Source of the DNA: Methanobacteriota archaeon
GTDB lineage: Archaea > Thermoplasmatota > Thermoplasmata > SG8-5
Direction: 5' to 3'
Length of the DNA stretch: 64,000 bases
Assembly: GCA_013791785.1 (NCBI GenBank)
Contig: VMTD01000061.1
Coordinates: forward strand, 898 to 64,897
In this document: piece by piece, positions 1 through 64,000 of the stretch
Layout of the letters: each line of letters opens with the position of its first letter
How positions within the stretch are numbered: position 1 is the first letter of the stretch
Notes under the pieces: generated by a model
Database searches by the model: none
The model's input: only the letters and a program-made list of their open reading frames with translations
What the model was told of the DNA's origin: nothing
Made by a program: the position numbers and the translations under genes

Positions 1-1564
1 TTCCATATCTCCCCTGAGGAGCCAGTATTCCAGAGCTGATTTCAGCATCAAGAGGCTGGGAGTAATAATATCCCTTGACAAGGACCAGTACGCAGCCGGT
101 TCCCTGATGAGCCTGACCATCAGGACCTTCGCCACCGACAATCCGGCAAATCCGTCCGGCTCGGATACGGCAGAACCGGAGTGCAATGTTTCCATATCCA
201 TCAAGAAGGTGGGTACCATACAACCCATATACCCGAATATCGTGCTGAAAACCGATTCCCAGGGAGTTCTCAAACACATAATCGCACTCAACAACAACAC
301 CTACACGGAGGGTGCCATATTCGAGGTTGAGATATACGCTTCCAAGGGAACAACGAATTCGGTCCCGGATAGCCGAACCTTCGAAATAGTATCAACTTCC
401 TCAATAAGCATCGTTCTGGATTTCAATCGGGCCCAGTATGCATCAGGGGAGGAGCTCTTCGTCAATGCTACTGCTTCCGCCATCGGCGACGCTTCGAGTT
501 CCCAATTCACCTACATACTGGAAATAAGAGCGCTGTCATCCAACGGCTCACTGTTCGCCAGAGATACGCAACTTCATGGAAATTTCTCATTCAAAATACC
601 GGACAACTTCGAGGGGCTGCTCTGGGTCAGGGTCACCGCCGACGACGGCGCAGGAAACAGCGCATCCGTGATACAGCAGGTCAATGTTGCCTATGCCATC
701 ATTCTTGTCAACTCGGACAGGGAGTACTATGAACCGAATGACGTGCTGAAAATCACGTACTCCGTCATAGGAAACATGGACGGCGAACCGGAAACCTTCT
801 TCATAGTGTATGACAGCGACGGAAACGTGGTCGATGAAGGAATTACTGAACATGGCTCGTTCACCTTTGTGGTTCCGGCAGCCCCCTCCAGCACCTATGT
901 GTTCACCGTTTTTGCATCTGCAGGCGGTCGAGTTGTCCAGGGAACCGACCAGGCAAATCTGTTCTCCGGATACCTTCTGAACCTGAAATTCAACAGGGGA
1001 TACTACAAACCAGGCGATATCATTGTGCTGGATTACAGCATCATAGTTCTGGGCGGGGCAAACACGCCTGCAAGCTTCGTCATCACGTACGGGTTGGTGA
1101 ACGGCCCGGTTTCCAGCCTTCAAATCACCGAAACAAGCGGAACCTTGCTCTACACCATACCGGATGATGTGGATCAGGGAAACCAGTTATTCATGGCAAC
1201 ATGCATTTTTGGCAGCACGTCAGCGTCTGCCAGCGAAGTGCTTCTCATTAAGTCCGGGGCAAACCCGCTCTGGTTCCTGAGCATCAGCGACATACCCATA
1301 TTCAGCATCGGCCTGCTTATCCTTGTAATCATTTCCATCAACATGTCCTACAGGACAAGGAAAAGGATGAAAGCCATGGAAACGGACGGCGTGCACTCGA
1401 AGCCCTCCCAGAGCGATTCCCTCATTGCAAAGCGGGCCCAGGATGTACAGGGTGGCCAAACGGTTGAATGTATCGAGTGCGGCAATCCGATTGAGATAAC
1501 CACCACTAGGAGGCCCATAGAGGTAATGTGCCCGCACTGTGGGGAGATTCAACATATTGAATAG
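1..1564 (+). CDS. Surface or S-layer-like protein, 5'-truncated at the window edge. It has repeated beta-rich Ig-like modules, a C-terminal transmembrane helix, a basic stretch and a CxxC...CxxC zinc ribbon.
   Basis: The reading frame is open from nt 2 with no stop, so the gene starts upstream of the window. Motifs of the form YYEPNDVLKITYSV / YYKPGDIIVLDYSI recur along the protein. The C-terminus has a hydrophobic helix (LWFLSISDIPIFSIGLLILVIISI) followed by RTRKRMK and CIECGN...CPHCGE. Confidence 0.55.
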   Translation, partial: SISPLRSQYSRADFSIKRLGVIISLDKDQYAAGSLMSLTIRTFATDNPANPSGSDTAEPECNVSISIKKVGTIQPIYPNIVLKTDSQGVLKHIIALNNNTYTEGAIFEVEIYASKGTTNSVPDSRTFEIVSTSSISIVLDFNRAQYASGEELFVNATASAIGDASSSQFTYILEIRALSSNGSLFARDTQLHGNFSFKIPDNFEGLLWVRVTADDGAGNSASVIQQVNVAYAIILVNSDREYYEPNDVLKITYSVIGNMDGEPETFFIVYDSDGNVVDEGITEHGSFTFVVPAAPSSTYVFTVFASAGGRVVQGTDQANLFSGYLLNLKFNRGYYKPGDIIVLDYSIIVLGGANTPASFVITYGLVNGPVSSLQITETSGTLLYTIPDDVDQGNQLFMATCIFGSTSASASEVLLIKSGANPLWFLSISDIPIFSIGLLILVIISINMSYRTRKRMKAMETDGVHSKPSQSDSLIAKRAQDVQGGQTVECIECGNPIEITTTRRPIEVMCPHCGEIQHIE

Positions 1565-1592
1565 ATACGCAAATATTCGGTGAAACGATAAC

Positions 1593-1680
1593 GATTGTAG
1601 ATGTATGACGATTGTAGATTTAGGGATTGTAGATTGTAGATGTATGGCGATTGTAGATTTGGGGATTGTAGATTGTAGAT
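1593..1680. repeat. Tandem array of the 10-bp unit GATTGTAGAT (about 7 units with short spacers). It is the inverted counterpart of the array at 58317-58352.
   Basis: Direct reading. The reverse complement of 58300-58360 aligns with 1652-1700, including the shared flank tacgacggaNtgacgNcgttgcatattc. Confidence 0.8.
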
Positions 1681-1717
1681 ATACGACGGATTGACGGCGT
1701 TGCATATTCCCAGCACA

Positions 1718-1802
1718 AATCTAAAATCTAAAATCTAAAATCTAAAATACGGTTGGACATTCTGCCAGCAAAAATCTAAAATCTAAGATCTAAAATCTAA
1801 AA
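1718..1802. repeat. Two arrays of the 10-bp unit ATCTAAAATC separated by a conserved spacer (tacggttggacattctgccagca). This is the inverted copy of 57856-57940.
   Basis: The reverse complement of 1700-1800 aligns with 57841-57945 almost base for base. Confidence 0.8.
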
Positions 1803-1838
1803 TTTCGGAAGGCTGAATACTTATTACTTGGGTACAAT

Positions 1839-1848
1839 ATTTTATAAT
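1839..1848 (+). promoter_or_regulatory. TATA-box-like element (ttttataata) about 25 bp upstream of the expected start of the 1871 gene.
   Basis: AT-rich octamer at the canonical archaeal spacing upstream of the ATG at 1871. Confidence 0.35.
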
Positions 1849-1870
1849 ACGAGGCCGTATTCGCATTCCC

Positions 1871-2551
1871 ATGAAGCTGATTCCTGCAATTTCCATCAAG
1901 CACGGCCACGTAGCAACGGTAGTGGATGGACTGTATGCCTACATGAAAAATGAGGAAGGGCAATACAGGAATCCGGTGAATGTTCTAACGAAAATTGAAC
2001 ATGCCGGCGAGGAGGTGTTCGTTCTGGACATAGACGGCCTTGAGCGGAACAGCCCCGACCTGGACACCGTCAAGAAGATGGCGGCTTACAAGGACGTGTG
2101 GCTTGATGCCGGTACCGACGATGTGGACAACATGATGGACCTGTTCGTTTCCGATGCTACGAAAGTCGTCATGGGAACCCTGAGCCTGGAATCCTTGGGC
2201 GAGCTGAAAAATGCCCTGGAACTCTCAGACAATGTCATGTTCTCCCTTGGTTACGACGGTGGAATTGTCAGTCCGAACCGGGAGATAGGGGAGATGAGCC
2301 TGGAATCCATGGCAAGGGAACTGGAGAAGATGCCAGAGCTCAATACGGGAATGCTGTTCGACCTGGGGAGCATCAGAGATAAGAAACCAGTAGACATGGG
2401 CGCCATAACTGCCATTGCAGGTTTGTTCAAAGAATTCTATGTGTCCGGCCATGTAACCGAGACGGAGTTCGGTGTGCTGGAAGACTCCGGCGTCAGCGGG
2501 GTAATTCTGGACTTCAGAAAGATAGGGAGCATTCACGATGAAGGAACTTGA
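1871..2551 (+). CDS. HisA/HisF-family TIM-barrel protein, divergent.
   Basis: The N-terminus MKLIPAISIKHGHV resembles the HisA/HisF motif (IPAIDLKDGK). The length is 226 aa. The gene overlaps the next one by 14 nt, which suggests an operon. Confidence 0.45.
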   Translation: MKLIPAISIKHGHVATVVDGLYAYMKNEEGQYRNPVNVLTKIEHAGEEVFVLDIDGLERNSPDLDTVKKMAAYKDVWLDAGTDDVDNMMDLFVSDATKVVMGTLSLESLGELKNALELSDNVMFSLGYDGGIVSPNREIGEMSLESMARELEKMPELNTGMLFDLGSIRDKKPVDMGAITAIAGLFKEFYVSGHVTETEFGVLEDSGVSGVILDFRKIGSIHDEGT

Positions 2552-3014
2552 AATAACCATTGCCCAGGTTTTCAGGAAGAAGGGCAGAACAGCCATGGCG
2601 GAGAGGGACTTTGTCTTTGCACTGTCTCTGGACTTCGGGTGGTTCAATCCCAAGGACGCGCAAAAATTACTGGAGAAAGGACTGGAGAGCGAACTGCTGG
2701 TCATGGATGACAACAAGGTTAAGCCGACATTTGATTATAATGATATTGAGATACCCAGGGGCTTCAAGCCGAGTCCGGAAATGCTGCAGAAAAAGTCCGA
2801 ACCGAAGGGCGTTTTCATGAAGATGATCGACGAGATTTCCATAGCCATATCGATACCCGCAAAGGACGTCATATCCCAGGTCAACAGCGTCCAGGACAGA
2901 ATGAGCGTGGATATTGAAGTGGCGGCCCTCATAGTCGCCAAAAATAACGGCGTGGACCTTTCCGATTACTTCGACACGGTGGAAGAGGAAATAGGCAAGC
3001 GCTACCGCGGGTAA
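2538..3014 (+). CDS. Conserved archaeal hypothetical protein (158 aa).
   Basis: The ORF overlaps the upstream gene, and its TAA stop lies inside the palindromic element at 3011. Confidence 0.4.
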   Translation: MKELEITIAQVFRKKGRTAMAERDFVFALSLDFGWFNPKDAQKLLEKGLESELLVMDDNKVKPTFDYNDIEIPRGFKPSPEMLQKKSEPKGVFMKMIDEISIAISIPAKDVISQVNSVQDRMSVDIEVAALIVAKNNGVDLSDYFDTVEEEIGKRYRG

Positions 3015-3140
3015 ACTACCAGCCCTAAAGTGGCTGGCGTTTCTAATTGGGCTGGAAGTTTACCTGGGGGCCATGCATATGTGCACGATGCATGGCAGGC
3101 CATGCATATGAGCACGGCGGTCTACATTTTGTTTATATCC
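3011..3140. repeat. Family A palindromic element, copy 1. The core is 3011-3063 (gtaaactaccagccc...gggctggaagtttac), followed by a module with ATGCAT/CATATG-containing inverted repeats.
   Basis: The same core occurs at 10643-10698 and 58077-58131. The downstream module is shared with copy 3 (gggggccatgca ... gcacggcggtcta). Confidence 0.8.
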
Positions 3141-3201
3141 GTGTAAATGGCCAATTCATCTCAGGCGTGAACGCCAGAGGGTTCTTGACATTTATCACTA
3201 A

Positions 3202-3954
3202 TCATCCGATATATTTCAGTTCATCCGGCTTGACTGTCGGCGGCTTCATGTCATTGAGGCTCGCGGTGAGGTCGTCAATCTCCTTGGAATGCTGTTCCAG
3301 TTCTGTAAAATCTATCTTGACGCCTATCAATTTTCCAAGAATTTCGAGTATGGCCTGGGCACTCTTCGGGTCCGAGAAGTAGCCGGAAGTTTCCCCCATG
3401 AGGCATGCTGCCTCTATGTTCCTGAGTTGGCCAAGGCCCAGAAGCAGACCGGCGGCGCCGACTATGCCGCCTGCGGGCTCGTCCTTCGAGAACTCCACGC
3501 CGACGGCCTTGAGTTCCTTCACCAGTGGCAGTGTGGTTGTTGCCCCGAGGACTCTGGGTTGGTTGACCAGTTTACCGACGCTCCAGCCGCCCAGTGTGTA
3601 AATTCTCTTGCCCTTGTACCTCTCGAAAATGTCCAGTATCTCGTGGGATATATCGTATTGCCCCTCCTGGGATATGCCCTGGTAGTCACCGGAGAGAATA
3701 ATTATGTCCGACCCAGACTTGGTTTTATGATAGTAAAGGTCATTGGAAACGAGCCTTATCACGCCGTCATTACCTATAAGAACCTGCGGTGGGAAATGCT
3801 TTGAATAAATGCTGGCAAATTTCTTCGCTTTCAGTTTCATGATAAGATGCTCGGCTGCCAGTTTGCCCACGTTCCCGACGCCCGGAAGACCCTCTACAAG
3901 TATGGGGGTCCGAAGTTTCGGTTCTTCGTGATAGATAACCATTAATTCCTTCAT
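3202..3954 (-). CDS. Proteasome-assembly chaperone family protein (PAC2 / PbaA-like).
   Basis: Motif LVEGLPGVGNVGKLAAEHLI. The start is assigned to the ATG at 3954, which overlaps the Nop10 stop as ATGA. The longer ORF starting at 4107 is rejected as an N-terminal extension. Confidence 0.6.
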   Translation of the reverse strand: MKELMVIYHEEPKLRTPILVEGLPGVGNVGKLAAEHLIMKLKAKKFASIYSKHFPPQVLIGNDGVIRLVSNDLYYHKTKSGSDIIILSGDYQGISQEGQYDISHEILDIFERYKGKRIYTLGGWSVGKLVNQPRVLGATTTLPLVKELKAVGVEFSKDEPAGGIVGAAGLLLGLGQLRNIEAACLMGETSGYFSDPKSAQAILEILGKLIGVKIDFTELEQHSKEIDDLTASLNDMKPPTVKPDELKYIG

Positions 3955-4115
3955 TTCGAGGCCTCCTCGGATACGAGTTTCTTCAACTTTCTTCTGTAAT
4001 GGCCGTACTTGTCTTCCGGCGAGAACCTTGGTGGGTGGGGAGTCACTACCCTGCCGCTGCATTTCGGGCAGGCATCCCTGAGAGAATAGGAACCGCATTC
4101 CATGCACTTTCCCAT
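3951..4115 (-). CDS. nop10: H/ACA ribonucleoprotein component Nop10 (54 aa). This gene is absent from the ORF track because it is under 60 aa.
   Basis: My translation is MGKCMECGSYSLRDACPKCSGRVVTPHPPRFSPEDKYGHYRRKLKKLVSEEASK. It contains the zinc ribbon and the HPPRFSPEDKY signature of Nop10. The gene lies directly downstream of aIF2-alpha, as in many archaea. Confidence 0.8.
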   Translation of the reverse strand: MGKCMECGSYSLRDACPKCSGRVVTPHPPRFSPEDKYGHYRRKLKKLVSEEASK

Positions 4116-4128
4116 GTTGATGTCCATC

Positions 4129-4905
4129 TCAAGACCTCTCGAACTTTGCTGTTCCGCCGAATTTCTGTATCTCTTTTATGGCCTTGTCTGCAGCCCGGCG
4201 AATCAGTTCCTCGGCGACCTTGAACTCGGGAGCGGTCACCACTATGCGATAATTGGGAGCACCCATATACTGAATTTTTATGGTTGTGCCTTCGTCATCC
4301 GCTTCCTCGGCGAGCATAAGGGCACTTTTTATGTTCTCTATGCCGTCGCCGCCGGGGCATGTGATTTCGATGACGCCGTCCACCTTCGCGGTTGAAACTG
4401 TAACATTTTCCTTGGCTACCTGGATGAAGATATCCACCCATTCGCCCTTGAAAGACTCGGAAAGTACGCCTTCCTCGGCTGCAATCTCGAAAGCCACGTA
4501 ATGGCCCCCGAATTCGTCGATGATTTCCGGACTGTGTTTGGCTCTGAAATCCGGTACTGTGATGCCGAGGCGCTCGGCCACTATCTCTATCAATTTTGTG
4601 GCCTTTTGCTCGTTCTTCCATTCCTGAATTTTCTCCCGCTTCTGATGTGAATTCACTTTCTTCAGAGAAAGATCGATATGCCCCTTCTGGGAATCAACGT
4701 TCATTACCTTGCAGACTATGCGCTGGCCGTCACGGACATAATCACTCATCCGCTTGACCCAACCGGTGGCGATTTCCGCAACGTGGATGAAGCCCTCTTT
4801 GCCCGGGTATTCCTCGAGTTCGACAAAGGCCCCGAAATTCCTCACACTCTTCACGGTGCAGACAACAAGGTCGCCCTCTTCCGGGAAGATTGTTTCGGGT
4901 TCCAT
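4129..4905 (-). CDS. eif2a: Translation initiation factor 2 alpha subunit (aIF2-alpha).
   Basis: An S1 domain at the N-terminus and a 258-aa length are typical of aIF2-alpha. The start overlaps the S27e stop. Confidence 0.85.
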   Translation of the reverse strand: MEPETIFPEEGDLVVCTVKSVRNFGAFVELEEYPGKEGFIHVAEIATGWVKRMSDYVRDGQRIVCKVMNVDSQKGHIDLSLKKVNSHQKREKIQEWKNEQKATKLIEIVAERLGITVPDFRAKHSPEIIDEFGGHYVAFEIAAEEGVLSESFKGEWVDIFIQVAKENVTVSTAKVDGVIEITCPGGDGIENIKSALMLAEEADDEGTTIKIQYMGAPNYRIVVTAPEFKVAEELIRRAADKAIKEIQKFGGTAKFERS

Positions 4906-5093
4906 TACTGAACAACCTCAACAATTTCGCCCTTGATGTCGGCCTTTCCGCCGGTGGGCTTTGCCAGTGTAGAACCGCATGCCAGGCATTGAATCTTTGT
5001 GGCACATTTGACGAAAATGATCTGCTTGTTATCGCAATCCTTGCACTTAACCTCTACGAATTTGGCATCCTTTGTCTCATTTGGCTTGGTCAT
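4905..5093 (-). CDS. rps27e: Ribosomal protein S27e.
   Basis: MTKPNETKDAKFVEVKCKDCDNKQIIFVKCATKIQCLACGSTLAKPTGGKADIKGEIVEVVQ is a C4 zinc-finger S27e. The internal ATG at 5093 is preceded by GGAGGAGTG. The longer ORF running to 5276 is rejected. Confidence 0.85.
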   Translation of the reverse strand: MTKPNETKDAKFVEVKCKDCDNKQIIFVKCATKIQCLACGSTLAKPTGGKADIKGEIVEVVQ

Positions 5094-5095
5094 GC

Positions 5096-5377
5096 TCACT
5101 CCTCCGTAAGTTCGAACTTCTTTGCCCTGATGGCTGCCGGCTGAACGTACTTCTTGCATACGTTGCACTTGTACCTGAGCCACACTCTCCTGGTCGGCTT
5201 TTCCCTGCCCTCGGGCTTCGGTCTGGGGAAACCCCCGTAACCGGCAGTGACTTTCCTGAAACGCCTCTGACCCCATTTGAGCTCGCTCGTTTGCTTCTTC
5301 TTCACCCTCTCGACATCATGGGCGGTGTGTTTCTTGCATTTGGGGCAGTACATGTTCACTTTTCTTGGAAGCTTCAT
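5096..5377 (-). CDS. rpl44e: Ribosomal protein L44e.
   Basis: MKLPRKVNMYCPKCKKHTAHDVERVKKKQ...KCNVCKK matches L44e. The start was trimmed to the ATG at 5377. Confidence 0.85.
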   Translation of the reverse strand: MKLPRKVNMYCPKCKKHTAHDVERVKKKQTSELKWGQRRFRKVTAGYGGFPRPKPEGREKPTRRVWLRYKCNVCKKYVQPAAIRAKKFELTEE

Positions 5378-5476
5378 ATATATCCTTCCTGAATTTTCAT
5401 CTGCTCTGACAGTGGAATTCCCAAAGCCAAGGCGCTGGGGCGTCATGTAGCAGCATACTCTATATATAGGTTTTTA

Positions 5477-5613
5477 TGTAAGTGGTCAGTCTTCAGAAGT
5501 TATAATCCCGCAATAACAGATTTGATTTTCTAACTGGCTGTTATAATCTGTTCCTGTATCAGCTATATCAAATTGCCATAATTTATTGGCAGAGCTATCT
5601 GTAGTTTGCCAGA
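5477..5613. repeat. Family C intergenic repeat, copy 1 (about 135 bp), beginning tgtaagtggtcagtcttcagaagttat...ccgcaataacagat and ending ...ccataatttatt.
   Basis: The second copy is at 57955-58076. The 5' 44 nt and the ccataatttatt block are conserved between the two copies, and the middle parts are about 60% similar. Confidence 0.7.
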
Positions 5614-5614
5614 A

Positions 5615-6349
5615 TCACTGTTCCCCGGATGTGAAGTAATCTGCTAAATTGAGACCTTTCTTGGCAATCTGGCTTGCGGGTTTTATCTCAAGGGCACGGT
5701 TGAATAACGGAATCGCTTCGCTGAACCTGCCCAGGCCCTCCAGGACGGCGCCTTTCTTGCCCAACGCGTCCGGATTATTCGGGTCCAGGGAAATGGCCTT
5801 GTCAAAGTACTGGAGAGATTCCTCCAGCTTGCCCATGGCAGCCATCGCCACGGCCTTCTTGGTCCACGCGTCCGATTTCCCGGGGTTCTTGTCAATCTGG
5901 GCTTCCGCCTTCGAGAGTTCGCCCATGGCCTTGTCCAGGCGGTTCTGGGCGGTCTTCAGGTCCTTGGCAGCCAGGGGGTGCTTGGGCGCGAGCTTCGCAG
6001 CCTTTCCCAGCAGTTCCGTAGCTTTCACACAGTCGCCGTAGAACATCCAGGTGTAGCCCTTGAAGTGTAATTCGTTGGCTGCAATCATGTCAATCTGTTC
6101 CTGGCAGTACGCCTCCAGTTCGGATTTTCCTGCCTTCTGGGCTGTGCCCTTGAGCTTCGAGAAGACTTCAGGAGAATCCAGCGGACGCTCGAAGGCCTCG
6201 TCGACCTCCAGCAGCTTCTGGCGGATGACGTCCAGTATCGCACCGTCGCCGGCACCGCCGGTCAGTGCGTTCATGGCCTTCAGAATGGCCTCGGTCGTTC
6301 CCTTTATGCTCAACGTGACATCAAGATTCTTCAGTTCTTCAACGGACAT
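5615..6349 (-). CDS. TPR-repeat protein.
   Basis: Tetratricopeptide-like repeats are evident (LGKKGAVLEGLGRFSEAIPLFNRALEIKP and others). Confidence 0.7.
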   Translation of the reverse strand: MSVEELKNLDVTLSIKGTTEAILKAMNALTGGAGDGAILDVIRQKLLEVDEAFERPLDSPEVFSKLKGTAQKAGKSELEAYCQEQIDMIAANELHFKGYTWMFYGDCVKATELLGKAAKLAPKHPLAAKDLKTAQNRLDKAMGELSKAEAQIDKNPGKSDAWTKKAVAMAAMGKLEESLQYFDKAISLDPNNPDALGKKGAVLEGLGRFSEAIPLFNRALEIKPASQIAKKGLNLADYFTSGEQ

Positions 6350-6405
6350 ACTATCGCCCCGTGAGGGAATATGTGCGTGAGTTAATGTAATTTTCCCTGA
6401 CAGAA

Positions 6406-6633
6406 ATGCATTTAAACACCGTTTCCCATGGTATGCCGGATAACATGAAGCACCAGATGCTTGATAATATATGCTGCCCTGTCTGCAAGGAAGCCCTTTC
6501 CCTCAAAGCGGAAAAGGAAAACGACGTCGAAATACTGGCAGGTTTTCTTACTTGCAAGAAATGCAAGTTCGATTATCTGATACAGGAGGGAATACCCAAC
6601 CTGTTGCCGCCGGAACTGCAGAAAACGATGTAG
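6406..6633 (+). CDS. Trm112-like small zinc-ribbon protein (methyltransferase activator family). The true start is probably the internal ATG at 6445.
   Basis: The pattern LDNICCPVCKEAL...LTCKKCKFDYLIQEGIPNLLP matches Trm112/DUF343. Confidence 0.6.
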   Translation: MHLNTVSHGMPDNMKHQMLDNICCPVCKEALSLKAEKENDVEILAGFLTCKKCKFDYLIQEGIPNLLPPELQKTM

Positions 6634-6644
6634 GGGATTTTCAA

Positions 6645-6700
6645 GAGATTGGCCGGTGCCGAAGCCCTGGGGGTGGCCTGGCGCTATTCCAGACGATAGT
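6645..6700. repeat. Family D repeat fragment (ttggccggtgccgaagccctgggg...).
   Basis: It matches 7893-7918 (ttggccggtgccggagccctgggg). Confidence 0.55.
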
Positions 6701-7105
6701 TTATGCTAATTTATCCTTTACCCAGTTGTGGAATCTATTGCATGCTTTTTTTGCATTCTCCGTATCCTCTCGGTCCATCAACCGCTCTTCATATTCAGCC
6801 GCATTTTTGATTGCGAGAAGAGAGGTTAATTGCTGGCCTTTATTCTCAAGTTCTTTCGGTTCGATTTCCAATCTCTGAAATAACTGGAGAACATCCTGAT
6901 GCCTGTCGCCTGCATGTCTGAATCCGAGGTAAAACACCGTGATAGCGTCCGCGGAATTTATCGCGCAATGGATGGCATTCACCACGCAGGCATTCCATAG
7001 TTCGCTGTCATAGTTTGCGTTCATGGATTCATAATGTTCATCAGCTTTTTTCAGATAATTCCTGAACAACCGGCGGTCCACCGCTCTGGTTCTCAATTCC
7101 GCCAT
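6701..7105 (-). CDS. HEPN-domain protein (HepT-like toxin component).
   Basis: HEPN R-x4-6-H motif (FRHAGDRHQD), 134 aa, placed immediately downstream of the MNT gene. Confidence 0.7.
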   Translation of the reverse strand: MAELRTRAVDRRLFRNYLKKADEHYESMNANYDSELWNACVVNAIHCAINSADAITVFYLGFRHAGDRHQDVLQLFQRLEIEPKELENKGQQLTSLLAIKNAAEYEERLMDREDTENAKKACNRFHNWVKDKLA

Positions 7106-7106
7106 G

Positions 7107-7706
7107 TCAAATCTCCACCCCGCCTTTCACAATCACAATCCCGTCGGAAAGCGCTTCCTTGACAAATCCAGTCTGGCGCCTTGTCATGAATTCTTCCTCC
7201 GAGATTATTACGGATGCAAGCGAAACAGAGAATATGCGAAGCAAATTCTCGGCAAGATTCTGCGACCTTGCCTCGGCCTCGGCCCTGTTTCCGGTGATGA
7301 TAAGCACATCGATATCGCTGTCGTACTTTTCCTCCGCCCTGGCAAAACTTCCGAACAGGACGCAGGTGCCGAGACCGTCCAATTTCTCTTTCATCAGGTC
7401 AAGCATATCCTGCCGAACCTGCTTTTCCTTCCCGAATAACTCCGAGAACAGGGGAAAAAGCGCGGAATCCGGACTGCACCGATACGAATGCGTCCGCCCC
7501 AGACGCTTGTAGAGAAACACATTGGTCTTGCGCAGGTCGTTCAGCGCCAGATTGACCGTGTTCGGGCTCATGCCTATCATCCCGGCAATCTCCCTTTCCG
7601 TGAACTCGCGTTCGGGGAACCTGAACAGCAGCCGGAGTATTCTGATCTTGGATTTCGAGTCCACCGTATCGTCCAGAAGGTTGTGGAGTTTCATGGTATC
7701 ATTCAA
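7107..7706 (-). CDS. Minimal nucleotidyltransferase (MntA-like antitoxin) with an N-terminal winged-helix domain.
   Basis: GS-x9-10-DxD nucleotidyltransferase motif (LFGSFARAEEKYDSDIDVLII) with an N-terminal HTH. It is separated from the HEPN gene by 1 nt. Confidence 0.7.
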   Translation of the reverse strand: MNDTMKLHNLLDDTVDSKSKIRILRLLFRFPEREFTEREIAGMIGMSPNTVNLALNDLRKTNVFLYKRLGRTHSYRCSPDSALFPLFSELFGKEKQVRQDMLDLMKEKLDGLGTCVLFGSFARAEEKYDSDIDVLIITGNRAEAEARSQNLAENLLRIFSVSLASVIISEEEFMTRRQTGFVKEALSDGIVIVKGGVEI

Positions 7707-7719
7707 TCCTATTTATAGG

Positions 7720-8370
7720 ACATATGCCCCATTTATAGGATTGAAGGTATTTAAGGGTTTTGGCGGGGTTATTCCCCTGTTGCCCTTGAGATGAGAAATA
7801 CGCGGAAGGGTATATGTGGAAGCGGAGGGGGTGGGCGAAAGTACGGGGGCAGGGACTTGGCCGGGATGGCTGGAAGCGGCCGCTTGGGGGTTGGCCGGTG
7901 CCGGAGCCCTGGGGCCGGGTTGTGCGCCGGTTTAAGCTAACCCCGCCCTTCGCTTCGCTCAGACGGGGCTTTTAAAGAATGATGCGGTAATCGTGTCACA
8001 CGACATCGAATTTTATGGATTCGATGGCGGGTACCCCGCCCTCCAGATAAAATGAGAAGGGATTCAGACGGGGCATGATGGGGATGAGCGGTGTGGGGGG
8101 CGCTTTTTTGGTCGGCGCTATTTCAGGAAAGATGGTCCGCAACATCCCCATACCTCGACATACAAGCCAGCACGTCATTTGGCATGCAGCATGCCCCGCC
8201 TGTGAGGGCGGGGTTTTATACTATTCTGGCATCAAGTGATATTCTTCCAAACAAATGATGCATTTTGCATTCTTCAACTGTCAAACCTCGCCTGTAAGGG
8301 CGGGGTGACGACGGCACCCCATCAAGCCGACAATTGGGAGACGGCCGCGCGCCCCCAGCCAGCCACGCCA
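7720..8370. other. 650-bp GC/G-rich region without a credible ORF. It carries TATA-like direct repeats at its 5' end and GC palindromes including a hairpin plus T-run at 8194-8219, and is a candidate ncRNA locus.
   Basis: There are no long ORFs. ccatttatagga occurs twice (7709-7720 and 7739-7750). Palindromes of the form CCCGCC-N5-6-GGCGGG lie at about 8032, 8194 and 8288, and family D repeats at 7870-7952. Confidence 0.4.
8194..8219 (+). terminator. Intrinsic-terminator-like hairpin (ccccgcc tgtgag ggcgggg) followed by TTTTAT.
   Basis: A perfect 7-bp GC stem is followed by a T-run. There is no upstream protein gene on this strand for about 500 bp. Confidence 0.4.
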
Positions 8371-8874
8371 CTACACAAAAAGGTTTTGCGCCTCGATTAC
8401 CTGGGCCGCGTCCTCCGCCTTCTCATACTCCTCCAGCGGCTCCCTGTTCAGTTCCAGGAAGGTGTGGCCCCAGGTGAATTTCGAGAGGAGCATCTCGGCC
8501 TGTTCCCTGTAGCCCAGGATTATGAGCGCTGCTGCGAACGCCTCTACGCTGGAGAGGATGAACGGCTTTCCGTAATTCACTGGGTTTGCGGCAACTAAGA
8601 ATGGTAGCGCCCTCTGCCTGGATGATTTTATTCCGGTAGGAAAATCATCCCCTGTCTCCTTCCAGGAAAGGTCAAGAACTGCGATGCCGGACTTCCTGGC
8701 GACATCCAGATCGTCCTTTGAAATGACCTTGCTGGTGGTGGGCATGAGGACCAGCGATGCGAACGGTAGCTTATTGAGATTTTTCACCTGTCTTGCAAGG
8801 TCGAACCTGGCCAGCTTCCGTCCGGAGCATTTTTTCGGGTCGCATTGCTTTCCGTCGTAGAAATAGAGGGGTAT
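8371..8874 (-). CDS. tsr3: Tsr3-family 16S/18S rRNA aminocarboxypropyltransferase. The conserved N-terminus lacks a canonical start codon.
   Basis: The DPKKCSGRKLARF and VEAFAAALIILG signatures are present. The conserved region extends upstream of the GTG used by the ORF track. Between the in-frame stop at 8923-8925 and that GTG there are only ATA/ATT candidates (for example ATA at 8872-8874, which would give an N-terminus MPLYFYDGKQCDPKKC). Confidence 0.6.
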   Translation of the reverse strand: MPLYFYDGKQCDPKKCSGRKLARFDLARQVKNLNKLPFASLVLMPTTSKVISKDDLDVARKSGIAVLDLSWKETGDDFPTGIKSSRQRALPFLVAANPVNYGKPFILSSVEAFAAALIILGYREQAEMLLSKFTWGHTFLELNREPLEEYEKAEDAAQVIEAQNLFV

Positions 8875-8961
8875 CTGGTCCTGTGTTATGGGTTCACTTC
8901 CGTTCTTTGGAATGGCGGGTGATTATAAATATGTTCGTGAAACCCGGAAAATCAGGACACA

Positions 8962-8970
8962 ATTTCAGGG
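8962..8970 (+). promoter_or_regulatory. TATA-box-like element (attataaac) upstream of gap.
   Basis: Its position is about 50 nt upstream of the GAPDH ATG at 9022. Confidence 0.3.
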
Positions 8971-9021
8971 CGGATGCATACAGATTATAAACATGAAATC
9001 CTATTCCGGGCCGGTGAGCAA

Positions 9022-10065
9022 ATGCCTGTGAAAGTTGCAATCAACGGATACGGAACAATCGGAAAGCGCGTGGCCGATGCCGTGCGCCAGCAGGATGACA
9101 TGGAGATTGTCGGGGTAGTCAAGAGACGCCCCACGTTCGAGGCCACGGATGCAATGCGGGAAGGTTACCCCTTCTACGCCGCTTCAAAGGAGAACATTCC
9201 GGACCTGGAGAATGCCGGAATAAAGGTTGAAGGCGTTCTCACTGACCTACTGGAGATGGCAGACATAGTGATTGACTGCACTCCCAAGAAGGCAGATTAC
9301 AAAACGCTCTATGAGAAACACAACGTCAAGGCCATCTGGCAGGGCGGCGAGAAACACGCACTTACAGGATTATCTTTCAATGCAATGGCGAATTACGAAG
9401 AGGCAATAGGCAAGCAGTTCGCCAGAGTGGTCTCCTGCAACACCACGGGGCTGTGCCGGACTCTTTACCCGATCAACGAGAAAATCGGCATCGAGAACGT
9501 CGAAGCCGTCATGATCCGCAGGGCTGCGGACCCCTGGGACACCAAGACCGGGCCGATAAATGCCATAGAGCCGGAAGTGAAAGTGCCCAGCCACCACGGA
9601 CCGGACGTTAAGACGGTCATGAAGGGCCTGAAAATCCAGACCATGGCCGTGAAAGTTCCAACCACTCTGATGCATCTGCACACAGTGGTTGTCACGCTGA
9701 AAAAGGAAGTGAGCAGCCAGGAAGTTCTGGACATCTGGGCAGCGACCCCCAGAGTACTGTTCTTCAGCACTGCCAACGGCATAAAATCCACCGCCCAGGT
9801 AATGGAGTGGGCCAAGGACACGGGCAGAAAGAGAGGCGATTTGTTTGAAATCGCAGTCTGGAAGGACGGCGTTCATGCAGTGAATGACCGGGACGAGAAC
9901 GTGAAGGATTTCGGCAGGATGCTGTACTACTCCCAGGCGATACATCAGGAGAGCGACGTGATACCGGAAAACATAGACTGCATAAGGGCCATGTGCGAAC
10001 TGGAAACAGACAAGCTGAAATCCATAAAGAAAACTGACGATGCAATGGGCATGCTGAAGGTGTGA
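9022..10065 (+). CDS. gap: Glyceraldehyde-3-phosphate dehydrogenase, archaeal type II.
   Basis: N-terminus [18 protein letters not shown], the catalytic SCNTTGL motif and a length of about 347 aa. The start was trimmed from 8974 to the conserved Met. Confidence 0.9.
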
Positions 10066-10646
10066 ACATGATTACCGAGAAAGACGTTGAAAAGCTCTTC
10101 GGAGCGTATCTGAAACAGATAAAGAACAAGAAGATGCGCGACATGACCGTGAAGGTATGGGTCGACGGATGCAAGCAGGGCGGCTGGACCACTGTCAAGC
10201 AACTGGAGAAGATGCCATACACTCTTCTGACAGAGACTTACGGCATCAATTTCATAGAGCACACCATCGCCGTAACGAGAGGCGCAATGGAACTCGCCAA
10301 GGCCCAGCTGGACACCTACAGGAAAATGCCTTACAAGATAGACATGGACCGATTGATTGTCGGCGGTCTGCTGCATGACATAGGAAAGCTGGTGGAGACA
10401 GAGCCGGACGGAAAGGGCGGGTACAGGAAGAGCCATGCAGGAAAATGCCTCCGGCATCCGGTGTCCGGAACCGTCATGGTCAAGATGGCCGGATTTTCTG
10501 ACGAGATAGCCAACACCATAGCATGCCACGCCAAGGAGGGCGAGGGCGCACCCCAGTGCATCGAGACAGTGTTCATCCATCAGGCTGATTTCGCTACGTT
10601 CAACCCGCTGGTCATGATGAACGGCGGAAAGCTGATACAGGAGTAA
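10062..10646 (+). CDS. HD-domain phosphohydrolase.
   Basis: It has an H...HD...D motif (GLLHDIGK). Its start overlaps the gap stop as ATGA, and its TAA stop lies inside the palindromic element. Confidence 0.7.
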
Positions 10647-10698
10647 ACTACCAGCCCCTAAAGTGGCTGGCGTTTGTTGCCAGGGCTGGAAGTTTACT
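10643..10698. repeat. Family A palindromic element, copy 2 (56 bp): gtaaactaccagcccctaaagtggctggcgtttgttgccagggctggaagtttac.
   Basis: The arms GTAAACTACCAGCCC and GGGCTGGAAGTTTAC are inverted repeats. The left GTAAAC contains the TAA stop of the HD gene on the plus strand. The right GTTTAC contains, on the minus strand, the TAA stop of the methyltransferase gene. Confidence 0.85.
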
Positions 10699-11407
10699 TC
10701 TCCTGTTTGAGGCGCTTCACGACCTTCACGGCCCGGCTGAAAACGCCGGCCAGGGTGTGGAATTCGTTCGACGAGAGCCCGGCCCTTGCCACTATCTTGC
10801 GGAACATTACCTTGGTCTTCTCTTTCTTGTAGGGCTGGTATGTTATCTCTTCCAGAAGGTCGGCAAAAAGTTTGTTCATGACCTTCTTTTCCTTGGAACC
10901 GGCAAACGTTTTCACTCTGGTTGATTTTGGGGGGCTGAACAGTTCATAGAATAGGATTGTCGCGGCATGGGAGAGGTTCAGAATCGGATTAATCTCGTGA
11001 GTGGGAATTGTCACCAGAATGTCGCAATTCTTCAGCTCTTCATTGAGCAGGCCCCTGTCCTCGCGACCAAATAATAAACCAACTCGGCCGGTTTTACTGG
11101 CCATGAAAGTTGCCAGCTGCTTCGGGGTTATCGGTTCCCTGAGAAACTTTCTGTTGCTGTCTGTGGGCTTTCCGGTACTTCCGACAATGATGTCCGCCAT
11201 ATCCAGTGCTTCACTGAGCTCATTGACGACCATTGCATTCTCCAGGATGTAGCGGCCGTGTTTGGAATACCGGTAAGCATCGTCCCCCAGTTCGCACGGG
11301 TTGACCAGCACAAGGTGTCCCAGGTCAAAATTGCTCATGGCCCTGGCTACCGAGCCTATGTTGCCAGGAAATTTCGGCTCCATCAGGATGACTATGTATT
11401 CGGGCAT
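10694..11407 (-). CDS. SpoU/TrmH-family RNA 2'-O-methyltransferase (TrmJ-like).
   Basis: SPOUT motifs are present (GNIGSVARAM and LLFGREDRGL...HAATILFYE). Confidence 0.8.
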   Translation of the reverse strand: MPEYIVILMEPKFPGNIGSVARAMSNFDLGHLVLVNPCELGDDAYRYSKHGRYILENAMVVNELSEALDMADIIVGSTGKPTDSNRKFLREPITPKQLATFMASKTGRVGLLFGREDRGLLNEELKNCDILVTIPTHEINPILNLSHAATILFYELFSPPKSTRVKTFAGSKEKKVMNKLFADLLEEITYQPYKKEKTKVMFRKIVARAGLSSNEFHTLAGVFSRAVKVVKRLKQEK

Positions 11408-11455
11408 CGCCTCCCCATAGAATCGGATTTATAAATATAAGCCCTTCACCGGCCA

Positions 11456-12253
11456 ATGAGATATGCCATAAAGTTCGCCTACGATGGCTCGAAGTTCGAC
11501 GGATATGCAAGACAGCCAGGGAAAAGAACCGTGGAAGGGGACATCATAAAAGCCATGAAGTTCCTTGGCATGATAGAGAGCGTCGGAAAGAGCAGACTGG
11601 AAGGCGCAAGCAGGACCGACCGAGGCGTCAGCGCCGCGGGCAACGTGATAGCACTGGACACGGAATTCAGGGGCGATGCAATACTCAAGGCGCTGAATTC
11701 CAACCTGGAGGGGATTGTCTGCCACGGCATCGCAGACGTCCCGGACGATTTCAACCCGAGACATGCCAGACAGAGATGGTATCGTTACTTTTTTCAAGCC
11801 GACGGGCTGCCGCCGACAGATGAGCTGGAAAAGGCCGCGGCATACTTCACCGGGAAACACGATTTCAGGGTATTTTCCAAAAAGGACGCAGACAAGAACA
11901 CCGTACTGGCTATAGATTCCATAGAATTCTCGAAGCGCGGCAAATTTATAATAGTCGACATCAGGGCCCACAGATTCCTCTGGGAGCTGGTCAGGCGGCT
12001 GCTCTCGGCAATACTGGAAACGGCGAACGACAGGCTCGGCCCGGACATGGCAGAGGAGATGCTGGCAGGGATCAGGCATTACCCGAGGGGGCTGAAACCG
12101 CTGCCGCCGGAATTCCTGGTGCTGATGGACGTTATTTATGATTTTGAGTTTGAACATCCTGTTGCGGCCCCGGATTATTTCGGGGATGAGGCCAGATACC
12201 TGAAACAGCGGTCCGATGTAATGAAAGAGATATCGGAAATTATCCGCGTTTAA
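11456..12253 (+). CDS. truA: tRNA pseudouridine(38-40) synthase TruA.
   Basis: N-terminus MRYAIKFAYDGSKFDGYARQPG with the catalytic motif RTDRGVSAAGNV. Confidence 0.85.
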   Translation: MRYAIKFAYDGSKFDGYARQPGKRTVEGDIIKAMKFLGMIESVGKSRLEGASRTDRGVSAAGNVIALDTEFRGDAILKALNSNLEGIVCHGIADVPDDFNPRHARQRWYRYFFQADGLPPTDELEKAAAYFTGKHDFRVFSKKDADKNTVLAIDSIEFSKRGKFIIVDIRAHRFLWELVRRLLSAILETANDRLGPDMAEEMLAGIRHYPRGLKPLPPEFLVLMDVIYDFEFEHPVAAPDYFGDEARYLKQRSDVMKEISEIIRV

Positions 12254-13532
12254 GCGGCTTGGATATATGCCGCCTGGCGCCCACCGGCGGCTCGTACCAG
12301 CCGGTTTTCAGGCCTCTGTCCAGCACCTCAAATTCCGCATCGGAGTTCTTGGCCTTCTTCCCGCACCTGGCGCACTTGTAGCCTTGGCCTTTTCCGACGG
12401 ATTTCATGCGCTTGTTGCATTTTCCGCAGAGGGGGTTGGCCTTCTTTTCAATAACAGTGGCCAGTTCCTCGACAAACAGCTTTTCCACGTTTATGGTGAA
12501 AGGAGATTCCCGGACTGCGCCCATGACCGTTATGACATCGCCTGGCCGAAGTTTCTCGCCCACATGACGGAAGTTCTTCGCAGGCTCGTAGACGGTGCAA
12601 TCGACAGTTTTCTTGCCGTTGGTAATGGGGAAGATGAGATGGCCGCCCCCGATTATCCTGGGCATGCCGGCAATCGTCCCACGAATTCTGGCGGACGTGA
12701 ACGGACGCAAATTGGAGATGCTGGCATTGATTATGTGATCGTCCGTGCCCTGATTGGTGAGGAATATGAGCCAACGACCGATTATTTCCGATTTCACGGT
12801 GTTCATGGCCGCCGGAAGGTAATCCGGCGCATTTCCGCGAATGCCGTAAAGAATGGGGCAGGGTGAGCTGGGAGAGAAGGCAACGTGCTTTTCCTCGTAA
12901 TCATAATTATTGAACGTGCCCGGAAATTTCTTATCCATGGCGATGACGCTGGCCGCCTCCACCTTCCTAGGGGTGCCCCACTTTTTCGGTTCCCGGTAGG
13001 CAATCAGTTCATACGTCCGGTCGAGCGGACGCCAGGCCATGGCCGATACCGCGCCGATGAGTCCACGTCGGTTCTTCCAGCCGTGGCAGAACTTGGGGTT
13101 GGCGTGTTCCAGGTGCGGCCCTAGTTTGACGACTTCTCTCACAGCCTTCCAGTACAGGTCCGCAGGTGGCTTGTGAGCCGATATTGCCAGGCCGGGGTTG
13201 GTCTTGGGGTCCTCAAACATTGCCAGCCTCTCTATCAGCGCGGTAGCCCTTTTGAAATGCGCTTTCTCCGGTTCAGCGTCTCTGCCGGTACCGTAGCAGA
13301 CCAATTCCTTGCCGTCAATATTGCCAATGACCCTGGGGTTGCCAGTGCCTTTTCCCAGACGAACACAGATTGCCGCGTTCCCGCGGGTCTTCCAGGGGAC
13401 ATTGGGATTAAGCCGCACCAGCCTTGGAAATCCTATTAAATCGAAATCAGAAAATTCCCTGATAAGTTCAGTAGCCAGATAGGTTGTGCACATGCCTTCC
13501 GTCGAGTCCGTATCATCAACGCCGACGTACAT
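12240..13532 (-). CDS. tiaS: tRNA(Ile2) 2-agmatinylcytidine synthetase TiaS.
   Basis: MYVGVDDTDSTEGMCTTYL is the TiaS N-terminal kinase-like signature. The protein is 430 aa with a C-terminal zinc ribbon. Confidence 0.85.
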   Translation of the reverse strand: MYVGVDDTDSTEGMCTTYLATELIREFSDFDLIGFPRLVRLNPNVPWKTRGNAAICVRLGKGTGNPRVIGNIDGKELVCYGTGRDAEPEKAHFKRATALIERLAMFEDPKTNPGLAISAHKPPADLYWKAVREVVKLGPHLEHANPKFCHGWKNRRGLIGAVSAMAWRPLDRTYELIAYREPKKWGTPRKVEAASVIAMDKKFPGTFNNYDYEEKHVAFSPSSPCPILYGIRGNAPDYLPAAMNTVKSEIIGRWLIFLTNQGTDDHIINASISNLRPFTSARIRGTIAGMPRIIGGGHLIFPITNGKKTVDCTVYEPAKNFRHVGEKLRPGDVITVMGAVRESPFTINVEKLFVEELATVIEKKANPLCGKCNKRMKSVGKGQGYKCARCGKKAKNSDAEFEVLDRGLKTGWYEPPVGARRHISKPLKRG

Positions 13533-13536
13533 GTGC

Positions 13537-14460
13537 TCACTTCCAGATATCGTATGATTGGCCGCAGGCGCATTCTATTATCTTTTCATTCGCCGGGTTC
13601 TTCCCGTCCTTGGCATAGCTTTCCCCGAGGCGGCGGCGGCATTTCGGGCATCTGGCCGCTTCCTTCATGAAGAACTCAAGCCAAGCCTTGCGCACGTCCG
13701 GTTCCGTTTCGTTCTCTATCTTCTCCAGCACCTGCAAATCTTCCGGTCTCAGGGCCATCTTTCTCAGCAGGTCAAAATCCAGGTAGGCTTTCTTTTTCAA
13801 GGTCGCTTTCCTGACCAATATCGGCGCCAGGAATATGCCGCAGACAATGCCGCCCACGTGGGCTATGTGCGCTGTCCCGTCATCCACGGCCATGGCCACC
13901 AGTATCGTTTCCATTACGAACATTATCCCGACGGCGGCCCAGACAGGCGCCCTCATGCTGAAAATGGGGCCCAGGAACATGGGAATCCTGTCTCTGGGAT
14001 ACAGAATCAGGAGCGCCCCTCCGATGCCGAATATGGCCCCGGAGGCGCCCAGCAAATATGTATAGGCTGACATGTGGAATAGCCAGAACAGCATGGTAGC
14101 CGCAATTCCCGTGACCAGGTAGATTATCCCCCAGTTCTTCGAGCCGATGCGCTCCTCCAGGGGAAGTCCTATGAGGTAGAGAACAAGAACGTTGCCGATG
14201 AGATGGAACGGATGGGCATGCATGAACATGGAAGTGAAAATCGTGTGGATGTACAGCGGGTCCCCGAACTTCGAGGGCATGAAAGTGAATGCGTTAATCA
14301 TGTCATTGTGCAGGGGGCTCGCCATGTTATCCAGAACGAAAACATAGATGAAGATGAAGAAATTGGCTATCACCATTACCTGGGTGAGATAGGCTTTTCG
14401 CCACCAGGCATAAGCCAACGAGCCGATAATGATGGCCGGTATCGGAATGTATTCAAGCAT
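13537..14460 (-). CDS. Rhomboid-family intramembrane serine protease with a C-terminal zinc ribbon.
   Basis: GASGAIFG (catalytic Ser) and AHVGG (His) motifs, multiple TM segments, and a CPKC...CAC tail. Confidence 0.8.
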   Translation of the reverse strand: MLEYIPIPAIIIGSLAYAWWRKAYLTQVMVIANFFIFIYVFVLDNMASPLHNDMINAFTFMPSKFGDPLYIHTIFTSMFMHAHPFHLIGNVLVLYLIGLPLEERIGSKNWGIIYLVTGIAATMLFWLFHMSAYTYLLGASGAIFGIGGALLILYPRDRIPMFLGPIFSMRAPVWAAVGIMFVMETILVAMAVDDGTAHIAHVGGIVCGIFLAPILVRKATLKKKAYLDFDLLRKMALRPEDLQVLEKIENETEPDVRKAWLEFFMKEAARCPKCRRRLGESYAKDGKNPANEKIIECACGQSYDIWK

Positions 14461-14532
14461 CTATTGGCTTTAATCGCAGATTTGATTTAAAGGTAACGTT
14501 CGAATTATATAATCCGGTAGCAATTCGGTTCC

Positions 14533-15129
14533 GTGGATTCCGACAGCACAATCCAGATAGAATCATGTGCCCGTGTCTACCCCCCCGCCGAGGACACCTA
14601 CCTGCTCTTATCCGCAGTTGAGGTTAGCGAGGGCCAGCGTGTCCTGGAGATGGGAACGGGAAGCGGCATCATTGCCCTCCATTGCGCCAAGGCCGGGTGC
14701 CGGACCACTGCTGCGGACATATCCCCGGATGCGGTGAAATGTGCCCGGGAAAATGCCGAAATCAACGGACTGGCAATGGAAATCATCGAATCGGATTTGT
14801 TCGAAAATATTAACGAAAAATTCAATGCGATCATCTTCAACCCGCCGTACCTCTCCGGCCAGGATTCCGAGGGGCTTACCGATTCCGAAAAAAGACCCCT
14901 GGTAGGGGGGGAGAAGGGTCATGAGATATCGGCCAGATTTCTGGAAGTGGCTCCCAGGTTCCTTGCCCCAGGTGGGAGGATATACCTGCTGACCTCGTCC
15001 GAGTCCGAGACGGAAGTCCTGAAAAAGGCCAGGGAACGTTTTTCAATTGCGAAAATTACCGAGAAACGGATATTCTTCGAGACACTGGCCGTGCATATGT
15101 TGAAAATGTTAACGGTGTCTGAGAAATGA
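14533..15129 (+). CDS. HemK/Mtq2-like class I methyltransferase with an NPPY motif.
   Basis: LEMGTGSGIIAL (SAM-binding) and IIFNPPY, typical of N5-glutamine methyltransferases. Confidence 0.75.
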   Translation: MDSDSTIQIESCARVYPPAEDTYLLLSAVEVSEGQRVLEMGTGSGIIALHCAKAGCRTTAADISPDAVKCARENAEINGLAMEIIESDLFENINEKFNAIIFNPPYLSGQDSEGLTDSEKRPLVGGEKGHEISARFLEVAPRFLAPGGRIYLLTSSESETEVLKKARERFSIAKITEKRIFFETLAVHMLKMLTVSEK

Positions 15130-15136
15130 GAGGGCG

Positions 15137-15220
15137 GGGAACTGGGGAATTGGATGGATTTAGGTTGCAAGGGAACTGGGGAATGTGGATGGATTTAGGT
15201 TGCAAGGGAATGGGGAATCG
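15137..15220. repeat. Tandem direct repeat of a 34-bp unit, about 2.4 copies (ggaactggggaat(t/g)tggatggatttaggttgcaag).
   Basis: Direct reading of the intergenic region upstream of arcC. Confidence 0.8.
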
Positions 15221-15365
15221 TACGGAATGGCTGCCAAAAACAGCATTGAACCTGCCACCGATTCCCAACGCTTCAATAACCAACCAGGATTCCCGATTCC
15301 CAAGAGTGGGCAATCCTTAAATAGCCCGTCCAGGATTTAGTGTTTCTCTTAAAAGGGGGTTATTC

Positions 15366-16307
15366 ATGAAGACAGCAATCATCGCCATAGGCGGTAACGC
15401 ACTCATCAAGAAGGGCGAGGAAGGGAATATCTACCAGCAGTTCGCGAATGCGCGGGAGACTTGCGCCAAGCTGCTTAAAGTTGTGGAAATGGGCTATGAT
15501 ATTATTATCACGCACGGCAACGGACCCCAGGTGGGCCATGCCATCAGACGGCACGAGAACGCCAGGAAGATTTTCCCGCCTTACCCGCTGGGCATGTGCG
15601 TCGCCGAGACTGTCGGAAGCATGGGATACATGCTCCAGCAGACGATGCAGAACACGGTGAAGAAATCGAAAGTCGTGAGAAAAGACACTGTCACCATAAT
15701 CACCCAGGTCGTCGTCGACGATGACGACCCCTCATTCCAGAATCCCACAAAACCCATTGGCCAGTTCTTTTCGAAAGAGGACATTGAAAAGATAGCGAAG
15801 GCCGAGAAGTGGGCCGTCATTGAAGATTCGGGCCGGGGCTGGCGCCGCGTTGTGCCGTCGCCCAAACCGTTGCGCATAGTGGAGAAGGATACCATCGGCG
15901 ATTTACTGGCCAAGGGCAAGATAGTCATTGCCTGCGGCGGGGGCGGTTTGCCTGTTATTCAGCTGGAGGACGGGACGCTTGACGGCGTCGAGGCAGTCAT
16001 CGACAAGGATTATGCCTCATCCAAGCTGGCTCAGCAACTTGATCTTGACGAATTGATAATTCTCACCAGCGTGGACAAGGTCTCCCTGAACTTCGGGAAG
16101 CCGGATTACGTCGACCTGGATATCCTCACAGTCGCAGAGGCAAAGAAACACCTGAAGGACGGGCAATTCCCGCCGGGCTCCATGGGACCGAAAATCGAAT
16201 CGGCAATAGAATTCATCGAGAGCGGCGGCAAGAAAGCCGTCATCGCCAGTCACGAGAATCTGGTGGAAGCCATGCGGGGCAAGGCTGGGACTAGGATTGT
16301 GCGGTGA
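15366..16307 (+). CDS. arcC: Carbamate kinase.
   Basis: N-terminus MKTAIIAIGGNAL, amino-acid-kinase fold motifs and a length of 313 aa. Confidence 0.9.
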   Translation: MKTAIIAIGGNALIKKGEEGNIYQQFANARETCAKLLKVVEMGYDIIITHGNGPQVGHAIRRHENARKIFPPYPLGMCVAETVGSMGYMLQQTMQNTVKKSKVVRKDTVTIITQVVVDDDDPSFQNPTKPIGQFFSKEDIEKIAKAEKWAVIEDSGRGWRRVVPSPKPLRIVEKDTIGDLLAKGKIVIACGGGGLPVIQLEDGTLDGVEAVIDKDYASSKLAQQLDLDELIILTSVDKVSLNFGKPDYVDLDILTVAEAKKHLKDGQFPPGSMGPKIESAIEFIESGGKKAVIASHENLVEAMRGKAGTRIVR

Positions 16308-16445
16308 GTGTTACTGCAAAAATGAAGAGAAAGCACAGCCATGCGGGCAAGGCTGGGACCAGGATTGTGCGGTGAGTGTTAGTGGAATAATGAAGAGATA
16401 GCCCAGCCATGCGGGCAAGGCCGGGACCAGGATTGTGCGTTGAAC
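16271..16445. repeat. Tandem repeat of about 68 bp, 2.6 copies. The first copy encodes the last 12 codons of arcC plus its stop.
   Basis: ccatgcgggcaaggctgggaccaggattgtgcggtgagtgtta...gaagag..agc.cag is repeated at 16271, 16340 and, partially, 16407. Confidence 0.8.
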
Positions 16446-16481
16446 GGTAAATTTTAATCACCCTTCCAACTATCCCGGCGC

Positions 16482-17177
16482 ATGATTCGTGGCATCATCG
16501 AAGTTTCATTTCTCGACTGGGACGGAAAGGTCGTCATGGTACTGTACACGCCCAGCTGCAATTTCAGATGCCCGTTCTGCCATAACTGGGAACTGATGGA
16601 TAACCCGGAACGTTATCCGGAAAAATCATGGGAGGACATCAAGGCACTGCTGGAGGAGCACAGAGATTTCCTGGATGGCGTATGTTTCACCGGCGGAGAG
16701 CCGCTTATGGAGCCGGACCTGGAGGAATGGCTCCGCAAGGTAAAGGACATGGGGCTGCTGGTAAAGCTGGACACAAACGGCTCGTTCCCGGATGTTCTGG
16801 CGGATCTGCTGGAGAAGAAGCTCATCAATTACATTGCAATGGACGTGAAAATGCCCCCGAACGGCGATTACGCCAGGGCTGCGGGGACTGAAACGGACGT
16901 TGAGGCCATGAAGAGGTCCATCGACATCATCAGGAATTCCGGCGTGGGCCACGAGTTCAGGACGACGGTGGTTCCTGGCATCCACACCATGGAGGATGTG
17001 GTCGAAATCGCAAAATTCCTGGGCGGCGGAAAGTACGTGTTGCAGCAATTCGTCCCCTATCACGCGCTGGACGAGGCCCTGAGGGAAATCAAGCCCTATG
17101 ATAATGAAACAATCATTGACATGGCTGACGTATGCTCGGAATATGTGGATGACATGGCCGTCAGAGGATTAAGATAA
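16482..17177 (+). CDS. Radical SAM activating-enzyme-like protein (NrdG / PFL-activase family).
   Basis: CNFRCPFCHN is a CxxxCxxC motif close to the N-terminus. The protein is 231 aa. Confidence 0.6.
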   Translation: MIRGIIEVSFLDWDGKVVMVLYTPSCNFRCPFCHNWELMDNPERYPEKSWEDIKALLEEHRDFLDGVCFTGGEPLMEPDLEEWLRKVKDMGLLVKLDTNGSFPDVLADLLEKKLINYIAMDVKMPPNGDYARAAGTETDVEAMKRSIDIIRNSGVGHEFRTTVVPGIHTMEDVVEIAKFLGGGKYVLQQFVPYHALDEALREIKPYDNETIIDMADVCSEYVDDMAVRGLR

Positions 17178-17188
17178 AAATGAAGATG

Positions 17189-17212
17189 GAACATCCCGAA
17201 ATCGGGATGTTC
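17189..17212. terminator. Perfect 10-bp hairpin (gaacatcccg aaat cgggatgttc) between the convergent radical-SAM and ndk genes. It overlaps the ndk stop codon.
   Basis: Direct reading. A-runs and T-runs flank it. Confidence 0.5.
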
Positions 17213-17657
17213 ATTCGTACAGCCAGACTTCGTCGATTCTGGTATACTTCTGTATTTCTGACCTGTCGAAGAACAGGTTTATCTCTCTTTCCGCGCTTGA
17301 CGGCGAATCGGAAGCGTGAATTATGTTGCGGCCGGTGGTCATGCCGAAATCGCCGCGGATTGTGCCCGGGCCCGCTTCCTTGGGATTGGTCTTGCCTACA
17401 AGGGTTCTGACGACCGATATTGAATCCGTACCTTCCCAGACCATGGCCATTACCGGTCCCGAAGTGATGAAATCGACCAGTTTTTCATAGAAAGGTTTGC
17501 CCAGGTGCTCGCCGTAATGCTTGGCCGCGAGTTCCGAATCAATTTTCATGAACTTTGCCGCTACAAGTTTCAGGCCCTTGGCTTCGAATCTGGATATGAC
17601 CTGACCCACTATCCCGCGTTGGACGCCGTCCGGCTTGACCATGACGAAAGTGCGCTC
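17211..17657 (-). CDS. ndk: Nucleoside diphosphate kinase.
   Basis: [16 protein letters not shown] and the NIIHASD active-site region. The start was trimmed to the conserved Met. Confidence 0.9.
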
Positions 17658-17671
17658 CATGATATCGCCCA

Positions 17672-17989
17672 TCACTTGGATTTTTCTTTCTTCTTGGGTG
17701 CGGCTTTCTTGGCAGGTGCTTTTTTGGCCGGTGCCTTATTTTTCTGCTTTGCCTCCGGCTCGGGTTTCGGTTCTTCCGGGCCCTTCTGCCTGTTGAGGGC
17801 GCTGGCCTTCAGCTCGCCGTATCTGTTTGTCCAGCGGGTTCGCCTGGGAACGCGTCCAAGTCCGACGTTATTTTTCTTGCATTTATTGCTGCAGAAATTG
17901 AATACTGAGCCGTCTTTCTTGACGTACATCTTGCCGGTGCCCGGTTCTATCGGTTCTCCGCAGAAGGAGCAGTTCCTTTTCTCAACCAT
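17672..17989 (-). CDS. rpl24e: Ribosomal protein L24e with a Lys-rich C-terminal tail.
   Basis: N-terminus [31 protein letters not shown]. Confidence 0.85.
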
Positions 17990-17997
17990 GTTACCAC

Positions 17998-18216
17998 TTA
18001 CCTCATGCCAAGCTTTCTGGCTTCTCTCTGGGTCTCCCTGAGCATGAGTATGTCCCCAAGCTGCACGGGCCCGATGACGTTTCTGGTGATGATGCGGCCC
18101 TTGTCCCTGCCATCCAGTACCCTTACCTTGACCTGGGCTGCTTCCCCGGTCATACCTGTTCGGCCTACGATTTCCACTATCTCGGCCGGTATGCTGTCGT
18201 TCATCATTTCAATCAC
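17998..18216 (-). CDS. rps28e: Ribosomal protein S28e.
   Basis: [41 protein letters not shown] is characteristic of S28e. Confidence 0.9.
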
Positions 18217-18226
18217 CCTGGTGAAA

Positions 18227-18598
18227 TCACTTCTTAAGTGAAGCTACCTTTCCGGCAATCTCTTCCATGAGAGGTTTTCCCTTGCCGGCGTCCATAATCG
18301 CAACCGAGGAAGTGGGCTTCTCCAGTCCGCATGCAACACCCAGCTCTTGCTTGCTGGGCACATAGGCATACGGGATGTTCTTGTCATCGCACAGGAGAGG
18401 CATGTGGGCCAGTATTTCTTCAGGCTGAACATCTTCCGCTATGATGACGAACTTGGTCGTCCCCCTTTCCACGAGTTTTGTCACCTCGTTGGTTCCCTTT
18501 CTCAGCTTACCGGTGTCCCTTGACAGTTCCACAAGCTGGTAGGTCTTGTCCACGAGTTCTTTTTCCATCTCAAATCTTACATACATGGGTTTTGCCAT
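18227..18598 (-). CDS. rpl7ae: Ribosomal protein L7Ae, the K-turn-binding component of C/D and H/ACA snoRNPs.
   Basis: The start was trimmed to [10 protein letters not shown]. Motifs [13 protein letters not shown]...FVIIAEDV are present. Confidence 0.9.
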
Positions 18599-18716
18599 TT
18601 CAATTCCTCCTTCATCTCCCCCGGGCGACAGCCAGAGGGGACTCATCAGTCATTGGCTCGAAAGAGCATCCGTGCAAAGAAGGGTCACTATATATTGGTT
18701 TCGGAAACGGACATTA

Positions 18717-19538
18717 TCAATCTTTTCGCTTGAAATCCGCCCAGGCCAATTCTCCTATGACCTCGAAGCCCATTAACTTGCACACGGCTATGCTGGCCGC
18801 ATTGTCCTTTATCACATCGGACGTGGCCCTGGAACCCTTGGTCGCGAGACGGTTGACCAGCGCCTTTGTGACCGTCCGGGCAAGGCCCTTCCTCCTGTGC
18901 TCCTCAAGGGTATGGGCGAACCCGAGATTCCCCACGCCGTCGAACTCGAAATGAAGACCGCACCATGATACTGGTTTGCTGTCAATTCTCACGCAGGCAC
19001 TGTCGAATCGCTTCACGCAGTCCCGGATATGTTCCTCCCGGTCATCCCCGCCCAGTTCCCAGAACTTCGCAACATAGGAAACGTCACCGTCTTTCAACGG
19101 GCCCAGTTCGTCCCATTCTCCGGGACCGTACCCGACCGGTGCCAGAAAATGCCAGCATGGCCATTCCCCGACAGGTTCGTAATGTTCCTTCAGTTTTTCA
19201 ATGGCCGACAGTGGGCTGGCCGAGACAAATGCGCCTTTCACCGGCAGCAGTTCGTCCGGAATATCTGTCTCCGACCAATCGCCTGCGAATATAAGATGAT
19301 TCTCAGAATCTTCTATGGCCATGGTTGCGCCCATGTCCCCGACGGAATAAATTCTGAAAACATCTCCGCTGTGGAACGCCCTCCATAGGAATCCGGAATT
19401 TTTTGCCAGGTCAAGGGCCAGCCTCTTCCTGAGAGCCCCGAGATCGAATGCGGATTTGAGGTGCCTGAGCATGAACACTTGTATGAGGAACGGATATATT
19501 AATCCGGGGCATGAATGGTTACCCGAAGAAACACCCAA
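18717..19538 (-). CDS. GNAT-family N-acetyltransferase (two-domain).
   Basis: C-terminal GNAT motif (EHRRKGLARTVTKALV) and a length of 273 aa. Confidence 0.55.
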   Translation of the reverse strand: MGVSSGNHSCPGLIYPFLIQVFMLRHLKSAFDLGALRKRLALDLAKNSGFLWRAFHSGDVFRIYSVGDMGATMAIEDSENHLIFAGDWSETDIPDELLPVKGAFVSASPLSAIEKLKEHYEPVGEWPCWHFLAPVGYGPGEWDELGPLKDGDVSYVAKFWELGGDDREEHIRDCVKRFDSACVRIDSKPVSWCGLHFEFDGVGNLGFAHTLEEHRRKGLARTVTKALVNRLATKGSRATSDVIKDNAASIAVCKLMGFEVIGELAWADFKRKD

Positions 19539-19582
19539 TAAATTTATAAGACAGTAGATATATTACAGCGCAAAGGGAAGAC

Positions 19583-20089
19583 ATGGTAAAGGACATGTAC
19601 GCCGACCTCGAAAAGATCGAGGCACGCGGCAAGAGGAAGAAAGAAAAGAACAAAGGTCTGTTCTCATCGTTCGGCAAGAAGGATGAGCCCGAGCCAGTTC
19701 CTGAACCGCAAGCTTCACCGGAACCGGTCCCGAAGGTTGTCCGGCCGGAACCGCCAAAACCTGAGCCTGTCAAAAAGACATCCCCTGTTCCCCAGCCCAA
19801 GCCCGTACAGGAACCGGTTGCAAGGCCAGCACCGAAGGTCGAGAGTCCCCCGCCACAGCCTGTGCCGAAACCAATTATTGCCCAATCGGCACCGGAGCAA
19901 TCGGCCCCGGAAACGAACAATGGGTGGGAACCCCTCACCGGCGGCAAGCTGAAAAAGGCGGAAGTGGATATTCTGACTTACAAGAAATGGCTCAACAATG
20001 GCTACAAATCCGGGATTCTGACGAGGGAACAGTGCACCGACATGGTCAGAAAGAAGGAAATCGAACTCGGGCTCAGGGCGCCGGAATAA
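19583..20089 (+). CDS. Proline-rich low-complexity protein with a short conserved C-terminal domain.
   Basis: PEPxP repeats. It may be a small anchoring or disordered protein. Confidence 0.35.
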   Translation: MVKDMYADLEKIEARGKRKKEKNKGLFSSFGKKDEPEPVPEPQASPEPVPKVVRPEPPKPEPVKKTSPVPQPKPVQEPVARPAPKVESPPPQPVPKPIIAQSAPEQSAPETNNGWEPLTGGKLKKAEVDILTYKKWLNNGYKSGILTREQCTDMVRKKEIELGLRAPE

Positions 20090-20650
20090 TTACAGTACAG
20101 CAAATTTTTCTATCTTCTTCCTGAGCACGGGATTTTTCTGCATCTCCAGCATGATTATTGCAGTTTGAAGCTTCCAGATGGTGTAAAAATTCAGGCTATC
20201 GTCCGGCTTCAAATCCCGGATTTTGGCAGAGACAGTTTTCTCTATCTCGAGGAACGCTTCCCTCAGGGCATCCTCATCCACGCCTTCATAACCCACCTGC
20301 CTCAGGAGCCTGGCAACCTTCTCGGTAGAGCGTTCCCAGTGCTTCAGCAGCGCGTCCTTGCCCGGAACAGCATCGACCCCCGGGGCCAGGAAAAAGATTC
20401 TGGCAGTGCGGCCATAGACTTTCTCAGGAATGTGATGGTCCTTCCTTTCCCCGGTTTGCTCTATCAGCCCGGCCTTGAGCAGCTTCTCCACGTGCCTGTA
20501 GATGGTCGACTGGTCCTTCTCCAGAATGCTGGTCATCTGCGCCACTGTGAGTTGATTAAGCCTGAGGAGCTCCAATATAGACCTGCGAGTTTCGTCCGTT
20601 ACCAGCTTGATGACCGCGGGGTCGTCAATGACCCGTATCTCGTCAACCAT
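20090..20650 (-). CDS. ArsR-type winged-helix transcriptional regulator.
   Basis: ETRRSILELLRLNQLTVAQMTSILEKDQSTIYRHVEKLLKAGLIEQ is an HTH with the ArsR signature. Confidence 0.75.
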   Translation of the reverse strand: MVDEIRVIDDPAVIKLVTDETRRSILELLRLNQLTVAQMTSILEKDQSTIYRHVEKLLKAGLIEQTGERKDHHIPEKVYGRTARIFFLAPGVDAVPGKDALLKHWERSTEKVARLLRQVGYEGVDEDALREAFLEIEKTVSAKIRDLKPDDSLNFYTIWKLQTAIIMLEMQKNPVLRKKIEKFAVL

Positions 20651-20742
20651 GTGATTTCCAAAAGGTGGCTAGCATATTTATAATTTTGCATACTTGCGCA
20701 TCCGTGCATATGTTTATATAGGCTCAAAAAATATGCATAACT

Positions 20743-22104
20743 GTGCGAATGTTCGAGAGCACCAACGGCTCCAAGCGCCGCCGGGACATCGTGGCCTTCA
20801 CCTGGCCCGTGATACTGACCAATCTGCTCCATACCCTAACGATCACCGTTGACATGATGATGCTCGGGCAGCTGGGCGGAGACCTGGGCAGGGACGCCAT
20901 TGCCGGCGCCGGTCTTGGCGGCCAGGTGGTTTTTCTGTCTCACTCTATCATGATGGCAGTGAGCGCCGGAACCATTGCCCTTGTGGCCAGGCATACCGGT
21001 GCAGGTGACAGGGAAAAGGCCGGGCGGGTGATGGAACAGAGCATCGTACTTGGAATTCTGCTTTCGATCCCCCTGACCCTGTTCGGATGGTTCCTGGGAG
21101 GCCAGGCATTGGGTCTGTTCGGCGCAGAGGCGGGGGTCCATGCCCTTGGCGAGATTTACATAAAATATGTGTTCATGGGTACCATATTCAGCTTCTTCTC
21201 TTTCATACTGGGCGCGGCATTGCGCGGGGCAGGGGACATGAAAACACCCTTGGCCATCGCCCTGATAACGAACGCGGTGAACATCTGCGGAAATTATATC
21301 CTGATATTCGGTCGCCTTGGATTTCCTGCCATGGGGGTGCAGGGTGCGGCCATTGCCAATACCATAGGATTCTTGGTTGGTGCGCTGGCATACGTGTATC
21401 TGCTCTTCGCCGGAAAGCTGGTGATTAAATTACCTGCCCTGAGGAAATGGTTCGATAAAGAAGTGATTCGCAGAATCATGAAGATAGGAACTCCGGCCGC
21501 CGCGGAACAGGGCGTCCTCCAAATCGGATTCTTACTTTACACAGCCATAATCGTGTATTTCGGCACAGCGGCACTTGCAGGCCATCAGATAGGGAGCCGC
21601 ATTCAAAGTCTCGCGTTCATGCCGGGCATGGGTTTCGCCATGGCTGCGACGGCGTTGGTCGGCCAGAATCTGGGGGCGCTGAAACCGGACGATGCCGAGG
21701 AAAGCGGGTGGGAATCCACCAAACTGGCTGTGCTGGTCATGTGTGCCATCGGGATCGTGATGTTCATCTTCGCCGAGCCAATGGCAAGGCTTTTCGTTGA
21801 CGATGCAGAGACTGTCCGGCTAGCGGCATTATGGATGCGGCTCCAGGCTCTGGCCATGCCCGCAATAGGCATACATTTCACCCTATCCGGGGCGCTCAGA
21901 GGTGCGGGTGACACGCGCTGGCCGCTGAACGTTTCCATAATCGGAATGTTCGTGGTTCGGTTGCCCATAGCGGTGCTCATAGGTTTCATGCTGGGCATCG
22001 GGGTTCTGGGGGCCTGGATAGCCTTCGTGATAGAATATAACGTCCGTGCGGCCATCATTGCCTGGCGGTTCAAGAAGGGCGCCTGGAAAACAATAAAAGT
22101 TTGA
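20743..22104 (+). CDS. MATE-family multidrug/Na+ efflux transporter.
   Basis: 12-TM protein of 453 aa with MATE duplicated-half architecture. Confidence 0.85.
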   Translation: MRMFESTNGSKRRRDIVAFTWPVILTNLLHTLTITVDMMMLGQLGGDLGRDAIAGAGLGGQVVFLSHSIMMAVSAGTIALVARHTGAGDREKAGRVMEQSIVLGILLSIPLTLFGWFLGGQALGLFGAEAGVHALGEIYIKYVFMGTIFSFFSFILGAALRGAGDMKTPLAIALITNAVNICGNYILIFGRLGFPAMGVQGAAIANTIGFLVGALAYVYLLFAGKLVIKLPALRKWFDKEVIRRIMKIGTPAAAEQGVLQIGFLLYTAIIVYFGTAALAGHQIGSRIQSLAFMPGMGFAMAATALVGQNLGALKPDDAEESGWESTKLAVLVMCAIGIVMFIFAEPMARLFVDDAETVRLAALWMRLQALAMPAIGIHFTLSGALRGAGDTRWPLNVSIIGMFVVRLPIAVLIGFMLGIGVLGAWIAFVIEYNVRAAIIAWRFKKGAWKTIKV

Positions 22105-22475
22105 TGCTCATACACCCTCACGGTGAAAGCATGTCGGATATTTCAGAATTCCAGAGAGAAAGGGAGAGACTGACCACACTGATGACGGAGAAGGCCGATA
22201 TGAACATGAAGAGATTTCTCAACCTGGACACGAAGGTCTATGAAGATGGCGCCCTGCCGGCGAAACAGAAGGAGATGCTGGGCCTGGTTGCCTCCCTGGT
22301 CCTGAGATGCGATGACTGCATAAACTATCACCTGGTACAATGCTACAGAGCCGGAGTCTCGGAAGCTGAAATTGTGGAGACCATGGACATCGGCCTCATC
22401 GTGGGCGGGTCCATCACCATACCGCACATCCGTCGGGCGCTGAAGGCCTGGGATGAACTGGGGAGGAAAACATGA
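22101..22475 (+). CDS. Carboxymuconolactone decarboxylase / AhpD-like family protein.
   Basis: CxxxH motif (CDDCINYH). Its start overlaps the MATE stop. Confidence 0.7.
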   Translation: MMLIHPHGESMSDISEFQRERERLTTLMTEKADMNMKRFLNLDTKVYEDGALPAKQKEMLGLVASLVLRCDDCINYHLVQCYRAGVSEAEIVETMDIGLIVGGSITIPHIRRALKAWDELGRKT

Positions 22476-22930
22476 GCAGAAAATATGATGACCTTTTTGA
22501 CATGGCAAAAAAGCGGATAAGTTCCGGGGGCCGGAAGGACGAGGTTCTCACAGCCCTTTGCCACCTCCTGAAAGAGGAAGTAGAGCACTATGACTGGGTA
22601 GGCATTTACACTGCCGATTCCAGAAAAAAGGAACTGAAGCTCGGCCCCTTTGCCGGTGAACTCACTGAACATATAAAAATCCCGTTCGGAAAGGGTATTT
22701 GCGGACAGGTTGCCATGAACCACAGGACATTCGTTTCCCAGGACGTGGCCAGCGAACCAAATTATCTATCATGCAGCCCCTGGGTGAAATCCGAGATTGT
22801 CGTACCGATAATGAAAAACGGAAAATTTGTCGCCCAGCTGGACATTGACTCGCACACCAAGGCATCAATCGACGAGGATGATGTCCTTTTCCTCGAGGCG
22901 CTGTGCAAAGAGCTGGCTGTACTTTTCTAA
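22472..22930 (+). CDS. GAF-domain protein (free methionine-R-sulfoxide reductase-like).
   Basis: GAF fold signature (DWVGIYT...GKGICGQVA...SEIVVPI). Confidence 0.7.
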   Translation: MSRKYDDLFDMAKKRISSGGRKDEVLTALCHLLKEEVEHYDWVGIYTADSRKKELKLGPFAGELTEHIKIPFGKGICGQVAMNHRTFVSQDVASEPNYLSCSPWVKSEIVVPIMKNGKFVAQLDIDSHTKASIDEDDVLFLEALCKELAVLF

Positions 22931-24378
22931 TGATGATGCGCCGGTTCCACATGGGCCTCGCCACGTTCGTGCATCTGGAAATGCTCGTACTGGGCAACGG
23001 ACATGAACCGGCCGCAGGCCCTTTCGACGACCTCGCTGAGCGCCGGGTGTATGTGCATGGCCTTGGTAAGTGGAAGAATGCTGCCCGATGGGGTGTACAT
23101 GAGATTGATTATTTCCTGTATCAGAACCGATGCCTGCGGTCCAACAATATGGGCGCCCAGTATCTTTTTGTCGGATGCACTAACGATTACTTTGACGAAG
23201 CCGTCGGCGTCCATGGCCGTGCCCTTGGCAGTGTCTTCATACTTATGGAATCCGATGAGCACACCCGTTTCACCGTGAACTTTCACCGCCTCTGCCTGGG
23301 TCATTCCAACACCGGCAATCTCGGGATAGGTGAAAACCGCATGCGGAACAGCGTGGTAATCCATCGGCATTTTCTTGCCCAGAACGGCATTGTAATACGT
23401 GACTATGGATTCTTCATTGGCCACATGCTTGAACAGGTGTTTTCCGTTGGCATCGCCGAATGCCCATATTCCCGGTTGGGTGGTTTCCATGTACTCGTTG
23501 GTCTTCACCCAGCCCTTGGCATCCAATTCGATTCCGGACTTCTCGGGATGCAGCATTGCGGTGTTCGGAACCCGGCCGGTTGCCACCAGAACCTCGTCCG
23601 CGGTGAATGAGACTGTTTTGCCGGACTTCCTGTCCTTGGCAATGAGGGTCTTCTTGCCCAGCATGCCAGACTGGGCCTCGATTATCTCGTGATTTGTGAC
23701 TATTTTCATGTGCCCGGACATTTGCTCGATAGCAAACCGGGAAATTTCCGTTTCTTCACCGGGCAGGAATTGCGGATTCCGTCCGACGATAGTGACTTTG
23801 GAGCCCATGGCAGAGAAGAAATGTCCGTACTCCGCTGCGACGTAGCCGCCACCGATTATGACGATGGTGTCAGGAAGTTTGTTTATCTCCAGGATTGTGT
23901 TGCTGGTGTGATATTTTATCTTATCCAGACCCTTTACCGGGGGTATGGCTATCTCCGAGCCCAGGCACAGCAGAATGAATTTTGATTTGATGGTCTCTTT
24001 GCCGACCTTCAGCGTGTACGGCGCGATGAATTCCGCCGCCACGGGATAATAATCGATGTTGTCGGAATGGCCCAGCCCCTTCCGGATGCCCTCTATCTGG
24101 GGTTTGATGTGAGACCTCATGCGCCCCATAACCTTCTGAAAATCTATCTTTTTGATGGACGCGTCAATGCCGAATTTTTCCGCCTCCTGGATAAGGCGGA
24201 GGAGTTCTGCGGGATACACCAGCATCTTGGTGGGGATGCACCCTCTGGTGAGGCAGATTCCGCCCGGGTCGTCCTTGTCGATAACCGCCGCCCTGAATTT
24301 CGGATCTCTGTCCAGGTACGCCGGAACAATGTTCATGCTGGAGCCGCTGCCTATGGCTATGATGTCGTAATTCTTCAT
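22927..24378 (-). CDS. Class I FAD-dependent pyridine-nucleotide-disulfide oxidoreductase (dihydrolipoyl dehydrogenase-like).
   Basis: N-terminal FAD-binding YDIIAIGSGS, a redox-active disulfide GGICLTRGCIPTK and a C-terminal dimerisation domain. The protein is 483 aa. Confidence 0.8.
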   Translation of the reverse strand: MKNYDIIAIGSGSSMNIVPAYLDRDPKFRAAVIDKDDPGGICLTRGCIPTKMLVYPAELLRLIQEAEKFGIDASIKKIDFQKVMGRMRSHIKPQIEGIRKGLGHSDNIDYYPVAAEFIAPYTLKVGKETIKSKFILLCLGSEIAIPPVKGLDKIKYHTSNTILEINKLPDTIVIIGGGYVAAEYGHFFSAMGSKVTIVGRNPQFLPGEETEISRFAIEQMSGHMKIVTNHEIIEAQSGMLGKKTLIAKDRKSGKTVSFTADEVLVATGRVPNTAMLHPEKSGIELDAKGWVKTNEYMETTQPGIWAFGDANGKHLFKHVANEESIVTYYNAVLGKKMPMDYHAVPHAVFTYPEIAGVGMTQAEAVKVHGETGVLIGFHKYEDTAKGTAMDADGFVKVIVSASDKKILGAHIVGPQASVLIQEIINLMYTPSGSILPLTKAMHIHPALSEVVERACGRFMSVAQYEHFQMHERGEAHVEPAHHH

Positions 24379-24446
24379 GCTTCCACCTGAGTGCGGATTG
24401 GGGTACCGGTTAAAATGGTTATTGTCGGTATTTGATTGGAGATTGC

Positions 24447-25193
24447 CTATTCAGAAGCTGGCGGCTCGACAGGCTCGACGGGCTCGGCGGGCGGTCTCTT
24501 TCCGCCCGGCTCCTCATCTATGATTGGCACTTCCTCGGGTTCCATGAGCCTCAGGTATTCCGGCGGGACCGAATCCACCACGAAGACCGTGTTTCCGGCC
24601 TTCTTGATGACTATTTCGGCCTCCACCATTGCCTTTGTGTTCACTTCGAATATGAGCGGTTCGGGGCAGCGGACCTTGCCCGCGATGATGGCCGACTCAA
24701 TGGTCTTGCTGAGATGTACCCGTTTCCTGTCGGACGGCATGAGGCCGGTCTCCAGGAGAATATCTTTCTCTTCCTCGGTGGTCGGGTAGAAAAGCAAGTC
24801 CGGTGTGCCGCGGGTCGGGAGGTCGAGGTCCACATCAACGGAATGCGCGTAGGTTGCGCGTATCATCCCGTCCCTGAACTGGTACCGCCCCTTGGGGTCG
24901 GTATCGATGATTGCCAGCACATGGTGGGGCTTGAGCCATCTGAAGCGTCTTTGCTTCTTTCGGACCATGTTTATGAACTCTTCCAGGTCTATCCACCCAT
25001 GCTTGTCCATCCGAAGACCGTACCGCTCCGGGAAATGGCGCAATACGCCGGCCATGGTCCTTCCGAGCTTGTCCAGCTCTTCTTCGTTCATAAGGAAACG
25101 CCCCTGCTCACCGCATATCGGGCATTCCTCTTCTCTGAAATATCCGTGTGTTCTGCATTCTTTTAGCATCGTAATATCCCCTAAGGAGAACAC
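24447..25193 (-). CDS. kptA: RNA 2'-phosphotransferase Tpt1/KptA with an N-terminal zinc ribbon.
   Basis: VLRHFPERYGL...GWIDLEEF...KGRYQF...IRATYAHSV matches the Tpt1 family. Confidence 0.75.
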   Translation of the reverse strand: MFSLGDITMLKECRTHGYFREEECPICGEQGRFLMNEEELDKLGRTMAGVLRHFPERYGLRMDKHGWIDLEEFINMVRKKQRRFRWLKPHHVLAIIDTDPKGRYQFRDGMIRATYAHSVDVDLDLPTRGTPDLLFYPTTEEEKDILLETGLMPSDRKRVHLSKTIESAIIAGKVRCPEPLIFEVNTKAMVEAEIVIKKAGNTVFVVDSVPPEYLRLMEPEEVPIIDEEPGGKRPPAEPVEPVEPPASE

Positions 25194-25235
25194 CCTATTA
25201 CCAAGTAAGCTATTATAATTTTCCCTCGGGCATTC

Positions 25236-26072
25236 TCAATGTCTGGGTTCAAGGTCTGCCGACCTCACCACGCGGATATTGCGCTCTTCCAGAAGTACCG
25301 TCAGCTCGCCCTTCCGCGGCTGTTTCACGGCCTTCTTGTGAAAGTATGCGACAGACGCGCCCGGTGTTCTCTCAATGATCTGGTCAAGCATGGTTCCGTC
25401 GACGTGAGCAATGGCATAATCCGGAACCATGTGGCCCATGGAGATTTTCATTCTTTCCACAACATCAGTATGCCTGGGAGCGTAATGGCCCCCGCCGAAA
25501 CCGATTCCTACAACGTCGTTTCCGGTGATGTTACTTTGGCCCAGTTCCAGTATCACCCTGGCAATGGCCTTTGCGGGTTCCGGTTCCGGCCATGCTTCCG
25601 GGCCGCTGCCTATCTCGATGAAGAGGGTGGGCGTCTCGAGGTACGGGCCGTGATGCGTGGTCTCGAAGGATATGCCGAAATCAAGACCGCTGCCGTGCTT
25701 CTTCAGCAGGAGAAGGGCTTCAGTCATTAGCATGGGATTGGTGGGCACCAGCCTCCCAGGCTCACCGCCGAAATCCGCATTTCCGTAATTTCCCAGGGCG
25801 TGAACTGTGAGGGTCCGCAGGCCGGACTCGGACCTGTGCCTGGAGGCGAAGATGAATGTGTCATAACGGTTGCCGGTATCATTCTCCACGTCTCTGTCAA
25901 GGCATTCCCTGTGGAGGTGGATGTCCTTTATGAGAATCATGTGGAAATTTCCGTGGCTCAGCACCGGCTCATCTTCGAAGATTCCGGTCTCTTCCCATTC
26001 GGCCATGCCGAGCAGTTTGCCGCGAATATTCATGCTGGCCACATCCTCGGCCGAGGTGATTATCAGATGCAT
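25236..26072 (-). CDS. dtdA: D-aminoacyl-tRNA deacylase, archaeal DtdA-type.
   Basis: N-terminus MHLIITSAEDVASMNI matches the archaeal DTD family. The protein is about 278 aa. Confidence 0.65.
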   Translation of the reverse strand: MHLIITSAEDVASMNIRGKLLGMAEWEETGIFEDEPVLSHGNFHMILIKDIHLHRECLDRDVENDTGNRYDTFIFASRHRSESGLRTLTVHALGNYGNADFGGEPGRLVPTNPMLMTEALLLLKKHGSGLDFGISFETTHHGPYLETPTLFIEIGSGPEAWPEPEPAKAIARVILELGQSNITGNDVVGIGFGGGHYAPRHTDVVERMKISMGHMVPDYAIAHVDGTMLDQIIERTPGASVAYFHKKAVKQPRKGELTVLLEERNIRVVRSADLEPRH

Positions 26073-26166
26073 GTTTCTCTTGAAAGGGCCCGTGATAGAT
26101 TAATTTATTGGAACGTGGAAACATCTTAATAGATTCCGCCCTATCCACAATACAGGAGAAAAATTC

Positions 26167-26328
26167 ATGGATCGGCCGAAGAAGGTTCTCACTTGCCCCC
26201 AGTGCGGGAGCGCCAGCCTGTATTACGAGGCAGGACTCGTCACCGGCTACAAATATCACTGCAAGGACTGCGATTATGTGGGGGCGTTCGTCATTGAAAA
26301 GGACATTCCTGCAAAAAAGATGCAATAA
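26167..26328 (+). CDS. Small zinc-ribbon protein (53 aa), not in the ORF track.
   Basis: My translation is MDRPKKVLTCPQCGSASLYYEAGLVTGYKYHCKDCDYVGAFVIEKDIPAKKMQ. AGGAG lies 7 nt upstream. The 92-aa ORF 26108..26386 is in a different frame and looks spurious. Confidence 0.45.
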   Translation: MDRPKKVLTCPQCGSASLYYEAGLVTGYKYHCKDCDYVGAFVIEKDIPAKKMQ

Positions 26329-26407
26329 CGTTTCATTTCCCCCCAGTATCCTCTTTCTTACGGGAAAAAACCAAAAGTTTATGTAATCATGATATTATGG
26401 ATGGGTG

Positions 26408-26824
26408 ATGATTGAACCGAAGAGGTTGAACCTGGTGCTCGGGGCGATTGCGGTAGCAATACTGCTCCTGTCTTTCACAGCTTACGCTTACACGCTCATA
26501 CCCCAGGGCGACCCCGATGTCCTGGTGGTGAATGGTATCGAATACGATTGGGATGCGATATTCTCTGATTTCGAGATGCTGTCTTTTGAGGCCAACGGAG
26601 AACAGTATGAGGGCATAAGTCTCGAAGCTCTGATACTGGATGCGGGCATCGAGAATCCCGAAACCCATGGTTACAGGTTCAACGCCCTTGACCCGTATGA
26701 AAAGGACGTAACATGGAATGACATTCTGAACGGGTACCTGATTGAGACGGAGCACCGGAGCGTGTTTCCGAAACTCACCCAGAGCTTCTGGGTCAGGGAC
26801 CTTGCGTCGATAGAGGTGATTTAA
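26408..26824 (+). CDS. Membrane-anchored protein (N-terminal TM helix) and the first gene of the AOR operon.
   Basis: N-terminal hydrophobic helix followed by a soluble domain. It is colinear and tightly spaced with the following genes. Confidence 0.5.
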   Translation: MIEPKRLNLVLGAIAVAILLLSFTAYAYTLIPQGDPDVLVVNGIEYDWDAIFSDFEMLSFEANGEQYEGISLEALILDAGIENPETHGYRFNALDPYEKDVTWNDILNGYLIETEHRSVFPKLTQSFWVRDLASIEVI

Positions 26825-26833
26825 TTGGAAAAA

Positions 26834-27487
26834 ATGGACAAGTACAGAGTTTTTGCAGGCATCATCCTGTTCGGCTCCCTTTGGGGGATGCTGGAATGCA
26901 TGTTGGGCGAAGTCAGCATGGGCGGAGTTCCCATGGGCGCCTTCCTGGGCGGATTCGTCGGGCTTGGCCTGATGGTCCTGACCAGGAGATTGTACAACAT
27001 CAGGTGGATGCAGCTGGGTATGGCCATAGTGGCCGGCATGCTCAGGTTCTGGGCACCGGTTGGCACCTGCGTGATCTGCTCCGCCCTGGCCATAATGGCT
27101 GAAGGCCTGATATTCGAAATCATCTTCAACAGGCCGATGTTCGATTTGAACCGTTCGTCCTTCATGAAGAGCGGCAAGACCCTGGCGCTGGTGGGAATCA
27201 TCGCGGGATTTACCATCTATGTGACTGGATACATGTTCACCCAGATATTCACACCCATACTCACCACGGGAACGTTCAGCATCTCCAACTTCGTCAACGC
27301 CCTGCCGATAATATTCGGCACCGGGTTCTTCGCTGCGGTCTTCGGGGGAATTTCCCTGCCGCTGGCTGTACTGGCCAAGCAGCTCTACTTCAATGTATCC
27401 ACTGTCAAGAGGGAACATTACTACGCAGCCGCAGCCGGAATAACCACATTCTGCTGGGCGCTGGTCTTCGTGTTCTTCCAGTTCTGA
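26834..27487 (+). CDS. Polytopic membrane protein (about 6 TM).
   Basis: Hydrophobic throughout. The ATG at 26834 (MDKYRVF) is preferred over the TTG at 26825. The long antisense ORF 26387..27583 is rejected. Confidence 0.5.
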   Translation: MDKYRVFAGIILFGSLWGMLECMLGEVSMGGVPMGAFLGGFVGLGLMVLTRRLYNIRWMQLGMAIVAGMLRFWAPVGTCVICSALAIMAEGLIFEIIFNRPMFDLNRSSFMKSGKTLALVGIIAGFTIYVTGYMFTQIFTPILTTGTFSISNFVNALPIIFGTGFFAAVFGGISLPLAVLAKQLYFNVSTVKREHYYAAAAGITTFCWALVFVFFQF

Positions 27488-27496
27488 GGTGATTGC

Positions 27497-27943
27497 ATGG
27501 CCACAGCCAAGATAATTGTCTTCAACGCGGAGAAGTGCAAGGGATGCGGAGAATGCGAAAAAGCTTGCTCCAACGTTCATCACAAGAACGACCTCGGTGG
27601 AGAATACTCCGCCATCCGGATAATTAAATCTGACTCAGGCTTCCAAATGACAGACTGCAATATGTGCGGCCTGTGCATAGACATGTGCCCGGTCCTGGCC
27701 ATAAGGCGATTGGGAAGCGGGACGGTCGTGCTTGACAAGAAGAAATGCGTGGGCTGCCAGGCCTGTGTGGGTTTTTGCCCGAGAGGGGTCATGAGAAAAG
27801 CTCCGAACGTCATTACGCCGTTCAAGTGCATAGCCTGCGGTGCATGCGTCCGTGCATGCCCGGAAGGCGCGTTGGAGTTGAAAGAAGTTGATTTGGCTGA
27901 AATTGAAGAAACAGTCTATTCTTATCAGGGGGTCTGCGAATGA
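27497..27943 (+). CDS. Poly-ferredoxin with multiple 4Fe-4S cluster motifs.
   Basis: Four CxxCxxCxxxCP-type motifs. It overlaps the AOR start as ATGA. Confidence 0.85.
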   Translation: MATAKIIVFNAEKCKGCGECEKACSNVHHKNDLGGEYSAIRIIKSDSGFQMTDCNMCGLCIDMCPVLAIRRLGSGTVVLDKKKCVGCQACVGFCPRGVMRKAPNVITPFKCIACGACVRACPEGALELKEVDLAEIEETVYSYQGVCE

Positions 27944-30297
27944 GCGGCGGAAAATGTGTGAGCAAGGACATTACAACCATCGGCGACAGGAACAAGGGAT
28001 TCCAGACTGGAAACACAAAACACGAGTGGGACCTTGAGAAGCTCAAAGCCAGCCGCAAAATTATTGCCGAGTTCAAGTATGAAAAGCGGGCCGTGGAAAA
28101 GGGATATGCCAACCGCACGCTGTTCGTTGACCTCACCAAGAACGAGATTCGCGAGGTTCCGGTTACCGAGGATATGAAGCAGAAGTTCACCGGCGGCCGC
28201 GGTTTCGGACTCAAGCTGCTCTGGGATACCATAAACCCGTCAACACGCTGGGACAGCGACGAGAATGGTCTTGTTCTCACGGCCGGGCCAATGTGTGGCT
28301 CGACTCAATACCCGGGCTTTGGAAAGACGCTTAGCTTGACAGTTTCTCCCTCAACATACATTATTTGCGACTCCAATGCCGGCGGTTATTTCGCGCCGTA
28401 CATGAAATTCGCCGGGTTTGATGCTATCCAGGTGCATGGAAAAGCGTCAGAAGACGTGGTCATCGTAATTGATGGCGAAGAGGGAAAAGTAACGATTGAG
28501 ACCGCGCCGGATGTGGAAGTTAATTCACACATGGTTGCAGAACAGCTTACCCATTTCTATGCCATTGAGGATTCCGAGGCAGCCAGACAGCGCGTCGCAA
28601 TCGTATCCGCGGGCAAGGGCGCCGAGCATTCTTACTGGGGCTGTCTGAACATATCGTTTTACGATGTACGAAGAAAGGTAGCCAGACTTAAACAGCACGG
28701 CCGCGGCGGCCTGGGAACTGTCCTGAGGAACAAGAAAGTGAAAGCGATTGTTGCCAGGACCGAGCACTTCGATGGACTGACCAATCACCCTGTGAACGCA
28801 GACAAGGTTGCAGAAATTGGAGCCAATTATCACAAGGAGATGCGAGACCTGGACAAAGAGCAGTGCAATATGCGAACTGTTGGAACTGGCCACCTTGTGG
28901 AAATCATGGATGCTTATGATTTACTGCCTACTGAAAATTACAGGTTCGGCAGCCATCCGAAGGCAAACAAAATTTTCTCTCCGCATTTCTACAAACTCTG
29001 GACCCAGGTTATTCCGGACGGATGCTGGTACGGCTGCACAATGGCCTGCGCCAAGGCATCGGACGGATTCCAGCTAATGACAGGACCGTACAAGGGCCAA
29101 AAAGTTACTGTTGATGGCCCGGAGTATGAAACACTTGGGTGCGCTTCAAACATGAGCATGTGGGACCCGCTGTACGTCCTTGAGTTCAACTTCTATTGCG
29201 ACACATACGGCCTGGACACGATTTCCACCGGAACAGCAATAGCATTCTACATGGAGATGTATGAATACGGCATTCTCAACAAAGAGAGATGCGGCGGCCT
29301 GGAACTGTGCTTCGGCAACAATGATGCAGTAATGCAATTCATCCACCGCCTGGCAGCCGGAGACGATGACGAATTCATCCAGGTTGCTGGAAAGGGCGCA
29401 AGAAGAGTCAAGGACTGGCTGAAAACCAAGAACTGGGGCGATGCCCAGTTGATTGAAGACACCGGCATGGAGAGCAAGGGCCTTGAGTATTCCGAGTACG
29501 TTACAAAAGAATCCCTGGCAATGCAGGGCGGTTACGGTCTAACGCTCAAGGGACCGCAGCATGACGAGGCCTGGCTAATCTTCATGGACATGGTGAACAA
29601 TCAGATTCCGACTTTCGCCGATAAAGCGGAAGCGCTCTGGTACTTCCCCATGTGGAGAACCTGGTTCGGGCTTCAGGGCCTGTGCAAGCTCCCGTGGAAT
29701 GATGTCGAGCCTTCGGATAACGCGCAAACAAGTGAGCCTGCAAAAGTTCCTGGCCACGTGCAGAATTATGTGGAAATCTTCAACGCGATTACCGGACAGA
29801 ACGTTGACAAGAACGGTCTAATATCCCAGAGCGAGCGCGCATACAACTGGCAGCGCGCAATGGCTGCCTGGCTTGGGCGCGGACGCAGAAAGGACGACTG
29901 GATACCCTACCGTTCAATGGGGCCGGTAACAGACATGGAATATATCTCCAGAAAGGAAAGATATGACAAGTACCTGGCCGAGGTTGCAGGAATACCCGCA
30001 GCAGAAGTCGAGGAAATGACCTTGCCCAGGAAGATGGAAGCTCTGTACAATTTCAGGCAAAATCAATATCAGAAACTTGCGGACGCAGTTTATTACCGCA
30101 GGGGCTGGACTCCGAACGGCGTGCCGACGCCACAGAAGATGAGGGGCATCGGCTTCGGCGACGAAACAGAGATGCTGGAAATGCTGCAAAAGAAGATTGA
30201 CGAGGATGAAGCAGCAGGACTCAATGTCTGGGGCGGGGAATACGGCCCGGGCGAGGAGCCGCCGACAAAGGACAGGAAGTACTGGGAGAAGTGGTAA
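27940..30297 (+). CDS. Aldehyde:ferredoxin oxidoreductase family protein (tungsten/molybdopterin-dependent) with N- and C-terminal extensions.
   Basis: AOR N-domain motif (ANRTLFVDLTKNEIREV) begins at about residue 55. The protein is 785 aa, against about 600-650 aa for characterised AOR, FOR and GAPOR. Confidence 0.8.
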   Translation: MSGGKCVSKDITTIGDRNKGFQTGNTKHEWDLEKLKASRKIIAEFKYEKRAVEKGYANRTLFVDLTKNEIREVPVTEDMKQKFTGGRGFGLKLLWDTINPSTRWDSDENGLVLTAGPMCGSTQYPGFGKTLSLTVSPSTYIICDSNAGGYFAPYMKFAGFDAIQVHGKASEDVVIVIDGEEGKVTIETAPDVEVNSHMVAEQLTHFYAIEDSEAARQRVAIVSAGKGAEHSYWGCLNISFYDVRRKVARLKQHGRGGLGTVLRNKKVKAIVARTEHFDGLTNHPVNADKVAEIGANYHKEMRDLDKEQCNMRTVGTGHLVEIMDAYDLLPTENYRFGSHPKANKIFSPHFYKLWTQVIPDGCWYGCTMACAKASDGFQLMTGPYKGQKVTVDGPEYETLGCASNMSMWDPLYVLEFNFYCDTYGLDTISTGTAIAFYMEMYEYGILNKERCGGLELCFGNNDAVMQFIHRLAAGDDDEFIQVAGKGARRVKDWLKTKNWGDAQLIEDTGMESKGLEYSEYVTKESLAMQGGYGLTLKGPQHDEAWLIFMDMVNNQIPTFADKAEALWYFPMWRTWFGLQGLCKLPWNDVEPSDNAQTSEPAKVPGHVQNYVEIFNAITGQNVDKNGLISQSERAYNWQRAMAAWLGRGRRKDDWIPYRSMGPVTDMEYISRKERYDKYLAEVAGIPAAEVEEMTLPRKMEALYNFRQNQYQKLADAVYYRRGWTPNGVPTPQKMRGIGFGDETEMLEMLQKKIDEDEAAGLNVWGGEYGPGEEPPTKDRKYWEKW

Positions 30298-30339
30298 TCA
30301 TCGGCATGCCAAATCCTTCGGATATTGGCAATTAAGAAT

Positions 30340-30372
30340 GCCAGGCTGAAGCCTGGCATCTTTACTATTTTT
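30340..30372 (+). terminator. Hairpin gccaggc-tgaa-gcctggc followed by a T-rich tract, downstream of AOR.
   Basis: Direct reading. A 7-bp stem is followed by atctttactattttt. Confidence 0.5.
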
Positions 30373-30470
30373 GAAATATATCCTACCATCGTAACCCAAT
30401 ACTTTCGCCCACCTCTAGGAATTGTTTATAACCGTCTGAGTGTTTTACCTGATTGAAGGAATGGTAATAC

Positions 30471-31481
30471 ATGGCTAAGAACAAAAAACTACCAGACAAC
30501 CAGATAACGGTTTACCAAACTCCAGATGGTGAAATTAATATTGAAGTGATGTACGTCAATGAAAATCTCTGGATGCCTCAAAAAAGAATGGCGGAGCTTT
30601 TTGGTGTAGAACGAAGTGTTGTTACCAAGCACCTGAAGAATATCTTTTCGGATAATGAGTTACAGAAAGATTCAGTGTGTGCAAATTTTGCACATACTGC
30701 CGAGGATGGCAAGGAATATCTGACTAATTTTTATTCTCTTGAAGCCATCATTGCCGTAGGTTACCGGGTAAATTCGGAACGTGGCATTCAGTTTCGACAA
30801 TGGGCGATTTCAATTCTCCAGCAATATATTCACAAAGGATTTGCGATTGACAATGACCGATTTAAACACGGCTCCCGTTTCAGCACGAGATATTTCGATG
30901 ACTTGCTGGAGGAGATACGTGACATCCGCTCCAGTGAAAGGATGCTGTATCAGAAAATAACTGATATTTATGCTACATCTATTGATTATTCTCTAAAAAC
31001 TGAGGACACAAAACAGTTTTTTGCGACAGTACAGAATAAACTGCACTTTGCCATTACTGGGCAGACCGCTGCAGAAATAATATCTGCACGGGCCAAGAGC
31101 GACAAGCCAAACATGGGATTGACATCATGGCGAAAAGGGCATGGGGGTAAAATCATGCCAGGTGATGTTATCATAGCAAAAAACTATCTGGATAAACAGG
31201 AGCTTGATCATTTAAACCGCATTGTAACCTTGTATCTTGATTATGCGGAGCTGCAAGCGGTTCGTAATAAACCCATGTACATGAAAGATTGGACTGAAAA
31301 ACTGAACGCTTTTCTGAAGTTCAGCGAATATGAAATACTTACCAATGCAGGGACAATCAGCCATGAAGTTGCTCTTGCCCTGGCTAACAAAGAATATGAA
31401 ACATTCAAGAAAATTCAGGATACAAATTATCTCTCGGATTTTGATAAAGAGGTTAAAAGGGTTAGAGAGTGTAAGAAATGA
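30471..31481 (+). CDS. RhuM-family protein (Virulence_RhuM domain), a common marker of mobile and defence islands.
   Basis: N-terminal region ITVYQTPDGEINIEV...NLWMPQKRMAELFGVERSVVTKHLKNIF matches the RhuM/Fic-associated DNA-binding family. The coding region is AT-rich. Confidence 0.65.
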   Translation: MAKNKKLPDNQITVYQTPDGEINIEVMYVNENLWMPQKRMAELFGVERSVVTKHLKNIFSDNELQKDSVCANFAHTAEDGKEYLTNFYSLEAIIAVGYRVNSERGIQFRQWAISILQQYIHKGFAIDNDRFKHGSRFSTRYFDDLLEEIRDIRSSERMLYQKITDIYATSIDYSLKTEDTKQFFATVQNKLHFAITGQTAAEIISARAKSDKPNMGLTSWRKGHGGKIMPGDVIIAKNYLDKQELDHLNRIVTLYLDYAELQAVRNKPMYMKDWTEKLNAFLKFSEYEILTNAGTISHEVALALANKEYETFKKIQDTNYLSDFDKEVKRVRECKK

Positions 31482-31984
31482 TTGAGACTGAAAGACTGTA
31501 CCTGAGACTGATGAAAGAATCAGACACTGACGATATGCTGGGTATATTCAATGAACCCAAATTAATGAAAGCATTTGGTTTTGAGTCCTTTTCCAGAGAG
31601 CAAATGATACGATGGGTGAGTAGAAATCTCCAGTATCAAGAAAAGTATGGCTACGGTTTATTTTCTGTCATTCTGAAAAGCAATGGAAAATTAATTGGAG
31701 ATTGCGGTCTGGAATGCACGACTTTTGAAGGAAATGAATGTATTGAGATTGGGTATGATTTTTCCAGTGTTTATTGGAATCAGGGCTATGCGACAGAAGC
31801 TGCTTCAGCGGTCAGGGATTTTTCCATCAATGACCTGAACATTGATTCCAGGCTTTTGTGTAGTTTTATCCGAAAAATAAATGCCCCATCAATTAGGGTA
31901 TCTCAGAAAATTGGCATGAAAAAGACAAAAGAATACTCTCAAAATGGAATTGAATATTATCTCTATCAGTTTCCACCGCCCTGA
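31478..31984 (+). CDS. GNAT N-acetyltransferase (RimJ/RimL-like).
   Basis: It overlaps the RhuM-family stop. GNAT motifs are present and the region is AT-rich. Confidence 0.7.
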   Translation: MIETERLYLRLMKESDTDDMLGIFNEPKLMKAFGFESFSREQMIRWVSRNLQYQEKYGYGLFSVILKSNGKLIGDCGLECTTFEGNECIEIGYDFSSVYWNQGYATEAASAVRDFSINDLNIDSRLLCSFIRKINAPSIRVSQKIGMKKTKEYSQNGIEYYLYQFPPP

Positions 31985-32055
31985 ATGATGCTATTTGTCA
32001 CAAAACCCCAAACCATATCTAACACAACAATATTCCCTTCCATAAAGGTGATATC

Positions 32056-32448
32056 ATGGACAGCAGAGTCAAGAACATGTTCGCAGACGAGAAAATAAAA
32101 TTCGGAGTACTGGCCGAAGCATTTCCGGGCATGAAGGAATACTTCGAGGGAACGAAACCCGGCAGAATAAACCGGTATGACAACGGCGTCATGAGCATTG
32201 TCATCAACGGCCAGGGCAAGGAAAAGCCCTCGACGTTCGGGTACCTACCAGTGGGAAGATTCGTGTTCAACGTGGGAGGCAACCGGGAGACCATGCATTT
32301 CCTCCACGGCGAGATTGACTGGGGCTTTGGAAAGAACCCGACTGTTAGACCAAAGCAATATGACATTCTGGTGATTCCCGCAGGCGAGGATTTAATCCTG
32401 AACGTTAAGAAACCGACGCTCTACGTTTGCGATTATCTGAAACAATGA
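32056..32448 (+). CDS. Small cupin-like hypothetical protein (130 aa).
   Basis: Short beta-rich protein with HFLHGEIDWGF...LVIPAGEDL. Its stop overlaps the radical-SAM gene start as ATGA. Confidence 0.4.
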   Translation: MDSRVKNMFADEKIKFGVLAEAFPGMKEYFEGTKPGRINRYDNGVMSIVINGQGKEKPSTFGYLPVGRFVFNVGGNRETMHFLHGEIDWGFGKNPTVRPKQYDILVIPAGEDLILNVKKPTLYVCDYLKQ

Positions 32449-33317
32449 AAAAGATTGTTTTGGCTTCCCACCTGGCTCATTTCGAACTGAAGAGAAAGCT
32501 CACAGGAATTAAATACTTCGCTGAAATCGACATCACCGACAATTGCAATCTCAGGTGCGGCCATTGCTATCACTTTCACGGCAAGAACGTTTTCGAGAAA
32601 AAAGAATTGCCCCTGGGGGTTTGGAAAAAGCGGTTCAGAACGCTTCACAGAGGGGGAATTCGATGCGTTCTGCTGGTTGGCGGCGAACCCGCCCTCAGGG
32701 CAGACGTGCTAATGCTGGCCCACAATATTTTTCCGTTTGTATATGTGATTACCAACGGTACAGTTTTCATCCCGAAGAAGTTCAATCATCTTCTTTTCGT
32801 GTCGCTGGACGGCATGCGGGAGACCAATGATATAATTCGCGGACGCGACACATTCGACAGAGTTTTAAAGAATTATTCAGGAGATAAGCGCGTCGCCATA
32901 AACATGACCATAACCATGGACAATTACAGGGAACTGGAGAACGTTGTTCGCCTTTCCAAAAAACACGGGTTCAGAGGCGTGGTGTGCAATATCTGCGCAT
33001 CGGGAACAGACGTAAAAGTACCCATGCACATCAAGGCCGATGAGAGAAAAACAGTCATGAAAGAGCTGAGGCGCGTTAAAGAAAAATATCCGAAGCAATT
33101 TTTGCTCAGCGATGCCATGCTCAGGTGGTATGAAAAAGCGGACCATCGCGGCAGATGCTACTGGGGCGATGATGTACTGCATTTTGATGTGAACTGGAAA
33201 AAAAGGCGGTGTTTCGGCTCCAATGCGGACTGCTCGAACTGCGGATGCCTGGCAGGCTCTTTCCAGAACCCGTTTTTAATGGCTTTTACCGCCAAGGAGT
33301 TCAGGAAATTGGTTTGA
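32445..33317 (+). CDS. Radical SAM enzyme with a C-terminal Cys-rich auxiliary-cluster (SPASM/twitch-like) domain.
   Basis: CNLRCGHCYHF is a CxxxCxxC motif. A SLDGMRETNDIIRG motif is present. The C-terminal cysteines are C-x17-C-x6-C-x2-C-x-C. The start was placed at the ATGA overlap (MKKIVLASH). Confidence 0.7.
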   Translation: MKKIVLASHLAHFELKRKLTGIKYFAEIDITDNCNLRCGHCYHFHGKNVFEKKELPLGVWKKRFRTLHRGGIRCVLLVGGEPALRADVLMLAHNIFPFVYVITNGTVFIPKKFNHLLFVSLDGMRETNDIIRGRDTFDRVLKNYSGDKRVAINMTITMDNYRELENVVRLSKKHGFRGVVCNICASGTDVKVPMHIKADERKTVMKELRRVKEKYPKQFLLSDAMLRWYEKADHRGRCYWGDDVLHFDVNWKKRRCFGSNADCSNCGCLAGSFQNPFLMAFTAKEFRKLV

Positions 33318-33351
33318 AAATGCTTATAAGGTCCATCATCTTTCCAGAATT

Positions 33352-34122
33352 ATGGTGTTCCCGAACTATCCGAACAAACAGTCCGAAAAGGCTTTGTTCA
33401 GTCCGTCTGATTTCATGGAATATGCAAAGAAGAGAGGCCAATACCCGACGATTGAACCGCCCGATGGACTGATCCTTTGTTATGACAGGAATCTGCTTGC
33501 GTTCATCCTGGCCAACCACAAGACAACTGTAGCGAGGATTTTCGGAGAGGTTCATGTTCTGGATGAAACTGAGGGGAAGATTGCCATTGCCAGCGTTCAC
33601 GGAATTGGCGGGCCATGCGCTGTCACCACCATGGAGGAGAAGATCGCGTTCGGGATCAACAAGTTCATTTCCATTGGCCTAGCTGGCTCCCTCCAGAAAA
33701 GCATTGGGATCGGCGATATCGTTGTATGCGACAGGGCGATAAGGGACGAGGGCGTTTCCCACCATTATCTGGAGAGTTCAAAGTATGCCCATGCCTCGGA
33801 GGAGATGACGAAACGCATCAAGAGTTCGTTGGACAAGTTGGGTATCGAATATGTTACAGGCACCAGCTGGACCACAGATGCCGTGTACCGGGAAACGACC
33901 GCCGAGGTTTCCCAGTATCAGAAAGATGGCGTGGCAACCGTGGAAATGGAGGCCGCCGCGCTCTTCGCGGTGGCCCAATACCGCAAGGTCCAGATTGGTT
34001 CGATACTGACTATAAGCGATTCGCTGGCTGACATGAAATGGCAGCCCGAGTTCCATTCCGAAAATGCGAAAACGGGTTTGGAAAATCTTTTCAAGGCAGC
34101 AGTCAACGCCTTGTTGATGTGA
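33352..34122 (+). CDS. PNP/UDP-family nucleoside phosphorylase or nucleosidase (MTA/5'-deoxyadenosine nucleosidase-like).
   Basis: Motifs GIGGPCAVTTMEE, DIVVCDRAIRDEG, VEMEAAALFAVA and ILTISD are typical of PF01048. Confidence 0.65.
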   Translation: MVFPNYPNKQSEKALFSPSDFMEYAKKRGQYPTIEPPDGLILCYDRNLLAFILANHKTTVARIFGEVHVLDETEGKIAIASVHGIGGPCAVTTMEEKIAFGINKFISIGLAGSLQKSIGIGDIVVCDRAIRDEGVSHHYLESSKYAHASEEMTKRIKSSLDKLGIEYVTGTSWTTDAVYRETTAEVSQYQKDGVATVEMEAAALFAVAQYRKVQIGSILTISDSLADMKWQPEFHSENAKTGLENLFKAAVNALLM

Positions 34123-34162
34123 AGAATTAAGTATCTTAAAAAGAATTCCTTTTTGCGATACC

Positions 34163-34504
34163 ATGGACAAAATAATCGGCTTCTGCGGACTTGTGTGCAC
34201 GGAATGCCCGACCTACCTGGCCACGGTGAATGATGATGAGGCGCTGAGAAAAGCCACAGCCGCCAAATGGTCGGAGATGTACAAATCGGACATCAAACCG
34301 GAAAACATCAAATGCAACGGCTGCACCACGCCGGGCATCAAGTTCCACCACTGCACCGAGTGCGAGATGCGGATTTGCGGCATTGCCAAGGGCGTGAAGA
34401 ACTGTGGGCGGTGCGGGGATTACCCGTGCGCCAAGATCGAGGCATTCTTGAAGTACGTGCCCGATGCGAAGGCAGTACTGGATGAGGAGAATCGGGCACG
34501 CTGA
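34163..34504 (+). CDS. Small Cys-rich protein, DUF3795-like.
   Basis: GFCGLVCTECPTY...CNGC...CTEC...CGRCGDYPC pattern. Confidence 0.5.
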   Translation: MDKIIGFCGLVCTECPTYLATVNDDEALRKATAAKWSEMYKSDIKPENIKCNGCTTPGIKFHHCTECEMRICGIAKGVKNCGRCGDYPCAKIEAFLKYVPDAKAVLDEENRAR

Positions 34505-34514
34505 TGCATTTGGT

Positions 34515-34566
34515 TGGCTGGAACCAACCGCTTGGCCAGGATGTGCGCCGATTTAAGCTAACCCCG
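34515..34566. repeat. Family D repeat copy (...gtgcgccgatttaagctaaccccgc).
   Basis: It matches 7924-7950 (gtgcgccggtttaagctaaccccgc) and shares the ccgcttgg prefix with 7874-7881. Confidence 0.7.
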
Positions 34567-34571
34567 CTCCA

Positions 34572-35336
34572 CTATTTCGGTGGACAATATCTCCCGATGA
34601 TGAACCAAGTCGGATATTGTGAGTACATGCCCATCACAAAATGGAAGTTGGTTTTTTCCAGCATTTTAATGAAATACTTATCTTGAAGCTTTTCCCAGAG
34701 AATTTCCGGGGTTTGATACCTCGGCCCCCAGCTCCTGTAAGATTCGAATAGTTCCCAGTCCTCGCACTGCATGTTATGCTCGCTTTCTCCGCAACACTGG
34801 CATTTGAATTTATACTTGAAAATGTGTGGTATTTTGGTAACTTTTGGAATGATTTCACCGTCGAGATTCATGGTGGCGGACCATCCGTTGTTCTCGTATA
34901 TTTCCAAATTGTCGGTTTTGATGAAATCCAGCAATTCTGTCGGTTTGATTAATCCAAGAGATGTTTTGTCTGTTTCATAGGCGTCTTTCAATGCTTGGAT
35001 GGAATTCGAAACATGAGGCAGTACAATCTTGTTCCTGGCATTCCAGTCAACCTTTGGTTTGGTTAAACTGCGGTCAATTATCGTAATTGAGTCTGGCCTT
35101 ACCTTGTGGCTCTCCTTTCTGCCGAGCTTGTCAGCGTCTTTCTGGCACATGACCTCTATGACATCAAATTTGGATATTTTGTTCTCCCCGATGAAATGTC
35201 GCATGTCAATCGGATAGAGCCTTATCCATTCCCCTTCATCGGTAATTCCTGCGGTACAGGCCACATCCCCATGTTTCAGGCTTGGTTCAGGATATGCCTT
35301 GGTGATAATGGTAATTCTTTTCTTTTCCCACGTCAA
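34572..35336 (-). CDS. Uncharacterised protein with a C-terminal CxC...C zinc ribbon. It is probably translationally coupled to the upstream gene through a TTG start.
   Basis: Non-repetitive sequence throughout. A TTG start overlapping the upstream TGA (TTGA) gives MTWEKKRITIITKAYPEP... The longer ORF running to 35654 overlaps the DUF488 gene and is rejected. The region is AT-rich. Confidence 0.45.
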   Translation of the reverse strand: MTWEKKRITIITKAYPEPSLKHGDVACTAGITDEGEWIRLYPIDMRHFIGENKISKFDVIEVMCQKDADKLGRKESHKVRPDSITIIDRSLTKPKVDWNARNKIVLPHVSNSIQALKDAYETDKTSLGLIKPTELLDFIKTDNLEIYENNGWSATMNLDGEIIPKVTKIPHIFKYKFKCQCCGESEHNMQCEDWELFESYRSWGPRYQTPEILWEKLQDKYFIKMLEKTNFHFVMGMYSQYPTWFIIGRYCPPK

Positions 35337-36166
35337 ACTATTACAACTCCTTTCTCTCTCCTTCCCAACTCTTCCGCCAGCACTGTCCTGTGGCACATCT
35401 CCGGATCCTTCTCGAAACACATCAATGCAATCTTCTTTTCTCTCCCCAGTCCAAGAAGCATATCCAATTCTTTCTCTTTCTTTGAAATGAATTTTCTGTA
35501 ATGTCTGAAAAGAGCATCGTAATCTTCCTTGGTTTCCAGCGTCTTCCTCAACTCGCTCGGAATGCCAACTTCCGGTAGACCGATGTATTCTACCCCCATC
35601 TTCCCGCAAAGGATGTTGAGAGATTTTCCGGTGAATCCGTATTTCATGCTCCACGGATTGTTTCGCACATCTACCAGAACCTGGATTTTTTCATCAATTA
35701 ATTTCATCATGAATTCATCGATGGACAATCCTTCATATCCAATTGTTATGATTCCAATTTCGTCCCGACTATAAGCCATTTTTTTCTTGATTTCACTGAA
35801 TATGGTATATTTTGGGTATTTTTCATAGGTGAATTCCACCATATCATTGTCATCCATTGATTTCGTTTCATCGAAAAAAAAGTCGACCATATTCATTGTA
35901 TCCTCTTGTAAATCAACGGTACCATTGATGAATTTAATGTTTGTGTCATCTGTTTCAATAATACCTTCTCTTTCCAGCATTTCCAGGTCATGAAACAATT
36001 CGAATGAATATGGACCGTACTTATAAGGAACGAAACCGTAAAATTTGAATTTCGTCAATGATTTATCCTTGCTCATCAGGAAGAATACCTTGGAAAGTTT
36101 CATTTTTGAGCATTGCCCGGATTGTTTTAAAAAATATACCAGGCATTTTTGTCTTGTATTCATCAT
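35333..36166 (-). CDS. Fusion protein: N-terminal Panacea (DUF4065/SocA-like antitoxin) domain plus C-terminal DUF488 domain.
   Basis: N-terminus KMKLSKVFFLMSK...YGFVPYKYGPYSFELFHDLEML is the Panacea pattern. C-terminus ITIGYEGLSIDEFMMKLIDEKIQVLVDVR...GVEYIGLPEVG...ALMCFEKDPEMCHRTVL is the DUF488 pattern. Confidence 0.55.
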   Translation of the reverse strand: MMNTRQKCLVYFLKQSGQCSKMKLSKVFFLMSKDKSLTKFKFYGFVPYKYGPYSFELFHDLEMLEREGIIETDDTNIKFINGTVDLQEDTMNMVDFFFDETKSMDDNDMVEFTYEKYPKYTIFSEIKKKMAYSRDEIGIITIGYEGLSIDEFMMKLIDEKIQVLVDVRNNPWSMKYGFTGKSLNILCGKMGVEYIGLPEVGIPSELRKTLETKEDYDALFRHYRKFISKKEKELDMLLGLGREKKIALMCFEKDPEMCHRTVLAEELGRREKGVVIV

Positions 36167-36445
36167 ATAAACGTGGTAAATCTCATCAAGGTATAAATAC
36201 CCTTATCGTGGGGGGTGGTGAAAGTGTTTGAATTGAACAATAAGTCTCAGACTGAGAGTTGCCAACCACACAACAATGCGAAGCTACAAAGAAAAGCCTC
36301 CTGTGCAAGATCCGTGTAATGGATTTCGCCCAGCAAGCGAGGGCCGGGCGAGTACCTGCCACCCCGCCCTCACGGGCGAGGCTTCATGATAGCAGTAATA
36401 ACATTGTCCATATCTGAAGGGGTGAATTCGCACTCGATTGAAAAA

Positions 36446-36476
36446 TGATTAAAAACCCCGGCCTCACAGCCGGGGC
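36446..36476 (-). terminator. Intrinsic-terminator-like hairpin (ccccggc ... gccgggg) plus T-run on the minus strand, downstream of the carboxylase operon.
   Basis: The minus-strand reading is gcatgccccggctgtgaggccggggttttt. Confidence 0.55.
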
Positions 36477-36507
36477 ATGCTGTTGGGATACAGTCTTTGT
36501 TTGTAAA

Positions 36508-38115
36508 TCACATCCGATACAAACTGAACCCGGCGTCCGTTATCGGCGCATTGAGCGACGCCGATATCCCCAGTGCCAGCACCAGCCGCGTTTGCGTCGG
36601 ATCGATTATGCCGTCATCCCATATCCTTGCGCTTGAGTAATATGGATTTCCTTCCTGCTCATACTTTTCCAGAATGGGTTTTTTCAGATTATCGACGTCC
36701 TCCTGGGTCATCTCCACGCCCTTGCGGAAGAGCTGGTCCCGCTTTACTGTCGAGAGGACATTCGCAGCCTGCTCGCCACCCATGACACTTATTCTCGCAT
36801 TGGGCCACATCCAGAGCTGACGCGGCCCGTAAGCGCGGCCGCACATACCGTAATTTCCTGCGCCGAAGCTTCCGCCGATTAGCACTGTGAACTTCGGCAC
36901 CTGGGCATTGGAGACGGCCGTAACCATCTTGGCCCCGTCCTTGGCAATTCCCTTTTCCTCGTACTCGCGACCAATCATGAACCCGGTTATGTTCTGAATG
37001 AAGACCAACGGTATCTTCCGTTGGCAGCAGAGTTCGATGAAATGCGTTCCCTTGAGGGCGCTTTCCGAGAATAGTACGCCGTTATTTGCCAGTATGCCCA
37101 CCGGGTATCCCATGATGTGAGCAAAACCGGTAACCAGCGTTTGGCCGTAAAGCTCCTTGAACTCATGGAATTTGCTGCCGTCGACTATCCTGGCTATAAC
37201 CTCGCGGACTTCGAAAGGCCGCTTCGAGTCCTTGGAAATGATGCCGTAGATTTCTTCAATTGGATATTTCGGTTCCTCCGGCTTCCTGGTCTTCATGTGG
37301 GCCTTGGGCTGGCGATTGAGGTTCTCCAGGATGTTGCGGCCTACATGGAGCGCTTCCTCGTCATTGTGAGTGTAATGGTCGGAAACCCCCGATTTCCGGC
37401 AGTGTACGTCCGCACCGCCCAGGTCCTCTGCGCTCACTATTTCGCCTGTCGCCGCCTTAACCAGCGGGGGGCCGCCCAGGAAGATTGTGGCATTGCCTTT
37501 GACCATGACGGTTTCATCGGACATCGCGGGAACGTACGCGCCCCCGGCTGTGCAGGAGCCCATGACCAGCGCTATCTGGGGTATCTTCATGGCGCTCATC
37601 CTCGCTTGATTGTAAAATATCCTGCCGAAGTGTTCGCGATCCGGAAAGACTTCATCCTGGAGCGGAAGGAACGCCCCGCCTGAATCCACCAGATAGACGC
37701 ATGGCAAGTTATTCTCCATGGCAATCTCCTGGGCCCGGAGGTGCTTCTTCACGGTCATGGGGTAATAAGTTCCGCCTTTCACGGTGGCATCATTGGCTAT
37801 CATCATTACCTCGCGTCCGTGAACGACGCCGATGCCGGTGACTATGCTGGCGCAGGGCGCCTGGTTCTCATACATTCCGACGGCGGCAAGCGGATTCAGT
37901 TCCAAAAACGGAGTATCGGGATCGCAGATGGCGTCTATGCGTTCCCTGGCCAGCATCTTTCCCCGGGACTTGTGGAGCTTTACCTGTTCCTCGCCGCCCC
38001 CGGCCTTGGCCCACTCTATCTTTTCCCTCAGATTGGCTATGAGCTTGAGGTAATGTTCCTTGTTGTCCTTGAATTCCTGGCTGTTGGGGTCTATCTTGCT
38101 CTCTATTGCGTCCAT
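36508..38115 (-). CDS. Acyl-CoA carboxylase carboxyltransferase subunit (propionyl-CoA carboxylase beta / methylmalonyl-CoA decarboxylase alpha family).
   Basis: 535 aa with duplicated crotonase-like carboxyltransferase domains. Confidence 0.9.
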
Positions 38116-38119
38116 GCTA

Positions 38120-38614
38120 TCACTCCGTTTTCTCCATCTGAACCAGCAGTTCGCCGATGTCCACCTGGTCGCCCAGCTTGAAATTGATTTTCTCCACTTT
38201 CCCGGCGTATGGCGCTTTTATCTGATATTCCATCTTCATTGCCTCGATTGTGATGAGGACCTGACCTGCTTCAACGATGTCGTTATCAACCGCGCCCACC
38301 GCTGTCACTTTGCCGGAGATGGGGGATGTGATACTCGACGGCAATTTATCAAAATCTGCCGGCCTGGCACCGGCCTCAACGCGGTTGAAACGGTAAACGT
38401 CCCCGTTGATGAAAATGTGGCGCTGGTTGCCCTCGGTTGCGATATTGCACTTGGTCACCTTGCCGTCTATGGTCAGGGCAAAGTACCCCGGTTTCGTCTC
38501 CTTGGATTCCACCCGGAATGACTTGTCCCCAACACCTATGCTGAAAGCCTCGCCGTCGCGGGTTATCCTGACCGGATACAGTTTTCCCTGGTGCTCGTAA
38601 TGCAGTTCCATCAT
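38120..38614 (-). CDS. Biotin carboxyl carrier protein.
   Basis: Biotinylation motif EAMKM ([10 protein letters not shown]). Confidence 0.85.
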
Positions 38615-38620
38615 ATCACC

Positions 38621-40117
38621 TCAGCTGTCTATTCTCCATCTGCCCACGGTGGTCCATGGGGAAGCGGTTTCATGCTCTGTTTTTTCGTCACCCATTCCCT
38701 CGACCACGCCGGAATGCTTCATATCATCAATGGCCGCGGCTATCAGCACCTCCGACGGAAGCGTCTTCGCTGATGACCAGGAACCGAAATATGTCTCGAT
38801 GAAGTGAGTGTCGATATCACCGTTGACGAACGCGGGATGCTTCACGATGGCCCTTAGGAAAGGAATATTGGTTGTAATGCCAAGCGCGATGTAGTTGGAA
38901 AGTGCCCACTCCAGTTTCCTGGACGCGTCCTTCCTGTCCTCACCATACACTATCAGCTTGGCCATCATGGGGTCATAATAGGGAGAAATCTTGTAGCCCT
39001 GGCTTATGCCTGTGTCGTGGCGTATGTTAACGCCGGTTGGGAGTTCGACAGTCTGGAGCGTGCCGGTGCTGGGCATGAAGTTCTTCTCAGGATCTTCAGC
39101 ATAAATGCGGCATTCGATGGCATGGCCCCGCTGGGTTACCTTTTCCTGCTCCAGCGTCAGCGGCTCCCCGGATGCGATTTTGATCTGCCATTTCACTATG
39201 TCGATGCCTGTCGTCATCTCCGTAATTGCATGCTCCACCTGAAGCCTGGTGTTCATCTCGAGAAAATAGAAATTACGTTCAGCGTCCAGCATAAATTCGA
39301 CGGTTCCGGCGTTGGTATAATCGATGGTCTTGGCAGCCAGTATCGCGGCCCGACCCATTTTCTCCCGGAGTTCATCATCAATCGCGATGGACGGCGTTTC
39401 CTCAACGACTTTCTGATGCCGCCTCTGGATTGCACACTCTCTCTCGAACAGATGGATTATTTTTCCGTGTTCGTCCGCAAGAATCTGGAACTCGATATGC
39501 CTTGGTTTCGGAAGATATTTCTCGAGAAGAAGCTCATCATAGCCAAAGGATGATTTCGCTTCCCTTCTGGCGGACGCCACGGCCTCATCGAGTTCTTCCA
39601 TGGAACGGACGATTTTCATGCCCTTTCCCCCGCCGCCTGCAGAGGCCTTTATCAGCACTGGAAAACCTATGCGCTGGCATGCTTCCTGCAACGTTTCCTT
39701 TTCCTCGCCGGTGTATCCCGGTATTACTGGCACTCCGGCGTCACGCATGGTGCGCTTCGCTTCTATCTTGTCGCCCATGCCATGTATGACTTCCGGCGTT
39801 GGGCCGATGAATTTTATCCCGGCCTTGGCGCAGACCCTGGCGAAGTCCGCGTTCTCCGAGAGGAAGCCGTAACCGGGGTGAATGGCGTTGGCGCCGCTCT
39901 TCAGGGCTATGTCGATTAATTTATCCATGTTCAGGTAACTGGCCGACGGCGTCGGATCGCCTAGCGGGAACGTTTCATCAGCCATTTCAACGTGAGGAGA
40001 CTTGGCATCTACGTCGGAATAAACTCCGACGGTCAAAATACCCATCTCCTGGCAGGCGGTCATTATCCGGACCGCAATCTCGCCGCGGTTGGCCACCAGT
40101 ATCTTGGTTATCTCCAT
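38621..40117 (-). CDS. accC: Biotin carboxylase (ATP-grasp).
   Basis: N-terminus MEITKILVANRGEIAVR, an ATP-grasp domain and a length of 498 aa. Confidence 0.9.
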   Translation of the reverse strand: MEITKILVANRGEIAVRIMTACQEMGILTVGVYSDVDAKSPHVEMADETFPLGDPTPSASYLNMDKLIDIALKSGANAIHPGYGFLSENADFARVCAKAGIKFIGPTPEVIHGMGDKIEAKRTMRDAGVPVIPGYTGEEKETLQEACQRIGFPVLIKASAGGGGKGMKIVRSMEELDEAVASARREAKSSFGYDELLLEKYLPKPRHIEFQILADEHGKIIHLFERECAIQRRHQKVVEETPSIAIDDELREKMGRAAILAAKTIDYTNAGTVEFMLDAERNFYFLEMNTRLQVEHAITEMTTGIDIVKWQIKIASGEPLTLEQEKVTQRGHAIECRIYAEDPEKNFMPSTGTLQTVELPTGVNIRHDTGISQGYKISPYYDPMMAKLIVYGEDRKDASRKLEWALSNYIALGITTNIPFLRAIVKHPAFVNGDIDTHFIETYFGSWSSAKTLPSEVLIAAAIDDMKHSGVVEGMGDEKTEHETASPWTTVGRWRIDS

Positions 40118-40118
40118 C

Positions 40119-40910
40119 TCAGCGCCTCCATTTCGGTTCGCGTTTCTCCAGGAAAGCGGTTACGCCTTCCTTGCCCTCGGGTGATGCGCGAATTATCGCA
40201 ATTGCGTTGATGCAGTATTTCTTGAATTCGCCCCGTTCCATGTGCGCCCCTGTCCTGGCCAGGCGCTTGCATTCTTTCACTGCCTGGGGGCCGCCGGTCA
40301 TGATTTGCCTGATGAAACGGTCAACAACACCGTTCAAATCGTCTGGCTCCACCACATCGTCGAAAAGTCCCAATTTCCTGGCCAACTCTGCTTCGAGCCT
40401 TTCACCGGTGATGAACAGCTGGGTCGCCCTTTTTGCGCCCACCCGGTCGATGACATACGGCGATATCACGCCCGGAAGCAGCCCCAGTTTTACCTCGCTG
40501 AAACCGATTTTCGCCTTCTCGCTGGCAATGACAAAATCACAGGCACATGCAAGGCCCGCGCCGCCGCCCAGAGCGGCGCCATTTACTTTAGCAATGACCG
40601 GTATCTCAATATCCTCCAGCGCCTGGAACATTCTGGAAAGGTCGGTCGCATCATAAACATTCTCTTCGTGTGAATACTGGCCCATTCTCTTCATCCAGTT
40701 GAGGTCCGCACCCGCGCAGAATGACTTGCCGGCACCGGTGATGACCACGGCTCTGGCAGTATTATTCTGATTCACGCTTTTGAAGAAATCCGTGAGTTCC
40801 GATATCATTTTTTCATCGAAGGGGTTATGAATCTCCGGGCGGTTCAGCGTTACCGTGACAATGTCCTGGCCTTCAACGATTATGTAATCATATTTATTGC
40901 CTGAAGCCAT
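40119..40910 (-). CDS. Enoyl-CoA hydratase/isomerase (crotonase family).
   Basis: Crotonase oxyanion-hole motifs (TGAGKSFCAGADL and others). It is the first gene of the carboxylase operon. Confidence 0.85.
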   Translation of the reverse strand: MASGNKYDYIIVEGQDIVTVTLNRPEIHNPFDEKMISELTDFFKSVNQNNTARAVVITGAGKSFCAGADLNWMKRMGQYSHEENVYDATDLSRMFQALEDIEIPVIAKVNGAALGGGAGLACACDFVIASEKAKIGFSEVKLGLLPGVISPYVIDRVGAKRATQLFITGERLEAELARKLGLFDDVVEPDDLNGVVDRFIRQIMTGGPQAVKECKRLARTGAHMERGEFKKYCINAIAIIRASPEGKEGVTAFLEKREPKWRR

Positions 40911-41187
40911 AATGATGCACCCAATCCAGTGCTCTCACAAAACGCCGATTCGGTTATATAATTTACTATGTGAAGTTCGGCAATTGCCTACTTTAATAAA
41001 TAAGCGCCGAGGGGGAGACTTTCGGGCTGGGGGTTATTTCCCCCAGGCACTTCGAACTCCCGTGGTGCAGGGCACCACCGGCTCTCAAGGCCGGCGCCGT
41101 ATTCCGGGGTTCCGGGCCGAAACCTGGAATCCTAACCGGGCTTAGCTACCTCGGCAATTGTAAAGAAGATGCAATCAAGCGATATAT

Positions 41188-42822
41188 TTATGATTGTGGG
41201 GGTTCCAACTCAATCTCGAACCCTGCCACCGGGTAGCCTAATTCGAAATTCTCCAGCACCTGCGGATGGTACTCCCCGAAGCTGCCGATTGAGTTATCGG
41301 CCACGATTATCTCCGCAGCCCGGCCCGGAATGTATACCGGGTCATCGCACTGAACGAGTTCGAACGTGATGTTCAGGTCCCGCAGGACTGTCTGGACAAG
41401 GGATTTCATCTCTGTGAAAGACGCTTTCGAGTGCATGGACAGGGCCGCGAGATGGCGTATCGTTTTTGTACCGGACACTATGCTTCCGGCCTCGAAGATG
41501 TTCTGCGGTAAATCACGGTGCTTATTCGCCTTGAGGAACATCATCATGCTGGGGGCCAGGGTCATGCGCACGCAAGTGAGATATTCATTAATCGGGTTCT
41601 GTATCTTCACGAGAGCGGATGATTCGGACCTATGCATCATTTCGAACTGTTCTTTCTCGCAGGAAAGGGCGAGGCTCTTCACCTCCAGGTAGGAATGGCC
41701 GAACATGAGCCGTCTAGCGTTGTTGGAAAGAACCTCCAGGGGGCGCTCGCTGCCGAAGGTTATGCTCCTTGGAAGTGTGCTGGGGATGTTGCCGAAACCC
41801 GCGCTGATGGCAATATCTTCAATCAAATCCACATTGTGAATTATGTCATTGCGGTATCCGGGCACCTGAACAGTAATTTTATCGCCGCTGGCTTCTGCGC
41901 CGAATCTCATTCTCCGGAGGTGCTCGGCTATCAGTTTCGGCGAATAATCGGTGCCGAGGAGTGCGTTGACCTCCAGGGCGGTTATCTCGCGAACCCTGGG
42001 TGCCAGGTCGGGCAGTACGAGTTCGTTATCGGGGTAAATTACCTTGACTGTCTCGATTTTGCCGCCCCTCTCCGCCAGCAACGTGGCGATGATGTTGAGC
42101 GCCGTCTTCAGAGTGTTCAGGTCAGTTCCGGTGAGGTCCAGGAAAATGTCCGTCGTTGATTCAGTTACGGTGGTGATATTACCGTTGATTATGGGAGGGA
42201 AAGAGAGCACCTTTCCGTCCGCGTCCAAGATTATCGGGTACAGGGACTTGCCCTCCAGGACACTGGCATATTCCATGCCTTTCTCGTGCCGTTCCAGTAT
42301 CTCGGCCATGTCCATCTCCATGGTGTAGCCAAGGGGCGCGAATTTTATGCTCTTCGGCTCAACGGCCCTGTAGGTGAAAGGGAACTTCAACTGGCTCATG
42401 TCATGGACGCCGATTGCCACTTTCTTTCTCTTCCTGCCAAGAGTCAGATGCAATTTCTCCTGAGCCTCCATGAGAGACGCGATTAATTCGTCAGTCATGG
42501 TGACGTTCCGGACTATGCCGGCCACGATGAACGGCCGTATTTCCGCAACGGACGGGTCAACGTTCAGGACATTGTCGGTGTGAGTTATGTCGTAATTAGC
42601 CAGGCCGGTTTCTTTACCTATGAAACCGCGGACCGCCCTTGCAACTCCTTCAACGGAATAGAGGTCAGGCCGGTTTGGGAAGAATTCGACGTTCATCACG
42701 TCGCCGTCAACGCTGTCGATGTCCGAGCCGAGCATTGGCAGCATGGCTAGTAACTCTTCCTGGGGGATATCCTGGCCCATGAGGGCCGTCAAATCCCGGT
42801 AGCTCAATGTGATTATTGCCAT
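41188..42822 (-). CDS. pheT: Phenylalanine--tRNA ligase beta subunit, archaeal type.
   Basis: 544 aa with B3/B4 and B5 domain architecture and a conserved C-terminal catalytic-like fold. Confidence 0.9.
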   Translation of the reverse strand: MAIITLSYRDLTALMGQDIPQEELLAMLPMLGSDIDSVDGDVMNVEFFPNRPDLYSVEGVARAVRGFIGKETGLANYDITHTDNVLNVDPSVAEIRPFIVAGIVRNVTMTDELIASLMEAQEKLHLTLGRKRKKVAIGVHDMSQLKFPFTYRAVEPKSIKFAPLGYTMEMDMAEILERHEKGMEYASVLEGKSLYPIILDADGKVLSFPPIINGNITTVTESTTDIFLDLTGTDLNTLKTALNIIATLLAERGGKIETVKVIYPDNELVLPDLAPRVREITALEVNALLGTDYSPKLIAEHLRRMRFGAEASGDKITVQVPGYRNDIIHNVDLIEDIAISAGFGNIPSTLPRSITFGSERPLEVLSNNARRLMFGHSYLEVKSLALSCEKEQFEMMHRSESSALVKIQNPINEYLTCVRMTLAPSMMMFLKANKHRDLPQNIFEAGSIVSGTKTIRHLAALSMHSKASFTEMKSLVQTVLRDLNITFELVQCDDPVYIPGRAAEIIVADNSIGSFGEYHPQVLENFELGYPVAGFEIELEPPQS

Positions 42823-42893
42823 TGGTTGCCGATATTTGCCTACCTATTTATGTTTTCGCAAGGTTCTTCTATTCTTACGTGATAGGGCATCGC

Positions 42894-43937
42894 ATGACAA
42901 AGCAGATGCGGGTTGCCATGTACTATTCCAACAAGGACGTTCGACTAGAAAAGCTGCCGGTTCCCGATATCGGGACTGGCGAAATTCTTATGCGGGTCGA
43001 GGCCAGCGGCATCTGCGGCTCGGATGTCATGGAATGGTATCGACGGGATAAGGTCCCGCTGGTGCTGGGACATGAAGTTGCCGGAACTGTCGAAAAAGTT
43101 GGAAAGGGCGTTGAGAAGTTCAAGCCTGGGGACAGGATTGTGGCTGCGCATCACGTGCCCTGTAACACCTGCGATTACTGCCATCACGGTCATCATACCG
43201 CATGCAAGAGTCTGCAGGGTGGTACGAATTTCCACCCTGGCGGCTTCGCGGAATTCGTCAGGCTTCCGGCCATCAATGTTGACAGGGGAACATTCCTTAT
43301 TCCCGAGAAAGTGAGCTTCGAGGACGCGACATTCGCAGAACCCCTGGCATGCGTCCTCCGGGGCCAGAAGAAGATGTCAATAAAGCACGGCGCCAGCGTG
43401 TTCGTAATCGGCGCAGGAATTTCAGGACTGCTCCATGTGAGCCTGGCAAGGGCAATGGGCGCTGGGAGAATCGTCGCGGCAGACATATCCGAGTACAGGC
43501 TGGACATGGCCATGCGGTTCGGCGCGGACGATGCGATAATGTCCGATGAGAATCTGGTAACCAACCTCATCAAGGCCAACGGCGGGAAAAAAGCGCAGAA
43601 CATCATTGTCTGCACAGGCGCAATGCCGGCAATCAAGGCAGCCCTGGAGGCCGTGGACAAGGGCGGAACAGTTCTCTTCTTCGCACCGACTGCCGAGGGA
43701 AAGACATTCCCTTTCTCAATCAACGACGTTTTCTGGAAGAAGGAAGTAACGCTGATGACCACCTATGCGGCAGCGCCGGCAGACCATGTTGCCGCGCTGG
43801 AACTGATTCGCGTCGGCAGCATTCCGGTGGATGAAATGATAACCCACAGGTTCGGGCTGGCTGATGCACAGAAAGGGTTCGGCCTGGTGGCCGGCGGCGG
43901 GGATTCCGTTAAAGTGATAATACTGCCGCAGGTATGA
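42894..43937 (+). CDS. Zinc-dependent medium-chain alcohol dehydrogenase (threonine/sorbitol dehydrogenase-like).
   Basis: GHEVAGTVEKVG and the structural-zinc motif CNTCDYCHHGHHTAC. The start was trimmed to MTKQMRVAMYY. Confidence 0.85.
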   Translation: MTKQMRVAMYYSNKDVRLEKLPVPDIGTGEILMRVEASGICGSDVMEWYRRDKVPLVLGHEVAGTVEKVGKGVEKFKPGDRIVAAHHVPCNTCDYCHHGHHTACKSLQGGTNFHPGGFAEFVRLPAINVDRGTFLIPEKVSFEDATFAEPLACVLRGQKKMSIKHGASVFVIGAGISGLLHVSLARAMGAGRIVAADISEYRLDMAMRFGADDAIMSDENLVTNLIKANGGKKAQNIIVCTGAMPAIKAALEAVDKGGTVLFFAPTAEGKTFPFSINDVFWKKEVTLMTTYAAAPADHVAALELIRVGSIPVDEMITHRFGLADAQKGFGLVAGGGDSVKVIILPQV

Positions 43938-44606
43938 TTATTTCGGAACCAGCCTGGCCTCGGTGATCTTCATCTCCCCGCGGGAGCCGTCCCAGATTGT
44001 TTCGGATTCTATGATTTCCAGTTTCTTTAGGAAATTTGGGCCGTCAATGACCAGCGTCTCGAACTCGCCGCCCTCACCACTGATGTTCATGCGGTTCTTT
44101 TCAGATAATGCCTTCAGTTTTTCCATGGAATTTGAATCGAGAATTCTGCCGAGCCATTCCTTGCCCAGCCCGTCGGCGTAAACACCTACAATCATGACTT
44201 TGAAACCGGCGGCCAGTATGTCGGTTAATACTGCCTCCTGGCCCCATCTCCAGATTGGCGAGAAGGACCTCATATCCAGTTCATGGCAGAGGCGGTCTAT
44301 CCGCGTTGACTGGTAGTCCGATGCGATGGCGCCGGTGATTATGCCCTCAACGCCCTGGCCAGTAAGTGCCTTTCTCAGGTCATCCAGTTCTAATTCCTCG
44401 GCACCCTGGGTCGGGAAAGCGGTATGGGGTATTCCCATGGCTTCCGCCAGCATGTCGCAGAGCCCGATGTTCGGCACGTGGAACATGTATGATTCTCCCT
44501 TTTCCGGTACCATGGTGATGAGCCGTGCAACGTTCCAGCCCCGCATCTGAGCGAGATATATGGCGTAAGTAGAGTCTTTCCCTCCGGAGAACAGGGCGGC
44601 GACCTT
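43938..44606 (-). CDS. Diphthine--ammonia ligase-like PP-loop ATPase (Dph6 N-domain family).
   Basis: MKVAALFSGGKDSTYAIY is a PP-loop SGGKDS motif. The start was trimmed. Confidence 0.75.
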   Translation of the reverse strand, partial: KVAALFSGGKDSTYAIYLAQMRGWNVARLITMVPEKGESYMFHVPNIGLCDMLAEAMGIPHTAFPTQGAEELELDDLRKALTGQGVEGIITGAIASDYQSTRIDRLCHELDMRSFSPIWRWGQEAVLTDILAAGFKVMIVGVYADGLGKEWLGRILDSNSMEKLKALSEKNRMNISGEGGEFETLVIDGPNFLKKLEIIESETIWDGSRGEMKITEARLVPK

Positions 44607-44787
44607 CATGGATCCCGGGTATTGCAGCCATGCCACATAAATCTGTTGCCACTTGGTTGAAAGGCCGCAAATAATATTTTATAATAGTCAGGCCATGATG
44701 TTTCAATTCGCAGGAAGAGGAACGGAAGGTGCTGACTTGGCTGAAGTGGATTACTGTCCAAAATGTGATTAACTGGTTCGCGAATTT

Positions 44788-45780
44788 TTGGACAAATGCA
44801 TGGACTGCGATGGCAGAACAGTCAAACTGTACGTCAACACCGAAATATTTGGCATTAGAATGATAGCCATGATTGTTACAGGATTCGTTCTATTAATCAT
44901 CTGGTCGCTCCTGGACTTGTTCGATAACATGTTCCTGGATGTTTTCATCGGCGCACTTATTCTTTCGGCTATTATATTCGGGGGAACGTTCTATATTTAC
45001 AACAAGCAGAAACCCATACTCGATGCGGCCCGGGAGAGGGGACGCAAGTTATACTCGGAACACATTCGGGAGTATGATGCGGGTGAGATAATCATCGATC
45101 ATTGCATGCCGCTCCCGGCAACCCAGTATCCCTGGGGCATCAGAAACATCCACAGACTGCGCATTGCCCTTGTTGTGACCATTATCCTTACCCCAATGCC
45201 GATGTTACTCGGTTTGTTTGTCTTGAGATCCGCGACTTCATCCGGAACCCTGGCCATCTCTTTCCTGACGACTGCTTTCATCGCGGTTGCCATATTCATA
45301 CATATCGAATACAGCCCGGCAAAAAAGCATTATGAACTTATCAAAGCCCTGAACCTCAAACCCGACGAGGTCAAAAAAAGCTTCAAATCCCTCACAGTGA
45401 AAAGCAATATTTACGGAAATTTCGAGCTCAAATATGACTCTGATTACGGGTACCATCTCAGAATGGCCCTGGACTCGGATATTGCAAAATCCGTTCCGGA
45501 AATGGACATCTGGACAAGGCCGAATTTTATTTCCAAATTCAGGAATAAGACCGCGAATCAGGCAATCAGATTTCAATGGATGAATTCGTCTCAGCTCGAA
45601 GCAATCAAGAGCCTCAAACAGATCAAGGTAGAGAATGTTTTTCATAACAAAATGCTATTTGCCGCCCTGGACAACAAGGCATTGTACTCCGAGACAGGGG
45701 ATATCGTTCTGGTGGTGCGCCTGCTCAGGGAGACAAAGAGCAATCTGGAGTCTGAATACGCGGACCGGCTGAACAAATGA
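44788..45780 (+). CDS. Hypothetical membrane protein (AT-richer than its neighbours).
   Basis: N-terminal CxxC, several TM helices and no recognisable domain. Confidence 0.35.
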   Translation: MDKCMDCDGRTVKLYVNTEIFGIRMIAMIVTGFVLLIIWSLLDLFDNMFLDVFIGALILSAIIFGGTFYIYNKQKPILDAARERGRKLYSEHIREYDAGEIIIDHCMPLPATQYPWGIRNIHRLRIALVVTIILTPMPMLLGLFVLRSATSSGTLAISFLTTAFIAVAIFIHIEYSPAKKHYELIKALNLKPDEVKKSFKSLTVKSNIYGNFELKYDSDYGYHLRMALDSDIAKSVPEMDIWTRPNFISKFRNKTANQAIRFQWMNSSQLEAIKSLKQIKVENVFHNKMLFAALDNKALYSETGDIVLVVRLLRETKSNLESEYADRLNK

Positions 45781-45885
45781 ACAATCGGAATGGTTCATAT
45801 TTTTTCGCAGATATTAATTGGAAAGAGTTATATAGACGTTCTGATATTGATTAGACAGAACCCATAAAAAAGGGGGGCAAAAATT

Positions 45886-47526
45886 ATGCAAGGACAACAG
45901 CAGCAACCGATAATCATACTGAGAGAAGGAACGGACAGGAACAAAGGAAGGGGCGCCCAGCTCAACAACATCGCGGCAGCAAAAGCAGTCGCAGATGCAG
46001 TGCGCTCAACCCTGGGACCGAAGGGCATGGATAAAATGCTCGTGGACAGCATGGGCGATGTCGTCATCACCAATGACGGCGCAACCATTCTGAAGGAAAT
46101 CGACATCGAACACCCAGCCGCCAAAATGGTCGTGGAAGTCGCCAAAACACAGGACAACGAGTGCGGCGACGGAACAACAACCGCAGTCGTGCTGGCAGGC
46201 GAACTCCTCAAGAGGGCGGAAGCCCTCATCGACCAGAACGTTCACCCGACAGTCATAGCCAACGGATACAGACAGGCCGCGGAAGAATCCATCAACATTC
46301 TGAAGAAGCTCGGAGTGAAAGTGAATCTCAAGGACGACAAGATGCTCAGGAACATAGCCATGACCGCAATGACCGGCAAGAGTGTCGGCCACAACAAGGA
46401 ATCACTGGCCAATGTGGCAGTCGGGGCAATCAAGGCAGTCGCCGAGAAGAAGAATGGCGTCTATGTCGTTGACATCGACAACGTAAAGGTCGAGAAGAAG
46501 ATAGGCGGTTCACTGGCTGATACAAGGCTCATCGAAGGCATCATCCTGGACAAGGAAAAGGTCCATGCAAGGATGCCAACCAGCGTGAAGAACGCAAAGA
46601 TTGCGCTCATCGACACCGCACTGGAAATCAAGAAGACCGAAGTAGATGCAAAGATCCAGATTACCGACCCGGGCCAGCTCCAGAAATTCCTGGACGAAGA
46701 AGAGAAAACACTCAAGAAGAAGGCCGACATCATCAAGAAGTCCGGCGCCAACGTTGTCGTCTGCCAGAAGGGCATTGACGACCTGGTGCAGCACTTCCTG
46801 GCCAAGGATGGCATATTCGCGGTTCGCAGGGTGAAGAAGTCCGACATGGAGGCGCTGGCCAAGGCAACAGGCGCAAAGCTGGTCACCAATCTGGAAGATC
46901 TGACGCCCGCCGATCTGGGAAAGGCCGGAATGGTCGAAGAGAAGAAGATCGCTGACAGCGACATGACCTTCATCACAGGCTGCAAGGACGCTAAATCTGT
47001 TTCAATACTCATAAGGGGCGGAACAGAGCATGTGATTGACGAGGCCGAACGCGCACTCCACGACGCACTCAAAGTTACCGCAGTCGCCATGGAAGACGGA
47101 ATCGCACTTTCCGGCGGCGGCTCAATGGAGATCGAGCTTTCCCTGGCGCTGAACAAATTCGGTTCCAAGGTTGGCGGCCGTGAGCAGCTGGCCATAGAGG
47201 CTTTCTCCAAGGCAACGGAGATAATTCCGTGGACACTGGCAGAGAATGCAGGTCTTGACGCCATTGACGTCCTCATCCAGCTCAGGAGCGAGCACGAGGG
47301 CAAGAAGCGCAGGAACGCCGGCATAGATGTTATCACCGGAAAGGTCGTCGACATGCTGAAAGAGAACGTTATCGAACCCATGAGGATCAAGACCCAGGCC
47401 ATAAACGCGGCCAGCGAGGTCGCCATAATGATTCTGAGGATCGACGATGTCATCGCAGCCAGAAAGGGCGCGGGCGGACCACCGGGCGGAATGCCGCCAG
47501 GCGGAATGGGCGGAATGGATTACTAG
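45886..47526 (+). CDS. ths: Thermosome subunit (group II chaperonin).
   Basis: N-terminus [19 protein letters not shown], the ATP-binding GDGTTT motif and a C-terminal GGM repeat tail. Confidence 0.95.
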
Positions 47527-47635
47527 GCCCAAAACAAAATGAATGGGCTGGCTCAATGGCCAGCCCCAATTTTCAATTTTCTCTGAATATCGGAAAATAC
47601 GGAAGAATCTATTTGTATAATATCCACCCATCCCA

Positions 47636-48583
47636 TTGCAGACCATGAACTCGGAAGATATAGAACGGTTGAGGCACGCCCACACCTTCAGCGCGGACAA
47701 GCGATACATTGAACGGCTGACCCTGGCAGTCGTGGTCATCACCCTGGTCACCATGTTTGCCGAGATTGTCTTCGGGCTTCTGACGAACTCAATGGCCCTG
47801 CTGGCAGACGGGATGCACATGGGCACGCATGCCTTTGCCCTGGTGCTGTCCTATGGCGCATACAGACTGGCAAGGAAGCATGCGGAGAATTCCAAGTTTA
47901 CCTTCGGGACATGGAAGATAGAGATACTGGGTGCTTACTCCAGTGCCCTTGTTCTGGGAATTGTGGCCATCGCAATAGCCTATGCTTCGGTCGAGAGGTT
48001 GGTCAATCCCCTGGTAATCCATTACGACCAGGCTTTGCTTGTGGCCTTCATAGGGCTGGCAGTCAATGTGGCGAGTGCGGCAATATTGAGCCGGGGCAAC
48101 CGTCACCACCATCATCATGAAAATAATGGAAATGAATCCCATGACCATCAGGACCTGAATCTCAAATCCGCGTATTTGCATGTAATAGCCGACGCCCTCA
48201 CCTCAATATTCGCAATTGCCGCGCTCCTCGGGGCAAAATACTATCGGCTGGGATGGCTGGATCCCCTCATGGGAATACTGGGTGCGACCCTTATAATAAG
48301 ATGGGGGTGGCTTCTGCTGCGGGACTCGGCACACATCCTTCTTGATTATAAGGCAGATGGTTTCCTGGCAAATGAAATCAAGAGAGCCATCGAATCAGAC
48401 GGGAGCAGCGTTATTTGCGACCTTCACCTGTGGAAGGTCGGGGATGGTGCCTACGCCTGCATAGTTTCCCTGGTATCCGACTCTGAGAGGCCAGTGGATG
48501 AGTACAAAGAGAGGCTTTCAAAGTTCCATGAGCTGGCCCATGTTACGATAGAGATAAATCTGTCCTGCAGAATCGCAAAATAA
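47636..48583 (+). CDS. Cation diffusion facilitator family transporter with a His-rich loop.
   Basis: CDF signature, six TM helices and an NRHHHHHENNGNESHDH loop. Confidence 0.85.
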   Translation: MQTMNSEDIERLRHAHTFSADKRYIERLTLAVVVITLVTMFAEIVFGLLTNSMALLADGMHMGTHAFALVLSYGAYRLARKHAENSKFTFGTWKIEILGAYSSALVLGIVAIAIAYASVERLVNPLVIHYDQALLVAFIGLAVNVASAAILSRGNRHHHHHENNGNESHDHQDLNLKSAYLHVIADALTSIFAIAALLGAKYYRLGWLDPLMGILGATLIIRWGWLLLRDSAHILLDYKADGFLANEIKRAIESDGSSVICDLHLWKVGDGAYACIVSLVSDSERPVDEYKERLSKFHELAHVTIEINLSCRIAK

Positions 48584-48616
48584 TGGAGAAGGGGCAACCC
48601 AGTTTCGGACTGCCCA

Positions 48617-48931
48617 TTACAAAGATTCCTTGGCCTTCCGTATGGTTCCGGAGGTGGTGATGGTGCTGATGCTTATCTTCACTCTGTCGTCGCCCACCTC
48701 GCTGATGCTGGTCAAAAGCTCAATGGCCTTGTCCTTGTCGCAGTGCGAGCATCGCAGAATTCCGCGATTGGTCTGGAACGCCGTTAGCCAGGGCCTGATT
48801 TCATCGGATTGGTCGAGGCCCATCTGGCTGGCGCGCCGTTGAAATTCCTTGATGAGCTCCCAGCGCTCGATTGCTCTGGGGGCGTCTATCTCGAATACAA
48901 TGTACCTGTGCCGGAACTCCTTAACACCCAT
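48617..48931 (-). CDS. rnp2: RNase P protein component Pop5 (Rpp14 family).
   Basis: RYIVFEI...GILRCSH...RVKISISTITTSGTIRKAKE matches archaeal Pop5. Confidence 0.75.
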   Translation of the reverse strand: MGVKEFRHRYIVFEIDAPRAIERWELIKEFQRRASQMGLDQSDEIRPWLTAFQTNRGILRCSHCDKDKAIELLTSISEVGDDRVKISISTITTSGTIRKAKESL

Positions 48932-48943
48932 GGTGAATCACGA

Positions 48944-50068
48944 TCAGTGGACAAAGTCCATTCCGGTTGTGCCAGCGGGTGCATCCGCGCCCATGAGTTG
49001 CGGACTCTTTACGCCGGTTATGACAACGAGAATGTTTACATCGCCGCGTATGGTGGGGTCCACTGTGCAGCCCCAGATTATGCGTGCCTGCGGACTTATC
49101 TTTGCACTGACCAGTTCAGCTGCCTGCTGGGCCTCGGAAATCGTCATGTCCTCGCCACCGACAACACGGATGAGGGCCCCTTTCGAGCCGGAAAGGTCGA
49201 TGTCACCCAGTAGCGGGGAGTTCAGTGCTTCATTGACTGCCAGTTCCACACGCTCGCGGTCGTCGTTGGACGAGCCGATTCCGACCATTGCCACGCCGCC
49301 GTTTTCCATGACTGTCATGAGGTCGCTGTAATCCAGATTTACAAGGCCGGGCTTGGTGACTATTTCGGTCATGCCCTTTATGGAGTTCATGAGTATTTCA
49401 TCTGCAACCTTGAATGCTGCGTCCAGCGGAAGTCTGGGGACCAGTTCCAGAAGCCTGTCGTTCTGAATTACGATGGTGGTGTCGCACTTGTTCCTGAGCT
49501 TGGTCAGACCTTTTATTGCGTTCTCCATCCTGACACGGCCCTCTGCCTTGAACGGCAATGTGACAACGCCCATGACCAGTGCACCGGCCTCCTTTGCGAG
49601 CTCGGCAACTACGGACGCTGAACCGGTACCGGTACCGCCGCCCATTCCGGCGGTGATGAAAACTATGTGCGCACCTTCCAGGTATGCCCTTATCTCGTCC
49701 TCGTTCTCCCTGGATGCCTGCTCTCCCACTTCCGGGAGCGCGCCGGCGCCCAGGCCCTTGGTGGCCCTTCTGCCGATGAGCATCTTCTTGGGTGCGTGTA
49801 CGTGCAAAAGGTGAGTGGCATCGGTGTTAATGGCCATCATCTGGGCGCCCACGACGCCGGTCTCGGTGAGACGGTTCACGGTATTGGAACCGCCGCCGCC
49901 GCAACCAATAATCTTCACGTTTAACTTGAGAGTTTCAACGAGCCTCTTGAGCTCCTCATCATCCGGGCTCTCGTTGTAGATACCGGTGGATTTTGTAAAC
50001 TCCTGTTCCTTCTTGTGTTCATCATGCCTAGCTAGTGCTTCTGTGATTATAGATTTCATTTGATTCAC
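48944..50068 (-). CDS. ftsZ: Cell division GTPase FtsZ.
   Basis: GGGTGTG tubulin signature and a length of 374 aa. Confidence 0.9.
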   Translation of the reverse strand: MNQMKSIITEALARHDEHKKEQEFTKSTGIYNESPDDEELKRLVETLKLNVKIIGCGGGGSNTVNRLTETGVVGAQMMAINTDATHLLHVHAPKKMLIGRRATKGLGAGALPEVGEQASRENEDEIRAYLEGAHIVFITAGMGGGTGTGSASVVAELAKEAGALVMGVVTLPFKAEGRVRMENAIKGLTKLRNKCDTTIVIQNDRLLELVPRLPLDAAFKVADEILMNSIKGMTEIVTKPGLVNLDYSDLMTVMENGGVAMVGIGSSNDDRERVELAVNEALNSPLLGDIDLSGSKGALIRVVGGEDMTISEAQQAAELVSAKISPQARIIWGCTVDPTIRGDVNILVVITGVKSPQLMGADAPAGTTGMDFVH

Positions 50069-50170
50069 CCATCCCTCGTGAATTATTTAAACCATAATGG
50101 TGTTTTATGTATTTAAAATTTAGCTGTGTATATATTAAACAACAAAAACATAATGCTGGCCATGTCTGGC

Positions 50171-51154
50171 TTACATTATTTCATCGAATATGTAATTGTC
50201 CCAGTGCCTTTTTCCGAGCAATATTTCGACCTCCGGCGGCGTGAGCACCGGCCTCGGGAATACTGCATAATCGTCTATAGCCAGCCTCGGACAGGCAGTG
50301 GAAACCCATGCATCCAGGCCAAGGTTCTCCAATTTTCCCGGGGTCACCATGTTCAACTCCACCATTACGGATTCCAATCCTGCGTCGGTCAGCATTTCCG
50401 AGATGCGGTGGGCAAGTATTTCCCTTCTCTGGCCCTGCTTGGAAGAGAGTATTATGCCGAATCGTCCGGCTTCCCTGGCCTTCTCTATGACCCCATGTCT
50501 TTGTCTGAGCATCCTGTCCCTCACAGAAGATATATCACTGATTTCGCCGCTCACCGGGTCGGCCACAATGACCGGTTTGGAAGTAACCAGCGATACGGCC
50601 AGAGCGTGAAAATTGCCTGTCCCGACGAAGAGGAATGAGTCCACCCTGTCAGAAACGGCCCTGGCACAGGAGGCATTGCAACCCAGAACCTGGCCTTCAG
50701 CGTACAACCGCGAGTCGCCCTTGCCAACCAGCACTTCGATTCCTTTGGATCTGAGAAAGATAACCATATCACCGAGAACGTGAAGATGCTGGGCTGTGGT
50801 CAGCAGTCCGATCCTTCCGCCGAGTTTCGGGAGCACTTTCTCCAGCACCGGGAACGGGTCGGCGCTGGACCTGAGCTGTATGTACAGGACGCTTTTGGGC
50901 GTGCTGAGGTTCGGTATGGGCAAGTGCCCGTAGTTAACGATGAGGTCTGCATCAGTATCCGGAATGTCGCAGGCCCCGAAGCACGGGTCGCCGGAAATTA
51001 TAACGATTGCAGAGACCCTGTCGGCAATGGCCATTGCGATTTCCGGCGCACGCCTTTTCATGCCCTCGGGAAATTGCAGCAGAACCTTGCGGCAGCCCTT
51101 ATCCCGTACGGTGGAAATGACCTTTTCAATCTCGAAATCGAAATCTTCCTGCAT
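50171..51154 (-). CDS. dph2: 2-(3-amino-3-carboxypropyl)histidine synthase Dph2 (radical-SAM-like diphthamide enzyme).
   Basis: Conserved Dph2 sequence starting MQEDFDFEIEKVISTVRDKGCRKVLLQFPEGM. The longer ORF running to 51565 is a stop-free 5' extension. The ATG overlaps the mfnA stop as TGATG. Confidence 0.8.
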   Translation of the reverse strand: MQEDFDFEIEKVISTVRDKGCRKVLLQFPEGMKRRAPEIAMAIADRVSAIVIISGDPCFGACDIPDTDADLIVNYGHLPIPNLSTPKSVLYIQLRSSADPFPVLEKVLPKLGGRIGLLTTAQHLHVLGDMVIFLRSKGIEVLVGKGDSRLYAEGQVLGCNASCARAVSDRVDSFLFVGTGNFHALAVSLVTSKPVIVADPVSGEISDISSVRDRMLRQRHGVIEKAREAGRFGIILSSKQGQRREILAHRISEMLTDAGLESVMVELNMVTPGKLENLGLDAWVSTACPRLAIDDYAVFPRPVLTPPEVEILLGKRHWDNYIFDEIM

Positions 51155-52299
51155 CACAGTTCCCCCAGAACTATTTCCAGCTCCGCGAATAAGTCGTCGA
51201 TCGAGCCCATGGTCACGTGAGGCATCATGACAAGTCTCAGGCTGGACGGATTTTGAGCAACAGATACCTTCCAGCCGCGTTGGTCCAGCATTTTCTGGAC
51301 CTTCTTCGGGTCCGGAACCCGAAGGCAGAGAATGTTCATTATCGGTTCGATGACCGGTTCCAGGCCCAGCCTCTCTGCGGATGCCAGGGCGTGGCGGGTC
51401 ACTTTCATGCAATCTTCCACAATACGAGTATAACCATCTCGTCCGAGGGAACGCATTGCCGCATAAGATGCGGCAACCGCCGCGCTGCACCTTGTCCCGG
51501 AGAGAGCGGAGAGCTGGCCAATCATATCGAGATATGGCGCGTCCTTGTGAATGGTCCTTATCCATTCCCTGTTCCTCACCAGCAGGGCGCCGGACGGGAC
51601 CGTTGACATGCCCATCTTGTGCGGATCCGCGGCAATGCTGGATACCCCGAAAATGGATAGATCGAAATCCGGAACGTCGTGGCCCAGCTCTCTCAGGAAC
51701 GGCAGAACAAAACCGCCGAAGGCCGCGTCCACGTGGAGAAAGACGTTTTCAGGCAGCATCTCCGAAATCCCGCGGATGTCGTCAACGGCGCCCAGTTCGG
51801 TGGTTCCGGCTATGCCGACCACGGCCGCGACATCGCCGTCAAGATGCCTGGCTACCTCATCAAGGTCCATAGTAAAATCATCTGTCAGGGAGACCATGAC
51901 CGACTCCATGGCCAGTATGTCACAGGCTTTGTGAAATGAAAAATGCGCACTTCTGGGAAATATCACCTTTTTCTTTCCGGTGATGTTCCTGGCAATCCAG
52001 AGAGCGGTAATATTGGCCTCGGTCCCGCCGCTGACCACGCCGCCGGCGGTATCCGCGGGACCATTCAAAAGTTGGCTGATGGCGTCTATTACCTGTTTCT
52101 CCAGGTCCAGTGTGCCCGGGTAAAGGCCGGCATTGCCCAAATTTGATTCCAGGAACATGCCATGAGCTTCTGCGGCGATATCCAACGGTTTTGTGCACAT
52201 TGAACTTATTACATGACCGTCGGAAAAATGATGGTCCCGGTCCAGGGCAGCTTCCAGCTCCAGCATGACAGTGTCACGGTTCTCGCCCTTTGCCCACAT
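51154..52299 (-). CDS. mfnA: PLP-dependent L-tyrosine/L-aspartate decarboxylase MfnA.
   Basis: Group II decarboxylase motifs SGGTEANITAL and HVDAAFGGF. The length of 381 aa is typical of archaeal MfnA. Confidence 0.8.
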   Translation of the reverse strand: MWAKGENRDTVMLELEAALDRDHHFSDGHVISSMCTKPLDIAAEAHGMFLESNLGNAGLYPGTLDLEKQVIDAISQLLNGPADTAGGVVSGGTEANITALWIARNITGKKKVIFPRSAHFSFHKACDILAMESVMVSLTDDFTMDLDEVARHLDGDVAAVVGIAGTTELGAVDDIRGISEMLPENVFLHVDAAFGGFVLPFLRELGHDVPDFDLSIFGVSSIAADPHKMGMSTVPSGALLVRNREWIRTIHKDAPYLDMIGQLSALSGTRCSAAVAASYAAMRSLGRDGYTRIVEDCMKVTRHALASAERLGLEPVIEPIMNILCLRVPDPKKVQKMLDQRGWKVSVAQNPSSLRLVMMPHVTMGSIDDLFAELEIVLGEL

Positions 52300-52302
52300 G
52301 AC

Positions 52303-53961
52303 CTACGCCCTCCCCTCTTCCAGTAGTATGCGTTTTTCCACGGAGGCGATTATGTGTTTAACTGTGTGAACTTCAGAAAGTCCAACGCAGATTATGTCGG
52401 CGGTGTGCCTAACAAGAAACTCCAGCATGCTGGGCGTGGATACCAGGTCATCGGACAATATGGCAAATGTACCGGACTTACGCTGGAACGCGGTTTCCAG
52501 GGCACCTTCCAGTGCGGGTATGGAATAGTGAAGCCAGTCACCGCCGTCGTCAGCTCCGAGCATGAGCCTTGCCAGGGAATCAAGGTCCAGAAGAAGAACA
52601 TCCGAAACAGCGGCCAGGGATTCCATGAAGAAGAGATTGCTGGGGTACATGACCTTCACCCACACGGACGGTTCGGGAAGGCCTTCGAGTGCGGTACGGA
52701 TGGTCCTCATGACCCTTGCCAGTTCCTCGGCGCTGCGTATGCCTGGGACGAGTATTCCGGGCTGCATGCCGGCTTCCGATATGGTGGTCATGGCATCGGC
52801 AAGGCGCTCCGCGGTCTCATGGCCGGTATCGCCCAGTTCGATGACCATGGTGGATACCGTGAACAACCGTTTGGTCTCGGACGCAATACCGGACAATTCG
52901 GACTTCCAGGCCCCATTCCCCAGCAGATTTCCGGAAACCAGTATTCCGTCGAGATAGGTTCCGGTCACGGTTCCCAGTTCCGCCCGGTTCCTCAGGTTCA
53001 GGAAAAGCTTGGTGGCCACCACGGGTCCCTGGGGCTGGGCCGGCTGCGCGAATTTCACAGGTTCCAGAAGGCTGAGGCTACGCTCTCTCGGCGGCATTTC
53101 TACAGTGGCGCCAGCCTCGGACATCAGGCTGGCAGAGCATATGATGGGCCTGGAGGAAATGAAACATGCTGTGCAGGAAACTATGCCGGCATTCTGCTTC
53201 ATGAATTCGATGATCTCCCCGAGACTGGATATCATCTCGTCGGCGAGTTTTTCCTCGTCGTTGAAATCGTGAGACACTTCCACCCTGGACGGACCATGTT
53301 CCTTCATGATGTACTGAAAATTCTGGGAACGCATCTCCATTCTTTCCAGATTTCCGTCCGGCGTGAATTCAAAAATGTCGCTTGACACGGTGGGGTCATG
53401 AAGTCCTTCCGGGAGTCCGAAGACCGCCCTGGCACGGATTTCCCGGTCCTTGCGCCTGAACTCCACCGAGACCTCGGAATCCATAACCTCCTTCACCACC
53501 AGGGCCGGCATATCGTTGTCTTTCAGCCTGACCATACCGGTTTTGAGCCATTTCAGCCAGCAATGCTTTACAGCATCCAGAAGGTCCTGGCCCCTGGACG
53601 CGTACACCGGCGATACATTGGCCCCGTACTTCGAGGATGTGGTGACAGAAACTGTGGAATCCAATTCGCCGAAGGCAGCCAGTATCTCCATTTCGTGGCT
53701 CCAGTCCAGCCTTGACCTCGCGAACAATGATTTTATGGCACGCCAGCTGTCCTCCGGGGTCTCCGTACCGGAATCATAAAGGTCAATGGCGGCCGTTATC
53801 TCCCCCTTCCTGAGAAAGTCCGAGAAGGCCATTGGGGTTATGACGAAACCTCTTGCCACGGGAAACCCGGCATTTGCGAAAGATGCCATGCCAGCACCGG
53901 CAGAACCGGCCGCTGACTCGTTGAGGCATCCGATGTCGCTGAAGTTCAGTATGACTGCCAT
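52303..53961 (-). CDS. PEP-utilising-enzyme family protein. It has a PPDK/PEP-synthase-like N-terminal nucleotide-binding domain and a C-terminal TIM-barrel-like domain, with no obvious central phosphohistidine swivel domain.
   Basis: N-terminus GFPVARGFVITPMAFSDFL resembles the PPDK_N region. The protein is 552 aa. Confidence 0.5.
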   Translation of the reverse strand: MAVILNFSDIGCLNESAAGSAGAGMASFANAGFPVARGFVITPMAFSDFLRKGEITAAIDLYDSGTETPEDSWRAIKSLFARSRLDWSHEMEILAAFGELDSTVSVTTSSKYGANVSPVYASRGQDLLDAVKHCWLKWLKTGMVRLKDNDMPALVVKEVMDSEVSVEFRRKDREIRARAVFGLPEGLHDPTVSSDIFEFTPDGNLERMEMRSQNFQYIMKEHGPSRVEVSHDFNDEEKLADEMISSLGEIIEFMKQNAGIVSCTACFISSRPIICSASLMSEAGATVEMPPRERSLSLLEPVKFAQPAQPQGPVVATKLFLNLRNRAELGTVTGTYLDGILVSGNLLGNGAWKSELSGIASETKRLFTVSTMVIELGDTGHETAERLADAMTTISEAGMQPGILVPGIRSAEELARVMRTIRTALEGLPEPSVWVKVMYPSNLFFMESLAAVSDVLLLDLDSLARLMLGADDGGDWLHYSIPALEGALETAFQRKSGTFAILSDDLVSTPSMLEFLVRHTADIICVGLSEVHTVKHIIASVEKRILLEEGRA

Positions 53962-54385
53962 TGCGCTACCTTAAGCGGCTTCGGGTAAAAAACGTTTTGT
54001 AGCCGCAATCAAATCGTTTGCAGAATGTCGATTGCGGAAATTCCTCACACCCGTAATCAAAAACGTATCTAAAATGTCGATTACGGAAATTTTATGATGG
54101 TGCATGATGATTAAATGGCCCATCATGGCGAACGCTCTTTTTTGTTTTCATTTAGATTTCGCATTCACCATTTGTTTGTAAAACGATTATAATTTTATGG
54201 CCCCTGGATTTAGTTTGAAAACGTTTCCGGGCCATAGGCGAATGCGATGTTTGGATATGTTCGGAACTGCATTCACCACACGTCGTAAATCGAAAATCTA
54301 CAATCTAAAATTGACAATCGCCAATGTTGCCGCTTCCGGTAAAAAACATTTTGTAGTGCGGCAACATGGACGTGTTGGTGAACCC
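53962..54385. repeat. Repeat-rich divergent intergenic region.
   Basis: Paired direct repeats: gcttc.ggtaaaaaac.ttttgtag.gc at 53976 and 54325; cgatt.cggaaatt at 54039 and 54081; gcattcacca at 54155 and 54258. A partial family B array (cgtcgtaaatcgaaaatctacaatctaaaattgacaatcg) lies at 54278-54317. Confidence 0.6.
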
Positions 54386-55168
54386 ATGACCTACAAGAGC
54401 ATCGAATTTGAAATTACGGACGGCAAGGCGGTCATCACCCTGGCCACGCCGGACAACATGAACGCCCTGGATGAGACAATGTCGGAAGAACTGGACAGCG
54501 CCCTCACCGAGTGCCAGGAAGACGATTCCGTGAAGGTAATCATACTCACCGGGAAAGGAAAAGCGTTCTGCGCCGGGGGCAATGTCAAGGCCATGGCCGA
54601 CGCGCCGGATGCCGAAATATTTCTTGAGGAACTGTCGGGCTGGATCCACAGACCGGTGCACCGCATCCAGACAATGGAGAAAGTGGTCATCGCCGCAGTT
54701 AACGGCCACGCGGTGGGCGCTGGCGCGGCGCTTGCAATGGCCTGCGACCTGCGGTATGCCTCGAAAACCGCAAAGTTCAACATGGGGTTCATGAAGATCG
54801 GCCTGGCGCCCGGTTGCGGTACGTACTTCCTGCCCAAGCTGGTGGGAAAAGCGAAGGCCAGTGAGCTAATCTACCTCTCCGAGACAATAGATGCAGATAC
54901 TGCGGAAAAACTTGGCCTGGTGAATCACGTGCTGGAGCCGGAAAAACTCATGCAGGAAGTGATGAACATCGCAGAAATCATCGGAAAAGGACCCACACTG
55001 GCAATCGGCCGCGCGAAAACATTGCTGCGGCTGAGCGACAGCAGCCGGTTGGAGGAGCATCTTGCGGCCGAGCGGCACATGATATCCATATCAGGGGCGA
55101 CAGAGGATTTCCGGGAAGGGGTTACGGCGTTCGCGGAGAAGAGGGAACCAAAGTTCGAGGGAAAGTAA
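54386..55168 (+). CDS. Enoyl-CoA hydratase/isomerase family protein.
   Basis: Crotonase motifs (LTGKGKAFCAGGNV). The start was trimmed to MTYKSIEFE. Confidence 0.85.
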   Translation: MTYKSIEFEITDGKAVITLATPDNMNALDETMSEELDSALTECQEDDSVKVIILTGKGKAFCAGGNVKAMADAPDAEIFLEELSGWIHRPVHRIQTMEKVVIAAVNGHAVGAGAALAMACDLRYASKTAKFNMGFMKIGLAPGCGTYFLPKLVGKAKASELIYLSETIDADTAEKLGLVNHVLEPEKLMQEVMNIAEIIGKGPTLAIGRAKTLLRLSDSSRLEEHLAAERHMISISGATEDFREGVTAFAEKREPKFEGK

Positions 55169-55196
55169 TTTAATCTCCGAGGAACATTAACTTCCC

Positions 55197-55976
55197 ATGG
55201 AGAGTGCGTTTAGGAAGAAGGCCTTGGCGGTCTGGGTAATCCTCATTATTGTGTTCGGGGGATATTGCACTTACCTGGCCAACATAGAACCTGAGAGAGA
55301 AACGGTTATCTTCATTACGATGACAAGGTATGACATTCAATCGATGAATATTTCGGATGCCTGCGATGCCTTCAATCAAACCTCTTTTCTGGACAATTAT
55401 TCGGTCGGAAATTTTACTGGAACAGATTCCCGTAGATTAAAAATAATTCCTGTTGATAATGAATATATTGAAATTCAATTCTGCAGGCAAGAAGAGATTG
55501 ACCAAACATATTTTTTGGCGATTGGATATGCAGATTTACGTCCATTAATCGGGAATGAGAATTACAATGAATTGGGGACGACATTACAAACAGAATTGGC
55601 TCATGTCCTTGAATATGTAGGCATACAGGTAAGTCCCGAGGAACTGAACGTAATAAGTTACAATCGAGTTACTCCGGATTTTATTTCGCTCACTGCTTTT
55701 TTTGGGCTATTGGCATCGGTTGTGACATATTCATTTTTATTATTTTTCAAGAAGGGGCTCATCCTGCGAAATCTTGGGGGGAGTTTCGTAGATCATCCGA
55801 GACTGCTCATAGGGTTGGCTGGAATGTTCCTTTCCGCATTCCTGGGCCTATGGGAACTCTGGTGGATGGTAGGCGTTGAAACTTTTTCCAGTATTGGCTA
55901 TTTGGCATTATATATTCTACCATTCATCGGAGGACTATACCTGATTAATCGGGAGATTCCGAAGCTAACTCAGTAG
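55197..55976 (+). CDS. Hypothetical membrane protein (AT-rich).
   Basis: N-terminal and C-terminal TM helices and no recognisable domain. Confidence 0.35.
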   Translation: MESAFRKKALAVWVILIIVFGGYCTYLANIEPERETVIFITMTRYDIQSMNISDACDAFNQTSFLDNYSVGNFTGTDSRRLKIIPVDNEYIEIQFCRQEEIDQTYFLAIGYADLRPLIGNENYNELGTTLQTELAHVLEYVGIQVSPEELNVISYNRVTPDFISLTAFFGLLASVVTYSFLLFFKKGLILRNLGGSFVDHPRLLIGLAGMFLSAFLGLWELWWMVGVETFSSIGYLALYILPFIGGLYLINREIPKLTQ

Positions 55977-57775
55977 CCCAGCTTCTTCGCCTCTTCCTCG
56001 GCCTGGGTGACCATTCCGTCCAGCAGGTCCAGACCGTTCTGCCAGAATTCCGGTTTTGTTATGTCCAGGCCCATCTTGGCCATGAGGTTCTTCGGATAAT
56101 CGGAGCCGCCGGCGGCCAGCATGTCCATGTACTTCGGAACGAACGGCTGGCCCTGCTTGCGGTACTGCTCGTAGAGCGACAGAACCATCAGTTCCCCGAA
56201 TGAGTATGCGTAGGTGTAGAACGGGTAATGAACGAAATGAAGGACGTACGACCACCAGGAGCCGTATTCCTCGGTCATCTCAACCGAATCGCCGAACATC
56301 CAGCGGTTCTCGTCGAGCCACATCTGATGTATCTCTTCCGATTTCAGTTCGCCCTGCCCGCGCCTTGCGGCATGGAGCTTTGTTTCGAACCGGTTCATCA
56401 TTATCTGGCGCATGACGGTTGCGAACGTTCCTTCAATTTTGCCGCAAAGGAGATTGAGCCGCTTCTTCGGGTCCTGCTCCTTGGCCAGAAGGTCCGTGAA
56501 CAGCACCATCTCGCCGAATATGCTTGCGGTTTCGGCCATGCACAGAGAGGTGTCCATGAGAAGGTCGCCGCGTTCTCTGGCAAGGTACTGGTGTATGCCG
56601 TGACCCATCTCATGGGCCATTGTCGAGGCGTCGCTCAGGGTGTCGGTGAAGTTCAGCATGATGTAAGGATGATGGTCGGAAGCGGTACTCGCGGAGAAGG
56701 CGCCGCCCTCCTTGCCCTGCCTGGGGTCTGCGTCTATCCAGCCGTGGTCGAAGAATTGCTTGGCTATCTCGCCCGCTTTCGGGCTGAACGACGAGTATGC
56801 AGCCAGGGTCATGGCCTTTGCGGCCTCGTAATCGCACGGCTCTTCTTCCTGGGTGATGGGGCAGTATCTGTCGTAATCCTTGAGATTGTCCATGCCCAGC
56901 AGTTTGGCCTTCAGCCTGTAATACCTGGCCACCATGCCCACATTCCTGTCCACCGCGGCCTTGAGGCTCTCCACTGTCTCGTCGTCGACCTCGTTGGCCA
57001 GGTTTCGCTTCCTGGCAGGGTGCGGAAATTTCCTGAACTCATCTTCTGTGGCATGATGCTGCACCAGGGTGTTGAATATGAACGTGAGAAGGTCCATGTT
57101 TGCGGCCAGGGCCTCGGTGACGCCTTTGTGGGCCATCTTCCTCTTATCCCTGTCCGGGTGGAACAGCATTGCCAGGGCGCCGTCCATTGGCAGGGTCTGC
57201 TCCTGTCCGTCCACCGTGACCTTTACCTGAATCTTGCCCATTGTCTCGTCGAAGAGCCTGACGAACGCCTGTCTGCCGGATAATTCAAGCGCGCTCATGA
57301 GCTTCTCCTCGGCCTCTGAAAGCTGGTGGGGCTTCATCAGCCTCTTCGCTTCCAGCAGATGCCTGTAATCCGCGAGCTCCGGGGATGCCATCAGGCTGTT
57401 GGCAACGTCGTCCTCAATGGCACACCACGCAAGCTCCACGAATATGAGCTGGCTCTCGGCCTTGACGTATAATTCCATCAGGGCCTGTTTCAGCGCAGCC
57501 GCATCTTTGGAAGTGGTGTTCTGGGAGAATCTCAGGTGCGCATAATAATACGGTTTGCGGACATCCCTGGTAATTGCCTCCAGTTCCCTGACAATATCGT
57601 ACATCTGCCCGGGAGTCACTGATGAATTCAGCACCGGCCTGTACTTGGCCTCGAAAGCTTCCGCGCGTTTGACGGCCGCTGCCATCTGTTCCTTGATTTG
57701 GGCACCGTCCAGAGACGGGCATATACCCTCAAAATTCCATTCAATTCCCTTGGCACTTGAATCCTTTGCAACCAT
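55970..57775 (-). CDS. pepF: Oligoendopeptidase F (M3B metallopeptidase).
   Basis: HEMGHGIH zinc-binding motif and a length of 601 aa. Confidence 0.9.
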   Translation of the reverse strand: MVAKDSSAKGIEWNFEGICPSLDGAQIKEQMAAAVKRAEAFEAKYRPVLNSSVTPGQMYDIVRELEAITRDVRKPYYYAHLRFSQNTTSKDAAALKQALMELYVKAESQLIFVELAWCAIEDDVANSLMASPELADYRHLLEAKRLMKPHQLSEAEEKLMSALELSGRQAFVRLFDETMGKIQVKVTVDGQEQTLPMDGALAMLFHPDRDKRKMAHKGVTEALAANMDLLTFIFNTLVQHHATEDEFRKFPHPARKRNLANEVDDETVESLKAAVDRNVGMVARYYRLKAKLLGMDNLKDYDRYCPITQEEEPCDYEAAKAMTLAAYSSFSPKAGEIAKQFFDHGWIDADPRQGKEGGAFSASTASDHHPYIMLNFTDTLSDASTMAHEMGHGIHQYLARERGDLLMDTSLCMAETASIFGEMVLFTDLLAKEQDPKKRLNLLCGKIEGTFATVMRQIMMNRFETKLHAARRGQGELKSEEIHQMWLDENRWMFGDSVEMTEEYGSWWSYVLHFVHYPFYTYAYSFGELMVLSLYEQYRKQGQPFVPKYMDMLAAGGSDYPKNLMAKMGLDITKPEFWQNGLDLLDGMVTQAEEEAKKLGY

Positions 57776-57855
57776 ATTTGTTCACCGAGGACGGGGATAA
57801 GGTGATAGGTTAATAATTTTAGCCACCCTTGTGGAAGGAAAATGCCCAACCATAT

Positions 57856-57940
57856 TTTAGATTTTAGATCTTAGATTTTAGATTTGTGCTGGCAGAATGC
57901 CCAACCGTATTTTAGATTTTAGAACTTAGATTTTAGATTT
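57856..57940. repeat. Family B arrays of the unit GATTTTAGAT, in two blocks separated by tgctggcagaatgcccaaccgt. This is the inverted counterpart of 1718-1802.
   Basis: See 1718-1802. Confidence 0.8.
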
Positions 57941-57954
57941 TTGTTGAGAATATG

Positions 57955-58288
57955 TGTAAGTGGTCAATCTTCAAAAGTTATTATTCCGCAATAACAGATG
58001 TAATTATATGACTGACTATTGTAATCAATTCCCGTTTCAGTTAAATCAAAAAACCATAATTTATTGTTAGAACTATGTAAACTACCAGCCCCTAAAGGAG
58101 TTGGCGTTTGTTGCCAGGGCTGGAAGTTTACCCAGGGGGCCATGCACCTAATTTATCAAAGCCAAATGGCTTTGATTTCATATGCTGGCATATGCACGGT
58201 GCACGGCGGTCTATTTTTTGTTCAGAGGGGTACTTGGGGATGCGGACCACTTACCGTTGTAAGAGGCTTCACATCAGTGACCTCTTAC
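57955..58288. mobile_element. MITE-like composite insertion of about 334 bp. It consists of family C copy 2 (57955-58076), the family A palindromic core (58077-58131), the family A downstream module and a terminal hairpin. It is flanked by a GAATATG direct repeat and has imperfect terminal inverted repeats GTAAG(T/A)GGTCA.
   Basis: GAATATG occurs at 57948-57954 and again at 58289-58295. The paralogous locus at about 1697-1712 has a single catattc (reverse-complemented) and no insert. The 5' end is tgtaagtggtca. The reverse complement of the 3' end is gtaagaggtcac. Confidence 0.4.
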
Positions 58289-58316
58289 GAATATGCAACG
58301 TCGTCAGTCCGTCGTA

Positions 58317-58352
58317 AATCTACAATCTACAATCCCTAAATCTACAATCGTC
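58317..58352. repeat. Family B array of the unit ATCTACAATC (3.5 units) abutting the stop codon of the 58351 gene.
   Basis: The reverse complement matches 1640-1680. Confidence 0.8.
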
Positions 58353-58800
58353 AATCCGCCAGCCATTCTTTAATTGCGGCCACGGCGGCCTCCCGCCTGG
58401 CTGGGTACACGCCCACCTTGAGCCGCACGTCGATGACATCCCTGCCAGACGCCAGGGCCAGTTCTTCGAGATATGCTTTCTGCTTGTCCAGCCTGAAATG
58501 GAACGCGCATTCCTCGTCCACGCGCTCTTCCTCCTGGCCAATTAGATTTTCGGGAATGTGTGCTTCTGCCAGCCGTCCGAGAAAATTCTTTATCTGGCCG
58601 GCCTTCAGGAGTTCTGTTTCGAAAACCGTAATCGGATTGCCGAAGTGGCCTGTTGTCGCGGTCACATTCACCTCTTCGGTACCGGATGCGAATTTCATGG
58701 CTGCCAGGACCCTTTCCTCGATTTCCGTGGCCTGGGCGAAGGCGCGGAAGCGGATGCTGAGAAACTTGATTTCGCTCATTGCTGTATGTAATATTGCCAT
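58351..58800 (-). CDS. Conserved archaeal small protein (UPF0201/COG1931-like putative RNA-binding protein).
   Basis: 149 aa. The identification is by general resemblance only. The alternative-frame ORF 58370..58819 is rejected. Confidence 0.4.
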   Translation of the reverse strand: MAILHTAMSEIKFLSIRFRAFAQATEIEERVLAAMKFASGTEEVNVTATTGHFGNPITVFETELLKAGQIKNFLGRLAEAHIPENLIGQEEERVDEECAFHFRLDKQKAYLEELALASGRDVIDVRLKVGVYPARREAAVAAIKEWLAD

Positions 58801-58878
58801 GTATGAAATAGCTATCCATTACTGCAAAAATGGCGATATAATTAATAAGGAAACTGCATTCCTCTCCCGGTGCTTTGA

Positions 58879-59442
58879 ATGATAGAAGTGAGATTTCACG
58901 GCAGGGGGGGGCAGGGCGCGGTCATTGCCTCCAACATTCTGGCCGAGGCAGCGTTCATAGAAGGCAAGGAGGTATCCGCTTTTCCGTTCTTCGGAGTGGA
59001 GAGGAGAGGAGCCCCTGTAACTGCATATACAAGGATTGCGGATACAAAGATACGGAACAAGTCCGGCATCTATGCTCCCGATTTCGTGGTGGTCATGGAC
59101 CCGTCACTGCTCAACGCTGTTAACATAGTTGAAGGCCTGAAGCCAGGCGGACTGGTGCTGCTCAATACGAAACTTGAACCGGAGAAGCTCCGTGCGAATC
59201 TGGGCCTTTCCCCGGACCAGAGACTCGCCACGATACCGGCAACGGACATAGCCATAAAGCACAGGCTGGGCAGTAAATCTGCGCCAATCGTCAACAGTTC
59301 GGTACTTGGCGCATTCGCCAGGGTCTCTGGCGTCGTGGGGCTGGAACCGCTCATCAAGGCAGTGAAGAAAAATGTTCCAATCAAGATTGACGAAAACGCT
59401 GCCGCAGCCAGGGAGGCGTACGAGTCGGTGGTGATACTATGA
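58879..59442 (+). CDS. porG: Pyruvate:ferredoxin oxidoreductase gamma subunit.
   Basis: N-terminus MIEVRFHGRGGQGAVIASNILAEAAF. Confidence 0.9.
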   Translation: MIEVRFHGRGGQGAVIASNILAEAAFIEGKEVSAFPFFGVERRGAPVTAYTRIADTKIRNKSGIYAPDFVVVMDPSLLNAVNIVEGLKPGGLVLLNTKLEPEKLRANLGLSPDQRLATIPATDIAIKHRLGSKSAPIVNSSVLGAFARVSGVVGLEPLIKAVKKNVPIKIDENAAAAREAYESVVIL

Positions 59443-59735
59443 CGAAGGAGGAACTCAAGGGTGTCTACAAAACATACCGGGATTTGCCCCTCACCCCGAT
59501 TACCAGCGTGAACTCGGCCGCGAACCGGACGGGATTCTGGAAGACATTCAAGCCGGTGATGGATGCCGAGAAATGCATCAAATGCGGCATATGCTGGAAG
59601 TTCTGTCCGGACGTCGCGGTCAAGATGAAACCCGGCGAACTGCCAAGCTTCGATCTGGAGCACTGCAAGGGCTGCGGAATATGCGCCCACGAGTGCCCGA
59701 AAAAGGCCATAACAATGGTAATGGAAGGTGAGTAG
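59439..59735 (+). CDS. porD: Pyruvate:ferredoxin oxidoreductase delta subunit (2x[4Fe-4S] ferredoxin).
   Basis: CIKCGICWKFCP and CKGCGICAHECP motifs. Confidence 0.9.
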   Translation: MTKEELKGVYKTYRDLPLTPITSVNSAANRTGFWKTFKPVMDAEKCIKCGICWKFCPDVAVKMKPGELPSFDLEHCKGCGICAHECPKKAITMVMEGE

Positions 59736-60915
59736 AATGAAAATGGTCATGACTGGCAATTATGCCTCGGCCTACGGTGCCAAGGTTTGCAGGGCTGAAG
59801 TCATCTCCGCCTACCCGATTACGCCGCAGACCTCCATTGTCGAGAAGATTGCGACACTGGTATCTTCCGGGGAGATGAAGGCACAGTTTGTAAAAGTAGA
59901 GAGCGAGCACAGCGCCATGGCAGCCCTGATATCGGCGTCCATGACCGGCGCCAGAACTTACACTGCAACGTCGTCTCACGGGCTTCTGCTGATGCATGAA
60001 CTTCTCATATGGGCGGCAGGCGCCAGAACGCCGATAGTCATGAGCAATGTCTGCCGTGCCAACGGCCCGCCGTGGAGCGTCTGGGCGGACCATCACGATG
60101 CGATAGCGCAGCGCGACACAGGCTGGATGCAGGTGTTTTGCGAAGGCAATCAGGAAGTCCTGGATTCAATAATAATGGCCTACAAACTTGGGGAAAATCC
60201 CAACATCCGTTTGCCTACCATGATAAACGAGGATGCGTTCATTCTGTCGCACACCGTGGAACCGGTGGACGTCCCGGAGATGGAGGATGTTGATGATTTC
60301 CTGCCGCCGTACAATCCGAGATTCAAACTGGACGTTGACGAGCCGTACGGCTTCGGAAGCCTGGTCATGCCCGAGATGTACATGGAATTCAGATTCAAGA
60401 TCAACGAAGCCATGGAGGCCGCAAGGCAGGGCTGGCGTGACGTGGAGAAGGATTTCGAGAAGAAGTTCGGCCGGAACCACGGCGGCATGGTGGAGTTCTA
60501 TCAATGCGAAGACGCGGACGCCGTCCTGATAATGGCCGGCTCCATTGCCAGTACCGCGAAAGATGTGGTCGACAAACTGAGGTCGGAGGGAAAGAAGGTC
60601 GGACTGGCTCGCATCAGGATCTTCAGACCATTCCCGGTGGAGGAAATTCGGAAACTCGCCGGCATGACAAACATCCTGGCAATGTGCGATCATTCCTACA
60701 CATTCGGACATTGGGGGCCCATGGCCCAAGAGGTCAGGGGGGCGCTTTATGACCTGGCAGATAAACCGCTTCTGAAGAATTACATCGTCGGACTGGGGGG
60801 CAAGGACATGACCCCTGAAGTCATCGAAAAGATTTACCTGAAAACACTGGCACTCAAGGATGGATTGGATGCCGACATTGAATGGATTGGCGTAAAGGGC
60901 CACGGGGGTTGGTAA
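59728..60915 (+). CDS. porA: Pyruvate:ferredoxin oxidoreductase alpha subunit.
   Basis: N-terminus MTGNYASAYGAKVCRAEVISAYPITPQT. Confidence 0.9.
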   Translation: MSRMKMVMTGNYASAYGAKVCRAEVISAYPITPQTSIVEKIATLVSSGEMKAQFVKVESEHSAMAALISASMTGARTYTATSSHGLLLMHELLIWAAGARTPIVMSNVCRANGPPWSVWADHHDAIAQRDTGWMQVFCEGNQEVLDSIIMAYKLGENPNIRLPTMINEDAFILSHTVEPVDVPEMEDVDDFLPPYNPRFKLDVDEPYGFGSLVMPEMYMEFRFKINEAMEAARQGWRDVEKDFEKKFGRNHGGMVEFYQCEDADAVLIMAGSIASTAKDVVDKLRSEGKKVGLARIRIFRPFPVEEIRKLAGMTNILAMCDHSYTFGHWGPMAQEVRGALYDLADKPLLKNYIVGLGGKDMTPEVIEKIYLKTLALKDGLDADIEWIGVKGHGGW

Positions 60916-60916
60916 C

Positions 60917-61825
60917 ATGGCAAAATTCACCATACCGGAAGAAGAGTACATGAACCCGGGCCACGTCGGTTGCCTGGGCTGCGGCGCGTGCAATGCCATG
61001 CGTTACACACTGAAGGCGCTCGGCCCCAAAACAATAATGAGCATACCGGCCTGCTGCTGGGCAGTGATGCCTGGCCCGTTCCCGGCGAAATGCCTTGAAG
61101 TGCCGCTGATCAATACTGCATTTGAAGTGACGGGTGCGTCCATTTCCGGCATCAAGGCAGCGCTGGATGCGAAAGGTATTACTGATGTTACGGTCGTGGG
61201 ATTCGCCGGCGACGGCGGTACGGCGGATATCGGCATTCAGGCACTCTCCGGCATGGTCGAACGCGGCACCGACGTAATTTACATAATGTATGACAATGAA
61301 GCATACATGAACACCGGCATCCAGAGATCTTCGTCAACGCCGATTGGCGCATGGACGACCACAACGCCAGTTGGCAATACCAAGGACTGGAAAAAACAGC
61401 CAAAGAAGAACATGATGGACATCATGGTGGCGCACAAGATCCCGTACGCCGCAACATGCAGCATCGGGTACCCCGAGGACATGATTAAGAAACTGCGCAA
61501 GGCCAAGGAGATACGCGGCCCCAAGTTCATTCAGGTGTTTGCACCTTGCCCAACGGGGTGGAGAATGCTGCCAGAAAATACAATAGAGGTCTGCAGGCTG
61601 GCCATTGATACGGCCGCCCAACCGCTCTACGAGGTGGAGAACGGCGTTTACACCATCAGTCGGAAACCCAAGGAACTCAAGCCGATAAAGGATTACATGG
61701 CCATCCAGGGGCGGTTCAGGCATCTCCCCGTGGAAGAGATAGAGGCAATTCAGAAAACCGTCAACTGGGAGTGGAACAGGCTCCTGAAACTCGAAGAATT
61801 CACGAAAGGACTGGTGGAACAATGA
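60917..61825 (+). CDS. porB: Pyruvate:ferredoxin oxidoreductase beta subunit (TPP-binding).
   Basis: TPP-binding GDGG motif (GFAGDGGTADIG) and the Cys ligands CLGCGA. Confidence 0.9.
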   Translation: MAKFTIPEEEYMNPGHVGCLGCGACNAMRYTLKALGPKTIMSIPACCWAVMPGPFPAKCLEVPLINTAFEVTGASISGIKAALDAKGITDVTVVGFAGDGGTADIGIQALSGMVERGTDVIYIMYDNEAYMNTGIQRSSSTPIGAWTTTTPVGNTKDWKKQPKKNMMDIMVAHKIPYAATCSIGYPEDMIKKLRKAKEIRGPKFIQVFAPCPTGWRMLPENTIEVCRLAIDTAAQPLYEVENGVYTISRKPKELKPIKDYMAIQGRFRHLPVEEIEAIQKTVNWEWNRLLKLEEFTKGLVEQ

Positions 61826-63690
61826 ATCAATTACTTACAAAGGAAAAGGGAAAGAAATTATTTTTGCTGGGCAATGAGGCAATAGTCAGGGGTTCGCTGG
61901 AAGCGGGTCTCGATTTTGCAGCTTGCTATCCCGGCACGCCGTCATCCGAAATAGGCAACACGTTCTTCGAAATCGGCAAGGACGCGAATGTCTACTTCGA
62001 ATTCTCAACCAACGAGAAAGTTGCGTTGGAAGTTGCCGCTGCGGCGTCGGCCTGCGGCCTCAGGGCCATGACATTCATGAAGCATGTGGGCCTGAACGTT
62101 GCCGCTGATGCCTTCATGACTGTTGCATACACCGGCGTGAGAGGCGGATTTGTAATGATTTCCGCTGACGATCCGGGATGTCATTCCAGCCAGAACGAGC
62201 AAGATAATCGTTATTACGCCAGGATTGCCAACATACCCATGTTCGAACCCGCAAACGCCAACGAGGCAAAGGACATGACAAGAAACGGGTTCGCACTTTC
62301 GGAGAAGCTGGAACTGCCTGTACTTGTGCGCACCACAACGCGGCTGAACCACGTGAGGGGCGCGGTTGAGACGGGCAATCTGGAACCCCAGAGGGGAAAG
62401 GGCCATTTCGACAAGGACCCGGGACGATTCGTGACCATTCCCGCCCATGCCAGAATAGGCCACGTCAAACTTCTGGAGCGCATGACCAAGGCACTGGTGA
62501 TTTCTGAAAATTCCGAGTTCAACAAGGTCATCGACATGGGGGGTTCCGAGTACGGTGTCATTACTTCCGGCGTATCATACAACTATGCCGTGGACATAAT
62601 GGGCGCAGCCGGAATCAAGGGCAAGATACTCAAATTGGGCATGACCTGGCCCCTGCCGGAAAAGATGATGACGGAATTCATAAAATCCGTCGATAAACTG
62701 GTAATAGTGGAGGAAGGCGAGCCGCTGCTTGAGAACGCGATTATGGCACTGGCCAAGGACGTTAAACCCGAAATAATGGTTTACGGAAAGCGTTCCGGCC
62801 ATTTCTCAGTCATGGGCGAATACGGCCCGGACGTTCTGAAATCCGCATTCTCCGGAATAACCGGAATGGACCTTATGCCGAAGAACGTGCCCAAGGCCAG
62901 CACGCCGCTGCCCGCACGCCCGCCGTCCCTGTGCCCTGGCTGTCCGCATCGAAGCACGTACTACGCGGCCAAACTGGCCCTGAAGCAGAACTTCAAGGAC
63001 GCGATTTTCTCGTCCGATATAGGATGTTACACGCTGGGCATCCAGGAGCCGCTGAACGTTGCGGATTTCCTGCTGTGCATGGGCTCCAGCGTTGATGCCG
63101 CTGGCGGATTTTCAAAGGCCACTGACCAGCCGGTTCTGGCGTTCCTGGGCGATTCCACGTTCTTCCATTCGGGAATTCACGGCGTCGTGAATGCCGTGTA
63201 CAACCGTCACAAGTTCGTCTACACCATTCTGGATAACCGGACGACTGCAATGACAGGCCACCAGCCCAACCCGGGAATGGGTACCGACGGCCGCGGAGAC
63301 CCCGCGCCCATGATTTCCATCGAGGATATTGTCAAAGGCTGCGGCGTTGATTTCGTGCGAACGGTCGATACCAGCAATATCAAGGAGATGCAGAAGGCAT
63401 ATGAGGATGCGCTGGCACACGACAAACTGGCAGTCATAATCGCAAAGAGGGAATGCGTCCTTCTGGAGATTCGGGCTCGCAAGAAGGCAAAGGATTTCCA
63501 TACCTGGCAGATAAACCAGGAGGAATGCACAAAATGCCAGGTCTGCATCAAGACCTGGGGCTGTCCGGCTATCTACCTGGCGGACGACGGAAGCGTGCAC
63601 ATCAACGATGGCATCTGCAATGGTTGCGGCATCTGCTCGAAAGTTTGCCCGTTCAAGGCAATCCATGAGAACACGGAGGTGAGGAAATGA
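61822..63690 (+). CDS. iorA: Indolepyruvate:ferredoxin oxidoreductase alpha subunit.
   Basis: N-terminus LLGNEAIVRGSLEAGLDFAACYPGTPSSEI, a TPP domain and C-terminal 4Fe-4S motifs. The start at ATGA overlaps the porB stop. Confidence 0.9.
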   Translation: MNQLLTKEKGKKLFLLGNEAIVRGSLEAGLDFAACYPGTPSSEIGNTFFEIGKDANVYFEFSTNEKVALEVAAAASACGLRAMTFMKHVGLNVAADAFMTVAYTGVRGGFVMISADDPGCHSSQNEQDNRYYARIANIPMFEPANANEAKDMTRNGFALSEKLELPVLVRTTTRLNHVRGAVETGNLEPQRGKGHFDKDPGRFVTIPAHARIGHVKLLERMTKALVISENSEFNKVIDMGGSEYGVITSGVSYNYAVDIMGAAGIKGKILKLGMTWPLPEKMMTEFIKSVDKLVIVEEGEPLLENAIMALAKDVKPEIMVYGKRSGHFSVMGEYGPDVLKSAFSGITGMDLMPKNVPKASTPLPARPPSLCPGCPHRSTYYAAKLALKQNFKDAIFSSDIGCYTLGIQEPLNVADFLLCMGSSVDAAGGFSKATDQPVLAFLGDSTFFHSGIHGVVNAVYNRHKFVYTILDNRTTAMTGHQPNPGMGTDGRGDPAPMISIEDIVKGCGVDFVRTVDTSNIKEMQKAYEDALAHDKLAVIIAKRECVLLEIRARKKAKDFHTWQINQEECTKCQVCIKTWGCPAIYLADDGSVHINDGICNGCGICSKVCPFKAIHENTEVRK

Positions 63691-64000
63691 CCAGAATAGT
63701 CGTTGTCGGAGTCGGGGGCCAGGGCGTCCTGTTCGCCTCCAAGGTGCTTTCGGAAGCCGCACTCATGGAAGGCAAAAACGCAGTGATGAGCGAGGTCCAC
63801 GGAATGGCCCAGCGCGGCGGCGTGGTCATGTGCAATATCTGCGTCGGGTGCATCGAAAGCTCGCTCGTCGGCGACGCCGAAGCCGATATAATATTCGCAT
63901 TCGAGCCAATGGAAGCCTACCGGGCTCTGCCGAAAGCGAACGCGGGAACGCGGTTCGTCACCAGCACCTCGAAAGTTGTGCCTGTGGTCGTCTCGATAGG
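63687..64000 (+). CDS. iorB: Indolepyruvate:ferredoxin oxidoreductase beta subunit, 3'-truncated at the window edge.
   Basis: N-terminus MTRIVVVGVGGQGVLFASKVLSEAALMEGKNAVMSEVHGMAQRGG. It overlaps the iorA stop as ATGA. Confidence 0.85.
   Translation, partial: MTRIVVVGVGGQGVLFASKVLSEAALMEGKNAVMSEVHGMAQRGGVVMCNICVGCIESSLVGDAEADIIFAFEPMEAYRALPKANAGTRFVTSTSKVVPVVVSI

Follow-up and report, generated by a model that had tools for sequence, protein, structure and literature searches.

A palindrome holding the stop codons of two convergent archaeal genes is probably the end module of a PATE-like mini-transposon

The palindrome at 10643-10697 of the window (the whole 64,000-nucleotide stretch of an archaeal contig that was analysed) lies between two convergent genes and holds the stop codons of both. 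It is probably the right-end module of a ~208-nt non-autonomous element of IS200/IS605 type, resembling the palindrome-associated transposable elements (PATEs), which has multiplied in an uncultured clade of Thermoplasmata. The features at this site are:

10643-10697, minus strand: copy 2, a solo module A, a 55-bp near-palindrome, GTAAACTACCAGCCC...GGGCTGGAAGTTTAC
10644-10646, plus strand: TAA stop of the HD-domain gene, inside the left arm GTAAAC
10651-10670, no strand assigned: inner 6-bp hairpin CCAGCC-N8-GGCTGG, homologous to the module C hairpin
10694-10696, minus strand: TAA stop of the SpoU/TrmH methyltransferase gene (SpoU_methylase), inside the right arm

A preliminary description of this DNA had presented the palindrome as a complete element of 56 bp with 15-bp inverted arms. 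It does lie between convergent genes, but it is 55 bp long, with base 10698 belonging to the flank, and its arms, although 15 nt long, are not perfect, having one mismatch (A opposite A at arm position 8). The assignment of both stop codons to the element was right. The open reading frame 10062-10646 on the plus strand, which encodes an HD domain (Pfam E=5e-12), ends ...CAG GAG TAA, its last G and TAA forming bases 1-4 of the element. The SpoU frame, 10694-11407 on the minus strand, ends ...GAG AAG TAA, and its final G and TAA are the reverse complement of the right-arm end GTTTAC. On the minus strand the copy reads GTAAACTTCCAGCCCTGGCAACAAACG[CCAGCCACTTTAGGGGCTGG]TAGTTTAC, which we read as the family's right-end (RE) module: a guide-like AACG, a hairpin, 4 nt and a terminal TTAC. 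The inner hairpin, a candidate transposase-binding hairpin, is followed on the plus strand by CGTTTGTTG. At up to three mismatches the 15-mer matches the window eight times, against 0.75 expected, and none of 100 shuffles reached eight; copies 1, 2 and 3 in the window all fold with z-scores of -3.4 to -4.9.

The palindrome is nevertheless not a whole element. Two further copies in the window are made of more than one module:

3011-3063, minus strand: copy 1, module A; its TAA at 3012-3014 is the functional stop of the DUF2240 gene 2538-3014
3067-3125, minus strand: copy 1, a rearranged module B (GGCCATGCAT...), the unit partly duplicated and the inner hairpin lost
3149-3201, minus strand: copy 1, module C of subtype 2, GGCCAATTCAT[CTCAGGCGTGAACGCCAGAG]GGTTCTTGACATTTATCACTAA
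58077-58131, minus strand: copy 3, module A, in an intergenic mosaic, with no stop codon donated
58136-58213, minus strand: copy 3, module B1, outer stem GGCCATGCACC/GGTGCACGGC and inner hairpin ATCAAAGCC...GGCTTTGAT, with no module C after it

In copies 1 and 3 conservation extends ~90-140 nt rightward past the hairpin, so the hairpin is only one part of the repeat unit. Copy 1 had been said to donate the TAA of the gene at 2538, and it does, the frame 2538-3014 being DUF2240. Copy 3, as described, sits inside a composite insertion, a 575-nt intergenic mosaic of other repeats. On the minus strand module C of copy 1 reads TTAG|TGATAAATGTCAAGAACC[hairpin], a candidate left end.

The full unit is a ~208-nt repeat of three hairpins, A-B-C, with A as a terminal module, and full units cluster at 205-211 nt. 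We pooled at least 127 distinct copies from the genome matches listed and a paired-arm scan of metagenomes, which gave 84 loci, mostly from metagenome Ga0180732. All the copies found are in Thermoplasmata/Methanomassiliicoccales-type genomes, the majority in contigs of one metagenome; among the genome matches listed, two-armed copies are confined to MAGs of these groups, while a genome-wide scan with the single 15-mer gave, among the matches listed, mostly chance bacterial ones. The metagenome copies were chosen by their exact arms and so say nothing of arm conservation. The paired-arm pattern had no match in viral contigs, which suggests that the repeat is not virus-borne. Most of the 127 copies are A+B1 (94) or A+B2 (15), and the solo A form of copy 2 is rare, accounting for four; in most of the other 14, A is followed directly by C or by a variant B module. 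Insertion of modules B and C on their own at the hairpin's TTAC was rejected, as B occurs without A about twice and C never without A or B. The transposon model gives no role to B, which is almost never found without A. We also rejected an origin of A from a frequent native terminator of the form CCAGCC-N-GGCTGG, which is rare outside the element (5 loci).

Both ends of the unit are defined, and they differ from each other. On the left, conservation stops abruptly at GTAAAC, with no conserved flank beyond it, and the opposite end is CAGTAA or CACTAA. There are no terminal inverted repeats: the ends are GTAAACTACCAGCC... and ...TTTATGCAGTAA or ...TTATCACTAA, and the reverse complement of one is unlike the other. 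Read on the complementary strand, the order is TTAC or TTAG, 18-19 nt ending in AACG or AACC, and the hairpin CTCAGTC-CTTTAG-GGCTGAG (module C'), then the long hairpin B', and finally ...AACG, the hairpin CCAGCC-ACTTTAGG-GGCTGG and TAGT TTAC (module A'). The subterminal hairpins are thus alike at both ends, with a common loop CTTTAGG and a preceding AACG, and the C' stem has compensatory changes. Between TTAC and the C' hairpin lie 19 nt (TGCATAAATGCCGAGAACG). Of 65 copies, 62 have TTAC or TTAG in front of the C' end, the choice being subfamily-specific. The C2-subtype copies (7 of the 23 aligned full units) have GTAA at one end but CTAA at the other, which rules out a 4-bp target duplication. 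In tandem arrays adjacent units have a single GTAA/TTAC in common (...CAGTAAACTACCAG...), which is what would be seen if the right-end TTAC could itself be targeted.

The strand complementary to that of the preliminary description is probably the active one. The consensus fold of this complement has -70.4 kcal/mol and 19 compensated pairs, against -53.2 kcal/mol and 14 for the strand first described, and in the A inner hairpin, as in the stems of B and C, most mismatches are A.C in the original orientation and G.T on the complement. The trend is reversed in the second hairpin of A, which favours the original strand. The base adjacent to the hairpin foot is G where the target is TTAC and C where it is TTAG in all 23 aligned full units, and the same correspondence holds in 59 of the 62 module-C ends that finish in (G/C)TAA. 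Base pairing between guide and target may explain this co-variation, but it could also be linkage, since no more than two or three subfamilies are involved and a single 23-nt stretch holds all the positions. In IS608 the 4-nt stretch 5' of the hairpin foot is AAAG. One subfamily here also has AAAG, with AACG or AACC elsewhere, and as in IS608 this stretch appears to match the cleavage tetranucleotide.

IS608 of Helicobacter pylori, the paradigm of single-strand peel-and-paste transposition, has its TTAC target 19 nt 5' of the left-end hairpin foot, uses the 4 nt 5' of each hairpin foot as a guide and preserves its target on excision (PMC3201880). The present family resembles it in its candidate TTAC target and the 19-nt spacing, and target preservation would follow. 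IS608 itself encodes tnpA and tnpB, and its terminal TCAA lies 10 nt beyond the right hairpin (PMC3201880); the present family instead ends in TTAC after 4 nt. As the right-end TTAC is identical to the target, GTAA and its TAA would be regenerated here, unlike in IS608.

By analogy with IS608, a Y1 (HUH) transposase acting in trans would excise a single strand of the element and paste it 3' of a TTAC or TTAG. The left TTAC or TTAG would be the target motif and stay outside the element; the right TTAC would form the last four bases of the element itself. Read on the opposite strand, the target would be GTAA or CTAA, which contains the ochre codon, and the element's own end would be GTAA. Because both hold TAA, a gene with a (G/C)-TAA stop could be struck exactly there. 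It would keep a TAA in place, with at most the third base of its last sense codon altered, and the old TAA would move to the element's far end. Stop sites would then be over-represented among surviving copies because a gene-dense genome with abutting or overlapping convergent genes has few harmless sites. Under peel-and-paste the circle junction would read ...GGTAGTTTAC|TGCATAAATGCC.... The right-end cleavage site would fall within the long A hairpin stem, 4 nt from the inner hairpin as against 10 nt in IS608, an atypical arrangement that counts against the model.

The numbers at stop codons fit this picture. In 18 of 127 copies the element's TAA closes an open reading frame of 80 codons or more, with other offsets evenly spread; the check proposed in the preliminary description, a count of copies abutting stop codons, gave a sharp excess. 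As 71 long frames end within 120 nt of an element, 18 at one offset by chance has P about 4e-27. Equal use of every non-coding (G/C)TAA site would place 4.6% of copies at stops, against 14% observed (P=2e-5), percentages that are approximate because genes were called crudely, as longest frames of at least 80-100 codons. Stop donation is a trait of the family.

Orthologous sites reveal what was there before the element. In four that lack it, a stop lies at or near the same position. At L216 and L218 the TGA of the DUF2240 gene abuts the stop of the PAC2 gene with zero spacer and no element, whereas copy 1 in the window reads ...GGG TAA[element]CAC TAA|TCA.... The second TAA at the element's far end thus falls exactly where the relatives have their stop: the terminal CTAA (3198-3201) lies where the ancestral gene stopped, with the PAC2 stop, TCA 3202-3204, immediately next to it. 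DUF2240 homologues have 158 aa in 20 of the 25 others listed, and 135-164 aa in the rest. L180 has GTT TAA and no element where L084, at the orthologous site, has GTG TAA and the element; L195 and L008 have an older insertion in common.

For copy 2 the only syntenic relative is L122 (68% aa identity), in which the HD and SpoU genes overlap by 10 nt and no element is present. Both of its proteins are of the same length as those in the window, the HD orthologue ending ...LIQD* against ...LIQE* and the SpoU orthologue having 237 aa. The overlapping genes of L122 have TGA stops, so the exact sequence before insertion cannot be rebuilt from it. Relatives at 80-82% (L120, L121) have other repeats at the SpoU end.

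These comparisons show insertion at TAA-containing sites and also mobility, the element being present or absent at orthologous sites with precise junctions (window against L216/L218, window against L122, L084 against L180). The preliminary description had also suggested that the overlap with stop codons would be trivial if orthologues without the element carried the same stops. Taken literally this is what they do, but the result informs the question rather than refuting a link with stops, because targeted insertion at a stop codon itself predicts conserved stop positions. Of the two possibilities offered there, a mobile REP- or MITE-like element using TAA sites accords with the 127 copies, the stop excess, the element-free sites and the second TAA of copy 1.

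The other, a conserved bidirectional terminator, is not supported. It is in our view very improbable that selection at gene ends keeps the repeat as a functional RNA or terminator, whether 3'-end or bidirectional, or as a structured small RNA, with the stop overlap a by-product of compaction. The conserved stems with compensatory changes and the T-rich tail after the inner hairpin on the plus strand would suit such a role, as would the many copies at gene 3' ends, 29 of 127 with 3' ends facing both sides. The terminator-like pattern of hairpin and T-rich tail is limited to the plus strand, however, while it is the complement that folds better. There is no orientation bias towards the left-hand gene (60 against 53, the 5' end being presented in 53 of 113), 14 of the 127 copies lie between divergent genes, and close relatives lack the element at orthologous sites with gene order unchanged. 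Archaeal termination needs oligo-T rather than hairpins, which we also count against this reading. Rfam had no match over the whole window at gathering score and, for two copies at E up to 10, only chance-level matches (E of 0.07 or worse); a tRNA scan found no tRNA.

The junctions alone would equally suit a MITE whose movement depended on a DDE transposase of IS5/Harbinger type (TNA/TAA) and duplicated 3 bp of target, TAA; the end TAAs would then be the target-site duplication. Every complete unit has xTAA on both sides, the stop position is duplicated at copy 1, and a transposase preferring G-TAA would suffice to give the junctions of an IS608-type pair of target and end. We think this improbable. 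The ends have no common inverted repeat (GTAAACTACCAG... against the complement TTACTGCATAAATG...), and the G before the left TAA is nearly invariant although it would be flank. No DDE transposase was found in ~900 kb around copies, and this model would give no role to the guide co-variation, to the 19-nt spacing or to the hairpins at the ends.

A single-strand transposon would accommodate these features, and PATEs offer a close precedent. In the parts of the PATE report on which we draw (PMC3119063), those of Haloquadratum walsbyi are non-autonomous IS200/IS605-type derivatives, defined by a lack of terminal inverted repeats, near-terminal palindromes, no target duplication and a 4-6-nt targeting sequence. 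As in the elements described there (PMC3119063), near-terminal palindromes are here alike at both ends, a short conserved oligonucleotide, putatively for targeting, lies at one end, and the unit, too short to encode a protein, has tens to hundreds of copies and forms nested or tandem mosaics with other small repeats. The host differs (Thermoplasmata rather than Halobacteria), there is no sequence similarity, and those parts of the report do not note use of stop codons by the haloarchaeal PATEs (PMC3119063). Set against the same account, one end is here inside a 55-bp near-perfect palindrome with the putative cleavage tetranucleotide in its stem, and no parental transposon with matching ends was found for the present family.

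The account also describes terminal-only PATE derivatives of ~52 bp that arise by repeat-mediated deletion (PMC3119063). Copy 2 may have arisen comparably. A full element probably entered the HD stop beside the abutting SpoU stop, and a later deletion of C' and B', between the G-TAA of SpoU and the GTAA that starts module A' on that strand, would have left the bare hairpin with both stops held in its symmetric ends. As no TTAC precedes them, the four solo hairpins could not have been mobilised as such by the proposed mechanism.

The protein-coding evidence is sparser. All-against-all BLAST of 1,565 open reading frames in ~900 kb around copies gave no transposase or other multi-copy protein family, and motif filters on the frames around copies gave no TnpB-like candidate and one Y1-like candidate. 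On L166 a frameshifted Y1_Tnp gene (PF01797, E=5e-21) is found 690 nt away from a copy. Its intact homologues in related assemblies (93% identity) have a module-B-like stem in their 3' non-coding region and an upstream 'X' segment in common with the family, but not the A or C ends. An autonomous partner with ends matching C' and A' was not found in the DNA sampled, and the IS200-like genes inspected (L208-L215) lack both hairpins. The L166 gene runs in the same direction as A->C, opposite to the proposed active strand, which would be unusual if gene and repeat formed one element.

It is possible, though unlikely, that the palindromes are instead spread or maintained by a single-copy domesticated RAYT-type Y1 transposase, as an archaeal counterpart of REP/BIME systems rather than an insertion sequence. 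The repeats are high-copy, extragenic and mosaic, as BIMEs are; the only transposase-like gene near a copy is of the Y1 family, with no multi-copy transposase; and module B usually starts with GTAG and a palindrome (GTAGGCCATGCA...), resembling the GTAG motif of REP elements. In the DNA sampled, however, the Y1 gene on L166 is frameshifted and has no inverted A or B hairpins beside it, and its intact homologues, which occur in varied contexts, resemble ordinary IS200 copies. Two different defined ends and a target motif suit a transposon better than a REP doublet.

If the repeat is a PATE-like transposon, its mechanism would explain how an element comes to lie exactly on stop codons, even between genes without a spacer, and leaves the proteins unchanged. 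The elements would then form an archaeal family of IS200/IS605 type, so far uncharacterised, whose guide/target code (TTAC or TTAG) can be read. Should the mechanism prove wrong, what is left is an intergenic repeat of an ordinary, high-copy kind. More tentatively, the identity of end and target TTAC may be an adaptation by which a single-strand transposon uses ochre stops as safe harbours and regenerates the stop each time, an idea we hold to be less likely than its opposite. Were it true, genomes with abutting or overlapping convergent genes and no other neutral site could be colonised, the near-palindromic right end would donate a stop in either orientation, and deletion derivatives such as copy 2 would terminate two genes.

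The repeats also bear on the handling of these genomes. Some C-termini and stops in these Thermoplasmata MAGs would be transposon-derived, and neighbouring genes may seem to share a hairpin. Roughly 100 near-identical 200-nt repeats per genome will break contigs in MAG assembly. Bacterial REP/BIME, Correia/nemis, ERIC, RUP and SMAG repeats are also short, high-copy, structured extragenic mosaics, and some of their copies supply or overlap stops. Correia, ERIC and RUP end in inverted repeats and are accompanied by duplications of TA or other sequence, and REPs require RAYTs. Unlike these small palindromic repeats, the present element regenerates the stop at its ancestral position through its own end sequence.

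The palindrome between the convergent HD-domain and SpoU genes (GTAAACTACCAGCCC...GGGCTGGAAGTTTAC) has 15-nt arms with one A-opposite-A mismatch. The arms agree with the preliminary description, but the length is 55 bp rather than 56, because base 10698 already belongs to the flank. The outermost four bases at either end provide one gene's TAA together with the base before it, which completes the closing sense codon, so the palindrome does hold both convergent stops. Copy 1 likewise proved to donate the TAA of the gene at 2538, and copy 3 to lie inside a composite region.

2538-3014: DUF2240 ORF, its TAA taken from copy 1
3011-3063: copy 1
10062-10646, plus strand: HD-domain ORF, 3' end CAG GAG TAA
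10643-10697: copy 2, a bare hairpin
10694-11407, minus strand: SpoU_methylase ORF, 3' end GAG AAG TAA
58077-58131: copy 3, within a 575-nt intergenic mosaic

The window holds eight arm matches against 0.75 expected, a number reached in 0/100 shuffles, which excludes chance. Fold z-scores of the three copies were -3.4 to -4.9. When the copies were aligned, conserved sequence ran on rightward of the hairpin in copies 1 and 3.

A one-arm scan of the genome collection gave mostly chance matches, but among the matches listed the two-armed loci were all from Thermoplasmata/Methanomassiliicoccales MAGs. Metagenomes gave 84 loci with both arms, the majority on long contigs of one sample, Ga0180732, and the both-arm pattern had no matches in viral contigs. 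Pooling genomes and metagenomes left 127 distinct copies, in which the palindrome is hairpin module A. Neither repeat nor window matched an Rfam family.

Module arrangements among the 127 copies
A + B1: 94; about 4 variable bases, then long hairpin B1, GGCCATGCACC...ATCAAAGC-loop-GCTTTGAT...GGTGCATGGCGG
A + B2: 15; compensated variant of B1, GCAGTTGCATACC...ATCGAAGC...GCTTCGAT...GGTATGCAACGG
Solo hairpin A: 4; window copy 2 and the related loci L161, L184 and L198
Other: 14; mostly A with a third hairpin module (C) or another B variant fused straight onto it

The lengths of full A-B-C units group at 205-211 nt, those of A-C units at 114-115 nt. Module C was always accompanied by A or B, and B nearly always by A. 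The earlier suggestion of a REP/MITE-like element at stop or TAA sites was essentially right, except that the palindrome is only one module of a larger element of uncultured Thermoplasmata, resembling the palindrome-associated transposable elements (PATEs). In several Ga0180732 loci up to seven units of module B's 3' half (CACGGTGCATGGCGG) stand in tandem, and copy 1 has a partial duplication of it (3067-3125), which suggests slippage-prone internal repeats.

PATEs have no inverted repeats, make no duplication, carry near-terminal palindromes and have a short targeting oligonucleotide (PMC3119063). The Thermoplasmata element shows the first and third of these defining traits and probably the other two. 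Neither end of the full unit is an inverted repeat of the other, and tandem units have a single GTAA/TTAC in common with their neighbours. A DDE-type MITE that duplicates TAA would be compatible with the junction sequences, but with inverted repeats absent and no candidate enzyme around the copies we consider it improbable.

On the complementary strand the unit reads TTAC/TGCATAAATGCCGAGAACG(CTCAGTC CTTTAG GGCTGAG)ATGAATCGGCA ... B' ... CAACAAACG(CCAGCC ACTTTAGG GGCTGG)TAGTTTAC/, where primed modules are those of that strand. The loop CTTTAGG and the preceding AACG are common to both end hairpins. In IS608 the left-end hairpin has its foot 19 nt downstream (3') of the TTAC target, and each foot is preceded by a 4-nt guide, the guides pairing with the cleavage tetranucleotides; altering the left guide alters the target, and TTAC remains after excision (PMC3201880). 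The spacing from TTAC to hairpin foot is exactly 19 nt in our element too.

Foot-adjacent base and terminal motif in the two forms of module C
C1: foot-adjacent G; guides AACG, AAAG, AATG; terminal motif TTAC
C2: foot-adjacent C; guides AACC, AATC; terminal motif TTAG

This association held in 23/23 aligned full units and in 59 of the 62 module-C ends finishing (G/C)TAA. Such co-variation is suggestive of guide-target pairing, and only suggestive because just two or three subfamilies are involved. The consensus fold of the complementary strand (-70.4 kcal/mol, 46 pairs, 19 compensated) is better than that of the strand originally described (-53.2 kcal/mol, 43 pairs, 14 compensated). On the latter strand most mismatches of the B and C stems and of A's inner hairpin are A.C, and these become G.T wobbles on the complement; a second hairpin within A shows the opposite pattern.

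Stop donation is a trait of the whole family. As gene calls were crude, the counts and null-model figures are approximate: the TAA of the terminal GTAAAC ends an ORF of 80 codons or more in 18/127 copies; in 71 copies a long ORF stops no more than 120 nt from that terminus, 18 of them at this one offset and the others evenly spread (chance of 18 at one offset, P about 4e-27); against a rough null model of unoccupied (G/C)TAA in the same loci (77 stop codons, 1,590 non-coding), 14% of copies lie at stops where 4.6% is predicted (P=2e-5, or P=0.01 were the true expectation 8%). Orientation relative to the left-hand gene is unbiased (60 co-directional, 53 opposed) and every intergenic class is occupied, divergent regions being rarest (14). 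As the primary explanation, a role in termination or as a regulatory RNA finds no support, though it could be a side effect.

What distinguishes the element is that its target and its own end would jointly regenerate ochre stop codons. Insertion 3' of TTAC/TTAG on one strand would be insertion beside GTAA/CTAA on the other. The element's final four bases, TTAC, would restore GTAA ahead of the displaced flank, so that a gene ending (G/C)-TAA would retain its TAA in place while the original moved to the element's far end. Where convergent genes abut or overlap, (G/C)-TAA stops would be among the few insertion-tolerant sites, and this tolerance together with target preference would account for most of the excess at stops.

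Orthologues lacking the element, a comparison proposed at the outset, have stops at or near the same position. In two syntenic loci (L216, L218) DUF2240 ends ...AAG AAA TGA and abuts the convergent PAC2 stop with no spacer (TGA/TCA and TGA/TTA), while copy 1 reads ...CGC GGG TAA (A-B-C) CAC TAA/TCA TCC GAT.... At its far end copy 1 therefore still has a TAA where the ancestral stop lay, right against the PAC2 stop, but the working DUF2240 stop is the hairpin TAA. This arrangement is exactly as the model predicts. The window protein has 158 aa, as do 20 of the 25 other homologues listed (remainder 135-164 aa). Element-free L180 has AGC GTT TAA where occupied L084 (80% aa identity) has AGC GTG TAA and the element, and between L139 and L178 the element-free orthologue's TGA lies no more than about three codons away from the corresponding position. 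Two loci with 88% aa identity (L195, L008) have an old insertion in common, and in L124 and L198 the hairpin occupies the same stop codon in opposite orientations.

At the site syntenic with copy 2 (L122), SpoU and HD share a 10-nt overlap, both with TGA stops, and both proteins have the window lengths. We propose that a full unit entered the HD stop, next to the abutting SpoU stop, and that C' and B' were then lost in a deletion running from the native G-TAA of SpoU to the GTAA that opens module A' on that strand, leaving the bare hairpin. This would yield the present AAG TAA ACTTCC... and the ancestral lengths of both proteins. PATEs leave terminal-only remnants of about 52 bp by repeat-mediated deletion (PMC3119063). 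Separately, where L108 has a full element, the orthologous site of L138 (97.6% aa identity; about 7100-7146, minus strand) has only GTAAAAACCAGCCCTTGAATGGGCTGGTTTTGTTTTT, a simple hairpin with a T-run that is similar to the opening 35 nt of module A; it could be either a decayed copy or a precursor.

No multi-copy protein family was found around the copies. A REP/RAYT-like system, with the palindromes mobilised by a RAYT, is a less probable alternative; no RAYT-style gene was seen in the sampled DNA. One Y1_Tnp gene, frameshifted (PF01797, E=5e-21), is located 690 nt away from an A-B-C copy on L166. Its intact homologues in related assemblies (148 aa, 93% identity) are followed 3' by a conserved segment and a B-like stem, GGCCATGCGG...GCGCCATGGCG, but modules A and C are both absent downstream, so the link to IS200-type transposons appears real but partial. 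The L166 tnpA runs in the A to C direction, which does not fit the assigned active strand if gene and repeat belong together.

IS200-like Y1 transposase genes also adjoin a DUF4258 and MazE/AbrB-like pair (L166 289-1416, L208 2363-3447, L213 825-1872), upstream of tnpA in L208 and, in L166 and L213, separating tnpA from its conserved 3' segment in the manner of cargo. In L214 an IS200-like tnpA sits between two direct copies of the 27-nt ATTCCGGGTCGCCGAAACTACTCCCGC (about 955-985 and 1585-1612), whose complement contains GTAGTTT, likewise found at the module A' end.

The window carries further repeats. A second family of about 122 nt, starting GTAAGTGGTCAG..., occurs at 5477-5598 and 57955-58076 (80% identical), the latter directly abutting copy 3; in L120 (2290-2330, SpoU 82% identical) this unrelated repeat follows ...RLK of SpoU and is read through as an 11-residue tail. 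Minisatellite-like arrays of AATCTAAAATCT and GATTGTAGAT units (1593-1803, 54266-54311, 57829-57938, 58312-58357), including 39-nt and 55-nt tandem duplications, occupy several intergenic regions, often beside other repeats. Just past the end of ORF 15366-16307, and overlapping it in part, is a 68-nt tandem duplication (16277-16412, 91% identical). At about 30000-36000 the GC content is 41-49%, compared with about 53% elsewhere; this low-GC block, which may be an integrated element, codes for a RhuM-family protein (Pfam E=2e-105) along with other small ORFs of accessory appearance. The 34-nt GGCCGGGTTGTGCGCCGGTTTAAGCTAACCCCGC occurs at 7913-7946 and, at the edge of this block, at 34534-34567; the copies, 26.6 kb apart with 91% identity, may be attachment-site-like repeats.

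Follow-up and report, generated by a model that had tools for sequence, protein, structure and literature searches.

The AT-rich region described here can be read, with a probability of roughly 0.78, as two separately acquired candidate defence cassettes that flank a native core in a variable gap between convergent conserved operons. The window, by which the whole analysed stretch of 64,000 nt is meant, comes from a Methanobacteriota archaeon (Thermoplasmatota; SG8-5; GCA_013791785.1, contig VMTD01000061.1, positions 898-64,897 of the forward strand). The gap between the AOR operon and the carboxylase operon would act as a variable cargo site, in which a native core of cupin, radical SAM, PNP and DUF3795 genes was probably joined on each side by one small AT-rich foreign cassette, in separate events. 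Cassette A, with RhuM and GNAT genes, would extend over about 30.36-32.0 kb, and cassette C, with the PDC-M19 pair, from 34572 to about 36240. A first-pass annotation had proposed a single horizontally acquired island; the two AT-rich stretches are indeed foreign, whereas the 2.5 kb between them are native, so that they do not form one island. Two cassettes together with native genes make up an ordinary kind of genome mosaic.

Layout and base composition of the gap

The gap and its borders hold the following features.

Left of the gap, plus strand: left conserved operon, orf138-orf220-ferredoxin-AOR
30338..30359, plus strand: hairpin with T-rich tail; 9 bp stem, -17.8 kcal/mol, z -4.4; 41 nt past the AOR stop (30297)
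30471..31481, plus strand: RhuM-family protein, 336 aa; Pfam Virulence_RhuM E 2e-105, PADLOC PDC-S05 E 1e-141
31478..31984, plus strand: GNAT (Acetyltransf_3) acetyltransferase, 168 aa; Pfam E 1e-27; start overlaps the RhuM stop (ATGA)
32056..32448, plus strand: Ppnp-like cupin, 130 aa; Pfam Ppnp E 3e-7; GC3 0.65
32445..33317, plus strand: radical SAM protein, 290 aa, Cys-rich C-terminus; Pfam Radical_SAM E 2e-12
33352..34122, plus strand: PNP_UDP_1 nucleoside phosphorylase or nucleosidase (PNP), 256 aa; Pfam E 2e-40; GC3 0.64
34163..34504, plus strand: DUF3795 Cys-rich protein, 113 aa; Pfam E 6e-18
34572..35336, minus strand: PDC-M19B, second gene of the pair, 254 aa, TTG start; tandem OB-fold (DuOB) and C..C..H..C zinc site; PADLOC E 3e-53
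35333..36166, minus strand: PDC-M19A, first gene of the pair, 277 aa; N-terminal Panacea/DarG-C-like and C-terminal DUF488 domains; PADLOC E 2e-80
36167..36240, minus strand: conserved upstream region of cassette C; TATA-like box TATTTATA at 36192-36199, 26-33 nt before the M19A ATG
36345..36484, minus strand: two-hairpin element of ~140 nt, directly 3' of the carboxyltransferase (CT) stop (36508)
36476-36455, minus strand: right hairpin, the first of that element; 9 bp stem, -18.9 kcal/mol, z -3.6, then T5; 32 nt past the CT stop
Right of the gap, minus strand: right conserved operon, ECH-BC-BCCP-carboxyltransferase

The AT-rich dips that the first-pass annotation had seen at 30.3-32.0 and 34.6-36.2 kb were recovered, with a GC content of 0.390 at 30360-32020 and 0.406 at 34541-36240, against 0.498 in the middle segment (32021-34540). 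Its estimate of about 57% for the flanks was too high, the window outside the region having a GC content of 0.529. In 400-bp windows, the GC content falls to 0.37-0.42 at 30.4-32.0 kb and to 0.33-0.46 at 34.6-36.2 kb, with 38% of such windows below 0.43 inside the region versus 3% outside. The codon-usage check suggested at the time came out divided: RhuM (GC 0.399, z -4.8, GC3 0.40) and GNAT (GC 0.379, z -5.5, GC3 0.37) deviate, while the four middle genes, with a GC3 of 0.58-0.75, match the background of 0.644 +/- 0.066. For the minus-strand genes, the covering open reading frame has a GC content of 0.438 (z -3.4).

The native composition of cupin, radical SAM, PNP and DUF3795, and the synteny of parts of this block in relatives, mark the four as native genes. 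Downstream of AOR, loci L003 and L004 have cupin orthologues with 70-75% identity next to the radical SAM gene, and the radical SAM protein itself is 73-74% identical in these two loci and 80% identical in L176. DUF3795 is the gap's conserved anchor gene, with an orthologue between AOR and CT in L033 (68%), in L005 and L083 (64%) and in L171 (76%). The relatives' loci yielded no PNP orthologue. With regard to the radical SAM protein, an assignment as viperin was rejected at an NCBIfam score of 33.8 bits, against a cut-off of 180.

The search for signs of mobility had the same outcome as the first-pass annotation, its proposed direct-repeat check included: there is no tRNA in the entire 64-kb window, Pfam detects no integrase domain in the 10 proteins of 27.9-38.1 kb (8 of the island and 2 flanking), and direct repeats at the edges are limited to short matches at chance level. 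Furthermore, no transposase, att-like repeat or terminal inverted repeat marks cassette A or cassette C. The cassettes would have entered by illegitimate recombination, without a dedicated integrase.

The PDC-M19 pair of cassette C

The genes typical of defence or mobile islands that had been picked out in the segment (RhuM, GNAT and a Panacea fusion) were all found again, in its two AT-rich stretches, which are foreign and patchily distributed, the Panacea N-terminus being weak. Both genes of cassette C match the A and B models of PDC-M19 over their full length; the domain reading (Panacea-like plus DUF488; DuOB plus zinc site) was derived in this analysis. In M19A, whose 277-aa start is backed by conservation, Pfam detects DUF488 (E 9e-28) with the invariant motifs GYxG, DxR and C..E..CHR, and SocA_Panacea at E 0.005 and 18.2 bits, under the Pfam cut-off of 25.7. 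The Panacea family (PF13274) matches 12 of 48 M19A homologs, with a best E of 2e-5, and M19A also matches PADLOC DarG (E 4e-6) and PDB 7yk3_B (E 0.024); its AF2 model has a pLDDT of 93.6.

M19B overlaps M19A by 4 nt and matches PHROG 25907 (E 3e-40), and DuOB (PF22557) is found in 11 of its 46 homologs. The AF2 model (pLDDT 91.5) has its best PDB matches in Foldseek with the HIN domains of p204, IFI16 and AIM2-like proteins (HIN-200), archaeal RPA and Teb1 (E 3e-4 to 1e-3, probability 0.98-1.0), at TM-scores of 0.25-0.34, which are low and mean that only the two-OB architecture is in common, with no close fold match. M19B differs from these proteins in an extra helical insert and a Cys/His zinc site, and its nucleic-acid binding is predicted. 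A literature search returned no publication, experimental test or defence activity of PDC-M19.

Cassette C travels as a promoter and two-gene unit. It is homologous to L171 over a stretch that begins about 75 nt upstream of the M19A ATG and ends exactly at the M19B stop codon, and in the upstream alignment with L171 and L172 the sequences are near-identical for these ~75 nt and unalignable beyond. The conserved stretch thus sets the outer limit of the cassette and would be its own putative archaeal promoter. The two genes are adjacent, on the same strand and with the 4-nt overlap in four other archaeal contexts, and in L174 and L175 the pair lies in unrelated neighbourhoods. Most homologs with an organism name come from archaea (Thermoplasmata, Methanoculleus, Methanosaeta, Methanofastidiosia and Nanoarchaeia), while distant DuOB homologs occur in Gordonia temperate phages and in bacterial and Sulfolobus conjugative plasmids, some of them adjoining DUF488 genes.

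With its tandem-OB and zinc-site architecture, M19B would bind nucleic acid, either viral DNA or single-stranded DNA, and the Panacea-like domain of M19A would couple this binding to DUF488, much as toxin-antitoxin or abortive-infection pairs do. A possible, if doubtful, alternative is that cassette C serves mainly its own stabilisation and does not act against viruses, as a selfish addiction module of the PanAT type in which M19A would be the antitoxin and M19B the toxin. In PanAT systems, which Kurata et al. are said to have described in 2022, Panacea/DUF4065 antitoxins reportedly pair with many unrelated toxins. The overlapping two-gene operon with the Panacea-like protein first, the resemblance of the M19A N-terminus to the DarG antitoxin C-terminus and the relatives on plasmids and temperate phages all fit such a module. 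However, the Panacea score of M19A lies under the family threshold, and M19A carries, joined to the Panacea-like domain, a conserved, catalytic-looking DUF488 that would not be expected of a mere antitoxin. Moreover, its partner is a tandem-OB protein of no recognised toxin family, and a protein of this kind, predicted to bind nucleic acid, would be an unusual toxin; in PADLOC, the pair is entered among the defence candidates. The same pair could fill both roles.

RhuM and the acetyltransferase of cassette A

The RhuM protein is a full-length match to the PADLOC single-gene phage-defence candidate PDC-S05 (RhuM, PF13310), well over the Pfam cut-off. A PDC-S05 member, which is a different homolog from the one in the window, protected E. 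coli 10- to 1000-fold against T7, T5 and T4, and the published reading of archaeal S05 proteins is horizontal transfer from bacteria. PDCs are defined by their embedding within RM, BREX or DISARM systems, and close homologs of the window RhuM, in Methanoperedens, ANME-2 and Clostridia, likewise lie within type I R-M operons, of the form hsdM-hsdS-...-RhuM-hsdR in L163, L166 and L168. In contrast, the window copy stands alone after AOR, with no R-M operon, and is translationally coupled to GNAT. It is a candidate defence gene by homology, and a defensive role in the archaeal host appears plausible. Its closest homologs lie in overlapping reading frames between hsdS and hsdR, a position that recalls PrrC, the textbook gene that is almost exclusively embedded in type I R-M; RhuM has no sequence relation to PrrC, however, and the window copy lost or never had the R-M context. 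That RhuM guards R-M systems is speculation.

RhuM homologs with 85-93% amino acid identity are found in Methanoperedens, ANME-2, Methanogaster, Clostridiales and Anaerovoracaceae, across archaeal and bacterial phyla, compared with 66-92% for the housekeeping proteins of the locus in relatives of the same lineage. The nucleotide homology is limited to the open reading frame, whose GC content stays at 0.39-0.42 across every host. RhuM usually travels within type I R-M operons and crosses domains as little more than a bare open reading frame. Compared with L176, its dS is 0.39, while that of the flanking genes is 1.75-1.88, about 4.5-5 times higher; cassette A, with respect to RhuM, is the youngest acquisition.

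GNAT is a separate AT-rich passenger that joined behind RhuM later. In L176, which lacks it, the radical SAM gene directly follows RhuM, and the RhuM homology to this locus ends at 31458, with the GNAT ATG following 20 nt later; the insertion of GNAT rewrote the last 7 RhuM codons. The nearest relatives of the GNAT protein are 50-55% identical, one of them from Chloroflexota.

It is very unlikely that the AT-rich genes are old native genes whose low GC content stems from functional or expression constraint instead of transfer. Selection on the cassette genes, and not recency, could account for part of the constant GC deficit. The M19 pair lies 8-13 points below each host examined and partly follows host GC, from 0.32 to 0.44. 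L171 and L172 also have the pair at this position, and its divergence is near that of the flanks: its dS relative to L171 is 0.69 for M19B and 1.04 for M19A, against flanking values of 1.25-2.04 that are saturated, so that dS fits vertical co-inheritance with L171 as well as a later transfer. Against constraint, the dS of RhuM is 0.16 between a Methanoperedens copy and a probably bacterial one, in addition to its high identity across phyla and domains and its low divergence from L176. The M19 pair recurs in unrelated surroundings, and the closest syntenic relatives are devoid of cassette genes, L033, L005 and L083 of both cassettes, L171 of RhuM and L176 of GNAT.

The same gap in relatives and its hairpins

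As the first-pass annotation had proposed to check, AOR lies next to the acyl-CoA carboxylase operon in related Thermoplasmatota that lack both cassettes. In L033 (UBA147), only DUF3795 lies between AOR and the oppositely oriented CT, and in L005 and L083 (SG8-5 and a JGI contig) the order is AOR, a 325-aa protein, DUF3795, a 313-aa membrane protein and the opposing CT. Different cargo separates AOR from the cupin and radical SAM genes in L003 and L004. In L171, CT is followed on the same strand by M19A and M19B, and then, on the opposite strand, by genes for a 257-aa protein, DUF3795, a 1037-aa AAA_16/TPR protein and AOR; the cargo of this gap comprises the 1037-aa protein, which is STAND-like, and a UPF0102 nuclease-like protein. 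The 2.3-kb contig of L176 carries AOR, RhuM and radical SAM and ends before the M19 position. RhuM is thus shared with L176 and absent in L171, while the M19 pair is shared with L171 and absent in the UBA147 and SG8-5 loci. These presence and absence calls stand on a host phylogeny that is not settled, as AOR and CT, on either side of the gap, rank the relatives differently: the identity of AOR is 78-79% in L003-L005 and 66-68% in L033 and L171, that of CT 84% in L005 and 92% in L033 and L171. No empty-site allele close enough for intergenic alignment was found, the comparison with L033 scoring within the shuffle range, and the cassette junctions are accordingly placed to tens of bases.

Bacterial pangenomes contain defence islets in integration hotspots flanked by core genes. 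The present gap resembles them in its fixed position between conserved operons, in the different cargo of each relative and in the AT-rich window cargo, which is rich in defence candidates. It differs in the archaeal host, in the very small size of the cassettes (1.7 kb each, with no recombinase) and in the native, metabolic-looking genes interleaved with them.

A single island of ~6.1 kb (30300-36450), acquired in one event and delimited by two hairpins, would account for a block that lies entirely between two conserved operons, is AT-rich at both ends and has a strong hairpin at each end, but is highly improbable. The four middle genes are native in GC3 and codon usage, DUF3795 is a resident of the gap in the four relatives named above, and the cupin and radical SAM genes adjoin AOR in L003 and L004. 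Besides, RhuM occurs without GNAT or cupin in L176, within the limits of that contig, and the M19 pair occurs without RhuM in L171. The terminator hairpins that had been placed at 30340 and 36446 do exist as strong hairpins, at 30338-30359 and 36455-36476, but they are not island borders, as each lies 3' of the flanking gene on its strand and the right element is also present in UBA147, which has no cassette. To our knowledge, hairpins are not the established termination signal in archaea, and the region has 8 terminator-like sites where 9.0 are expected, which is not above chance. The left hairpin forms the 3' element of the AOR operon and limits the variable gap on the left; the homology of L176 downstream of AOR stops at 30334. 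The ~140-nt element on the right is native to the CT 3' end and not part of an island. A second copy lies at window positions 8185-8322 and a third in L033, at the same site 3' of CT; the scores in a covariance model range over 127-147 bits, with one compensatory C-G to G-C stem change.

A metagenome assembly or binning chimera, in which foreign low-GC reads were joined to an archaeal contig, might be suspected from the MAG source and the abrupt composition shifts at gene borders, but its probability is negligible, for seven contigs of different data sets, among them one that Logan assembled independently from SRR9644741, show the identical arrangement, four MAG accessions contain the GNAT protein, and the AOR-RhuM-radical SAM and CT-M19 junctions recur in other metagenomes, in diverged relatives.

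Two low-GC cassettes around native genes

The region at about 30300-36450, between AOR and the carboxyltransferase gene (CT) of the ECH-BC-BCCP-CT operon, is an ordinary but well-resolved mosaic. Two compositionally foreign and patchily distributed cassettes, each with a defined unit, lie on either side of a native middle, in a variable gap between convergent operons. The first-pass annotation had read the same DNA as one AT-rich acquired island bounded by terminator hairpins at 30340 and 36446. The foreign character of the AT-rich genes stands, whereas the middle is native, the cassettes occur independently and the hairpins belong to the flanking genes; the one-island picture thus gives way to two very small defence-candidate cassettes, acquired independently, with native genes between them.

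Genes of the region and its flanks
27940-30297, +, AOR, left flanking gene
30471-31481, +, RhuM (Pfam E 2e-105), cassette A
31478-31984, +, GNAT (Pfam E 1e-27), cassette A
middle genes, +, Ppnp-like cupin, radical SAM protein (rSAM, 32445-33317), PNP_UDP_1 phosphorylase and DUF3795 (Pfam)
34572-35336, -, M19B, 254-aa protein without Pfam match, overlapping M19A by 4 nt at 35333-35336, cassette C
35333-36166, -, M19A, 277-aa protein, weak Panacea match at the N-terminus and DUF488 at the C-terminus (Pfam), cassette C
36508-38115, -, CT, right flanking gene

Contig JAHIHF010000182.1 of the metagenome-assembled genome (MAG) GCA_018899975.1 is identical to the window, and the same AOR protein is found on seven contigs from several data sets, with neighbour genes that agree wherever they were compared. 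The archaeal ribosomal proteins L24e, S28e and L7Ae are encoded near the region. Outside the region, the mean GC of the window is 0.529 (per gene 0.532 +/- 0.028, GC3 0.644 +/- 0.066), so that the flanks measure 53% and not the 57% estimated earlier by eye. The two troughs described at first pass are real and lie at the places named: sliding GC falls to 0.37-0.42 in the first (30.4-32.0 kb) and to 0.33-0.46 in the second (34.6-36.2 kb), and a cumulative-deviation change-point analysis sets the low-GC limits at 30310-32102 and 34572-36295. Segment GC is 0.390 at 30360-32020, 0.406 at 34541-36240 and 0.498 in the middle (32021-34540). Atypical composition, as a mark of genomic islands, is found in both AT-rich stretches and not at 32021-34540. 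Likewise, the foreign codon usage expected of the whole block holds for RhuM (GC 0.40, z -4.8) and GNAT (GC 0.38, z -5.5), both with a GC3 of about 0.38, but not for the four middle genes, whose GC3 of 0.58-0.75 and synonymous codon usage resemble the background. Island calling by annotation pipelines on GC alone would fuse both cassettes.

A dedicated mobility apparatus was not detected, in agreement with the first-pass reading of the edges. Pfam, PADLOC, PHROG and NCBIfam searches of the eight island proteins and the flanking genes returned no recombinase or transposase domain, ARAGORN found no tRNA or tmRNA gene across the 64 kb, and the search for direct and inverted repeats at the cassette edges gave nothing beyond short matches at chance level, none of them at a junction, and no att-like pair. 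Since no dedicated recombinase is present, the cassettes would have entered without one. Their build-up was probably stepwise, with M19 the older component, RhuM recent and GNAT arriving after RhuM.

A role for rSAM as a prokaryotic viperin (pVip), or in defence otherwise, was considered and dropped, as its scores lie far below the family cut-offs (NCBIfam viperin_w_prok 33.8 bits, cut-off 180) and its composition is native; the PADLOC pVip match (E 6e-10) is confined to residues 29-143, the generic radical SAM core. The cupin and the 290-aa rSAM, which has a Cys-rich C-terminus, form a conserved pair adjoining AOR in several Thermoplasmatota (32056-34122, +, in the window, including PNP_UDP_1; 17969-19224 in locus L003; 13229-14496 in L004). 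In the window the pair is followed by the PNP_UDP_1 nucleosidase/phosphorylase, and the three genes together look like an uncharacterised nucleoside-related pathway. Three further low-GC ORFs without Pfam match, all on the + strand, lie at 55197-55976, 6471-6878 and 44788-45780 (GC 0.41, 0.47 and 0.46; z -4.3, -2.4 and -2.5) and may be other small acquired genes.

The gap in related genomes and its hairpins

Locus layouts were drawn from tblastn maps of loci fetched with AOR and from the contexts of M19A and RhuM homologs; the comparison genomes are MAGs or metagenome contigs throughout. Judged by AOR, the closest genomes are MAGs of Thermoplasmatota, and the genome and metagenome scans gave no relative above 79% AOR identity, except for one at 84% whose contig breaks off within the gene.

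Gene order between AOR and the carboxylase operon in comparison loci (arrows give transcription where it matters)
L033 (UBA147): AOR, DUF3795, <-CT, with 320 bp between DUF3795 and CT
L005 (SG8-5) and L083: AOR, 325-aa unknown protein, DUF3795, 313-aa membrane protein, <-CT-BCCP-BC-ECH
L004: AOR, 251-aa unknown protein, cupin-rSAM, DUF1684, 995-aa laminin-G protein
L003: AOR, six genes (methylase-like, radical SAM, NUDIX, methyltransferase, TIM-barrel), cupin-rSAM
L171/L172: ECH-BC-BCCP-CT ->, M19A-M19B ->, <-257-aa UPF0102-like protein, <-DUF3795, <-1037-aa AAA_16/TPR protein, <-AOR
L176: AOR, RhuM, rSAM, with neither GNAT nor cupin

The AT-rich cassettes are missing from L033, L005 and L083, and the gap holds other cargo in L003, L004 and L171. 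The expectation that AOR and the carboxylase operon would be neighbours where the AT-rich genes are absent was therefore borne out on alignment to related genomes. The middle genes are partly conserved in these relatives, so the block as a whole is not absent from the site: DUF3795 is the resident gene of the gap, cupin-rSAM has long adjoined AOR, and the two AT-rich cassettes occur independently of each other. The relatives offered no near-identical empty site; local alignment of the intergenic DNA with the empty site of L033, meant to locate the M19 junctions, scored 20-21, within the range of shuffled sequences (mean 17-18, maximum 27-30). AOR is 78-79% identical to L003-L005 and 66-68% to L033 and L171; CT is 92% identical to L033 and L171 and 84% to L005. 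As AOR and CT rank the relatives differently, the histories of the two flanking operons may differ, and a recombination breakpoint may lie in or near the gap. In L171 the gap also carries a UPF0102-like (nuclease-like) 257-aa protein at 7231-8004 (-) and a 1037-aa AAA_16/TPR (STAND-like) protein at 8654-11767 (-), which suggests that the gap gathers defence-type genes in more than one lineage. The locus is an example, from an uncultured archaeal lineage, of a variable site that lies between convergent operons and has no recombinase.

The terminator-like hairpins proposed as island bounds are both present, but they lie 3' of AOR and CT and not of island genes. Each is stable, GC-rich, backed by a T run and directly 3' of a gene on the same strand, and both are far stabler than shuffled sequences (z -4.4 on the left, -3.6 on the right); across the region, terminator-like motifs occur at chance level (8 found, 9.0 expected). 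The left hairpin begins 41 nt past the AOR stop codon, and the AOR-side homology to L176 ends just before it. The right hairpin, on the CT strand and 32 nt past the CT stop, is the first hairpin of an element of about 140 nt with two related GC-rich hairpins.

Copies of the two-hairpin element
window 8185-8322, +
window 36345-36484, -
L033 12784-12921, +, between DUF3795 and CT, in opposite orientation

Hairpin 1 of the element reads CCCCGCC-TGTGA-GGGCGGGG and is followed by a T run; hairpin 2, about 70 nt further, reads CCTCGCCC-GTNA-GGGCGGGG. Spacer blocks are conserved among the copies, and there is one compensatory change in a stem. A covariance model recovered only these three copies from the window and 54 archaeal and RhuM- or M19-context loci (0.9 Mb), and an Rfam search of 29.5-37.5 kb gave nothing below E 0.2. 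A hairpin seemingly shared with the L033 empty site in a MAFFT alignment is accounted for by this element. Since the element is present in L033, which is without M19, it belongs to the CT 3' region, and M19 was inserted between the element and DUF3795. Candidate identities for the element itself are a small RNA gene, a terminator module and a MITE-like repeat.

RhuM, a travelling ORF, and its GNAT neighbour

RhuM matches PF13310 (Virulence_RhuM) with 352 bits against a cut-off of 33.7, and the PADLOC PDC-S05 model PDLC04851 over residues 1-333 (E 1e-141). The defining property of PDCs was their location inside R-M, BREX or DISARM loci (bioRxiv 10.1101/2024.01.29.577857); PADLOC counts S05 as a single-gene system, so that such embedding is unnecessary for the call. 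A PDC-S05 gene in E. coli lowered plating about 1000-fold for T7 and T5 and about 10-fold for T4 (bioRxiv 10.1101/2024.09.26.614923). The occurrence of S05 in archaea has been attributed to horizontal transfer from bacteria (PMC12988326).

Homologs 85-93% identical to the window protein occur in Methanoperedens, ANME-2, Methanogaster, Methanomarinus, Clostridiales and Anaerovoracaceae; the housekeeping proteins of the window locus show 66-92% identity within the lineage. In each of the three contexts examined (L163, L166 and L168) the homolog is part of a type I R-M operon and immediately precedes hsdR, with overlapping frames. One of these is a Methanoperedens MAG, and another is probably bacterial, since it adjoins a sigma-54 activator and a histidine kinase. 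The window copy is not embedded in this way and has AOR and GNAT as neighbours. The R-M-embedded context of the relatives suggests that RhuM is a back-up to restriction; the window copy would have to act alone, like the tested homolog.

At the nucleotide level, RhuM is 83% identical to the R-M-embedded copies and 91% to L176. The homology starts 6-12 nt upstream of the ATG and stops about 25 nt short of the stop codon, limits which indicate that the moving unit is essentially the ORF. Between the window and L176, dS (Nei-Gojobori) is 0.39 for RhuM, far under the 1.75 of the AOR end and the 1.88 of rSAM, and hence the two RhuM copies are far younger than their host genomes. The Methanoperedens copy is separated from the putative bacterial one by a dS of 0.16, and the GC of RhuM stays at 0.39-0.42 whatever the host. 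RhuM/PDC-S05, normally nested in type I R-M, can thus cross domains as a bare ORF and persist alone.

The last seven RhuM codons differ from those of L176, and the homology breaks off at 31458, 20 nt short of the start codon of GNAT. This break next to the GNAT start argues for GNAT as a later, separate addition. The nearest relatives of GNAT, one of them from Chloroflexota, are only 50-55% identical, too distant to point to a donor, and an IMG/VR scan gave no confirmed match. In the R-M operons, the embedded RhuM is preceded by an ORF of 70-76 aa and overlaps the hsdR start (5784-7020 in L163/L164, 5785-7020 in L166); the small ORF has a weak HSDR_N match in one case, which suggests that hsdR was split or invaded by the RhuM insertion in these operons.

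The M19 pair and its possible function

M19A and M19B are adjacent and co-oriented, and match PADLOC PDLC04505 (E 2e-80, residues 2-271) and PDLC04508 (E 3e-53, residues 4-254), respectively; both also match PHROG families. The pair recurs with its 4-nt overlap in L171-L173 (81% and 94% identity), L174 (65% and 43%) and L175 (50% and 74%), the last two in unrelated neighbourhoods. For at least 20 further homolog pairs the longest contig is equally long in both hit lists, an indirect sign that these may be co-located as well. In every locus the cassette lies 8-13 GC points below the remaining DNA. Homology to L171 starts about 75 nt 5' of the M19A ATG, in a stretch that contains TATTTATA at 36192-36199, the TATA box of a predicted M19 promoter, and extends exactly to the M19B stop codon, and the DNA outside cannot be aligned on either side; these limits define the mobile unit as 34572 to about 36240. 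In the same comparison, dS is 0.69 for M19B and 1.04 for M19A, and 1.25-2.04 for CT, BC, BCCP and ECH; these flank values are saturated, so that shared ancestry with L171 is not separable from a later transfer of M19.

The predicted structure of M19A is confident (pLDDT 93.6). DUF488 is present in 48 of 48 aligned homologs, with invariant GYxG, DxR and C..E..CHR residues, among them C250, E252 and C258-H259-R260. The Panacea domain (PF13274, SocA_Panacea) scores 18.2 bits (E 0.005) in M19A, below the cut-off of 25.7, and is matched by 12 of the 48 homologs (best E 2e-5). The search for a PDB fold gave no match for M19A/DUF488 at E <= 0.001, only weak flavodoxin-like or PTP-like similarities, and the papers found in a literature search on DUF488 held no function for the domain. 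M19B, also predicted with confidence (pLDDT 91.5), consists of two OB folds plus helices, and in the PDB it is matched best by HIN-200 domains, RPA and Teb1, with high probability but a TM-score of only 0.25-0.34. Pfam DuOB is matched by 11 of 46 M19B homologs. The nearly invariant C179 and C182, together with the invariant H187 and C191, suggest a zinc site.

Both cassettes may serve an anti-virus function. For M19, the tandem-OB M19B would sense nucleic acid and be coupled via the Panacea-like domain to the DUF488 domain. Its main functional rival takes M19 as a plain toxin-antitoxin pair; the N-terminus of M19A has weak matches to DarG antitoxin models and to PDB 7yk3_B. The immune reading, in which PDC-M19 is a real two-component, mainly archaeal immune module whose HIN-like tandem-OB/zinc protein M19B senses invading nucleic acid and whose Panacea-type adaptor signals to the DUF488 enzyme domain of M19A, is put at a probability of about 0.3 and is accordingly tentative. 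More tentative still is its rider, that the AOR-carboxylase gap could be a recombinase-free hotspot exchanging ORF-sized defence genes among Thermoplasmatota lineages. If true, the immune reading would assign DUF488 a function for the first time, and Panacea-type coupling would reach beyond bacterial toxin-antitoxin pairs into archaeal immunity. The literature search found no publication mentioning PDC-M19; a domain-level hypothesis is now available for this candidate and for the orphan DUF488. Current ideas are not overturned, and the value of the locus lies in a clean worked example and a pointer to M19 in archaeal immunity.

Single-sequence and alignment scans of IMG/VR gave no confirmed match to M19B. 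Distant relatives of M19B (27-30% identity) occur on temperate Gordonia phages, within the immunity region, and on plasmids, both bacterial ones (of the 21 plasmid records matched, 10 are typed conjugative) and pSOG2 of Sulfolobus, also typed conjugative; some lie beside DUF488 genes. In temperate Gordonia phages (Nymphadora, L178, 1530-3334) the partner of the DuOB gene is an HTH_31 protein annotated as immunity repressor; homology of this partner to M19A was rejected (BLASTP E 4.0, HTH_31 only). On pSOG2 (L179, 2498-3858) the DuOB gene is paired with that of an unknown protein of 168 aa, and an integrase adjoins. On mobile elements, the DuOB module appears to be combined with different partners.

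Follow-up and report, generated by a model that had tools for sequence, protein, structure and literature searches.

The locus and its gene pair

The window analyzed here, a 64,000-nucleotide stretch of contig VMTD01000061.1, derives from a Methanomassiliicoccales-like lineage of the Thermoplasmata, which the Thermococcus expression host proposed in the initial annotation does not match. It carries two genes on its minus strand, referred to here as A and B. Gene A (35333..36166) encodes a 277-aa protein from an ATG start, with a Panacea/DarG-C-like winged helix followed by a DUF488 domain of the "active" type, and gene B (34572..35336) encodes a 254-aa protein that we assign to the dual OB-fold (DuOB) family as a divergent member. 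The products match PDC-M19A and PDC-M19B, respectively, the two components of a candidate phage defense system in PADLOC. The TGA stop codon of A (35333-35335) overlaps the TTG start codon of B (35334-35336) in the tetranucleotide TTGA (35333..35336, minus strand), where the strand reads GTTTGACG, a sequence that suggests translational coupling. The coupling described in the initial annotation is real, the exact 4-nt overlap being present in 46 of 60 related loci with both genes on the same strand. Across these loci, B starts with ATG in 28, GTG in 12, and TTG in 7. Translated from its TTG, B begins MTWEKKRITI..., an N terminus conserved in all homologs; a 360-aa ORF beginning at an upstream GTG was rejected as the mechanical longest ORF. 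This is the generic layout of a type II toxin–antitoxin operon, with overlapping stop and start codons and the antitoxin-like gene first, and both proteins are above the typical size.

A TATA-like box, TATTTATAC (36192..36200, minus strand), read from the sequence ∼29 nt upstream of the ATG of A, is probably the archaeal promoter of the A-B operon, and its position suggests a leaderless or near-leaderless mRNA. The box and the TTTACCA that follows it are kept in the two closest loci, L001 and L002; the sequence farther upstream diverges. Inspection for inverted repeats upstream of A yielded no convincing operator. Strong hairpins upstream of A have the appearance of terminators of the adjoining carboxylase operon. 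The AT-rich setting and the nearby RhuM-family gene pointed out in the initial annotation are both present: G+C is 0.41 at positions 35001-36000 vs. about 0.52-0.56 in the flanks, and the RhuM gene, which matches PADLOC candidate PDC-S05, lies ∼3 kb from the A-B pair. A search of the window for tRNA genes and other integration landmarks found none.

Domains of proteins A and B

The presence in A of both a Panacea-like and a DUF488 domain, as initially annotated, is borne out, the former by profile homology below the Pfam cutoff. The DUF488 domain (35357..35755, minus strand; aa about 138-270) has a rhodanese-phosphatase-like fold and was matched in HMM searches by DUF488 (PF04343; 97.7 bits vs. 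a cutoff of 22.2, aa 148-266) and by the "active" subclade model DUF488-N3a (PF22751; 36.8 bits vs. a cutoff of 27). Residues G143, Y144, G146, D166, R168, and K175 are invariant among its relatives, E145 is nearly so, and the catalytic-type motifs C250-F-E252 (C250-x-E252) and C258-H259-R260 are likewise invariant. In the AlphaFold2 model of A (mean pLDDT 92.4), structure comparison matched the predicted DUF488 fold to PTP-type phosphatases; the domain combines a phosphatase-like Rossmannoid fold with conserved Cys/His/Arg catalytic-type motifs. P0121, a protein identical to A, bears the annotation "DUF488 domain-containing protein [Euryarchaeota archaeon]." Sequence searches of the PDB found no structure related to DUF488 or DuOB; the sole match was a marginal one to DarG.

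The N-terminal domain of A (35771..36166, minus strand; aa 1 to about 132) is a divergent winged helix of the Panacea (SocA/PanA, DUF4065)/DarG C-terminal type, in whose family K26, F29, Y43, F45, P47, Y48, G51, S54, F55, and D60 are invariant. On A itself, SocA_Panacea (PF13274) scores 18.2 bits (E 0.005), under its cutoff of 25.7, and at E ≤ 0.01, the model matches 9 of 28 A relatives. A profile of the N-terminal domain family (A3) retrieves two proteins that do exceed the PF13274 cutoff, P0424 (E 2e-20; 26.9 bits) and P0505 (E 2.8e-12; 25.8 bits), and by this profile linkage, the N-terminal domain of A is a remote Panacea homolog. In structure comparison, it is most similar to the DarT-binding domain of DarG.

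The initial annotation assigned B to no domain family, which the profile searches revise. PF22557 (DuOB) gives no match at E ≤ 1 on B itself, which is below the Pfam reporting level, but B homologs 66-68% identical to it do match: P0034 (68%) reaches 29.2 bits vs. the cutoff of 27, and P0038, at 25.3 bits, falls just below. Six of 26 B relatives match PF22557 at E ≤ 0.01, and B matches phrog_25907 (E 2.9e-40) in addition to PDC-M19B. Judged through its close relatives, B is a divergent member of the DuOB family. Its predicted fold comprises two OB units and resembles PriB, RPA, and SSB, and from this model, B is predicted to be a single-stranded-DNA-binding partner. Domain searches recognized neither a catalytic nor a toxin domain in B and no likeness to known toxins.

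A Cys/His cluster followed by a D-W-E motif (34752..34802, minus strand; C179, C182, H187, C191, E192, D193, W194, and E195) lies toward the C terminus of B. The window sequence reads C179-Q-C181-C182...H187...C191, and of the CxCC...C zinc ribbon initially described, C179, C182, and C191 are, together with H187 and residues 192 to 195, invariant in the close B subfamily; C181 is not conserved and drops out. Among 128 representatives of the wider family, conservation is 88% at C179, 90% at H187, 95% at D193, 94% at W194, and 96% at E195, with C27 conserved in 98%; C182 and C191 are not conserved. The cluster is probably a zinc site, and the D-W-E motif after it is the signature of the family. 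The polar residues conserved in the broad DuOB family (C27, R39, R73, E75, S76, H187, D193, and E195) would be superfluous for a plain single-stranded-DNA binder, so "binder" may be too simple a description of DuOB.

Pairing and genomic context of DUF488 and DuOB

The initial annotation had made adjacency of A and B homologs in other genomes a test of its proposal, and a DUF488 gene adjoins the B homolog in 67 of 68 species-level genomes, the exception (L060) being a locus cut by a contig end. The two domains are also found fused in one 409-aa protein (P0380), a Rosetta-stone arrangement in which DUF488-N3a spans aa 14-131 and DuOB spans aa 152-399. The DUF488-DuOB pairing is thus near-obligate and robust. 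Clustering of ORFs across the 68 loci revealed no third conserved gene; an apparent third cluster was an artifact of antisense ORFs across the A/B junction.

The Panacea-like domain, by contrast, is an exchangeable accessory outside the core of the system. DUF488 is always present, whereas the N-terminal module of DuOB-linked DUF488 proteins elsewhere is MazE/AbrB-like, HTH, or ParB_N+HTH_ParB, or is missing, as in L062 and the Gordonia phages, where the pairing is retained. Replaceability argues against this domain being the sole neutralizer of B.

Loci are distributed patchily among the Thermoplasmata, Methanotrichaceae, Methanomicrobiales, and Asgard and DPANN archaea, with a few in bacteria and actinophages. 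In Methanothrix, the pair lies inside a type I restriction–modification operon (HsdR - A - B - HsdS) that is preceded by an MNT/HepT pair, and in another lineage, it occurs with MNT/HEPN, two ThsB-TIR genes, HNH, and BglII. Seven Gordonia temperate phages encode DuOB directly after the immunity repressor, abutting a gene for a stand-alone DUF488 protein (gp42), and this gp42/gp43 pair sits between the integrase and cro; gp44 was rejected as a Panacea-DUF488 homolog, being an HTH repressor dissimilar to A. Gene order is convergent or reversed in the phages and in Asgard loci, where ParB_N+HTH_ParB-DUF488 fusions adjoin DuOB. Most loci have no integrase or virus genes nearby, and a pattern search of 2.9 million IMG/VR viral contigs detected no relatives of B. 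The neighbors of several loci are ordinary metabolic genes, and others adjoin genes for proteins of the RecJ-like DHH and AP endonuclease 2 families. The pair in the window is syntenic with the carboxylase operon there and in two other metagenome-assembled genomes (MAGs), making three related Methanomassiliicoccales-type genomes, which suggests that it is not obviously mobile in this lineage.

Among the 68 genome loci, B is truncated, frameshifted, or interrupted beside an intact A in eight and the reverse occurs in none, an asymmetry that is drawn from MAG assemblies by a search seeded from B and that fits B being the costly partner. In two metagenome contigs (L085 and L075), it is A that is split or shortened, and the adjacent B is intact.

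A putative conflict module and its relation to known systems

The toxin–antitoxin or defense module put forward in the initial annotation is a reasonable idea. We consider the pair to be a conserved two-gene conflict module (PDC-M19) of a DUF488 enzyme and a DuOB nucleic acid-binding protein, most likely antiviral or toxin–antitoxin-like, and assign this reading a probability of about one-half. A and B would be produced jointly from a single leaderless operon and assemble into a complex in which B, through its two OB folds and its Cys/His metal site, would bind single-stranded nucleic acid and serve as the targeting, and probably the harmful, part. The DUF488 domain would be a rhodanese-phosphatase superfamily enzyme with a cysteine-dependent mechanism, acting on a phosphate or sugar-phosphate group of a nucleic acid end or nucleotide, and it could either execute or reverse the effect. 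The Panacea-like winged helix would act as an exchangeable regulatory or tethering module, which may repress the operon or keep the complex inactive until infection.

A classical type II toxin–antitoxin pair of the PanA/PanT kind is a less likely alternative. B would then be a protein toxin, blocking replication, for example, by coating single-stranded DNA, the Panacea domain of A would neutralize it, and DUF488 would be a passenger or a second-line enzymatic antidote, comparable to the macrodomain in DarG. The upstream gene does bear an antitoxin-like domain and overlap its downstream neighbor, this domain is homologous to Panacea and closest in structure to the DarT-binding domain of DarG, its substitutes elsewhere (MazE/AbrB, HTH) likewise belong to the classical antitoxin modules, and B decays while A persists in the eight loci described above. 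On the other hand, the Panacea-like domain is dispensable, whereas DUF488 is constant, with its catalytic-type residues retained; Asgard loci and phages have the genes in convergent or reversed order; B resembles no known toxin; and about 250-280 aa per protein is large for a type II pair. With the Panacea-like domain outside the core, a simple scheme in which a PanA neutralizes a PanT is not the most economical.

It is unlikely that DuOB is itself an OB-fold enzyme or toxin with DUF488 as its enzymatic antidote, in a reversible nucleic acid modification or damage system like DarT/DarG, a reading suggested by the near-invariance of the polar DuOB residues. Such a DarT/DarG-like pair would be largely archaeal and built from two folds for which such chemistry would be new.

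It is equally doubtful that the pair performs archaeal housekeeping in end processing or repair, with an SSB-like partner recruiting the DUF488 enzyme to single-stranded DNA or DNA ends and with no role in conflict. The likeness of the OB-fold partner to replication and repair SSBs, the loci among ordinary genes, including those for the RecJ-like and AP endonuclease 2 family proteins, and the stable synteny in the three related genomes would accord with such a role, but the distribution is patchy and crosses domains to include phages, the pair is embedded in type I restriction–modification operons and defense islands, its G+C lies below that of the host, B is often pseudogenized, and the N-terminal modules are of antitoxin type. 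A function for mobile elements rather than host defense, as a maintenance/addiction, partition-linked, or anti-defense module of proviruses or plasmids, is improbable: the Asgard ParB fusions beside DuOB, the lysogeny-module position in Gordonia phages, PHROG families for both A and B, and DUF488 genes on Methanoperedens plasmids (PMC9674854) speak for it, but B has no relative among the IMG/VR contigs in the pattern search, most loci lack integrase or virus genes nearby, and a position in the prophage immunity region is equally typical of prophage-encoded defense.

Knowledge of archaeal immunity is sparse, and the majority of PADLOC candidates, PDC-M19 among them, await experimental testing. 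What is new here is the near-obligate pairing, its fusion in one polypeptide, the exchangeable antitoxin-like front end, and the placement in the immunity region of Gordonia phages, and as these temperate phages are cultivable, they are an accessible starting point for experiments. Should the pair prove to act in antiviral defense, this would be the first biological role for the widespread DUF488 and for the DuOB fold; if it has no defense role, it would be an ordinary uncharacterized accessory operon.

Among the closest known systems are the DUF488/DuOB families of the rhodanese-phosphatase superfamily: A belongs to the "active N3" subclade by its PF22751 match and B to DuOB via close relatives, and the predicted folds, PTP-like for the DUF488 domain and dual OB for B, agree with this placement. 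Burroughs and Aravind (2023, NAR Genom Bioinform) reportedly predicted DNA-end-processing conflict systems for the RapZ-C-DUF488-DUF4326 clade, and the DUF488-N3 and DuOB models are said to originate from that work. DarTG shares with A only the DarG C-terminal domain, in reversed domain order; domain searches detected no macrodomain or DarT-like ADP-ribosyltransferase in A or B, and the NCBIfam DarG model scores 21.3 bits on A vs. a cutoff of 250. PanA/PanT and SocAB are alike in the remotely homologous N-terminal domain and in the overlapping bicistronic operon with the Panacea-bearing gene first, and they differ in that the domain of A is exchangeable and shares its polypeptide with an enzyme domain and in that B is unlike known toxins. 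The PanA survey detected its members by the PF13274 cutoff (Kurata et al. 2022, PMC8832971), below which A scores, and DUF488 is absent from the main text of that paper.

The initial annotation did not recognize the arrangement, which nevertheless corresponds to an existing entry. A matches PDC-M19A (PDLC04505) with E 1.6e-80 and 268.7 bits (aa 2-271 to profile positions 1-285 of 294), B matches PDC-M19B (PDLC04508) with E 2.8e-53 (aa 4-254 to positions 2-262 of 269), and by these full-length matches, the pair is already cataloged as a phage defense candidate. Candidates of the PDC class were predicted by guilt-by-embedding and are explicitly unvalidated (Payne et al. 2024, bioRxiv 10.1101/2024.01.29.577857). 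We found no experimental work on PDC-M19, DUF488, or DuOB in the searchable literature, where PDC-M19 was not found by name and DUF488 was mentioned only incidentally, and the supplementary files of an archaeal-immunity survey do not mention M19. The type I restriction–modification embedding that defines such candidates is seen for the Methanothrix pair, whereas the copy in the window lies outside any known system. The pair in the window is nonetheless like PDC-M19 in both components, adjacent on one strand, with no structural difference between them.

Organization of the gene pair

Gene A, a 277-aa ORF on the minus strand, runs from an ATG at 36166 to a TGA at 35333–35335, and this stop codon is overlapped by the TTG start (35334–35336) of gene B, a 254-aa reading frame on the same strand that ends at 34572. 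A mechanical ORF list places the start of B further upstream, at a GTG. Translation from the TTG gives MTWEKKRI..., an N terminus conserved in every homolog; the codon at the equivalent position of related loci is ATG in 28, GTG in 12, and TTG in 7; and of 60 same-strand pairs, 46 have an A/B overlap of exactly 4 nt. Together, these three comparative results favor the TTG as the real start of B, and they bear out the coupling through overlapping codons proposed in the initial annotation. The region had also been described as A+T-rich, and its G+C content is indeed 0.41, compared with about 0.52–0.56 in the flanks.

A TATTTATAC box lies ~29 nt upstream of the ATG of A and is kept in the two nearest relatives, whose sequence further upstream differs; this would agree with a TATA promoter of archaeal type and a leaderless mRNA for the operon. 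Two G+C-rich hairpins that are related to each other, both with loops of the GTGA type, lie at 36328–36382 and 36455–36476, in the interval separating gene A from the carboxyltransferase gene. On the minus strand a T run follows the second of them, and both appear to be terminators for the carboxylase operon, not operators for A and B. At the nucleotide level, this flanking operon shares 77–79% identity with contigs of two MAGs, one of Methanomassiliicoccales and one of Thermoplasmata, and an annotated Euryarchaeota MAG protein is identical to A, so the host is assigned as a Thermoplasmata archaeon and not Thermococcus.

Domains and conserved residues of the two proteins

The C-terminal half of A matches the Pfam DUF488 model PF04343 with 97.7 bits, an assignment that we regard as unambiguous, and the "active" N3a subclade model PF22751 with 36.8 bits. 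The invariant residues across 28 relatives of A are G143, Y144, G146, D166, R168, K175, C250-F-E252, and C258-H-R260, with E145 nearly invariant. Against SocA_Panacea (PF13274), the first ~132 residues of A reach 18.2 bits, under the Pfam cutoff of 25.7. Nine of the 28 relatives match that model; a profile of the N-terminal domain alone retrieved stand-alone proteins of 130–180 aa (E values 1e-20 to 1e-12) that score above the Panacea cutoff, some of them labeled "phage-associated protein" or "YwgA" by JGI; and the DarG models of NCBIfam and PADLOC match the same stretch of A. On these grounds the kinship with Panacea is judged real despite the sub-cutoff score, and both domain calls originally made for A hold good.

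Protein B was initially said to lack a domain family, and the only Pfam match reported for it is at chance level and below the cutoff. However, homologs with 66–68% identity to B match the DuOB model PF22557 ("dual OB-containing domain"), P0034 with 29.2 bits, above the cutoff, and P0038 with 25.3 bits, slightly short of it (6 of 26 B relatives match in all), and B itself matches phrog_25907 (E = 2.9e-40) and PADLOC PDC-M19B (E = 2.8e-53). An exhaustive B-family profile search gave 2232 clusters at 50% identity, 1305 of them with E ≤ 1e-10, and almost all are stand-alone proteins of 250–290 aa. The cysteine cluster first written as CxCC...C corresponds to a conserved pattern, C179-x2-C182-x4-H187-x3-C191, with an E-D-W-E motif after it. 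Among 128 family representatives (50% identity), C27, R39, P42, R73, E75, S76, C179, H187, D193, W194, E195, and G236 are near-invariant, with C27, R39, R73, E75, S76, H187, D193, W194, and E195 conserved in 90–100%; C182 and C191 are subfamily-specific. Such polar conservation exceeds what a generic OB-fold protein would need to bind ssDNA, and DuOB may have a catalytic or ligand-binding role.

Linkage, exchange, and decay

With one genome taken per species, 68 loci encoding a B relative were found, mostly in Thermoplasmata, Methanotrichaceae, Methanomicrobiales, Asgard, and DPANN archaea, with a few in bacteria. Adjacency of the two genes is recurrent, as a DUF488 gene adjoins the B relative in 67 of these loci, the remaining one being cut by a contig end; the full two-domain A is directly upstream in about 55, and no third conserved gene was found beside A and B across the 68. 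The strongest available argument for A and B working in physical contact is the metagenomic representative P0380 (409 aa), a single polypeptide composed of DUF488-N3a (aa 14–131) and DuOB (aa 152–399), the latter without the Cys ligands of the window subfamily and retaining H...DWE.

While DUF488 and its catalytic-type residues stay constant, the N-terminal module of the DuOB-linked proteins varies. It is Panacea-like in most loci, MazE/AbrB-like in L041 and L064 (Pfam, sub-cutoff) and, by sequence resemblance, L042, a simple HTH in L038, and ParB_N plus HTH_ParB in the Promethearchaeota loci L051 (Asgard; strong Pfam matches; 1521–2585) and L054 (by resemblance; 6675–7850), where the fusion lies just downstream of the DuOB gene; it is absent from L062 and Gordonia phages. 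Every replacement is of DNA-binding or antitoxin type. CTP binding is reported, in a 2025 PNAS study (PMC12704722), for an archaeal ParB-CTPase fold that is fused to DUF488-HTH. The pattern of exchange marks the Panacea-like domain as an accessory of the DUF488-DuOB pair; a classical Panacea-type toxin–antitoxin pair is a rival account.

In seven Gordonia temperate phages a DuOB gene (27% identity, E = 9e-21) is directly 3′ of the immunity repressor, and a stand-alone DUF488 gene, convergent to it, lies between integrase and cro. The layout repeated in these related phages is that of Gordonia phage Nymphadora (NC_031061.1, 3030–5277): gp44, the HTH immunity repressor, gp43, the DuOB homolog, and gp42, the DUF488 protein, whose gene bears the label "HipA toxin" in one record, apparently in error.

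Decay of the pair is asymmetric. In 8 of the 68 genome loci (L045, L058, L062, L064, and L065–L068), a count resting on MAG assemblies and a B-seeded search, B is frameshifted, interrupted by ~0.9 kb, or reduced to an N-terminal remnant of 22–57 residues beside an A that matches over its full length or up to the contig limit (the L065 A is cut by the contig start). The opposite pattern was found in none of the 68, nor was an intact B without a DUF488 neighbor; two metagenome contigs do carry an intact B whose neighboring A is split or shortened. This asymmetry hints that B is the costly or toxic partner and that A would be needed whenever B is present.

Genomic context and known systems

In Methanothrix, A and B are enclosed by restriction genes in the order HsdR-A-B-HsdS, downstream of an MNT/HepT pair; this is the "embedding" signature that led to the nomination of PADLOC candidates. 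In another lineage the pair has as neighbors MNT/HEPN, two ThsB-TIR genes, an HNH-HIT gene, and BglII. Other A-B loci have ordinary gene surroundings. Within the lineage of the window, synteny around the pair holds on the carboxylase side, and the opposite side varies. On that variable side, the plus strand of the window carries a RhuM-family gene matching the PADLOC candidate PDC-S05 (1.1e-141), with a stop codon that overlaps the start codon of a gene for a GNAT acetyltransferase (30471–31984; G+C 0.39–0.44, the lowest of the window), and a compact three-gene cassette (32056–34122) for a 130-aa Ppnp-like nucleoside phosphorylase, an overlapping 296-aa radical-SAM protein, and a 256-aa PNP_UDP_1 phosphorylase. 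The cassette could be a nucleoside-modifying accessory system. Its radical-SAM protein has a weak match to PADLOC prokaryotic viperin (6.5e-10).

The reading with the best support is that of a conflict module, in which A and B would form a DUF488-DuOB complex that acts on nucleic acid and the exchangeable N-terminal module of A would be the regulatory front end of the DUF488 enzyme. Besides the toxin–antitoxin pair, its rivals are a housekeeping end-processing factor and a mobile-element maintenance function.

The arrangement, at first thought unrecognized, is already cataloged as a phage defense candidate, since A and B match the two components of PADLOC PDC-M19 end to end. Most PADLOC candidates of this class are described as lacking validation, and no experimental work on the DUF488-DuOB pair or PDC-M19 was found in the searchable literature. 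Given these matches, the existing Pfam models for both DUF488 and DuOB, and that literature, the window pair belongs to a known but uncharacterized kind, PDC-M19.
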